DNA from: Chrysemys picta bellii | Lineage: Eukaryota | Reading direction: 5' to 3' | NCBI RefSeq assembly: GCF_011386835.1 | Contig: NC_088800.1 | Coordinates: 81,778,001-81,842,000, forward strand | DNA: 64,000 bases | In this document: piece after piece, positions 1 to 64,000 of the stretch | How positions within the stretch are numbered: the stretch's first letter is position 1 | Layout: the number at the start of each line of letters is the position of its first letter | Notes under the pieces: generated by a model | What the model saw: only the letters and a program-made list of their open reading frames with translations | Told to the model about the DNA's origin: nothing | The model's database searches: none | Position numbers and translations under genes: made by a program

Positions 1-95
1 GCACAGCAAGCCCCTGTCTGCTAGAATCACCACGTTACCCAGTCACTGGTAAGGTGCGCTGTCAATAGCAGAAATCCACTCGGTGTTAGACTCAC

Positions 96-303
96 CTGCA
101 GGTTACATGCATATTTAGTGGGGTGAATGGGAGGGTGAGCCTGATCGGATTTGGTCCCATTCCGAGGGGTTGGCCCACCCCGGTCTAGAATCCCCTGTGC
201 AAAGGCTCCCCAGTTGGGGTCTTCGGTCTGCTGTTGTACCAAAGAAGAGAGGTTTAGGTCTTTGGGGAAAATGTTGGTCTCAGTTCGGGGATAGCTTATG
301 TAC
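96..303 (-). CDS. TOP3A: TOP3A coding exon 11 (catalytic Tyr, YISYPRTET...YACNLQ)
   Basis: Acceptor AG at 305-304; donor GTGAG at 95-91. Confidence 0.95.
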
Positions 304-3300
304 CTTAGAGACAAAAAGAAAAACAAATCAACCACACTGGATGCTGACCAGTCACCGTTCCTCTTGTGGGTTCTTCCCATTTCCGATGAAGGGTCTGCTG
401 TTTTGTAACAGGTATTTCATTCCAGCACATCCAGGTCTGGAATTCTTACCCTTGAGTGTAGAGCTTTTCTGCTATTTTCATGGTTTCTTTGGCATTTATT
501 TTCAGCTTGCGGGAAGCCAGCTTCTCAAGTTCCTGTGTCATAAAGAGACAAAGAAGAACGGGAATATTCACCACACAAACCTGGCCAGTCACTAAAACTC
601 GTATTCAATGCTCCTTTAAAAATATATATATATATATTTAGCATCATCGTATCAAACATACCACAGTGTCTAGTGCCAGGGGCCTCCATTTGCTCTTCGG
701 TTTGCTCCCAATCTCGACAACAGTTGCCGTCGGATCCTAAGCACAGAGCACGCAGAAAGGAAAATCAAACGGAAGTGTCTAAATGGAGTGCTGTTTAAAG
801 GTGCCCACGAGGCAGCAGCTGCTGTCTAATGCTTCTGCCAACCAGAAGGTAAAAGGCAGAAAGGCTTGTTTGATGCCGGACACTGTATGGTTGACAAGGT
901 TTCCTACCTCCATACACATGTGGTACAGGACAAGGCATGCTGTGTGGTTAAAGAGTCGGTTCCTCTTCCAGTTGAAGTCTACCATGCCGTCCTCATGTTC
1001 ATGGGTCACTGCATTGAAAAGGAGGTCACCACATCAGAGAAATGGTACAAAGCAAGACTGCACTGGCTAGACAGGGACGGAAAAGGGGGCCACAGAAAGC
1101 TCGCATACTTTTGGGAAACCTTCCCAACTGTGCTGAATGACCATGGCAAAGGAAGGGGAAAATGGCACATCTGTAGCAATGTTTGTGCATTACACAGAAG
1201 CATCTCCCTCATTCGTATTTTTCAGTCAAGCCGTGCTTCGTTTCCTTTTCAAAAGCACTGAACCCTGAGAGCACTGCACTAATGTCCCAGAACATACCTT
1301 TAATTTTATAGAAGGCCTCAGGAACAAAGGCCTGGATGGCTTTAAACCTTTCTACCACAAATCCCAGAGTTGGGAACTGACAGCTACCATAGCTGATCAA
1401 CTGCTCGGCTAGAACGTCGGGGAAGAGCTTCTGGAGCCTCAGGGTCTGGAATCTGGTGAAGGCGGCACCTGGAAGAAAACAAAAAGGGATTTTAAAGTTG
1501 GGATAATCATTTTAAAAAGTAATCACACTACCTGCAAGCTTGGTTTCGGTTACTCAACTGACATGAAATGCAGAGGCCAAGCAAGTGTCACAGAAATAGT
1601 TAAGAACCTAACAGCTCCTTCAAAGAACAACTATTTTATTGGAAACAACTGAGTGACGACATGATCTATTGGTCTCAGAGCTAAATCTCCTGCCCCAGAA
1701 ATCAATTTTTGCATTTCTGTCTCATGTCACGGGGATGTGCAAATAGATGATTTTGAACCACTATCACCTGCTGTGCTTTGGAAGAATAAACAACGAGAGC
1801 TCTTTATCCTGGAACTAACACAATAGCCTAAAGGAGTTGAGATACTTGAACCCCTCCACTTTGTGAGCTGTATATTGATAGCAAAGCAATGAAAGCTCCC
1901 GAACATCAATTACCTGCCAGGGCAATTTTACAGAATCCCTTTAAGGAGAGATTTACAGAGCATCAAAAACTTAGCTACTGCCCACCCTAGCTTCATACCT
2001 ATCCTAAGGTCCAGCTCCTGTCTGACATCCACAGCATCGCTAATGTTCTGATTGGGTTGGACGAGGTTCTCACAGGCTGCTCTTACGGCACGAGGAGTGA
2101 TCTCGGAAAAGCGGGCTCGGAACACCTGAAGGCTTGGCTTCACTATCAACCAGAAAGAGGGATCAGACATGATTTTCAACCCAATGGCAGAGACTGAACA
2201 CTCAGTGATTTCCTTTAAAACTATCGGTAGTAGAACCAGAACCAGTTTAAGCTTTCAAAGTAACCCCATTCAAGGTAGACGACATATATAGGCTGATCTG
2301 GAGTCCAAAAATAAAGTCCTTTTTAGACCACTGAAGCTTTATAATGTCCTAGTTAGTTTCACGGATTTCACTCTTGTAAATCTAGTTTAAAAACAAAAAC
2401 AAAAGACCGACATCTAGTAAGTGGGGGCCATTTTTATATCTTTGCAGTCAAAAGGATCCAGGTGATGGTTTCCAATGACACCCTTCTGCACTCCCAAGTG
2501 CAGCTCCCAAAACTGGCCTAGAGTTATCATAACATAAATGGAAAAGTGCTGACAAGGCCTCTAGCAGTGGGAGAGAGGGACAGAGGAAAAAGCTCAGTTA
2601 CTTTGGAGAGAGTAGAAACCTAAGTTACTCCTGCTTGGTCATCTTAATGTGACTACATTCACAGTCCCCATCTCATCTCTTTACATTATCTGGGAAGTGA
2701 ACTGGGCAGTGACAATTAAGCAAGCCTAGATGGAATTTCACTGTATGGGTAGAAAGATGCGTTTACAATACAGCTGAGAAAATTCTACATTCACTTCTGA
2801 TACCCAACATTACCAGACAGCCAAGACGAGCCTTTATACCTTGACTGCAAGTTCTGTCCAACTTAAACTGTATATTTTGGCTATGGCAGCAATAAATGTG
2901 TTGGACAAAAAACCCCTCACTAAATGTTAACCCAGTCCATACCAGCTGTGCTGCCTCCACCCACCAAGACTCGGTTGAAATCAATGGACTGGAAATGTAG
3001 CCCCGTTGCTGGTGACGTGTTACATTAACACATCCCTGGTACAGTCAACGCCACAGCCAGTGCATTCTACTTGGATCTACTGCAAACATTCAGCAGCAGC
3101 CTTTGGGGTTACATTGCTGAACAAGATATCTTTTTAGTCAGCATTTCAAAGAATGAAACAGTAAGACCTCCACCCACCAGCTTTGCAAACGTGGATTATC
3201 TCAAAACCAATGTTCTCTCCTTCTCGATCGCAGTCGGTCCAGATCACCAGAGCCTGGCACTGCCGGGCTTCTCGTTCTAGGGTTTTCTGAGATGAGAGAA

Positions 3301-6300
3301 TGGCACAGCATGAGACACAGCAAGTCACTTATCATGCCATCTATTTTAGTCCAGGAGTGAATCACCAACAGCAACGTCAACAGTCTAACTTGATCTTGAA
3401 ACGGAACACGTATCCATAGCGACAAATTTATTATAGTGAATTGTTCTGATTTTCCATTCTATTGCATGCAACATATCCCATTATTTTAGCCTTACTGACT
3501 GCAGAGATGTATGTGCACACGAGACCACCATGTGTGTACTTTTTCCTCTCTCTTGTGCATATATCTGAAATTAACTGCATTGGCTGCTCTGCATATTTTC
3601 AACTAAAATATAATTTTATTCATACAAAACACACCAGAGAGAGTAGAACCTCATTAATTTTCCCTAAGCTAATTAGGGGAGTGTTCAGGCATTGTACTAA
3701 TTTCCTGGTTGCAAAGGGGTGCTGGCGTAACGCTGTATGAGAGCAGTGCCACGTGGCCATTTCTGAGAACAAGATGTGTATCTCACGAGGCTAGTCAGTG
3801 AGCTAACAGGTTTTGATGACTATAGTAAATACTCACTTATCTGCATCCATTTTATACAAAAATAGTCATTATCTAAATTTGGATCGTGTCCCTTAATATG
3901 TTTTATTAAACACAGGACTTTCCGATGTAATCTAGATGGAACTGGGGCCATTAATACTTTGATTCCAATAGAGGGGATTCTACTTCAAATAAATCAGTCC
4001 TTTGACCTGACTGCCTAATTGTGCGTAGGCTAGGAAACTAAGTTCAAAGGCAGACAGCATGTATAGTCTGAAGAACGAGAGAGAAAATATTTATGTTGGC
4101 TACAGTCCCAGAGAGCTAAAGGTTATGGACAGAGGTCCAGTCCTCTCTCTGTCTGCACCAATATTTGTGGAACCTGTCACTAATATTTGAGTATCACGTA
4201 GCCTTTTAAAAGCACATACCTTAATATCCACAAAGTTTTCAGGGCAGTATTTCTCAATTTCAGCTTCAAAGAGTACAAGTGGGTTGCAGCTATACCTGGG
4301 GAAGAGATGATAAACAGCAGGACTTAATGTACAAAAGAAATCAAAACATTCACAAGTGATTACCTGGTGCTTTCTATCTTTTACTGGTGTACTGTTGAAG
4401 TGCCAGAATGGTGGTTATATACTGTCCTTGTCTTAGATGAGGACACTGGTACACATACACATTAGCCAGTTCATTCATTGTCATAAGTTACATTTCACAG
4501 GCTGACCTTAAAAGGCTCACTGCGCTGCACATCTCAGCATAAAAAAAAGAGGCCAAGCAGCATGTCACCAGCTCTCTTAGATCAGTGGTACTAACCATTT
4601 GCGAAATGGCATCTTAAAGTCATGAGCCAGCAAATGTCCCGAAACAGAGGTCATCGCCACAGTAACATTCTGTAGGAAATGGATTCAGACAATTAGTTTC
4701 TAATAGTTGTTTCTGTTTTGCTAAAGCCAGGTTACGTTGGTGTCCACGAGCTCCAGACACAAGGCTCTCATTTGATGGATCAGACACATCAGTTTCTAGT
4801 CAATGATATCTGCCTTGCTTCTACTGACATAGTAATAGTTCTCCCTTCCAGCCATAGCTGAGCATTGTACACACGTTATTGTATATAATCTGGGAATTCT
4901 GAATATATAGTGATCAGATGGAAAATGCCTCCTTGACTTAATAATGCTTAGCATATATGGAGAGCTTTTCATTGATGGATCTCACAATGCTATTTTACAG
5001 ATGGGAAAACCAGTGCAGAGAGATGTAAAATGACTTCAGGCCACACTGGAGGTCAGTGGCAGAGCCAGACGTAGAAGTCAGATCTCTTGACTCTTAGACC
5101 TGGCCCTTGACCACTGAACCATACTGTATCTGTAGGAGATAAAGACAGCACAACACTGATAGTGGAAAAGACATTTCCCCGATGTGTTCAAATGAAAACA
5201 TGAGATCTCAATTTCACAATAATTTGGCCATTCTTCATACACACATTCCTTGCACAGATATCTCCATTACTGAATACATAATTCTGTACCATCGTAGTTA
5301 ATGTTTTTGTTAGATGATCTATCAGCATTTTGTGTTTCCCTGAACCAGAATGGTTATACAGCGTGATGAAAAAAAGATGGAACCCTACCTGGCCAAACAT
5401 ATGATAGTCATATTCATAGATCTTGTTGAATTTGGAAAACCCTTCTCTCTAGACAAAAAATGGAAAAGATGTTTAAAAAATTGCTCCCCCACAAAAACAA
5501 AACAAAACAAAACACTCCAAATCAATATACACAAATAACAGCTATAGCAGAAACCATGTAAATATGTGACAAATGAAAAACAGGCTGCTGGTGTTCAGGT
5601 GTCCAATAATTTTTCAGATTAAATTAAATAAGACCTAGAGGAAAGGCAGGCTGAAAGGAAATGATACTGGCCATTTATAGAAACATTTGACACTTAATGG
5701 TGCTTTACAGTGTCAGAGCACTGTACAACACTCCTGAGAGACATGTTGAAGACTGAAAAATATTCCAAGTTCCCAATGAACAACTGTCATCTTACAAAAA
5801 CGACACGTAATTCATCACACACAGTTCCGAGTGTATCTTCCACTTATCAAGGTTTGTAGAGGTTTCTAGATTGGGCCCAAACATTTCACATTATCTTCTT
5901 TGGAAGCGTGTTGTTATCTAGATTGATTCAGACCATCAATTCTCAAGTAATCAATATTTTTTTTTTACTTCTATCATATCTTTCAACCTAGGATCTACCT
6001 GCACTTTTATAAACATTAAGCCTCCCAGCACCCTGCCATAAGGATATTAGACCTAATTTACATAAGGGTAGATTGAGGTACTGAGAGGTTACATGAATTG
6101 ACCATTGTCACATAACATGGCTTCCTTGACCACGGGATGCTGTTCCGGGAAGAAGGGCTGCTAAGCAGAGATGGGGTCCATCTATCTAGGAAGGGGAAGA
6201 GCATATTTGGATACAGACTGGCTAACCTAGTGAGGAGGGCTTTAAACTAAGTTCAACAGGGACAGATGACAAAAGCCCACAGGTAAGTCAAAAACATGGA

Positions 6301-7894
6301 GACCTGGGAAAAGGGTCAGATCTGGCGGGAGCATGGGCTGTTATAGCAGGGATAAGGGGGAGATAAGAGAGAACATACAGGGGAAATCAAATCAGAATCT
6401 TAGGGCTTGTCTACACTTACATTTTATAGCGCTCTAAGTTGCTGACTCAGGGGGGTGAAAAATCACCCCCGAGTGCAGCAAGTCTGAGCGCTTTAAAGCG
6501 CTACTGTAAACAGGTTCCGAGCGCTGGGAGCGCGTGGAGGTGGATTACCAGGAGCGCTGGGAGAGCTCTCCACACTCGCACTTCAAAGCGCTGCCACGGG
6601 AGCGTTCCCGCGACAGCGCTTTGAAGTTTCCAGTGTAGCCATGCCCGTAGAGATCTGTATGCTAATGTGAGAAGTATGGGGAATAAGCAGGAAGAACTTG
6701 AAATGCGAGTTAATAAACACAACGATGACATAGTTGGCATCACAGAGGTAGATAATATGCATGACTGGAATATTGGTATAGAAGGGTATAGCTCGCCCAG
6801 GAAGGGGGAAAAGGGAGGTGTTGCCTTACATGAATGGCAGAACAGGAACAGTACATTGAGTTCTCTGCTCGAACCACTAAATCATATTCACCGTGTTAAA
6901 AATTTAAGCCACTGGAATTTGATGAGCAATAACAGCACTGCAAGAAGCAGCATTTTTTGACCTCTAAACCAATTGCATTACATGGCAGGAGATGCGCATG
7001 GCTGTTTCAAGTGCTAATATTTCTCACATATACAACAGATTGCAAGTTAGGAACGACAGCTGAAAATTCACCAAGGCAGCACCTCACTAGAACAGACAAG
7101 ACACAGTCCATATTTCTGTGCGTCTGGAAACAAAGATTAGGACTAAAAAACAGGATTTCAACATTGCTTCAGTCACAAGGGGAAATGAGTCTGGTGCTGT
7201 CAGCCTCATCTTGTCCGATATGCATTTGTCCATCTCACCTAACCTGGCCCAGTTCATCTTCAGTAGGAATCTGTTTGGGAAAGGCCAGAGACTGGAATAG
7301 CACAAGCTGTTGCATGTAAGGATTGAAGTGCACTGGTAGAGCTCTGCAGAGTGGCCCACGGTTCTAACAAAACATGGTGCTGCAGGTCGGGACTGATTTA
7401 AATTGGCACTAAAATGAGGATGCAGCTTGCACATTTCCTGGCTCTAATGGGAGCTCAAGGAGACAATGCAAGCCTTGCATTTTAATGTGATCACAGAAAA
7501 ATAACATCAGCTTTAAACAGTCTCGGTAGTGGTATTTAGACTCTCTAGGGCAGCCCCACTATGTTATATCTATTTTAAGACCAAATGAATTAACCCAGAA
7601 ACAACTGAATGATTGGCAAGTACCCCTAACAAGTTGTTTATGTAGCTGGAGAAACAAAGCACAACTAGAAAGTGACCCAAAAAGAAACCGTTGCTTTTAC
7701 TCTCTTACCCGCCTCATTCTGCTATTGGAGAGAATATCTGCAATTCCTCTGGCAGCATCATTTTTCTCTGCCACACAGAGGACCTTCTGAATCTTTCGGA
7801 ATGTCATATCCTCTGCAGCCTGGGAGAAGAGACTCCAGGACTGAGACAGCAACCTGACCCCACAGCGGGCAAAAAGCCTGGCCTGAAAGTTCAT
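96..7894 (-). CDS. TOP3A: DNA topoisomerase 3-alpha, 5' part of gene (3' part beyond left edge); join complement(7709..7894,5389..5448,4596..4669,4220..4295,3178..3286,1999..2142,1298..1468,908..1008,662..736,450..532,96..303)
   Basis: Spliced translation matches TOP3A: KVLCVAEKNDAA, TOPRIM WTDCDREGENIG, RQELDLRIG, SYGSCQFPTLGFVVER, catalytic GYISYPRTET, QAHPPIHPT. All introns GT-AG with consistent phases; 1287 nt (429 codons) in window. Confidence 0.97.
450..532 (-). CDS. TOP3A: TOP3A coding exon 10 (ELEKLASRKLKINAKETMKIAEKLYTQG)
   Basis: Acceptor AG at 534-533; donor GTAAG at 449-445. Confidence 0.95.
662..736 (-). CDS. TOP3A: TOP3A coding exon 9 (DPTATVVEIGSKPKSKWRPLALDTV)
   Basis: Acceptor AG at 738-737; donor GTATG at 661-657. 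Confidence 0.95.
908..1008 (-). CDS. TOP3A: TOP3A coding exon 8 (THEHEDGMVDFNWKRNRLFNHTACLVLYHMCME)
   Basis: Acceptor AG at 1010-1009; donor GTAGG at 907-903. Confidence 0.95.
1298..1468 (-). CDS. TOP3A: TOP3A coding exon 7 (AAFTRFQTLRLQKLFPDVLAEQLISYGSCQFPTLGFVVERFK...)
   Basis: Acceptor AG at 1470-1469; donor GTATG at 1297-1293. Confidence 0.95.
1999..2142 (-). CDS. TOP3A: TOP3A coding exon 6 (KPSLQVFRARFSEIT...RQELDLRI)
   Basis: Acceptor AG at 2144-2143; donor GTATG at 1998-1994. Confidence 0.95.
3178..3286 (-). CDS. TOP3A: TOP3A coding exon 5 (KTLEREARQCQALVIWTDCDREGENIGFEIIHVCKA)
   Basis: Acceptor AG at 3288-3287; donor GTGGG at 3177-3173. Confidence 0.95.
4220..4295 (-). CDS. TOP3A: TOP3A coding exon 4 (YSCNPLVLFEAEIEKYCPENFVDIK)
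   Basis: Acceptor AG at 4297-4296; donor GTATG at 4219-4215. Confidence 0.95.
4596..4669 (-). CDS. TOP3A: TOP3A coding exon 3 (NVTVAMTSVSGHLLAHDFKMPFRK)
   Basis: Acceptor AG at 4671-4670; donor GTTAG at 4595-4591. Confidence 0.95.
4985..5130 (-). mobile_element. MIR/CORE-SINE-like relic
   Basis: ttttacagatgggaaaacc...tgacttcaggccacac...agtggcagagccag...gaagtcagatctcttgactc...accactgaaccatactg resembles the recalled MIR consensus core; diverged, boundaries approximate. Confidence 0.6.
5389..5448 (-). CDS. TOP3A: TOP3A coding exon 2 (REGFSKFNKIYEYDYHMFGQ)
   Basis: Acceptor AG at 5450-5449; donor GTAGG at 5388-5384. Confidence 0.95.
6119..6830 (+). mobile_element. CR1 LINE internal fragment (ORF1 esterase C-terminus plus ORF2 endonuclease N-terminus), interrupted by a MITE
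   Basis: 6119-6250 reads GFLDHGMLFREEGLLSRDGVHLSRKGKSIFGYRLANLVRRALN* (CR1 ORF1 SGNH DGVHL motif). 6650-6830 reads ..RSMGNKQEELE..DIVGITE..HDWNIGIEGYS..KGGVAL (AP-endonuclease start of ORF2), degenerate. Confidence 0.9.
6403..6646. mobile_element. PIF/Harbinger-like MITE
   Basis: TIRs GGGCTTGTCTACACT / AGTGTAGCCATGCCC; TTA before the left end, GTA after the right end (degenerate 3-bp TSD); CR1 sequence resumes after it. Confidence 0.8.
7709..7894 (-). CDS. TOP3A: TOP3A first coding exon (MNFQARLF...EDMTFRKIQKVLCVAEKNDAARGIADILSNSRMRR)
   Basis: ATG at 7894, second in-frame ATG at 7807; donor GTAAG at 7708-7704; acceptor CTCTCAG ends at 7896, one base before the ATG. Confidence 0.9.
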
Positions 7895-8294
7895 TCTGAG
7901 AGCTGAGGGCAGCTCCCAACTTGCCAAGACATGTTGCCCCTTCCTCAGGCTGCTGCCACTTTCCCGCAATCAGACACCAACATGTATCAGTAAAAGTCTT
8001 GGCTTAAGGATTCCACCTCCAGGAGGCGATCTCACACGGTGAGCAACCACTCTAAAGTACCCCTGGCATGATTTTGATGGGGCAGTAGTTAGAGACCCTC
8101 AAGCTTCCCCACTGATGTCTGCTGGCAGCTCACTGTAAATTCCACCTCACATGGTTTTAGAAGTTAAAGCAGATGCTAACTCAGGAGGTATATCTGAGCT
8201 AGAAGAGATTTCCAGTCCCTTCCCCAATAACAATGCAGTATTTACCCCATCACCCATGTCCTTTCCCCACTAGACTCAACCACCTGAACTCTCC

Positions 8295-8735
8295 TCCCCC
8301 TCTCAGCCCAATGGCAGGGCTCCCCCTCCTCCCTAGCCCCCTCCTCAGCCCAATGACAAGCCCCCCATACCCCCTCAGCCCAATGGCAGGGCTCCCCTCC
8401 TCCCTAGCCCCCTCCTCAGCCCAATGACAAGCCCCCCTGCCCTCCTAGCCCAATGGCAGGGCTCCCCCTCCTCCCTGTCCCCCTCCTCAGCCCAATGACA
8501 AGCCCCCCTGACCCCCTCAGCCCAATGGCAGGGCTCCCCTCCTCCCTGGCCCCCTCCTCAGCCCAATGACAAGCCCCCCTGCCCCCCTCAGCCCAATGGC
8601 AGGGCTCCCCCTCCTCCCTGGCCCCCTCCTCAGCCCAATGACAAGCCCCCCCCGCCCAATGGCAGGGCTCCCCCTCCTCCCTGGGCCCCTCCCTGCCCAA
8701 TGGCAGGGGATCCCCCTCTCCCCTCAGCCTAATGC
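8295..8735. repeat. Composite ~71-72 bp minisatellite (alternating ~42 and ~30 bp subunits), each subunit carrying CCAAT
   Basis: Units CCTCAGCCCAATGGCAGGGCTCCCCCTCCTCCCT... and CTCAGCCCAATGACAAGCCCCCC...; 12 CCAAT counted between 8308 and 8701; C-rich plus strand. Confidence 0.95.
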
Positions 8736-9450
8736 CCGGGGCTCCGCTCCCCGCTGCGCTGAGGGCTCCTAGAACCAGGGCGCCACGATTCCCTCCAATA
8801 CTTCGCCTTCCCTCCTCCCAGCCGAATTCCACGCCGCCGCCGCGGCGCACACTGTCGTGACGAGAGAGGGAAAGGGCGCCGTTTACCTATTTTTACGCCT
8901 TGCCGTAAAGTGGCACCGCCGCCTGCTGCGGGCGAGAACTACAACTCCCAAGAGGCCCCGCGGCCTCATTTCTATTTTTAAAAACGGTGATTCGCTTCCG
9001 CTCCTGCCCGCGAGGCGCCGCCGAGGCTTTCAATAACGTCTGGAGGGGTTACACTGACAGCCGTAAACAGAACAACCTAACCCGGCACCATTTCCGGGTC
9101 AAGGGTCACCGCCTGAACGGGTCATGTGATCGGAAGATGGCTGCCGGGCCGCGGGCTCTGTGAGGGAAGTGACGGTTCCTGGTTCGAGCGCCAGCCGGGG
9201 AGAAGCGGGCCGGGGACAGGGGGCCGGGGGAGCTCGGCTGGCGTTAGCGCCTGGCGTGGCGGAGGCCCCGGGCCGGGGGAGCAGCCCATCCTCCGTGCTT
9301 GCAAGGACAGCCCGAGCTGGCGGGGGCAGAGCCGGCCCCTGCCCGTGTCCGGAGTCGGGGAGAGAACCGGCCCTTTGCGGGAGGCGACCAGCGTGAGCGA
9401 GGAGCTGGCGGGGGCGGGCCGCCCCCGGCATCCTGGAGCGGGGGTGGGAC
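8735..9450. promoter_or_regulatory. CpG island / bidirectional promoter of TOP3A and SMCR8
   Basis: CpG-dense segment between divergent genes. ACTACAACTCCCA (ZNF143/THAP11-type) 8938-8950; ETS cores CGCTTCCG 8993-9000, CATTTCCGG 9089-9097, CGGAAG 9131-9136; TCATGTGA 9122-9129; YY1-like AAGATGGCTGCC 9134-9145. Confidence 0.85.
8887..8935 (-). other. TOP3A: Probable non-coding first exon of TOP3A (5' end unknown)
   Basis: Minus-strand donor AG|GTAAAC at 8887/8886 inside the CpG island; matching acceptor at 7897-7896. Inferred, no transcript data. Confidence 0.55.
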
Positions 9451-9849
9451 CGGTCCTTTGGGCTCGTGACTGTGAACCTGGGGTGGGGGAGAGGCTGAGA
9501 CTGAGCCCCAAGGACTGCGGGAGTTAGGGGTACCTGGAAACGGCGTGAAGCTGATCTCTAGGGGTGCTGAGAGCGTGGCTGGGGCTGAGACCGCTAATCC
9601 CGGGGGCTGAGAACTAAGGAATATGGGGAACTAACTTGCCAGGCACCTTGGATGAGGAGGGCTGACTCCCTCCCACCCCCCAGAGACCCAGAGGTGGGAG
9701 GACCTTAGCCCTGGACAGGGGTTGGGAAAGGAGGCAGTTCCTTTCGTGTGAGAAGCGTTTCTTCCCCTGATGGGTTTTGGTTGATCTTTTCAGTTTTGGG
9801 GTTGGGGGAAGGGTTCCCTTTTCCATGTCCTTTCACTCCACCTATAAAT

Positions 9850-22299: not shown

Positions 22300-25200
22300 C
22301 TGTGTGGGCGATCGGTTAATGCTGCCAGAGGGTGGCTCAGACTGACAGACGTTCCCTCCCCATCGCCCGTGTAACGCAAACCCGTTAGCTCTCCAGCCCC
22401 CGCCACTGGAGGGGAGATTGGGTCTGAATGCATAGTGCAGGCTGTCTCCTGCTCCCATAAAGCAGTAGTCAGGAGGACACTGGGCCTAGCCTGCAGGGGA
22501 TCTGCTGCTCTCAGCGGAAGTGTGGTTGTTTCCACCACGGGGCGGCACAGAGAGAGCAGGCCTGAGTGCGTCACAGCAGCCACCGTTCGTGCCAGGATAC
22601 TACAGGCCCGAAGGGGAGTCTCTGGCACCAACCATTCAGAAAGCGCCTTCGAGTTGGAAAAGGGGCAAGTTAGATCAGGAGTGGACACAGCACCGGGACC
22701 GGCCCGGATCCTTCGGTACAGCAGAGCCAGACTGAAATCGAGTGTTCACCCAGGCCGTGGTCCAACTCCCAGTGTAGGAGGAGCTGGCTTAGGTCTCTAC
22801 AGCAGAAACCTTTGCTCTCTAACCTGCTGGAGCCACAGCTCCCCCGTTCTCAGCCAGCCACGGCTGCCTCAGCCTTACCTTTGTGGATAAAATGAGCTAC
22901 TTTTTGGAAGTCCTCTTCCCGGAATCCCCTGGAGGTCAACGCTGGTGTCCCAAGCCTCAGGCCGCTTGGGCGCAAGGCACTCTTGTCACCTGTGTCAAAA
23001 GACCTGTCAGGAGAACCACGCTCCCACAAGCGCCACTGGAAGGAGCAAGCGTAGTCCCGTGACCAGTGGTCTTGGCTGGAGTTATTTCGGGGGGAGCGGC
23101 AGGAGGGTGGGATCCTTCATCTTAGAGCTCTCTCTAGCTTGGTTTGGGGTTGTCCACATGCCCCTCTCTGCCCAGCTCTCATAAGGAGGCTGCATGGCGA
23201 AACAGGAAAGCCACTGGCCTCTAGGTTTACAGCCCCAAGACTTGGCCGTGACCCCTCTGATCGCCTGGAAGCAACAGTGAAGAGGTACATTTAACTGTCG
23301 TTGGGCTGGTGGGAACAGCAAGCCAGGTCCTGATCAGCCAGTGCCAATTCCCTTTCAGCCCCAGCATGAACCAGAGCTTAGAAGGAAAGAAAGAGCAGCC
23401 GCCACGCTCCATCCTCTCATTGCCCCCCATGGGAAACGTCTCCAGCCAGCAAGGCCATGAGGCGAGTCTCATTCTAGGATTCGCTGTCGGCATGGGAGAG
23501 AAAAGCCTGCCTCTGCTTCCAGCCTGCAAGGCTCCTCTATCTACAGGCTTCCCCCAAGCCCACTGGTTTGATGCACTGATCAGACGTGGAGAGAGCAGGA
23601 GCACCTATTTAAATGCTACATGGTTATGTAGTCCCTTTTATACAGGCAGCTCCAGCATGGAAATGCAGCCACTTCTGGGGTGGAGTGTAGCGCAGTGCAG
23701 TGGAGGGCAGAGGGGTAATTGGGGGTGAGGGCAGTAGGCAAACAAGTACTCTAACGTGGGAGTGTCTGCAGAGGAGCTAGGCATGTGCTGCTTTAACGGC
23801 TCTCCCCCCCCCCCCCCCAGGCACATGCACCAGAGAACTTAGAGTGAAGCCTGAATTATCCCTGCTGGGTGTGGAGCTTGGGGGAGGCGGGTGTTTCCAA
23901 GCTCATGAGGCAGAGAAGAGGAGTTGAATTCAGCTCCCTGACCTGGCCCTGGGCTTGGAACTGTGGCACAGGGGCTGCTTGGGTCACAGACCAAACGCAT
24001 CAGCGTGGAGCTGGCTCCTCCAGAAATTAAGGCTGCGATTCTGTCACAGAGGTTGCGGAAGTTGTGGATTCCACGACCTCCACAGCTGCAGCGGCCGGTG
24101 CAGCTGACCCCAGGACCTACCCTGGGGCCAGCCGCTTGGATGTCCTGTGCCCAGCCATTGCTCGGGCGGCCGGTGCGGCTGGCCGCAGGGAAGGCCTGAG
24201 TATGTCCCGAGGGCTGTCAGGAGAGCAGTTCCCCGGGGGCCTTGGATCAATGGGCCACCAGGGGCAGTCAGCCCCCACCGCTAGAGCAGGGGGGCCCCAG
24301 AACAGCAGGGCCCCCGGAGCAGAGGTTTAGTCACCATGGGTATTTATAGTAAGTCACTGGCTGTGAATTTTTGTTTATGGCCAGTGACCTGTCCGTGACT
24401 TTTACTAAAAATACCCCTGACTAAATCTTAGCCTCACCCACAACACTTCAGAGTAAATCTACCTGAAGTGCTTACCAGAGAACAAGCTCACAAGCGAGAA
24501 CCCCAAGGGCACAGGGAGGTGAAGGGTTAACACTGGGAAAGGAAGACCTATTCGTGCTGAAGGAACATTCCCAGGTGCTGTCCTTGGTGGCTCTCCAGCG
24601 TCTGGCAGAACACACCGAGTACAGAGCCACCTGCCCCTTTTCAATCCTTACGCTGTAGGAAACCTCCTTGCCTGCCTCAGACCTTCCTCCTCTCACCTGG
24701 AGCAGAGATCTGTCCCAGCCCCCAAGGGAAGGCTTCTCAAGTGAGAGCAGGTTTGTCTGGCTTGACCTTACTTCAATGAAGTCTCTTCCCCTCACTGATT
24801 GAAACAGTTCTAAGTGTGGCCACTAGGGGGCCTAGCACAGCTTGCCAAGCCTGCAACACTCAATTGTCAGCCAAGACCTCAGATCTGCAGCCCTAAAGAG
24901 AAGGCTCCTAAATCCATATTTTGGCACCTAGCAAAGTGGCCCCGTTTCCCCAAGGATCCCGAGCAACCCCAGCTCTCCAGGTGCTGCCCTGTATCAGGCT
25001 GCAACCGGTGTGAAACTGCAACCTCCGCTGAGTAGTCAGTTGAGAGAGGAGCCCCTCACCAGGACAGGTGTTCTTGTTACAGGCAATGGAACAGACTTCC
25101 AGCACCCGCTCGGCTCTCCCGCCATCCGTCCCTCTGTTGCGCAGGTCCACGAGGATCAAGTGGTTGTCAGAGCCCCCTGGGAGACGAATACAAGGACATG

Positions 25201-28200
25201 AACTCTAGTGCGTTGGACGTCGCTGAGGCTGGGATATTGGAAGTTAAGCACTTGGGCTGTCCTACTCCCACGGACCATTGCAGTTATAACCACAATGCTG
25301 CGGGGAGCAAAAGTCGGGCCACAGGGTGGTGGAGCCGCCTGCCATGGGGCAGGGAAGTGCTCCGGCAAAGGCAGGGCTGGGAGAACAGGAACTATCCGAT
25401 GTCCAAAGGAACCAGGCCTACTAGCTAATGTGTCCTTCTTATTGGCTTGAGGTTCGCTGCTGTGTCTATGGCTCGGGCCACAACAACGTATTAGATGTCT
25501 GTATCGTTTCTGTGCGCCAAGCCCTGTGCTCAAACTCTCCCCGGATGGGTGGCTGGAGGAAGATCTCCCTGCACGTGTATCCTAAAAGGCTGTGTTATAA
25601 CAGAGCTCCGGCACTTTCTATAACCGTCGCAACCCAGCCTGAGTCTGTGGCCTTCACTAGGGTTGGGATCAGACCCCAGGCAATAGAAACGGCCTCATTT
25701 TCAGCAGGAAATGCAGTGGCTACCTGGTCGTTGTCCTTACCGGTGACGACATGGTAGCCCAGTGTGATCATAGTTGCAGACAGTGCCTTGCAGTTTGCGA
25801 CAACCTGCCATTGATAGGCTTTGAATTCCGGGGTCATGGCTTGCTTCAAAGTGACAGCGATTCCTGGGCAGAAAGGAAAAGCGTTGCGTCTCCAGGCTGG
25901 CAGCGGGACGCCAGGCTGCCCCGTGCCTGCAGTGACAACGAAACCCTGGCCTGGAAAGCTGAGAAACTAGAATCACGGCTGCAGATCTTTGCTCCACGAA
26001 GCACCTATTAGCTGTCAGTGCTGCAGGGTCCACGTCTACACTAGCTGTGTCTTACGAGTTCTAGTGAGAGGCCCAAGGGACTTGTGAACTCCATGGCGGA
26101 ATTTAATTCCATTTATACAGCTGCCACAATGTCACTAGCTAATGCCCAATGGTCTGATGGGTCAGTGTCACGGGCCCACTGCAGGGGGAGAGTTCTCCAG
26201 CGGGATTCCAGATTTCTGCAGCGCAGTGGCCAGATGGGTAGAGTGCAATTGTGTCTTTTGCGTGGTATCTTTCCCCCACCTCAGCACTGAATACCAAGAC
26301 GTAGATCTGGACTCTCCCCATTGGCGGAAAATCCCCTGCTGCCTATTTCTATCAATAGGGAGAGGAATGTGGGAATCCACAGAATAAAGGCTCTTCTTGC
26401 TGATCGACAGGAAGGGCTCGGCCAGGGGAGAAGGGTTCCAGCCAGAGGATGATGCTCTGCTGTTCTTTAGTGCCGGCTATCGGAGGATCTCAAAGCTCGC
26501 TGCAAACTGACTAGCCCTCCCGCCCTCTGAGCTGTAGGGCCATTGTACATCTGGGGAAAGAGGCAGAGAGGAATCTGACCCAGAATGACAGGAAGGCAGG
26601 GCTCCCCACTCTCATGCTGGGGCCTGCCTGTGGAGGTACCATCAGCCCTGGGTCGCTAGCCCCTGACCTTCACATCCCCATACACAGCCTTGGTCACCTT
26701 CAGTACTGGAGTTTTAGCTCCCATATGGTACAAGGTAAGAGGACGTACTAGAGACCAGCAGAATATTGGGCAGTGGGGGGGCTGCAAACTCGTCTGGGTG
26801 TTGGTCGGGGGGGGGGGGAGGGGCTCATCTGTGGGACCCTGCACTGGGCCCTGCCTCCCCAGCTTATGTGGCCTGGCAGGGACTCCTGTGTGGAGCCAAA
26901 TATCCCTTTGGCCATCAGCTGCAGTGGGCACCGTTAAGCAACAAGCGCATTTTCTCCTGTTTCAAGCCCTGCAACTTTGGCTGGAACTAGACACCCCCCG
27001 GCCCAGCGTTAAAGTTCAGCCCCTGAGCAGCCCTACAGGGCCCCTTACCTGCAATGGCATGGTTGTGAGGCCCTCCCTGAAGCCCTGGGAAGACAGCCTG
27101 GTTGATGAGGCTTTCCAGGTTGTATGGAATTTCCTTGCCAGTCTTGGGATCCATGCTGCGAGCTCCTAGGAGGGAAAGGGGATGGTCACTGTCTAAGGGG
27201 CACAGCTCACACATTCTTCATACAACTTCTCCCGTGTTCTATACCCGGGTGGGTTTAGATCAGTCTCGTTTTAACCCCGGGGGCGCTGGAGTCAGGATGT
27301 CACAGCGCTGAGCCCCAGCCGTGTGCTTGGAGCTGTGCAGAGCCCACTACGGCCTGTGGAACTTGCAAACTCAAAGCACAAGCGGGCACCAGCTGGGTGC
27401 TAGGCAGGAGGGGAGAGGAGGGTGGCGGGCTTAGGAGAGAGCTGCGGAGGGGTTTGAATGAGGAAAGGGTGACTGTGTAACCCACTCTGTGGTGCTCTGA
27501 CCCCTGTAAGGGGTGACGGGGCCACAGCCTGAGGCTGATGAACCTGCGACAGCCCTGCCGGATGAAGGTAGATCTTTTAACTTCGGCAGTAGAGGCTCAG
27601 GCCTTAAAATGCACAGCCCCCGGTTCAATCCCTGCTGCCCCGACCCAGGCCTGTACAGGGAATTGAGCTGGGCCGGGCAGGGGGCAGCATGGAGGAGCTC
27701 ACAAGGGAATGGCAAACCGGATTCATTGGCAAAGCCTGGCTCAGGGTGGAGGGAAGAGAGAGCAGAGAGGGAAGCCCGGCTGGGCAGAGCCGAGGAAGCC
27801 AGACTGAGAAGCTTTGCGAGAGGGTCATGATAAACCTGTCCAGCTCCACCCTGGGAGCATCACTGACCACATGCAGCCTGGGACTTAGTTAAATCTTATC
27901 GAACACGAGGGCCGCTCACGCTGAGGGATTGGTTCCAGGCAGGCTTCATGGGAAGCGTGTCCCCTACTGAATCGCCCACACCACTCCCTGGAACACCTAG
28001 TTCATCCTTGGGCATCTGCCAACCAAGTTGCTCACCCAGGCTGTCCCATTCATTTGGGGATCTAATACTGCCCTGGGAAAGACAAGCCCTTTCCCCCCTT
28101 CTCTGAAAGCTGCAATCTTGGCTTCCATGGCTCCCGCCAGCCAGAGAGAGGAGGAACCAGCCTTGGCTCCGATTTCGCACTAGCTCTAAGGTCCCCAAAT

Positions 28201-31200
28201 GGCCCGCCCGGGGCCTTTCATCCTCTGCTCGCTCCGTGGCCCAAACCTTTCCGATAGAAGATCATGCCGGCCCGGCAGCCTCTCAGCGTCTTGTGCGTCG
28301 TGGTCGACACAACGTCACAGTGTTCAAACGGCGACGGCACCACGCCGGCTGCCACCAAGCCGCTGATGTGGGCCATGTCGGCCAGGAGGTAAGCCCCGTT
28401 CTCATCCGCGATCTTCCGCATGCGGGCGTAGTCCAGGTTACGCGAGTAACAGCTGACGCCTGGGCCAGGAGAAAACACCAGCCTCAGGGCGGGTCTATGC
28501 TGTGTGATTGACACCCCTGAGTGAGTTAGCGGTGTAGCCGCGGCGGCACGGGCTGTACGACCCGCCCAAACCCTGGGTAATTAGTCAGGCAGCTCTCCCA
28601 GCACAAGACCACATGGAGGAAATATTTCAAAGTCCAGGAGCCAGACCATGGGAAGGGCCCAGGATTTGGCCATAGGAGGCCAGGGTGAGACAAGTGGCAG
28701 GAAAAGTCCCACTGCCCAGCAGGGAGAGGCAGACACCTGGTCCAGGCCACCGAAATAGCAGCTGCTAAACTGCCCCCCCCCCCCCCACGGTGCTTGGGCT
28801 CAGATCCAAACCAGTGCATCCCTGAGGAGCCTGAAGAGGGGGGAGTGACTTGGTGCTGGCCATGCAATGCATTGGTGGTGGCAGAACACCAGAATCCTGA
28901 CTCCTAGTCCCCCTCCCCAAGTCGCCGCAGTGTCCGCACAGAGGCGGCTCAGAACGTAAGTCAGGATGCTGCGTGCTTGCTGAAATTCGCCACGCTGCTC
29001 CCGAGTGCCTAGCCAGCGACTCAGCCCTGTGGCTGGGATCTTTCAATAGCCCGGAGGAAAGGAATCTACCTGCTGCCCAGAGCCTCCGACAGCTGCTTTT
29101 CCTTCCCCACCCACTTACCTGCTATGATCAACTTTGGGTGGAATAAGCGGGCGTTCTCCTCCAGCCGGTCGTAGTCGATATAGCCAGTGGTGGGATTGAC
29201 CTGGTAAGGGAGCAGCACGAAGAGACACGCAGGGTAAGCACCATGCACCTCTAGCCTGAGAGGAGAGACGGCTACATCTCGCTCTGCGGCAGCGCTCATC
29301 AGCTAACACTGTCCGCCCCAGCTGTCCCAGGAAGCCCTCGCCGAGTTAAAGGGTTAACGACGGCAGCTCCGTGACGGGTCTGCAGAGCAGACAGTGGCTA
29401 TTCTCTACTCCTGGGGTTGTCAGAGAGAACCTTCTGCACAGCCCTGCTCTGATCTCCCTGGCATCCTCCATTAAAGGGCCACAGGTCGAGTCAGCTGTTG
29501 ATGTCACACTGCAAGTTGTTACCAAATGCAGGAGGGAGCAACTGCCCCCCCCCCCCCCCCCCGCCGCCCATCTGTTCTCTGAGAACCCAGAACCCAAGGT
29601 CAGTGATTAATAGCCTAGGGTCACACTGAACAGTAACCAAATAGGCATTCAGGCTCAATATGGCAGCCCAAATACCACGCTAGCGAGAGAATTTGCCATG
29701 TTTAATAAGATGGAGCCTTTATAGAGCGGGTCAAAAACGTTAACACTGTCTGGGAACCAACGTGTGAAAGATGTAAATATCACTGTTCCCATTTGATAGA
29801 TAGCCACTTCGGTGCCTCAGTTTCCCTAACCCAGGGTCATCCACTTGAATCACTGGCAGAGCTGGCAACAGAAAGCAGCTCTCTTGAGTCCCGGGCGGAT
29901 GCTCAGCTCACACGTCCCTTGTGATTGGAATATAAAGGTGAGCGTAGCACGATCCTGGCTAACTCGTACTTCCACCCAGGTGAGCACTGTTTCATCGGGG
30001 GCTCCATCTCTGCTGAAATAACCCTGCCGTCGTTACTGGTGCGGCTCCAACTCACAGAGGAAGCTACTGGTAGAAGTTTGGGCAACTGCAGCAGAAGTTT
30101 TCACCCATGCCAGCTGGGTTCCCGGTGCAAACGCTGACTTAACCCACCCCTCAGAGGCTGGCCCAGCCTTTGTTCCATTCCCCCTTTGGGACAATGGCAC
30201 CAGAGGTGGACCGCTGCAAGCCTCCCACTTGAGCCCGGAGCCCCGTTCAGGGCTCAGCAGAGCCGCCACACACTGGGTGGGCCAGCAGGGCTCTGGAGAG
30301 ACAACTGGAGGGTTAAGGCCCTGAGCCAACGTCTATTGCAGCCAATAGAAAGACACCCTCCCCGCCCCCCATGCCTTCAGTGGGGCTTGGATCAGGCCCG
30401 GTGTATTTGTACTGTGGCCCATCAGCCTCCAGCACCACCATTTGCCTCAGGAAAACTATTTAACCCTTCGGTATCCACCATCTTAGCACACCCTCCTCTC
30501 TGCTAACACACCAAGAAATCCCAGCTCCCCAGGCAGGGCATGAAGCCAGCACAAGTAGCTTGCATGGAAGAGGAGTGACAATTGCTGGCCTCCACTGATC
30601 TCCTCCCAATCAGCCGGGATTTCCAAAGCCGGGTGGAGTCCCCTTACCTTGTAGGGCATGGATTCAAAGAAGATCGAGGTAGCCGAGATTTTCTTCTTGT
30701 CCGTCATGAAGCCGTGGGTCAGGTGCCCCCCGTCAGGCAAGTCCAGACCCATGATCCTGCCATGGGGCTCCACCAGGGCCGTGTATACCGCAAAGTTAGC
30801 GGGGGAGCCTACAACGAAAGGCAGCCCCTAAGCACACTGAGCCTTTGGTACCGCTGCTCTCGGAGGGGGGGGGCCAGGATCCGGGCTGTGACCTTGGGAA
30901 GGGGTTTTTAAAGCAGTCTCCTCTGAGCACCCCGACTTGTACCCAGCCCAGGAAGAGGGGCTGGGTTCTGGAACGCAGGGGTCCCAATGGCTCGGCAATT
31001 GGCAAGGCCATCCCCGTTCCCCTACTCCCAGGGAGGATCTGGGCTTTGTTACCTGAGTATGGCTGGACATTGACCCCCCATTTCTGTGGGTCCAGCCCGT
31101 AAGCCTCCAGCGCTCTCTTCTGGCAGAGGATCTCCAGCTCATCCACAAACTCCGTCCCGCCGTAGTACCTGCAACACGGACGAGAAGAGCAGGAGTCTCA

Positions 31201-33233
31201 CAGCATCAGCGCCGCCTCGCGTTTCCAGCCCCGACGCCAGTGGCAGAGTACAAGCTAACCGGACCCCTCTTCTCTCCCCCAGGGGTCTGGGCAGGAGCCG
31301 GCCTGATGCTCCACAGGCTCGGCAGGGACAGTCCTAGCAGGGAAGCTGCAGGCCGACGGCCCACGTTGGCCTCATTCTGCGAGGAGCGAAGTGCAGCCGG
31401 GTCTGTTACTGCCTCGGGAAAGGACCAATTTACAGCCGGTGGCTGCTTGGGCCCGTCACGGAGCAGCGATCGCTTCCTCAAGGACAGTGAGCCAAGCCAG
31501 GGACGGTTGGACTCTCTCCCACCCCCAGAAAACACCCTTTGGATGTGAATCCCCCCCACATTCCACACCTCTGTCCCGGGTACCCCTCCGAGTATTTATT
31601 GTTCATGCAGGAGCCCAGGGCCTCCAGAACCGCTCGGCTTGCAAAGTTCTCGGACGCAATCAGCTCCAACCCCAGCCTCTGGCGCCGCTTCTCTTTCTTG
31701 ATGAGGTCATACACCTTTAAGAGAGAAGAAGCCCCCTCCTTATCAGTCCTGTACAGAGCATCGGACGCTGGGAGGTGCGCTCTCATTTGTGTCTCCCCCC
31801 TCTACGATGGGGGACAGACGGGAGAATGGAAAGATACAGAGACATCCCGCCATGGACAAGGGAGGCAAGAATCCTCTCTCTTGTGCCTGTGAACCTGGAA
31901 CACCGGGCGTCGTTCTACCAGAAAGATACTGACAGACTGGAGCGCGTGCAGGGAAGAGCAAGAAGAGACCCGGGGAGGGAGGCTGACTCACTGCAGTTAA
32001 AAATAGAGCTTGGCTAAGGGTACATCTACACTACAGGGGGGAGTTGATTTAAGATACGCAAATTCAGCTACGTGAATAGCGTAGCTGAATTCGACGTATC
32101 GCAGCCGACTTACCCCGCTGTGAGGATGGCGGCAAAATCGACTTCTGCGGCTTTCTGTCGGCGGCGCTTACTCCCACCTCCGCTGGTGGAGTAAGAGCGC
32201 CGATTCGGGGATCGATTGTCGCGTCCCAACGAGACGTGATAAATCGATCCCCGAGAGGTCGATTTCTACCCGCCGATTCAGGCGGGTAGTGTAGACCTAG
32301 CCTAAGGGAATGTAGACGGGGGAGACACAAATCCACAAATATTGGGAAGATGATGAGAATACGCAGGACGGGGAGAAGTTATTTAGGGCAGTGCCAGGGG
32401 GAATAACCTAGGCCTAACACGATGAAATTAAGCACACGTTAGCCTGCATGTTAGAAGACGTTTCCCAAAAGTGAGCACTTGGAAGAACATTGATACTGAA
32501 CGGAGCAAGGCACTATGGAAGTGAAAATTGGCTGGAAGAAAGAAACAGGCGACTTTCTAATGGCTATAGATCTCCCCTTCTCATTTGCTCCATTGTCATG
32601 GAACAAGCTGCTAGATGCAAGGGCCACAGCTGTGCTCATTTCCATATAAATAATATCCGATCCCGTTTGGAAAAAAAGACCCTGGGCCTGAGAAATCTGG
32701 GATGAGACAATGAATAGAGCTATTATGTGGCACCGCTATAGGCCACCACATGGGAGCGTTGGGTTTGGAGGGAACTTCAGACTCACGGCAGCAGGGGCTG
32801 GGAACACCATGGAGGTAATGCTCCCAGTCACTGGTGAGGAGAGCTACCAAGCCCTCTCTTTTGCCACCCCTTTGGGGCTGCCGCGTGTGGCAGAGGGAAT
32901 GGGAAATGAGGTGAGTGGAGGCAAGTGACAACCCAGGACTGGATGACCAAACTTGGACTGACCCACCAGCCTGAGTCATTGCCTCAGGAAGATCAACATC
33001 CCTTTGGTTGCATGGGTCCCGGAGCTGGGAGGATGAATCAAGATCTCGTGCCACGAGTGCTTGGGTTTCCCCTCTGCCAAAATGCACACAACCCTTTCCC
33101 CACCACAAACGCTGGAAAAAAGCCTTCTCACCTCCGGGTCACTGGTATCAAGCGGCTCCATGACCATCTTGTTATGGGACATCCAGAGTTCAGCGCTGGG
33201 GAGCTCTCCATTGACATTGGTTAAGTGAGCCAT
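22127..33233 (-). CDS. SHMT1: Serine hydroxymethyltransferase 1 (cytosolic), complete; join complement(33132..33233,31569..31714,31053..31168,30648..30808,29119..29200,28247..28459,27049..27165,25741..25863,25060..25176,22879..22989,22127..22299), ~486 aa
   Basis: [52 protein letters not shown]-lysine motif [54 protein letters not shown]-terminus FPLPGLPVL*. No mitochondrial presequence; SMCR8 synteny identifies SHMT1 rather than SHMT2. Total 1461 nt. Confidence 0.97.
22879..22989 (-). CDS. SHMT1: SHMT1 coding exon 10 ([21 protein letters not shown]...)
   Basis: Acceptor AG 22991-22990; donor GTAAG 22878-22874. Confidence 0.95.
24030..24434. mobile_element. Non-autonomous TIR element (probably Harbinger-like)
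   Basis: Imperfect TIR AGGCTGCGATTCTGTCA vs reverse complement of right end AGGCTAAGATTTAGTCA; GC-rich interior; TSD unclear. Confidence 0.5.
25060..25176 (-). CDS. SHMT1: SHMT1 coding exon 9 ([38 protein letters not shown])
   Basis: Acceptor AG 25178-25177; donor GTGAG 25059-25055. Confidence 0.95.
25741..25863 (-). CDS. SHMT1: SHMT1 coding exon 8 ([28 protein letters not shown]...)
   Basis: Acceptor AG 25865-25864; donor GTAAG 25740-25736. Confidence 0.95.
27049..27165 (-). CDS. SHMT1: SHMT1 coding exon 7 ([38 protein letters not shown])
   Basis: Acceptor AG 27167-27166; donor GTAAG 27048-27044. Confidence 0.95.
28247..28459 (-). CDS. SHMT1: SHMT1 coding exon 6 (contains PLP-binding Lys, TTHKTLRG)
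   Basis: Acceptor AG 28461-28460; donor GT 28246-28245. Confidence 0.95.
29119..29200 (-). CDS. SHMT1: SHMT1 coding exon 5 ([27 protein letters not shown])
   Basis: Acceptor AG 29202-29201; donor GTAAG 29118-29114. Confidence 0.95.
30648..30808 (-). CDS. SHMT1: SHMT1 coding exon 4 ([32 protein letters not shown]...MPYK)
   Basis: Acceptor AG 30810-30809; donor GTAAG 30647-30643. Confidence 0.95.
31053..31168 (-). CDS. SHMT1: SHMT1 coding exon 3 ([38 protein letters not shown])
   Basis: Acceptor AG 31170-31169; donor GTAAC 31052-31048. Confidence 0.95.
31569..31714 (-). CDS. SHMT1: SHMT1 coding exon 2 ([24 protein letters not shown]...YPGQR)
   Basis: Acceptor AG 31716-31715; donor GT 31568-31567. 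Confidence 0.95.
31870..32420 (+). mobile_element. Degenerate CR1 ORF2 3' fragment with nested MITE
   Basis: ...[17 protein letters not shown]... resembles the CR1 RT C-terminal KDIDKLERVQRRAT motif; sequence resumes after the MITE. Confidence 0.6.
32018..32302. mobile_element. PIF/Harbinger-like MITE, 285 bp
   Basis: TAA TSD on both sides (32015-17, 32303-05); TIR GGGTACATCTACACTAC / GTAGTGTAGACCTAGCC; internal palindromes; many intact CpGs. Confidence 0.9.
33132..33233 (-). CDS. SHMT1: SHMT1 first coding exon ([34 protein letters not shown])
   Basis: ATG 33233; acceptor TTTTCAG ends at 33268; donor GTGAG 33131-33127; resembles human ..LWSSHDKMLAQPLKDSDVE. Confidence 0.9.
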
Positions 33234-34639
33234 GCTGGGGGCAGCTGCTTGCTTGATATATCGTGGTCTGAAAACAAACAGAGTGAGACAGCTTGTAGAG
33301 TACTGTTAAAAACAACCACCCACCGGAGGTGAACTCTCCCAGGGTGTGACCTGACGTTCCAGTTTGCAGCCTGCAGTGAATTAAGTGCCGAGTTATAAAT
33401 TATAAACCCCAATGAATCTATGAATACAGGGCCTGATCCAAATCCATGGAAAGAACTGATTTCAGTGTGGTTGGGACCAAGCTGATAATGAAAACTCTAC
33501 AGTTCAGAGAGACCCCATCCATTGAAAATCTAGTCCATTTTTTTAAAAAGTGTCATTTCAGGGCTATCCCTACCCCTGCCAGTTGTTGTGGTTCTACAAT
33601 CACTTGGCTATTTTAGCTGTTTTTCTTTTCTTTGTTGCTGGGTCAGAGATCCACACATACAACCGGGGAAAACTGTTGATCTGACTCTACACAGGAAATA
33701 GCGAAACTGGGCATTTGCCAGCACTTGGTGTGGTCAAAATCACACTGAAGAGAGAAAAGTATTGTTTTTCCTCCAAACTCTTAGTTCCAGAAAGGTTAGG
33801 ACCTACTTGTAACAGTAATTGGTAAATACATTTTTGGACAGAAGTATGTTTTTTTTTTTAAATTGCTGCTCTGCTTAAAGGGACAGGCTGCTTGAAACAT
33901 ACAAGAGATATTAAATTCACCACACTGTCTGATAAATGTCTCTGCCACCCTTATTTACAAGTAGCACCTTGCACGCAGGAGTAGTCCCATGTAAGACCAC
34001 AGGATTTCTCATATGAGCAAGGCCCTGCCCGATATGACTAAGGGTCACAGAGCAGGTCAAAGGCCCAGAGCGTGTGTGTTACAGTACACTGGATCCATGC
34101 CAAGTGCCATATTTACAGTAAGTGTGACCATCAGGCCTGACCAATGCAATTCGAAAAGCTACGTATCCACTAATCAAAGTCCAGCAACGTGACTTCTGTG
34201 GAGCTCATACGCTAACAAGCATAAACTCTGAGTCATGTCTTAGTCAAAAACAAAAACTCCTTTTAAACATTAACTCCTCAAGGCTAGTGAAAGGCCATGT
34301 ACAGCTAATGAGGCAATCTCATTTTGTTTGCTAGTGCCAAATAACTAAAGGCCATCTGGAAAGCCGTCTGCCCTGGCTTGAGAGCTCCTCCCGCCCTGCA
34401 ATTCTAAATTTACCTTTATTCCCCCATGAATCTGCTGTTAGCTCTTTGTGGCACTGTAAATTCTGCACCTCCGAAAAGCTGAATTGCAAAAATGGAGTCA
34501 GAATGAAATGTGGCTTAGGTTGGAAAAGTAGGATTTGCCTTTCCATGCAGGCTGATATCCCAGCTCCGGCCAGACCAGATCATTATTAACTAACAAATAA
34601 TAAGCTCTTCTCTAGCATTTGTCACTGGTATATCCCTAT

Positions 34640-34815
34640 CACCGTTACAGAAGGTGGGTGGACAAGTACTGTTCTCTCCACTTCAATGGGGAAAGCAAGG
34701 CAGGGTGAAGCAAATTGCCAAAAGTCACAAAGAGTAAGTGGCAGAAAAGGAACCCGTGTACGAAATTGAGTCCCTCCCTCACTCCCATTCCAGGGCTCTA
34801 GCCACTGGACCATGC
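34640..34815 (-). mobile_element. MIR/CORE-SINE-like relic
   Basis: ...aggcagggtgaagcaaattgccaaaagtcacaaagagtaagtggcagaaaagg...cagggctctagccactggaccatgct resembles the MIR core; boundaries approximate. Confidence 0.55.
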
Positions 34816-35106
34816 TATCCATTAAGTGCTTACTGTTTATTCAGCGCTATACAGGAAACAAAAGATATGGTCCCTGATCCAAGGATCATATCCAACCCAC
34901 CGGTCCGTCAGATCCTGTATCTCAACTCTGGCAGTAGCCGACACCTGATGCTTCAGGAAAAGCACTATGTAGTTCACTTTGTGCCCTTCAGCTAGGGTCT
35001 GTGTTATACATTTTGGCTGGAGACAGCTCCCATTCAACTTATAAAATATTACAATCAGTAAAATAATTATTTTCCTGTTCACCTGCAGTAGGCCTCAAAG
35101 AAAAGA

Positions 35107-35282
35107 TTTCAGAGTAGCAGCCGTGTTAGTCTGTATCCGCAAAAAGAAGAACAGGAGTACTTGTGGCACCTTAGAGACTAACAAATATGCATCCGAAGAA
35201 GTGGGCTGTAGTCCACGAAAGCTTATGCTCTAATAAATTTGTTAGTCTCTAAGGTGCCACAAGTACTCCTGTTCTTCTTTTT
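35107..35282 (+). mobile_element. Penelope-like terminal-repeat mini-insertion (copy 1) with hammerhead motif
   Basis: TSD AAAGAAAAGATT (35097-35108 / 35283-35294); perfect 46-bp inverted repeat 35141-35186 / 35237-35282; inverted-plus-direct terminal-repeat layout typical of Penelope-like elements. No RT or GIY-YIG ORF present. Confidence 0.8.
35189..35228 (+). ncRNA. Minimal type-I hammerhead ribozyme motif (U4C core variant)
   Basis: GCAU / CCGAAGA / A / GUGGGC-UGUA-GUCCAC / GAA / AGCU / U / AUGC = stem I, core, stem II, GAA, palindromic stem III, CUU cleavage triplet, stem I'. Activity untested. Confidence 0.75.
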
Positions 35283-35590
35283 AAAGAAAAGATTGTTTTA
35301 GACAGAAGGAGAGTGTAGAATCCATTTCCTCCCACTTCAAGAGCTTTAACTACTTTCAGTCACTATGATTTAAGGGGAAATTTAGTTTACACTTGAAACC
35401 CACTTTCCCAACAGTCCCATTCTTTAAAACAAGCCCAAATCTTCATGTGCTGCAAAAGAGGGAGGAAATCACTTTCCATCTCAACAATGATTTTGTCCCA
35501 GCCTCTGCTACGTTACCTCCAACTTCAATTCTGCCATCCCAGCCAGCGAGGTGCTGGGGGCATAAAAGAGACAGACAGGCAATCTGAGAT

Positions 35591-35790
35591 TATTTCACTA
35601 GGAGGGTGGTGAAGCACTGGAATGGGTTACCTAGGGAGGTGCTGGAATCTCCATCCTTAGAGGTTTTTAAGGCCCAGCTTGACAAAGCCCTGGCTGGGAT
35701 GATTTAGTTGGGGTTGGTCCTGCTTTGAGCAGGGGGTTGGACTAGATGACCTCCTGAGGTCCCTTCCAACCTTGATATTCTATGATTCTA
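35591..35790 (+). mobile_element. CR1 LINE 3' end (5'-truncated)
   Basis: ..GTGAAGCACTGGAATGGGTTACCTAGGGAGG..GGACTAGATGACCTCCTGAGGTCCCTTCCAACC..ATTCTATGATTCTA tail. Confidence 0.93.
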
Positions 35791-35999
35791 GGGATCCCCA
35801 AAATAGAAGTATCAAGACCCTGGCTCCAACTTCCTGTTGCTTTCCCAGCCCCCCGAGCAGAGGCAGCTGCTGCTAAACTCCTTTCAGCTCAGCCCAGCCA
35901 AGGCACAAAGCCCAGACAGTTCAGGAGAAGAGGAGAGAGACAGCGACCCCCAGCCCCGCCTGCACCTGGGGCTAATGCCAGCAGATTTACCCGGATCCC

Positions 36000-36500
36000 G
36001 CTGCACCTGGCTCAGGGCCTCTCTAGACTACAGCCCCCGCGCTGGGAAAGGGCTGAGGGTCCCCGGTGGGAATCCGCCGCACTTACCAGGCTCCCAGCGC
36101 GCCGGGGCTGCCGCAGCTCGGAGCAGACTCAACCCACTCGCACCTAGAGCAGCACCATGCCCCCGCGCCCCGGGGCTGGAATCTTCAGACATGCCCCGCC
36201 TCCCTCTCAGCCAATCGCCGAGCAGCCCGCGGGCCCCGCGCAGGGAACCTTCGGAATCGCCTCAACCAATCGGAGGCGCGCGTGCCATCCGTCCCGCCCT
36301 CTGCCCCCACACTATTGGCCAAGCCGGGCCCGCCAGCCCCAGAGCAGCACGTGGGTGGGGGATGATGCTAGTGGGTTGCCAGAGCCCCTCGCCCGGGCCA
36401 CGTTGGGGGTGGCGAGGGAGGAGGAGGGGCCCGATGCCCAGCGGGAGGGGAGCATGGAGAGCCGCAGAGCTCCGCCGGCTCGCAGCATGCGGGAACGGGG
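36000..36500 (-). promoter_or_regulatory. SHMT1: SHMT1 CpG-island promoter and non-coding first exon (3' end at 36087)
   Basis: Minus-strand donor CTG|GTAAGT at 36087/36086; CCAAT at 36211 and 36266, ATTGG at 36314; GC boxes CCCCGCCTCC 36194 and TCCCGCCC 36292. Confidence 0.75.
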
Positions 36501-38372
36501 AGATCGACCCTAGCAGACAGCGTGGGGGTGGGGTAAATCCGCCTCTGGGTAGGCAAGGGGGATCTCCCCGCCGGCTGAGGAAGGGCGAGCTCTTTGCCTC
36601 TGGGAGCCTGGCCAACACCCAGAGCTCTTTACTATCCGGGTCCTCGCAGTGCATCGCTCCCCCTTCCCCCAGTAGGCACCTGCACTCATGCAACTGTTAC
36701 AGCCCCCACCCCTCCATCCGTGCCAATCCACAGAGACTAGCACTCAATGCAGCCAGAGCTGGCGCTAGGCATAAGCAGGCTAAGCAATTGCTTGGGGCCC
36801 TGCGCAGCTCAAGCTCCCCCCCATTAATTATTAGTATGTAGGGTGGGGGGCTATTCCAGCTTAGGGCCCCCAATGGGCTAGGATCGGCACTGCACAGCCC
36901 AGCTGCAATGGTTGCTCTGTAACTCAAGTTGCAGTTGCAGAAGCTTTACAGCTGTGCAGGTCACTGGTTCAGTCCCCAGTGTGTCAGCCAAGTGGGCAGC
37001 CGTCACGCAATATTAAGGATGTGATTTTGAATTAATGAACCCTAGAAGGGGGCCTCCGCAACTTCTGCAGGGGCCTGTGCGTCTCGCATGGCAGAGGAGG
37101 GAGATCGGAGATCGAAAGCAGTAAGAGCAGGTTCCCTCCTGTTCTCAGGAACGATTAAAAGGCCAGGAGGAAAAACTGCCCTTGATGCGGACAGACAGGA
37201 GGCTCAGGCAGATTGTACCCACCTCAGATGGTCTCTCGAGGCATCTGTCCCTTTGCGATCCGCTTGGGGAATTCTCTTTGACTTGTGAGCCCAATACAAT
37301 AGTGAATTGGGCCACATGTCCCCAGCATTACAGCTTCCACTCGGGATGGGGTTGGGTCACTTGGCACATTTTCACAGCTGCACCTTTGAGACATCTTTCA
37401 TCCTGCCAACTAAAGTGATTGCTTGGGACAACATCTCGGGACAGGCTATGGCCAGAGATGCCAATGGGTTAAATTCTACTCCCTGTAAATTGAGGAACAA
37501 GACAGTGGAATAAATGATGCCCCGTAAATTCCCCATGAACTCAGGCCATGGAAAGACCAAACAAGCTATCCTGAATCACTCTCAGAGCCACTCACTGTCT
37601 CGAAAGCTTCTTGACAATAAGCCCAGCGGCTGCACTGCTCACCGTGCCCAGAAGCTGAGAGCAGAGAAGCGGTGAGAGGCATAAGGCAGCGGTGAGTGGT
37701 CCCAAGTTAATCCGAGTGCCAGGAATTAAATGGGGGTGGGGGGCAGTGAAAAAAGCAGGAGGGGGCTGGGACTTCAAAAGGGGATTTGCTTGTAAATGGG
37801 AGATTATAATAAATTATTATACTTTGTACTGAAAGATGTATCCTAAAAGGCACCTTGCTGAAACAGAATTCAATTATAAAGCACCAGGTAACAGGATCAC
37901 TGAGGGCTAGAATAAGGTACCATATTCAGTGCATGAGACTCCGATCCTACCAGCATCTCTGGCGAGATGCAGGGCCATTCAGAGCATATTAGGGGAGGTG
38001 TGGGCAAGAGAGGTGTTTTTTTGGTAGCTTGCCCATGTCTGATTAATTTCCTGGGTAGTTTTCACATGGGCTATGATCCTGAGTCCACTGAAATTGATGG
38101 CAAAACATCCACTGATTTCTAGGGGACCAGGATTTCACCCATGACTTAGAGCAGTGAGAAGACCACATGCCCATCCTAAAATGTTCCATTTGGTAGTGAC
38201 CGTATCACACCGACTGAGAGAAAGAGTAGCTTCTGTGCCCAGTGTCAACACAGAGCCTAAGCCTCTAGGGTCTCCAGGACCCATTCAGTGCCAGCCTTTG
38301 GAATACCATCTCCTCCTAACTGGAGCGTCACCTGCGCGTAACCCTGCCACAAAAATGTGCTCCTTCTTGGAG

Positions 38373-38724
38373 GCAGCCATGCCAAACCCGTGAAAAAAAC
38401 ACAGAAATTGGGCTTGTTTTTGGCTTGTGAGTTGCTTGTTGGCTAGTTTTTGGCTTGTTGCTTGTTTGGCTTGTTGCTTCTTTTTTTTTTGATCGGCTCC
38501 CGGCAAGCAGGGGGAAGTGGGGGCAAAGGGGGAGAGAGTCAGGGGTGCACAGAGGACCCACCACAGTCCCAGACTGCACGCCGGGGGGATCTAGTCACCT
38601 AGAGTGTTGGGGCTTTTAGGGATTGGCTTGTTTTGGCCTTGTTTTGAAATGGGATTAGCTTGATTTTTAGCTTATTGTGAAAATCAGGGTGCTTATTTAC
38701 CGTGTGAAAGTTGGCAACTGTGCT
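38373..38724. mobile_element. Degenerate non-autonomous DNA element with GTTGGCAAC-type end and internal TTGGCTTG repeats
   Basis: Right end GTTGGCAACTGTGC, eroded left end CAGCCATGCCAAAC; internal low-complexity repeats. Confidence 0.45.
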
Positions 38725-39081
38725 TGGAGGGAAATAGAGACTTTTTGTGTGTAGCTTTCTTCTTTTTTGCTGTTAGAGGAGAAAAGCGTCCCGGTGCGAT
38801 TCTCCCTGTGAGTTGGGTATTGTGCTTTCAAAGTTTCCATTTATAGTAGTGGGGCTCCAAGGTGCTCCAATGGCGGCTGAACTTATGCCTGAACATCTTA
38901 TTTTAACTGTTGGACAAAATCAGGCACCAGATACAGGGCTCCTTTAGGACCAGTTTCAGCCCTCTGATATTCACACACAGGTCTTCCCTACTCTCAGCTG
39001 TGGCACCTCCTTTCTGGGATCACGGCCAAGGTACTTAAATACCTTATGTCTCACTTTCCCCATCAGTAACATAGGTCTACC

Positions 39082-39276
39082 TTTCAGAGTAGCAGCCGTG
39101 TTAGTCTGTATCTGCAAAAAGAACAGGAGAACTTGTGGCACCTTAGAGACTAACAAATTTATTAGAGCATAAGCTTTCGTGGATGCATGCATCCGAAGAA
39201 GTGGGCTGTAGTCCACGAAAGCTTATGCTCTAATAAATTTGTTAGTCTCTAAGGTGCCACAAGTACTCCTGTTCTT
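39082..39276 (+). mobile_element. Penelope-like terminal-repeat mini-insertion (copy 2) with hammerhead motif
   Basis: TSD ATAGGTCTACCTTT (39071-39084 / 39277-39290); 65-bp inverted repeat with 1 mismatch (39119-39183 / 39212-39276). Confidence 0.85.
39189..39228 (+). ncRNA. Minimal type-I hammerhead ribozyme motif (identical to 35189-35228)
   Basis: GCATCCGAAGAAGTGGGCTGTAGTCCACGAAAGCTTATGC. Confidence 0.7.
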
Positions 39277-39493
39277 ATAGGTCTACCTTTGTAAAGTGTT
39301 GTTGAGAGCCTCAGATGAAAAGCTCTAGATAAGCACTGTCAATACTAAATGTCAGTTATTTCCCAGATTCATGGTCTTACGGGTTTTTGGTGCGCTGTTG
39401 TTGGCAAAAATTCTCACCTCACACCGATTGCCCGGCAACTGCCAGTGCTGCAAATAATAGCAGAAGTGTTCTTGTCTAGTTGCAGGAGCCCAG

Positions 39494-40579
39494 ATGGTGA
39501 TGGAAAACGTCTCTTCCTCTTCGCTGTTCTCAACCAGCTCCACCACTCAGCATGAAAACTCCACTGTGTCCAATTACTTCTCTGGCCTCCAAAAGAGCAT
39601 GCATATCCTTTCCATGGTGGTCTACAGCCTTGCGTGTCTGCTGGGGGTGACGGGCAATGGCCTTGTCATCTGGATCGCTGGCTTCAAGATGAAGAAGACA
39701 GTAAATGCCGTGTGGTTTCTAAACCTGGCTGTTGCTGATTTCATCTTCACCTTTTTTCTGCCCTTCAGCATCGCCTACACTGCCCTGGGCTTTCACTGGC
39801 CATTTGGGAAGCTCTTGTGCAAACTGAACAGCACCATTGCCTTCCTCAACATGTTTGCTAGCGTCTTCCTCCTAACAGTGATCAGCATAGACCGGTGCAT
39901 TTCGGTGATTTGCCCTGTGTGGTCTCATAACCACCGGACACCAAAGTTGGCTTCCAACATTGCCCTGGTCACATGGGTCCTAGCCTTCATCATCAGCTCT
40001 CCGTATCTTGTTTTTCGAGACACGGCTACTAATTCGAAGAACGTCACCAGCTGTTACAATAACTTTGCCCTGTCTGATGACTATAAATCTGAGGCGACAC
40101 GTCGGCTGTGGAGAATGAGGCACAAAGCTATGATCGTAACCAGATTCTTATGTGGGTTCCTCATCCCCTTCACCGTGATCCTTGTCTGCTACAGCATCAT
40201 TGCCGTCAGGATGAAAAGGAGCCATCTAGCCAGGTCCACTAAGCCTTTCAGGATCATTGTTGCTGTCACAGTGTCTTTTTTCCTCTGCTATTTCCCGTAC
40301 CATGTCTTCTGCTTGCTGGAAATGTCTAAAAACTCTTCCAATCAGGAGCTGAAAATGGCCCTTTACATAGGGATCCCCTTGGTTTCCAGTCTTGCCTTCT
40401 TCAACAGCTGTATCAACCCCATCCTCTATGTCTTTGTGGGGCAGGACTTCAAGGAGAAGTTCCGACAGTCCATCCTCTCTGCCTTCGAGGGGGCCTTCAG
40501 TGAGGACTCCATCCTGACCACCCTGGCCAGCAAGAGAAAATCCAGAGCCACTTCTGAAGCAGAAATTCCGGGGGTTTAA
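39494..40579 (+). CDS. Chemerin-like receptor 1 (CMKLR1)-like class A GPCR, 361 aa, single coding exon
   Basis: Seven hydrophobic segments; GNGLVIW, KMKKTVNAVWFLNLAVADF, WPFG..LCK, DRC, VFRDT, CYNNF, TRFLCGF, NSCINPILYVFVGQDFK closely match recalled human CMKLR1; N-glycan sequons in the N-terminus; pyrimidine tract plus AG just upstream. Not assigned the CMKLR1 symbol because the synteny differs. Confidence 0.93.
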   Translation: MVMENVSSSSLFSTSSTTQHENSTVSNYFSGLQKSMHILSMVVYSLACLLGVTGNGLVIWIAGFKMKKTVNAVWFLNLAVADFIFTFFLPFSIAYTALGFHWPFGKLLCKLNSTIAFLNMFASVFLLTVISIDRCISVICPVWSHNHRTPKLASNIALVTWVLAFIISSPYLVFRDTATNSKNVTSCYNNFALSDDYKSEATRRLWRMRHKAMIVTRFLCGFLIPFTVILVCYSIIAVRMKRSHLARSTKPFRIIVAVTVSFFLCYFPYHVFCLLEMSKNSSNQELKMALYIGIPLVSSLAFFNSCINPILYVFVGQDFKEKFRQSILSAFEGAFSEDSILTTLASKRKSRATSEAEIPGV

Positions 40580-41677
40580 TCAGTAGCTAATGGCCCAAAT
40601 TTTAGTGGTAAGTTACAGGAGACCCAGTTCTGTCCTCTGCCATGCCAGTGCAGTTCCCGTGGATTTCAATCAGAGTCGTATTGTGTCACTGAAGGCAGAA
40701 ATGGGCTCTGGGTGTGTGATTTGCTCCAGTTTGGATGTGCGAAACCTAGGGTGACTTACACACCAAGGAGGTGAAACAGCTGGATGGAGCGGGGCTGTAG
40801 AATGAAAAGCAACTGACAGAGGGTTGTTAAATAAGTAGCAACCCCGTGCCACATACGCTTTACACTCTCCTGTTGGTTGTTTTTCCTGCTATTTCCCCCT
40901 TTTTCATTTCCCTCAGTGTGTAAGTCACACTCATTTTGACACACCCATGGAGGACCAGATCAGTGCAAGTTACTCTGTTTTTGCCACTTCTGCTCATTGT
41001 TAACTTGAAACATAAGCACTGAATGTGGCCCAGAGAATGTAATGGCAGCTGGGTTATACCCAGTCTGCACTTGGCCCGTTACATCTAGATAAAGTTTGTC
41101 TGTTTTATTGCCCTGCCTTCACTGATACCTGCTGTAGCGTTCCCTTGGAAAAAAGCCAATATTTGCTTAGCAAAATGTGTTCCACAATACCCATGTTTAA
41201 AAGATGAAGATGCCATTTCAGGTTTCCTTTACCAGCAGTCAGACCGTACCAGTCATCAGTTCCGCGTTGCTCACCTTCTGTATAACATCCAGGACCTGAA
41301 GAGCCAACCCTTTAGGCCTAATGGCTTGTGTACTGTTATTTTGTTGGTCCCCTGACAGGTCTCCCAGCGTCTTCCTTATCTTATCAGGGTTCCCCGTAAA
41401 GAAATATTAGGATCCTCTCCACAGTGACTCATTTAACAAATGTCTTCTGTCCAGCGTAGCCTCGGGGATCACCTTGTGGATTCTGATGCAATACACCCAG
41501 GGCGAAACCCCACTTATATTTACAGCTGTGTAGCCTCATTGACTTCACCTGACTTCGGTCGGGTGGCAGGAGCGTAGCGGTAGCTGTTGCCAAGTGTCCT
41601 ACAAACTGCTCTTTGCAGAGGTCCCAAAATGCTTGGGTGCCACTAAGTGGCAACATGGTGCATTGCTGCTCCTATAT

Positions 41678-41804
41678 ATGCAACCGAAGAAGTGGGCTGT
41701 AGTCCACGAAAGCTTATGCTCTAATAAATTTGTTAGTCTCTAAGGTGCCACAAGTACTCCTGTTCTTTTTGCGGATACAGACTAACATGGCTGCTACTCT
41801 GAAA
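41678..41804 (+). mobile_element. Penelope-like solo terminal repeat (copy 3) with hammerhead motif at 41680-41719
   Basis: TSD CCTATATAT (41671-79 / 41805-13); same sequence as the direct arm of copies 1-2, ending CTACTCTGAAA; stem I reads GCAA rather than GCAT; AATAAA at 41723-28. Confidence 0.85.
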
Positions 41805-41864
41805 CCTATATATATATATGTACACACACAGAGGAGAAAGGGGGAAGATATTCTGATAAGTCCT

Positions 41865-41961
41865 AGAGAGTCCTGTTAGAGAGTCCTGTGGCACCTTTAA
41901 GACTAACAGATGTATTGGAGCATAAGCTTTCGTGGGTGAATACCCACTTTGTCAGACGCAT
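41865..41961 (-). mobile_element. Penelope-like terminal repeat, second subfamily (copy 4), hammerhead motif on minus strand 41959-41920
   Basis: Reverse complement GCGT CTGACAA A GTGGG TATTCA CCCAC GAA AGCT T ATGC followed by ..TGTTAGTCTTAAAGGTGCCAC; imperfect flanking duplication (T/C)CTGATAA(G/A)TCCT. Confidence 0.75.
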
Positions 41962-44900
41962 GTCCTGATAAATCCTGTTTACAAATAAGTGAGATCAGCA
42001 GATGTGAAGATCCTTTTTCATGTCATGTACTATTATCTGGTGCACTGGTCCTAGTGAACTAGAGGCTTAGGAGAAAATAACCGGTTCAGCAAAAAGGTGG
42101 CTGGAAGACATTGTATTATTGATCCTCTTCGCATTGTGTCCTTATCCTCGTTGATGCTATTGTGTATGGGCACGATCCAAAATGTACTGAAGTCAATAGA
42201 AAGGATTCCTTTACTCCCAGGAGTAATCCCTTTTGAGTTAATGGGACTACTCATGTGAGTAAAGTGATGTGTTTTTGCAGGACCAGGACTCTAGGTAGTA
42301 AAACTATATAATTTTCCTCCCAATATATACTGGGATGTGGACTAATAGCTGTGCCCTGTTACTCAGGTTTGATATAAAATACACGTTTTTCTGACTGGCA
42401 GCTCTCAATGTTAGACATTTTACTGTCTCTCAAATAGCTGAGACCTGATCGTTTGTACTTCACGTAATGAATGTTAAAAATCAATAAAAACATTTAAAAA
42501 CACACATCCTGTGGATCTAATGACTGTCGTGCCACCCTGTGCTGAAATGCATGGAAATACTCAATGATCACAACTGACCATGCAAGTTCACCTTGGGCAG
42601 TGGAACAACTAACCAAAACAGCCGAACCATCCGGAGACCACTGGTGTTAGGGGCAAAACTGAAGTAAATGGGGCTCCAACCTGGGCTCAGGGATCTGTGC
42701 ATGTGGGTCCAATTGCAAGACTGGGCTCCTCGCTTATGAGTTGATCTCAGTGGTTTTGATACATTGGAAAACCAGTGGGTTGCAAATGACGAAATAATAC
42801 CCCCCTTATGCCTCCAGGTTGTATCTGCTTGAGCGTCAGACTGGAAGCTGCTGCGAATGAGGGTTTTGGTTTTTGTTCAGCAGGAGTGATCAGTCTTTGG
42901 CCAGGTTTATTTTTTAGAAGGGAAAACCTATGATCAGGAAAGGCATTTCAGCATAGAGTGAGATGCTGGTCTAGGAGGCCGTCATGCCCTGTCCTTGTGT
43001 AACTTGTCCTCCGCTGCCTTTCCCTTCACCTAGCAGGTTTGGGAAACCCCGATGTTCAATAGCAGTCTGTTAATCCAAGTGAGAAAAAAGAGCATAAATT
43101 ATATCTGCTCTGCTCTCCCTACCTGTTAATATGGTTCGCACACATATGAACACGTTGTGTGGCTGCCTAGAATGAGAACTGTCACTCACATACATGTAGG
43201 GAGCCAGTAGGGGTCCACTGACCTATGCAGTATTTAACAGAATTAATGCAGACATTGATCCTTCCAATGCTTAACTTTAAGCATGTGAGTAATTCCATTG
43301 AACTCAGTGGGACTAGTCACAAAGTCAAGCACCCTGGTAAGCGCTTGCAGGGCTGGGTTCAGAGAGAGTTGACCTTTGCCAGCAATTGCTGACTGTTCTC
43401 CAGATCAAACTGCACCCGACAAGTGCAGTGTTTGTTCTGCAGTATGCAACTGAGGGGATATTTACTTACTCCCAGAGGTGAACTGCAGTATCAAGGTTGT
43501 TCAGACCAGCATTTGACCTCCTTGATTTTTACTTATGTTTGCAAAGTCCATGTAATTCCTACAGAGGAGTGGCTCTCACAGCACAGACCTTGGCACTTCT
43601 GATCCCGGCTCTGACTCTCTGACACAGATTCTCTGGACTAGCTACACTATGTTTGGCAGAAATCCAGAGGAGGAGGCCCCAATCCCAAGGCCTCTGGGCA
43701 CTGACCCAGTCCCCAACATAAAAGTGAGCAGCCTTCAGGGGGTATTTCGGCAGCAGGGTTCTGGGTGCCCCCACAACAGCCCTTTGTCCCACGAAGTGGC
43801 ACAACCACAAAGCAGCCTTTATGAACCACAGACTCCAGCTCCCCATGTGACAGAGAGAAAATGACTTAGGCCAAACTGTGCAACCATGGGTACCTAACAT
43901 TAATTGCCTAGATTTGTATTAATTTCAGTGGGAGCAGCAGGTGCCCAGTGCCTTTGAAAATCAGGCAACTTATTCAGGTGCCTAACTTTGTTGCCCAAAT
44001 ATGAAAATGTAGGACTCAACAGCTCTATGCCTCAGTGTCCATACCTGTAAAACGGGGATAATACATACCCTGCAGCATGTCTCAAGGGTGCGGTGAGGCT
44101 TAGTTATTATTTGTAATGCAGTAGTGCCTAGAAAGAAAGAAAATACACTAGTGTCTCAAAACAGTAAATCAAGCCCCACAAAACCCCTGTATGGTAGGTA
44201 TTATTACCCTCAGGAACTTAGATGTTAGTGTTAGGCATTATAGAAAACCCTATGGCAGACTAAAATCTTAGGGGTAAACTAAGGCACGGAAAGGTTTTAA
44301 TGTTCCAAGGGTCACACAAAGTCAGAAATAGAATCCTGGAATTCTACCTACCAGTCCCATGTCCCCACTTGACCCACCTCCTTTCTTGCCATCATTTACC
44401 TTTGCCCTCATTAACCCCCACTCACCCTGTCCTCTGCCTAAACATGCCTCCTTACAGACCTCTTTGTCAATTCATCCCACCCTGAACTTGGTGCCTTCTT
44501 TCAGGCCTCCTTGTATGCTCCAGAAGGCTTCCCCATAATGCCTGCCAGGTGCCCCATCTTCAAATCACTTCCAAAAAAACATGCGTTCTGAAGAGCGTAC
44601 CAGTGATAATATCCACGTGCCAGGATTGTTCACAGGTGCCAAGCACCCTCATGTCCCCTCCCTAGTCCATTATATACTGCCTTCTCCTGATGCCAGTGTC
44701 CCATTCTGACAGCAGTGTTGCCCCTCTGCTGAGCAGCAACAGATGTCTGAGGCCTTCCAGGTGGCTTCCCAGTGGAGAAGAAATCAGTGATGCCTGGGTG
44801 TATTCTAAGTGTAACTTGGGTCATTAACACACATACTCCAGGCCTGGAACAGAGGTGGTCAAACAGCACAGCAGGCAATCCCTTTTTCCAGGACTCTCAG

Positions 44901-46082
44901 TCATCCTCAAGTCTTACAGGACAACTCTGCCCTAAGAACTGACTCAAATCAGATTCCAAGGCCAGAAATCAAACTGTCCTGCTGCTCGTACAGAAACTGC
45001 CTTCAACGCGGAACTGGGCCTAGCCAAAGCTAACAACAACACAACAGGTCTTCCCAGGACTGAACATTCGGTTGTGCATGCCAGGAAAAAGAACTTGGAA
45101 GACTCTGTAGCAGCACCACCTGGTGACACCTGCTGAAACAATATTGTAGGTGTTGCAAAATGCCACACACAGAAAGGGCACTGGCGATTTTTTTAAACAA
45201 AAGTAATTAACTGCTCACAGTCATGGCTCTGTTAATGAACACTCTGGAGACAGAACTGGTGCTATCATCGTCTGATCCTATAGCCCTTGCGCAACCAAAC
45301 ACCCCAGTAACGTCAATGCAGCTGTAGCCGGAGACAAGATCAGTTCCAACTTAAATCTTCCCTTGTGCTGAGTTCTCCCATGTCAGACTATCTCACTATC
45401 ACAGGATCTCTCATTTGTAACCAAAGGGCAACGTATTGATTTTCTTCCATGTCCACTTTCGTTGTCACTCTCTTATCGGAAAAGGTTAATTATGAAAAAA
45501 GCATAAAATAGTCACCAAAACCATAAAACTCCTTCAAAGCTGACCAGTGAGTCCAGGCAATAGATTCCCCTCCCCGTGATGCAGTTGTACTTTCAAGGTG
45601 ATTTTAAATTTAATCAGGTGCGGGGGGGGGGGGGGGGGGAGAAAGGAGGAGGTGTTCTCAGAAAGGGCTGAGAGTTCGTTTTGACTGTTTGCAGTGAAAA
45701 ATGATTGGTTCCTGTGACGAGGCAACTCCCTGGGTGAGCCTATGAAAGCACAACTCATTTGATCAAAGTGGAGGGTTGTGAGGGATGAGCCTCAGCAGGG
45801 GATAGGAAGAATCAATTGGGGTTAGTGTGGATTAGCAGCAGAGGTGGATCTGGCAAGGCTGTTAGTGTTTGGTGAACTGAGTAAGGCAAATATAGTATTA
45901 AAAGCAGTTTGGTGAGGGACATAGCTGCAGGGCTTGGAGGATGACTCTTGCTGGAAGGGTCGCTGTAGATTCAGAAGCGTATGGTGAGCCCCTAGGCAGG
46001 AATTACGGTAGCCTGACCCATGTTTGAGTGTGGTTCTTGAGGGCAGGGTAACAACTGCTGTTTTATTGGCCAGACCTGGAGG

Positions 46083-46529
46083 CAGGGCCGGTGCTACCAT
46101 TTAGGCCAACTAGGCGGTTGCCTAGGGTGCCAAGATTTGGGGGCACTAAAAAGCGGTGCCCCCAATTTTTTTTGTTTGTTTACAGCGGCCGCTGCACTGG
46201 GAGGGAGAGGGAGTCTGAGCCGCCGCCGGCGGCCCAGGGGTTCCCTGGGTCAGCGCGCCGCCGGCAGCCCAGGGGAACCCCTGGGTCAGAGCTGCCGCAC
46301 GGATCCCCGGGCCGGGGGGTGGGGAGCTGCAGTAGGGGGGTGCCTCAGGGCGGGGGGGAGCTGCTGCAGGGCTCCCCAGGCCGGGGGGAGGGAACTGCCA
46401 CGGGGGGGGGGAGAGCTGCCGAGGGGGGGGGGGCTTCAGGGTGAAGGGGGGGGCGGAGCTGCCGCAGGGCTGTGGGGACGCAAGGTGGAAGTTTTGCCTA
46501 GGGCACGAAACTTCCTTGCACCGGCCCTG
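46083..46529. mobile_element. Non-autonomous hAT element
   Basis: TIR CAGGGCCGGTGC / GCACCGGCCCTG; perfect 8-bp TSD CCTGGAGG. Confidence 0.92.
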
Positions 46530-47718
46530 CCTGGAGGAATGTTGTTACAAAGCCAGGCTGTAGACTCGGGTATGGTGAGTGTAGATTTTGGACCTGTGCA
46601 GCAAAAAAGCCCGGCTCAAAGAGTCCAGTTACAACATAGTTATGTCCTGACGTATTTAAAACACAGCTACATCTTGCACTGCAGGCAGAGCCTAACAGTG
46701 TTCCTAAACTGTGCTAAAATCTTAGGCGGAGCAGAGCTCTAGCACTCCTCGGCCCTGTAAAATAGAATAGATGGCACTGTAAAACAGAACGGTATTTCAA
46801 CCATGATGGGGGATAACTGTAGTGTAAGTGGGTCTCCTGACGTGGCTCTGCTTGTAATGAAGACAGCACCTAAGCGAAGGGTGTGATGGGATTTCCGGTA
46901 AGCTAAGGCCTGGTCTAAGTTGGAGTGTGAAACATGTTCTTAGCATCAGTTGGTTATTATTTACGTATCATGGCGCTAGAGTGACACAAATCTAGTATAC
47001 GATTTGCTAAACCTCTTAAGTCAGGGTCTATAGCCCAAGTGCTTACAGTCTAGCTCTGACAAAAAGGACACATGAGGCTACTGTGCCGGTGTGAGCATCA
47101 GGGAGGAGACCCATCAAGGAGGCCGTGGTGAAAAGTGGGTTTGGAGGAGAGAGGGCATTTCCTTCATGAGATTAGGAGACTACCCAGGAAAGGAATAAAG
47201 CTAAGCATAGAGGGGGACACAGAACAGGTAAGAGGAAGCCAGAGAGGGCACAAGAGGAACGGACAGCCGAGATGAAAGTAGGGGAGGAGTTACACAGAGC
47301 CGTGAAGGTGAGAACAAGGTGCTTGGGCTGCATGTCATGGAGAAGGAAGTGCCAGGGAAGGGAAGGAGAGGGGAGGCAATGTGACAGGGGAGGAAGTTCA
47401 AGCTGTTTGGTGACTCAGACATGAGGAACCTCTTGTAAAACCTAATGACCTCCCAATGGAGATAAGAGGCTGCCTCCTATGAGACTCTCCTGGTAAGTCC
47501 ATCTTTTAAATCAGTGTCTCCTTGCTGGGCTGGGAGATGGACTGGTTGAATAGCCGAGCTCTGAGTTCAAGCAAAGCATAGTATGCAGGCGCTCAGAGAG
47601 CGAGAATAGCTGAAAGGGGAGCGTATTTTAGAGCCTGCTAATTTGGCAGGAAATGTAGGCTACAGTTTCCTGTCATGAGTGAGATGTGGTCAAGACTTGA
47701 AGATGAGGCAGGCTAGCC

Positions 47719-47990
47719 CAGGGGTTCTGAACCTTTTTCTTTAGCTCAGTGGTTTGAGCATTGGCCTGCCAAACTTAGGGTTGTGAGTTCAATCCTTGAG
47801 GGGACCATTTAGGGATCTCGGGCAAAATTCTGTCTGGGGATTGGTCCTGCTTTGAGCAGCAGGTTGGACTAGATGACCTCCTGAGGTCCCTTCCAACCCT
47901 GATATTCTATGATTCTCTCTGAGACCCCCCCAACATGCTATAAAAACCTCCATGGCCCACCTGTGCCACAACAACTGTTTTTCTGCCTAT
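47719..47990. mobile_element. hAT-like fragment interrupted by a SINE
   Basis: Starts CAGGGGTTCTGAACCTTTTT; resumes GAGACCCCCCCAACATGCTATAAAAAC after the SINE; right end not recognised. Confidence 0.5.
47742..47916 (+). mobile_element. tRNA-derived SINE with CR1-derived 3' tail (tortoise polIII/SINE type)
   Basis: Box A TAGCTCAGTGG 47742-52; box B GAGTTCAATCC 47785-95; 3' ~80 bp nearly identical to the CR1 tail at 35710-35790, ending ATTCTATGATTCT. Confidence 0.9.
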
Positions 47991-48689
47991 CCAGGGTAGA
48001 TTCAAAGCCAGGGCTGGCATTCAGGGGTAGCAAGAAGGGCAATTGTCTGTGGCTAGACAAGGACTGGTTAGTAGGAAGGCTGGCTGTGTTTGCATAACAC
48101 AAGATACTAAGACTATCGTTGACCTTGCCCCAGCAGTCTTAGAGGCATAGCTTGACCTGTGCTAAGCTAATGAATGGAAACGGCACCACAGCCTCTTTGT
48201 GCAGCAGAAGGGTTGGATTCTCACCCAGTGTTCAGAAGCAGCAGGGAAGGGGTCTATTTGCCCTGCCAGTGCATTGTGGCCCAAGGAAGTGTGGTCTGCT
48301 GGCTCAGGGGTGAGGCCAAAACATATGCGCTGTGCAGCACCCACTAGTCACGGTGCAGGCTGCTCCTGGAAGGATCAGAAAAGTGCAGTCAGTAACGCAA
48401 TTCCTGCAGGTTGCCCTGAGCCATCCTGGAGCCAGATGTACAGTAAATGCTGCTCTGCTCTCCCCACCCTGCCTCTGTGCAACTACATATGCTATGAACA
48501 GAACTTTTTTCTGTGTTGTGTGACTTTCGTGCCTCTGTATAGACTCCTGCTATGCTAAAATATAAACCTGTTCTGGATTCCATGTCCAAGTAATTACAGC
48601 CTGTTCCATACCAACTTCTATGAAAGAAAATGCTACTGCTACTGACCAAATGCCTACTCAGGGCATAACACTGACTGAACCCTCTAATC

Positions 48690-49411
48690 CAGGGGTGAGT
48701 AAACTACGGCCCGGGGGCCTCATCCGGCCCTACAGATGTTTTAATCTGGCCCTCGAGCTCCTCCCGGGGAGTGGGGCACGGGGCTTGCCCCTCTCCGCAC
48801 GTGACATGGCTCTGCACGGCTCCCGGAAGCAGCAGCATGTCCCCACTCCGGCTCCTATGTGTAGGGACAGCCAGAGGACTCCGGACGCTGCCACCACCCC
48901 AAGCGCCACTCCTGCAGCTCCCATTGGCCGGCAACTGCAGCCAATGGGAGCTGCAGGGGCGGCGCCTGCGGATAGGGCAGTGTGCAGAGCTGCCTGGCCG
49001 TGCCTCCGTGTAGGAGCCGGAGGGGGTACATGCCGCTACTTTCAGGAGTTGCTTCAGCTAAGTGCCGCCCGGAGCCTGCACCCCTGAGCCTGTCCAGCGC
49101 CCCAACCCCCTGTCCTAGCCCTGATCCCCCTTCTACCCTCCGAACCCCTCAGTCCCACCCTCCTGCACCCCAGAGCCCACACCACCAGCCAGAGCCCTCA
49201 CCCCCCCACCCACACCCCAAACCCTGCCCCAGCCTGGAACCCTCTACCGCACCCTGAGCTCCTCATTTCTGGCCCCACCCCAGAGCCCGCACCCCCAGCC
49301 GGAGCCCTCACTCCCTCCCACACCCCAATCCCCAATTTTGTGAGCATTCATGGCGCCAGACAATTTCCATACCAGGATGTGACCCTTGGGCCAAAAAGTT
49401 TGCCCACCCCG
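48690..49411. mobile_element. Non-autonomous hAT element, 722 bp
   Basis: TIR CAGGGGTGAGTAAACT / AGTTTGCCCACCCCG; perfect 8-bp TSD CTCTAATC (48682-89 / 49412-19). Confidence 0.92.
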
Positions 49412-50803
49412 CTCTAATCTTTAGTGAAGCAGTGAATGTAAGGCACTGTAGGATGCAAATTAAGTGCTAAGTGGTGCCTGGGTATTTCACCACTAGTACT
49501 TAGCTTTTCAGTTTCCTTATTCTAAAATGTGATGACTCCAGTGAATCTGCCCAATTGAACTTCCCTCTTTTGTAAATGAGTTTCAAGTGCAAAAAGTGTC
49601 TGTAAAATAGCAAATTGAACAAAAGTTACTAAAAAATTTTGCAAAATGACAGGACTCTCTAAATCACAGAATTGGGCCCAGAGAGGCTGGGCAGGTGGAA
49701 ATATCAGTCAGTTCAAAGGGAAACTGATGCCACTAAAGGTCCTACTTTTAAGGCAACACTTGTTACACATCTTTTCTCTCTCCCAACTCTCTTTCCAGAG
49801 ACTTACATTATGTGTATGTGTGTGCATGCGTAGTGAGCTGTTTCTAGTTAGATACTAGATACTCTATCAAGCCCCTCATCCCTCACGAACACTTGAAACC
49901 TGATGGGGGGGAATAGCCAAGTGCTCATAACGTATGCTGCCATTTTAATTCCTGCAAACATGGCAAATCTGTGAGTCGGTTCAGACTAACCCTGAAGCTG
50001 AGAACTCCTGCAAACAGGAAAACAAGGATTGAAAGGTATGTTATCAGTGAAAAGCCACCCAACCCTGCAGAAACTAGACTGTAACAAATAGCTAGAGTGC
50101 CTATTTCTCTTAGGCTATTAAGTCACCATAAGGCAGTAGTTGTTGATAAAATATTTATATAGTGTTTACATGACACTTAACATAGCATAGATAAGACCTG
50201 CTCCATGTGTCTAGCGAACCAGGCTGTTGTCAAGAATCAGACTGTGGGAAATGCTGTTTCCCACAATGTTTTCAAGGGTGGGCAGGGAATGAGGAAATTG
50301 CACCAATGGCTGCTTAGACTTGTAACAGTATTTATAGTTTCATTGGTATGTTCTGTCTCCTTTGCTGGCCACTGGCCATCTCTCCCACTATGCTGACTTG
50401 GGAACAGCTCTTCTTGTCCATTACTTACAAGGCAGCGAAGAAGGAGAGGCTGATAGTGGCTCACAGCAGAGATGGTAGGTTTTTGAAAACTACTAACTAT
50501 CCATGTGAAAGTATCTGAGCAATGCAGACCACTCTTGCAGGCTCTAGGAGACAATGCATTGTAATGGAGGCTGTGTTTATGCATTGTTGAACTCCAATTT
50601 ACAGGGAAGATGAATCCTATTTATATGGCTCCATCACCGTAGTATCTGAGTACAGCTGTGGTTCCCTAGTCGTGTTCCATTCTTGCTAACAATCATAATC
50701 AGAAAGATTGCTTAATAAACACGCTTTAAAAACATGCAGCTGAGCATTGCTGGATGGAAGACAGTTGGGTGAGGGTAGCCAGGGGAGGGGGAAGTATGGG
50801 ACT

Positions 50804-51128
50804 CAGTGTTGCCAACTCTCATGATTTTATCATGAGTCTCATGATAATTATTGTTTTCCTTAAAGCCCCAGCTCCTGGAGTCAAGTGGATTTGTGCTGAT
50901 TTCAGCCTTCATTCTTTTCTTTAAGAAAAACTAAGTTTCTAGCCCATGTGGCTGTGAAGAAGGCTTCAAAATGTGACCTCAGTTCATCCTAAAGGCTCAA
51001 AAAGAGAAGGCAAATAAGACCACCACCAACTTTATTATTTGTACATAATCTCATGACTTTAAAGCCAATCTCATGATTTTTGGTGATCCTGACTCATGAT
51101 TTTTGAACATTTGGGGTTGGCGAAATTG
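50804..51128. mobile_element. Non-autonomous DNA element with CAGTGTTGCCAAC-type TIR
   Basis: Left CAGTGTTGCCAAC, degenerate right GTTGGCGAAATTG; internal repeated TCTCATGA motifs. Confidence 0.6.
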
Positions 51129-51479
51129 TGGACTAGATGACAGGTGTTAGAGGGGAACTGTTGTGTCTATGTTATGGCCAGGTTCCAGAGGGGACTTAAC
51201 CAATTAGCAGAATCCCCCATCCTGGTGCATGTTACTGCTCCCAAGAATCAAACAGGAACTTCAGTGGGTACCAATTCTGTCACAACTGCCAAAAGGAAAC
51301 TTCCCTACATGAGTCAGTATGAACTGTAGTCGGGTTACACCAAGGGCTGAGTCCCAACTGAGGTATCTTGCATAGGCCTTCAAATGACTGTTAACTGAAT
51401 AATTATATTTTATAAAATACAAATATAAAAAGAACCATGCTCATGCCTGATCCTTTGGCACAGGTGTATTAGTAATTCT

Positions 51480-51660
51480 TAGCACTTGTATAGCACATTG
51501 TAAAATTAACTAATCCTCTTCTCCCGGGGAGTTAATTATTCCCATTTTACAGATTTGCAAAAGGAGGCAGAGCGAGGTAAAGTGACTTGCCTAAAGCGAC
51601 AGAAAGCAGTTAGTGTCAAAGCAGGGATCAGAAGTCAGATGTTCTTGGTTCCCAGCCTGT
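51480..51660 (-). mobile_element. MIR/CORE-SINE-like relic
   Basis: ttattcccattttacagat...gaggcagagcgaggtaaagtgacttgcctaaag matches the recalled MIR core; boundaries approximate. Confidence 0.65.
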
Positions 51661-52021
51661 GGTAAGACAATCCTGCTCGCTTTGCTTGGACCTGTAACAA
51701 TAATGTCAGGGAACTGGGGCAATGCAGTCCGGATCAGACCCTCAACCAGCAGATTCTGGGTGCCCTAAGGTAGCTAAATGTTTCTAGGGGAAGCTGCCAA
51801 TTGTGTCAATGGTCAAGTGCTCCAAGACATTTTATTGCCATCACTTCTGAAATAAATTTCAGACCTGCCCTGCTAGCTAGAAGTGAGGTGCTCCTGCTCA
51901 AGACGAAATCAATGCTGCACCAGGGAGGGAATCAACCCAAGACGCTGAAAAATAGTTAAAGAAATGGAGGGCTCAGTGATCTTGGGAAACACCTGTCAGG
52001 TTATAGACAAATCCATTTACA

Positions 52022-52126
52022 GGGCTTGATTTTTTTCCTTTCACTTACCAGTGTAAATCAGAAGTAACTCCACAGAAATAAACAGAGTTACTTGAATAGA
52101 AAATGTGTGACTGGTGAATCAGGCCC
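52022..52126. mobile_element. Short old hairpin MITE
   Basis: Ends GGGCTTGATT / AATCAGGCCC; internal AGTAACTC..GAGTTACT palindrome. Confidence 0.5.
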
Positions 52127-53144
52127 ACAGTATGTAACTTATTTTGTTCACTCAGCAGAAATAAATGCTTTAGTTCTGTGTGAACATGTGGTGAAAAAAA
52201 TGACACTTTCCCATCTGGAATCTATTCTGTGCTCCCATGTTAAATGGATCGATAAGCTCCATTCAGTTTTACCAGAATATGAAGAGAGATGATAAACTGG
52301 TTGATGGAAGGAAGGAAGTTTTAAAAATATAAGCAAAGGTTATGGAATCTAAGTGAAATGAGCAATCATGAGATACTAGAGTGATAAGTGCTATATGCAG
52401 ACCAAAAATTAAGTAATCCAGCTCATGTTAGTGAAAGCTGTAATTTAAAGATATGAAACTGAATGCAGGACCACTTGCCTGACAGGAGGCAATGGAGATC
52501 ACTTGACTTTCCTTCCCCTTTTATGTTAGGCTCTCAGAAGTATGAGGGAGGGGGGAGGGTTCAGTACTGATATGAATATCTGCCTAGAAGCCCAAGGTCT
52601 CACTCCAAAGTAAAGATATATGCAGCCACACAATGAAGAATAGACATTGGCTGCTTGTCACGGAAAAAAACACAGCTTTGTCATGGCAAAAATTGCACAA
52701 ATTAGAACTTTGGTTTTTAAAAATGCTAAAATCGTGGCACAGATTATAATTGACATTGTTTATCATGGGAAACTGAAAAAACAAAAGTATCCTCCATTTT
52801 ACAATAAAAAGTTTTAAACTCATTTAAAAACTGAAAACCATGAAAAAAATCCCTCATATAAGATAGAAATCCAAATGTGTGAAAATTCATGGCAGTATTA
52901 CATATTTGCAGGCTGTGCAGGATGACAAAGACCATGACTTTTTATTAAAAAATAAATAAATCTGAAAATCATTGAAATCGTGGCTGTGATAAACATAGAG
53001 CCTTAAAGACAGAGTGGCTAACTCTGCCTCTTTCTGCAAAGCAGCTGGGGATTTCAACTACGTTTTCAGCCAACGTTTGATAAAGAATGCAGGGGGTCCT
53101 GCTAAGAAACTCAAAATTAAGTGCAATTGTGTTTAATGTGCCAT

Positions 53145-53201
53145 GAGTTTAGGGGACTGGATTAGATAACCTCTCGAGGTCCCTTCCAGTTCTATGATTC
53201 T
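53145..53201 (+). mobile_element. CR1 extreme 3' tail
   Basis: GGACTGGATTAGATAACCTCTCGAGGTCCCTTCCAGTTCTATGATTCT. Confidence 0.75.
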
Positions 53202-53206
53202 GTGTT

Positions 53207-53380
53207 AAATCCAGTGGCACCTTAAAGACTAACAGATTTACGTGGGCATAAGTTTTCATGGGTAAGAAGTGTTTTTTGACTCACAAAAGCTTATGCCCAC
53301 ATAAATCTGTTAGTCTTTAAGGTGCCACCGGACTCCGCATTGTTTTTGTGGGCAGACTAACATGGCTACCCCTCTGATAC
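53207..53380 (+). mobile_element. Degenerate Penelope-like inverted terminal-repeat insertion (copy 5)
   Basis: TSD ATGATTCT(G/A)TGTT (53194-53206 / 53381-53393); inverted arms GTGGCACCTTAAAGACTAACAGATTTA..GGGCATAAG / CTTATGCCC..TAAATCTGTTAGTCTTTAAGGTGCCAC; hammerhead core eroded. Confidence 0.75.
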
Positions 53381-54551
53381 ATGATTCTATGTTGTTTGTA
53401 AGTGACTAAAAAACACTGGGGTGGGGGGCAAAGGTGACTTTATCACACCTTTTGAGGCCTTCACATATTCTGAGGCCTGTCAAGCCCTCAAAGGACCATT
53501 CTTGTAGCTGAGAATAGCCAGAGCTCAGCAGTGTTCCAACCACAACCTCTTTCCCTACCCATGCCTCTACCATATCCTCTATGCTGGGACGGTGAAGGCA
53601 GGTAATGTAGATGTGTTATGCCTGCTTGATGTGGACTGTGCCACATTCAAATTTCCCCTGCTCCAGGATATTTTCCAGGGGTTGGATCCATCAGGTTTAG
53701 GGTCTCTTTGTGAAACCAGAGCAGCGTAAAGGCAGTATTCGGCTATAGCAAATCAGGCAGGCAGATTTGCAGATGACATAAAGCTGGGGGCATTGCCAAC
53801 ATTTTGGAGGCTAGAGCTAAAATTTAGAGGGATCTTGATAAATCGGAGACAGACAGTAAAATGAAATTCATCAAAGACAAACGGAAGGAGCTACACCTAG
53901 GGAAGAAAAAACAAATGCACAAATACAGAATGGGGGATAACTGGCTTGGCAGCAGCTGACTGCTGAGAAGGATCGGGGAGTTGTAGTGGATCACAACCTC
54001 AACATGAGTCAGCAATGTGATGTTGTTGCAAAAAAAAAAAAAGCAAATGAAATTTTGGGTTGCATTAACAGAGGCATAGCATGCAAGTCACGGGAGGTGA
54101 TAGTACAACTCTAGTCAGCGCTGGTTAGGCCTCCACCAGAGTACTGTGTCCAATTCTGATCACCAATGTATAGAAAGGATGTAGAGAACCTGGAAAGGAT
54201 CCAGAGGCGAGCGACAAAGATGATGAAACGGGTAGAATGCAAGCCATACCAACAAAGGCTGAAGGAACTGGGTATGTTTAGTTTAGAAAAGGGAGATTAA
54301 GGAGGGACATAAGTCTTCAAATACTTGAAAGGCTGCCATAAAAAAGATCGAGAAAAGTTGTTCTCTCTTGCCACAGAAGGCAGGGCAAGAGGCAATGGGT
54401 TCAAACTACAGCAGAGCAGATTTAGATGAAATCTCAGGAAAAACGTCTTAACTGTAAGAACAGTAGGACAATGGAACGGACTGCCTAGGGAGGTTGTGGA
54501 TGCTCCTTCACTAGAGATTTTCAAAAGGAGGCTGGAGAGCCATCTGTTTTA

Positions 54552-54831
54552 GGCTTTGTCTACAGTAGCACTTTTGTTGGCAAAACTTTTGTCTGTCAGG
54601 GGTGTGAAAAAACCACCCCCCTGGCCGACATAAGTTTCACTGACAAAAGTGCTGGTGTGGACAGTGCTATGTGGGCAGGAGAGGCTCTCTTGCTGACATA
54701 GCTAACGCTGCTATAGGGGTGATTTAATTATGCCAGTAGGAGAGCGCTCACCCGCCAGCAAAGAACAGCTACACAGGAGACCTGTAGTGGTACAGCTGTG
54801 CGGCTGTAAGGTCTGTTGTGTTGACATAGCC
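54552..54831. mobile_element. PIF/Harbinger-like MITE nested in CR1
   Basis: TTA TSD on both sides (54549-51, 54832-34); TIR GGCTTTGTCTACA / TGTTGACATAGCC. Confidence 0.85.
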
Positions 54832-54846
54832 TTAGATGATTTATAC

Positions 54847-54973
54847 TAGTGGTTTTCAAACTGTCTGTGGACCCCTGGGGGGTCTGCAGACCATGTCTAA
54901 GATTTCCAAAGGTGCCTGCACCTCCATTTGAAATTTTAGGGGTACACAAATGAAAAAAGGTTGAAATTCACTG
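54847..54973. mobile_element. Short hAT element nested in the CR1 3' UTR
   Basis: TIR TAGTGGTTTTCAA / TTGAAATTCACTG; flanks ATTTATAC / GTTTAGAT only partly match. Confidence 0.65.
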
Positions 54974-55473
54974 GTTTAGATGCATGTTGGCAGGGGGGTC
55001 AGACTAGATGACCCTTGCGATCCCTTCTAATCCTATGATTCTAGGCCCTATGTTTTTGACTTGCCAAAGTGTGACTTAGAGAGGAGGCTTATTATTTTCA
55101 GGAAATGGTTGTAATAAATAATGGTATCCATCACTGCGCCGGGTGTTGTACCATACACAACTTTGGTTTCTCCTATGCTTGCTCTCCCATTCAGTGTAAC
55201 GTTCCTCCAACACACTGCCCTCCTTGTGCAATCAATTCTACCCTAACTCCTGGCCCCTTATGTCTACCTCTGTTGCTACCCACTCCCCATCCACACCCAC
55301 TCCCTGACTCCTATTCAAATCTGCCCCCCCACAAGCCCTTCACCCCTTTATTTACACCCACCGACTACCACCCACCTCTTCTCCCCAGGCAGTCACAGCT
55401 CAGGGTCCCCCCCCATCTATCTACCCCTACACATGGACCCTGTAACTATGCCTATACCACCTTCCCCGACCAG

Positions 55474-55595
55474 TAGGGTGACCAGATGTCCCAATTTTAT
55501 AGGGACAGTCCCGATTTTTGGGTCTTTTTCTTATATAGGCTCCTATTACCCTCCACCCCGTCCTGATTTTTCACATTTGCTATCTGGTCACCCTA
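55474..55595. mobile_element. 122-bp MITE
   Basis: Perfect 14-bp TIR TAGGGTGACCAGAT / ATCTGGTCACCCTA. Confidence 0.85.
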
Positions 55596-55654
55596 CCCCC
55601 CAACATGCATCTCCACCCATGGATACGCCTGCCTGCCACACCCAGTATAATAGA

Positions 55655-56500
55655 GCTGGGGGGACACTGAGTAGAGCAGCGCCCCACAGCCCCCCCATGA
55701 GCTGGGGGGACGCTGAGGGAAGTAATGCCCCCCACGAGCTGGGGGGACGCTGAGGGGAGCAGAGCCCCACAGCCCCCCCATGAGCTGGGGGGACGCTGAG
55801 GGAAGTAATGTCCCCCACGAGCTGGGGGGACGCTGAGGGGAGCAGAGCCCCACAGCCCCCCCCATGAGCTAGGGGGACGCTGAGGAGAGCAGTGCCCCAC
55901 AGCCCCCCCCATGAGCTGGGGGGACGCTGAGGAGAGCAGCGCCCCACATCCCCCCTCCATGAGCTGGGGGGACGCTGAGGAAAGCAGCGCCCCACAGTCC
56001 CCCCACGAGCTGGGGGGACGCTGAGGGGAGCAGCGCCCCGCGGCCGCCCCCCAACACTACCCGAGGGGGTCGCTGAGGGGAGCAGCGCCCCACAGTCCCC
56101 CCATGAGCTGGGGGGACGCTGAGGAGAGCAGCGCCCCACAGTCCCCCCATGAGCTGGGGGGACGCTGAGGGAAGTAATGTCCCCCACGAGCTGGGGGGAC
56201 GCTGAGGAGAGCAGCGCCCCACATCCCCCCCCATGAGCTGGGGGGACGCTGAGGGAAGTAATGTCCCCCACGAGCTGGGGGGACGCTGAGGAGAGCAGCG
56301 CCCCACATCCCCCCCCATGAGCTGGGGGGACGCTGAGGGGAGCAGCGCCGCACAGCCCCCCATGAGCTGGGGGGACGCTGAGGAGAGCAGCGCCCCACAG
56401 CCCCCCTCCATGAGCTGGGGGGACGCTGAGGGGAGCAGCGCCCCGCGGCCGCCCCCCAACACTACCCGAGGGGGTCGCTGAGGGGAGCAGCGCCTCGCGG
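55655..56500. repeat. GC-rich minisatellite (~19 units of 38-50 bp) directly upstream of the PRPSAP2 promoter
   Basis: Core CCCCCA(T/C)GAGCTGGGGGGACGCTGAGG followed by either (G/A)GAGCAGCGCCCCACA or GAAGTAATGT; two variant units CGGCCGCCCCCCAACACTACCCGAGGGGGTCGCTGAG. Confidence 0.95.

Positions 56501-64000: not shown

What the first reader, a model, noticed from the sequence alone, without database searches (positions are those of the whole stretch)
39494..40579. Intact CMKLR1 paralogue at a locus where I know of no human counterpart
Seen: an uninterrupted 361-aa 7TM ORF with CMKLR1 signature blocks. Residues I recall as chemerin-peptide contacts in CMKLR1 appear kept (VFRD Arg 4.64, TRF Arg 5.42, LLE Glu 6.58, ECL2 xNNF), but the TM6 toggle is CYFP rather than CWxP. 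Known: human CMKLR1 is on 12q, GPR1/CMKLR2 on 2q and GPR33 on 14q, none next to SHMT1/PRPSAP2. Inference: an additional chemerin or chemoattractant receptor retained in sauropsids and lost in (at least some) mammals, possibly an ohnologue; ligand and function probably uncharacterised.
Basis: partly seen in the sequence, partly recalled or inferred. Interest (0 to 1): 0.7.

Follow-up and report, generated by a model that had tools for sequence, protein, structure and literature searches.

The report
Second chemerin-type receptor beside SHMT1
Turtles and birds carry, next to SHMT1, an intact and transcribed receptor gene that databases call CMKLR1 but that is a separate old paralogue with no recognisable mammalian counterpart, so its ligand and role are still unknown.

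Summary
Window 39494-40579(+) is an uninterrupted 361-aa class A GPCR whose best solved relative is human CMKLR1. It lies between SHMT1(-) and PRPSAP2(+).

The gene belongs to a strongly supported clade of turtle, crocodilian, bird and squamate proteins ("clade A", 100/100). Turtles and birds also have a true CMKLR1, which groups with mammalian CMKLR1 (99/94) and in crane lies beside a WSCD2-like gene. An AU test rejects clade A as a recent sauropsid copy of CMKLR1 (p = 0.0002). No mammal appears among the 120 best hits listed.

The gene is functional. dN/dS is 0.13-0.20, and a spliced contig with a GT..AG intron plus poly-A RNA contigs cover it. The polar chemerin-peptide anchors are kept. 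The deep pocket differs, and W6.48Y (CYFP) is fixed in all 25 clade A sequences sampled and in no other clade.

Three caveats apply:
- Deep branching is unresolved, so FPR-type (AU p = 0.18) or GPR33-type (p = 0.049) receptors could be diverged mammalian kin.
- A 2019 survey's provisional orphan "GPR192" probably already covers this lineage.
- The ligand is untested.

On other DNA of this genome the scan noted a second chemerin gene, a possible partner that I did not check.

The parts
37340..37691 (+). Non-coding 5' exon (at least this part) of the receptor transcript. It lies at the edge of the G+C-rich stretch (36-38 kb, GC 0.57) between this gene and the SHMT1 5' end.
   Evidence: A 2,792-nt contig in run X1 lies on 37340-37690 and then jumps to 39479. 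The donor GTGAGT starts at 37692.
37692..39479 (+). Intron of 1,788 nt with GT..AG ends. It holds one copy of a high-copy hairpin repeat (39071-39276).
   Evidence: The joint 37690->39479 is reported as 'skips 1788, GT..AG (cut +1)'. The sequence was read.
39480..39493 (+). 5'UTR part of the coding exon, 14 nt before the ATG.
   Evidence: The acceptor ...ttcttgtctag ends at 39479 and the ATG is at 39494.
39494..40579 (+). Complete coding sequence in one exon: 361 aa plus stop. It encodes a class A chemoattractant-type GPCR. Key codons: DRC 39890-39898, R175 (4.64) 40016-40018, R217 (5.42) 40142-40144, T259 (6.41) 40268-40270, Y266 (6.48) 40289-40291, E276 (6.58) 40319-40321, NPILY 40415-40429.
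   Evidence: dN/dS is 0.20 and 0.13.
40580..42302 (+). 3'UTR; the end is approximate. It holds the second copy of the hairpin repeat (41678-41962).
   Evidence: Poly-A RNA run X9 has contigs tiling 39680-42212. The X1 contig reaches 42115. X10 has a contig at 42129-42302. No depth is seen beyond 42515.
22128..33233 (-). SHMT1 coding exons. This is the upstream neighbour, head-to-head with the receptor.
   Evidence: tblastn of chicken SHMT exon ORFs gives 57-96% identity. The same SHMT(-)/GPCR(+) arrangement is seen in chicken and Gopherus evgoodei.
9748..12183 (+). Large first exon of an SMCR8-type gene.
   Evidence: An 811-aa ORF with a Pfam Folliculin domain, E = 2e-9.
60442..60567 (+). First coding exon of PRPSAP2, the downstream neighbour.
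   Evidence: phmmer against PDB gives PRPSAP2 (2JI4) at E = 8.4e-10 and PRPSAP1 at E = 0.037.

Best explanation
This is a working gene for a rhodopsin-class chemoattractant-type receptor. It is the sauropsid member ('clade A') of a CMKLR1-like lineage that is separate from the true CMKLR1.

Shown:
- It is a two-exon gene with the whole coding sequence in exon 2. It is transcribed and spliced, and it has been under purifying selection since turtles and birds diverged.
- It lies head-to-head with SHMT1 in turtles and chicken.
- It coexists with a true CMKLR1 in the same species.

Inferred:
- It probably signals through Gi-type G proteins, because the DRC and NPxxY motifs are intact as in CMKLR1.
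- It probably recognises a peptide or protein ligand that inserts a C-terminal carboxylate. The receptor keeps R5.42, the residue that salt-bridges the ligand's C-terminal Ser in the CMKLR1-C9 structure. It also keeps R4.64, E6.58, Y6.51 and the ECL2 Cys and Asn.
- Chemerin, or a chemerin paralogue, is the leading candidate ligand. The rebuilt deep pocket (A3.32, F3.33, F7.43, F in ECL1, L7.31) and the fixed TM6 changes (I6.41T, W6.48Y) predict different ligand selectivity or different activation behaviour from CMKLR1.
For: Gene and family:
- Intact 361-aa ORF with a full-length 7tm_1 match.
- Closest solved protein is human CMKLR1, 332 bits.
- Orthologues at 96% (tortoise), 83% (gharial, crane), 80% (chicken) and 65-78% (squamates).

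Phylogeny:
- Careful ML trees give clade A 100/100 and true CMKLR1 99/94, with its own mammals, turtles and birds. The amniote node of true CMKLR1 has 100/99.
- An AU test rejects clade A plus sauropsid CMKLR1 as one clade (p = 0.0002).
- The caecilian true CMKLR1 scores 416 bits against human CMKLR1. Clades A, B and C score 321-334.

Synteny:
- SHMT(-) is followed by GPCR(+) in the window, in Gopherus evgoodei and in chicken.
- Crane true CMKLR1 sits beside a WSC-domain gene.

Selection and expression:
- dN/dS is 0.13-0.20.
- A spliced GT..AG contig, poly-A RNA contigs, and near-identical small contigs in runs of the window's own species cover the gene.

Residues:
- The residue table is, and clade-A-only fixed residues are.
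- Published contact residues and mutagenesis come from PMC10089180.
Against: - No ligand or signalling data exist for any member, so coupling and ligand class are inferred from conserved residues only.
- Five of the published hydrophobic or aromatic C9 contacts differ (L3.32A, I7.43F, Y-ECL1-F, F7.31L, F-ECL2-Y).
- Trp6.48 is replaced. This could mean altered or weak G-protein activation.
- Runs X1, X6 and X10 are only guessed to be RNA. All expression evidence comes from assembled contigs, so levels and tissues are unknown.
- SHMT1 linkage was not seen within 10 kb in the gharial or gecko loci.
- Whether the mammal-free clades form one group is unstable between trees.
Confidence: 0.8

Rival explanations
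1. Mammals did not lose this lineage. A fast-evolving, relocated mammalian family (FPR1-3/GPR32, or GPR33) is the co-orthologue of clade A or of the wider mammal-free group.
For: - AU tests do not reject clade A plus the FPR-like group (delta lnL 14.5, p = 0.18).
- They only marginally reject clade A plus the GPR33-like group (delta lnL 6.9, p = 0.049).
- The backbone of the family tree has 32/42 support.
- Ensembl/UniRef names the fish and coelacanth members 'Formyl peptide receptor 1'.
- Clade B scores relatively high against human FPR2, 290 bits.
- The cartography paper roots FPR/GPR32 on a turtle sequence.
Against: - The best ML trees pair the FPR-like group with a separate frog group (88/89 and 87/64), not with clade A.
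- The coelacanth has both a GPR33-like protein (P0185) and a protein of the mammal-free lineage (P0045).
- Clade A lacks the FPR1 formyl-peptide triad, with F3.33 and M5.38.
- Human FPR and GPR33 loci are not at 17p11.2. This is general knowledge and was not tested here.
Confidence: 0.2
2. It is the true CMKLR1 orthologue, moved next to SHMT1 in sauropsids or moved away in mammals.
For: - NCBI names it 'chemerin-like receptor 1' in every sauropsid.
- Human CMKLR1 is its best solved match.
- An AU test on 110 rows does not reject clade A as sister to the whole true CMKLR1 clade (p = 0.21). Even that topology would make it an old paralogue, not the orthologue.
Against: - The same species carry a second gene that groups with mammalian CMKLR1 (99/94; amniote node 100/99).
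- Crane true CMKLR1 keeps a WSC-domain neighbour.
- An AU test rejects clade A plus sauropsid CMKLR1 (p = 0.0002).
- The window protein is only 50-54% identical to turtle true CMKLR1, against 83% to crane clade A.
Confidence: 0.02
3. It is an atypical, non-G-protein-signalling scavenger or presenter receptor, in the manner of CCRL2, C5AR2 or the weakly coupling CMKLR2. On this reading the W6.48Y and I6.41T changes disable the activation switch.
For: Tyr at 6.48 and Thr at 6.41 are fixed in all 25 clade A sequences and absent from the 65 others compared. Position 6.48 sits directly under the ligand's Phe8 in the CMKLR1 structure (PMC10089180).
Against: - DRC (the same triplet as in human CMKLR1), NPILY and Y6.51 are intact.
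- Aromatic substitutions at 6.48 occur in signalling class A receptors. This is general knowledge.
- No loss of ICL2 or ICL3 features was seen.
Confidence: 0.12
4. It is a decaying or neutrally drifting duplicate whose open frame survives by chance.
For: None beyond low contig depth in the RNA runs.
Against: - The 361-362-aa frame is intact in tortoise, gharial, chicken and other birds, and at 351-377 aa in most squamates listed.
- dN/dS is 0.13 over a dS of about 1 against chicken.
- A spliced transcript exists.
Confidence: 0.01

Closest known systems
CMKLR1 (chemerin receptor 1, ChemR23), human structure 7YKD
   Same: - Best solved match (332 bits), aligned without large gaps over residues 36-348.
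- Single coding exon, DRC and NPxxY motifs.
- Polar ligand anchors R4.64, R5.42, E6.58, Y6.51 and ECL2 Cys/Asn are kept, as are F2.53, L2.57 and M3.36.
   Different: - It is not the orthologue. Turtles and birds have their own true CMKLR1.
- Only about 50-54% identical to turtle true CMKLR1.
- The neighbours are SHMT1 and PRPSAP2, whereas crane true CMKLR1 lies next to a WSC-domain (WSCD2-like) gene.
- The pocket differs: A3.32, F3.33, F7.43, F-ECL1, L7.31, Y7.32.
- Trp6.48 is replaced by Tyr.
Provisional orphan 'GPR192' of the 2019 vertebrate GPCR cartography (PMC6504862)
   Same: GPR192 is described as gar and fishes (annotated fpr1), plus coelacanth, amphibian, reptile and bird genes, with no mammals listed, and 'probably divided into subtypes'. 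This matches the make-up of the mammal-free clades found here. It also matches the 'Formyl peptide receptor 1' names on their fish and coelacanth members.
   Different: - Identity rests on description only. Ensembl identifiers could not be mapped to sequences here.
- The paper gives no locus, expression, constraint or residue analysis.
- It does not separate the SHMT1-linked clade A from clades B and C.
Turtle/squamate clades B and C (also named 'chemerin-like receptor 1')
   Same: Same family, 57-62% identical, with the same changed pocket residues A3.32, F3.33 and aromatic 7.43. No mammals were found with a clade C query.
   Different: - They form tandem arrays at another locus. Two GPCRs lie 7 kb apart in Gopherus flavomarginatus. 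B and C share one 237-kb contig in Emydura and one ~25 Mb chromosome in Pelodiscus and Emys.
- They keep Trp6.48.
- No bird members appear in the hit lists.
Formyl peptide receptors FPR1/FPR2
   Same: Same chemoattractant GPCR super-group. R5.42 is shared. FPR2 is the second-best solved match at 272 bits.
   Different: - The D3.33-R5.38-R5.42 triad that reads the formyl group is absent, with F117 and M213 in its place.
- The best trees do not pair them, although the AU test cannot exclude it.

Membership tests
Class A (rhodopsin-like) GPCR | Seven-transmembrane 7tm_1 domain with the D/ERY-type and NPxxY motifs | tested here: met
   Pfam PF00001 match at E = 5e-53 over residues 54-312, covering profile positions 1-260 of 260. 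DRC at 133-135 and NPILY at 308-312.
CMKLR1 orthology group | Groups with mammalian CMKLR1 to the exclusion of other paralogues | tested here: not met
   The true CMKLR1 clade (99/94) holds mammals plus its own turtle and bird members. Clade A lies outside it. An AU test rejects clade A plus sauropsid CMKLR1 (p = 0.0002).
CMKLR1 orthology group | Conserved neighbourhood (WSCD2 next to CMKLR1) | tested here: not met
   The window gene lies between SHMT1 and PRPSAP2. Crane true CMKLR1 lies 9 kb from a 564-aa WSC-domain gene. The human WSCD2-CMKLR1 adjacency is general knowledge.
Chemerin receptors (functional class) | Residues that contact the chemerin C-terminal nonapeptide in the CMKLR1 structure, with mutagenesis support (R4.64, R5.42, E6.58) | tested here: inconclusive
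   The three residues with mutagenesis support are kept (R175, R217, E276). So are Y6.51, F2.53, L2.57, M3.36 and ECL2 C/N. L3.32, I7.43, Y-ECL1, F7.31, F-ECL2 and W6.48 are replaced.
Chemerin receptors (functional class) | Binds and responds to chemerin | not testable with these tools
   No binding or signalling data were found for any clade A member. Avian studies used the true CMKLR1.
Formyl peptide receptors | D3.33-R5.38-R5.42 triad for the N-formyl group (PMC10089180, comparing with the FPR1 structure) | tested here: not met
   The window has F117 (3.33) and M213 (5.38). Only R217 (5.42) is present. The same holds across clade A.
Formyl peptide receptors | Groups with mammalian FPRs in a tree | tested here: inconclusive
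   The best trees pair the echidna-containing FPR-like group with a frog group. The AU test does not reject clade A plus FPR-like (p = 0.18).
GPR33 | Groups with GPR33 | tested here: inconclusive
   The GPR33-like group (coelacanth GPR33 plus three unnamed representatives) is not sister to clade A in the best tree. The AU p value is 0.049. No named mammalian GPR33 was available.
CMKLR2 (GPR1) | Groups with CMKLR2 | tested here: not met
   The CMKLR2 group (frog CMKLR2 plus two representatives, 100/99) is separate in all trees. Human CMKLR2 scores 266 bits against 332 for CMKLR1. No AU test was run for this pairing.
Provisional orphan GPR192 (PMC6504862) | Fish members annotated fpr1; coelacanth, amphibian, reptile and bird members; no mammals | tested here: met
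   The composition and the names match. Mapping by identifier was not possible.

The most novel reading that the evidence does not exclude
Sauropsids run a second chemerin-type signalling axis that mammals lack. On this reading the SHMT1-linked receptor, with its rebuilt deep pocket and Tyr6.48/Thr6.41 switch, is the dedicated receptor for chemerin or for a diverged chemerin paralogue. One candidate is the second painted-turtle chemerin with a rewritten C-terminal peptide that the scan noted elsewhere in this genome. Its pharmacology would be distinct from CMKLR1 and CMKLR2. Avian chemerin physiology, which has been studied only through the true CMKLR1, would then miss one receptor.
Probability: 0.3. 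Interest if true: 0.65.

Novelty: new member of a known kind. Interest (0 to 1): 0.5.

Why it matters
**Naming.** Databases give the same name, 'chemerin-like receptor 1', to at least two unrelated loci in birds and to four or more in turtles. Orthology-based transfer of mammalian CMKLR1 biology to sauropsids is therefore unsafe.

**Avian chemerin research.** Chemerin is actively studied in poultry reproduction and embryo development. The published chicken primers target the true CMKLR1, so this second, conserved receptor has not been measured.

**Receptor evolution.** The chemoattractant receptor family is thought to have had more members in early jawed vertebrates than humans retain. This gene is a concrete, well-conserved, testable example.

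**Receptor mechanism.** The gene offers a natural experiment on the class A activation switch. Trp6.48 has been replaced by Tyr, with Thr at 6.41, and both changes are fixed in every turtle, crocodilian, bird and squamate sequence sampled.

Tried and rejected
- **Bit scores against human structures.** Clade A scores 332, C 334, B 321 and the anuran clade 297 against human CMKLR1. These could not tell which clade is the orthologue. The question was solved only after a caecilian protein with human-like C-terminal motifs scored 416 bits and was used as a query.
- **Homologue searches with clade A and clade C queries.** Neither returned a mammal among the 120 hits listed.
- **The 50%-identity representative library.** It gave no mammalian CMKLR1, because that protein is merged under other representatives.
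- **Naming the GPR33-like representatives (P0203, P0219, P0267).** This failed. I chose not to fetch DNA for proteins of unknown, possibly primate, origin.
- **Synteny beyond turtles and chicken.** Frog, gar, two teleosts, gharial and gecko loci show no SHMT within 10 kb. One squamate protein was not on record.
- **Monophyly of the 'mammal-free lineage'.** It had 97* support in a quick tree but not in the careful trees, so I do not claim it.
- **Hammerhead ribozyme cassette around the ORF (note s1-325702).** Rfam finds no hammerhead at gathering score in 34-43 kb, nor at E <= 1 in 38.9-42.2 kb. The flanking elements are hairpin repeats.
- **The idea that avian 'CMKLR1' papers had studied this gene.** Rejected by the primer tests.
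- **Pfam on the PRPSAP2 exon.** It gave nothing. The PDB sequence search identified the exon.
Full report
**1. The observation**

Window 39494-40579 on the plus strand is one open frame of 361 codons starting with ATG. It gives a full-length match to the rhodopsin-family 7TM profile (PF00001, E = 5e-53, profile positions 1-260 of 260). Against all solved structures its best match is human CMKLR1 (332 bits, residues 36-348 aligned to 39-351). N-formyl peptide receptor 2 follows at 272 bits and CMKLR2/GPR1 at 266 bits.

The neighbourhood is also as described:
- An 811-aa ORF with a Folliculin/longin domain (SMCR8 type) lies at 9748-12183(+).
- SHMT1 exons lie on the minus strand at 22128-33233.
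- An exon at 60442-60567(+) matches human PRPSAP2 (PDB 2JI4, E = 8e-10) far better than PRPSAP1.

The window holds no N.

**2. Which gene is it?**

Public protein sets hold close relatives that NCBI calls 'chemokine-like' or 'chemerin-like receptor 1':
- Gopherus evgoodei at 96%.
- Gharial and whooping crane at 83%.
- Chicken at 80%.
- Squamates at 65-78%.

I call this set clade A. A second tier of turtle and squamate proteins with the same name is only 55-62% identical. These are clades B and C. They are local duplicates at another locus:
- Two receptors lie 7 kb apart in Gopherus flavomarginatus.
- B and C share one 237-kb contig in Emydura.
- B- and C-type genes share one ~25 Mb chromosome in Pelodiscus and Emys.

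No mammal is among the best 120 hits listed for either a clade A or a clade C query. Scores against human CMKLR1 did not discriminate: A 332, C 334, B 321, anuran clade 297.

The key came from a caecilian protein (P0140) that shares human-specific C-terminal motifs. It scores 416 bits against human CMKLR1 and nothing else at E <= 1e-75. Used as a query, it retrieved the true CMKLR1 group:
- Placental and marsupial mammals.
- Frogs, salamanders and caecilians.
- Tuatara and squamates.
- Many turtles (Chelydra, Emydura, Pelodiscus, Lepidochelys, Malaclemys and others).
- Birds (tinamou, pigeon, crane, woodpecker, zebra finch, hummingbirds).

Single species therefore hold both genes on different chromosomes: Grus americana (P0003 and P0400), Dryobates (P0011 and P0394) and Poecile (P0007 and P0379).

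**3. Trees and tests**

A careful maximum-likelihood tree of 110 proteins (LG+C20 by PMSF, 380 columns) gives these supports:

| Group | Support |
|---|---|
| Clade A | 100/100 |
| True CMKLR1 | 99/94 |
| Amniote node of true CMKLR1 | 100/99 |
| Clade B | 100/98 |
| Clade C | 100/99 |
| B + C | 90/94 |

The echidna-containing FPR-like group pairs with a separate frog group (88/89). The backbone joining these groups is unresolved (32/42).

A cleaner 59-row tree confirms each clade but changes their order. There, true CMKLR1 and CMKLR2 nest among the slowly evolving mammal-free clades. I therefore do not claim that clades A, B, C and the amphibian and fish clades form one group.

| AU test (held together as one clade) | Delta lnL | p |
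|---|---|---|
| Clade A + sauropsid true CMKLR1 | 203.6 | 0.0002 (rejected) |
| Clade A + whole true CMKLR1 clade | 17.7 | 0.21 (not rejected) |
| Clade A + FPR-like group | 14.5 | 0.18 (not rejected) |
| Clade A + GPR33-like group | 6.9 | 0.049 (borderline) |

The second topology would still make clade A an old paralogue.

So the gene is certainly not the CMKLR1 orthologue and not a recent copy of it. Sequence alone cannot say whether some fast-evolving mammalian family descends from the same ancestral gene.

**4. Synteny**

The SHMT(-)/GPCR(+) head-to-head arrangement of the window recurs in Gopherus evgoodei and in chicken (record CM028495.1, 15.3 Mb). The crane true CMKLR1 lies 9 kb from a 564-aa WSC-domain gene. 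This fits WSCD2, which to my knowledge is the neighbour of human CMKLR1. Synteny and phylogeny therefore agree.

Gharial, gecko, frog, gar and two teleost loci show no SHMT within 10 kb. The linkage is demonstrated only for turtles and a bird.

**5. Is it a working gene?**

- **Constraint.** dN/dS is 0.20 against the tortoise orthologue (97% nucleotide identity). It is 0.13 against chicken, where dS is about 1.
- **Splicing.** In run X1, from a related species about 5% diverged, one 2,792-nt contig lies on 37340-37690. It skips 1,788 nt with GT..AG ends and resumes at 39479. It then runs through the whole ORF into the 3' region up to 42115.
- **Splice sites.** The donor GTGAGT starts at 37692. 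The acceptor is a pyrimidine tract ending in AG at 39479, 14 nt before the ATG. A spliced form on the ORF's strand shows a processed transcript.
- **Other RNA evidence.** A poly-A RNA-seq run of another related species (X9) has contigs tiling 39680-42212. Two runs of the window's own species (X6, X10) have short contigs with 0-2 differences inside the gene.
- **Limits.** All of these are assembled contigs, and three of the four runs are only guessed to be RNA. Presence is shown, but not level or tissue.

The gene model is: a non-coding exon ending at 37691, an intron at 37692-39479, and a coding exon from 39480 with a 3'UTR reaching about 42.2-42.3 kb.

**6. What the residues say about mechanism**

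The CMKLR1-C9 structure paper (PMC10089180) reports two sets of contacts:
- **Polar contacts:** R178 (4.64), E283 (6.58) and R224 (5.42). R224 forms a salt bridge to the C-terminal Ser. Alanine substitutions of these residues drop potency by orders of magnitude.
- **Hydrophobic contacts:** F88, L92, Y103, L119, M123, Y276, F190, F294, L298 and I306. Ligand Phe8 sits just above W273 (6.48).

Aligned to a 373-aa gibbon CMKLR1 with the same numbering:
- **Kept in the window protein:** R175, R217, E276, Y269 (6.51), F85, L89, M120, and ECL2 C187 and N189.
- **Changed:** A116 for L3.32, F117 at 3.33, F302 for I7.43, F100 for Y-ECL1, L290 for F7.31, Y188 for F-ECL2.

Most of these changes are shared with clades B and C and with the amphibian and fish clades.

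Two TM6 changes are unique to clade A. Y266 replaces W6.48 in 25 of 25 clade A sequences and in 0 of 65 others. T259 replaces I/V6.41 in 25 of 25 and in 0 of 65. The FPR1 formyl-peptide triad is absent (F3.33, M5.38).

My reading, marked as inference, is this. The receptor takes a ligand with a free C-terminal carboxylate in the CMKLR1 manner, and chemerin or a chemerin paralogue is the first candidate. Its deep pocket and activation switch have been remodelled, so selectivity, efficacy or basal activity probably differ. DRC and NPILY are intact, which argues for G-protein coupling rather than a pure decoy.

**7. What is already known**

The 2019 cartography of vertebrate rhodopsin-like GPCRs lists a provisional orphan, GPR192 (PMC6504862). 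It is made of gar and fish genes 'annotated as fpr1' plus coelacanth, amphibian, reptile and bird genes. No mammals are listed, and it is 'probably divided into subtypes'.

This matches the clades found here and the 'Formyl peptide receptor 1' names on their fish and coelacanth members. I could not map identifiers.

A 2024 study infers that the CMKLR1/FPR/GPR1/GPR33 super-group grew from 1 to 11 genes in the jawed-vertebrate ancestor (PMC10792014). Lineages missing from mammals are therefore expected.

I found no paper that places a member at the SHMT1 locus, shows its constraint or expression, or notes the Tyr6.48 signature.

The chicken chemerin literature uses qPCR primers (PMC7408590) that do not match the chicken clade A locus even with three mismatches. 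The peptides those primers encode (VNAIW, FNIFLP) occur in bird true CMKLR1 and not in clade A. The forward primer hits the crane true CMKLR1 coding sequence with three mismatches. The clade A gene therefore appears unstudied in birds.

Zebrafish 'Fpr1' is under 40% identical to mammalian FPR1. That paper's authors attribute their results to species-specific formyl-peptide receptor activity (PMC6465576).

**8. Leads from the scan's own notes**

I did not check it. It is a natural candidate partner for one of the extra receptors.
- Note s1-325702 reads the two repeats flanking the ORF as a hammerhead cassette. I confirm two copies of a hairpin-forming, very high-copy element at 39071-39276 and 41678-41962. 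Rfam finds no hammerhead there at gathering score or at E <= 1.

**9. Verdict**

This is an intact, expressed and constrained CMKLR1-like paralogue linked to SHMT1 in turtles and birds. It is distinct from the true CMKLR1 that the same animals also have, and it has no recognisable mammalian orthologue.

It is a new, uncharacterised member of a known receptor kind. Three points temper it:
- The lineage probably already has a provisional listing (GPR192).
- Deep relationships are unresolved, so 'lost in mammals' and 'ohnologue' remain open.
- There is no ligand evidence.

No human contig was fetched, and no spliced model had to be joined, because the coding sequence is in one exon.

Noticed in passing
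window 39071-39276 and 41678-41962: Two copies of a hairpin-forming repeat bracket the ORF, one in the intron and one in the 3'UTR. One hairpin has 65-nt arms that are 98% complementary. Contig depth in the (probable) RNA runs reaches tens of thousands there, so the family is very abundant in those data. Rfam gives only sub-threshold miRNA-like hairpin hits and no hammerhead.
   Followed up: partly
window 36000-38000: A G+C-rich stretch (GC 0.57) lies between the SHMT1 5' side and the receptor's non-coding exon 1 (37340-37691). It might act as a promoter shared by the two genes. No start sites could be mapped from contigs.
   Followed up: no
window 56800-57400: A very G+C-rich block (GC 0.64) upstream of the PRPSAP2 exon carries overlapping ORFs on both strands with a reiterated 'GWGMGS / VGDGF' peptide pattern. 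It looks like a degenerate tandem repeat in a G+C-rich island, not a gene. No Pfam hit was found for the long ORFs at 55588-56757(-) and 56876-57388(+).
   Followed up: partly
public proteins P0077, P0270, P0282 (Chrysemys) and P0342 (Malaclemys), versus the window: Pond turtles have at least five separate genes that NCBI names 'chemerin-like receptor 1': clade A, a B type, two C-type or other genes, and the true CMKLR1. Birds have two. The shared name hides old paralogy.
   Followed up: partly
hit lists: Clades B and C have turtle, tuatara, alligator and squamate members but no bird among the listed hits. This suggests birds lost that tandem cluster while keeping clade A and the true CMKLR1.
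   Followed up: no
P0030 / P0031 (Anolis sagrei): There are two nearly identical clade A proteins on two different large contigs (110 Mb and 85 Mb). This is either a recent duplication or an assembly duplicate.
   Followed up: no
L008 (Salarias fasciatus) 10001-15881: The teleost member of the fish clade sits in tandem with a second 7TM gene and next to a trypsin-like protease, with no SHMT. The SHMT1 linkage may therefore have arisen later, or it lies beyond 10 kb.
   Followed up: no
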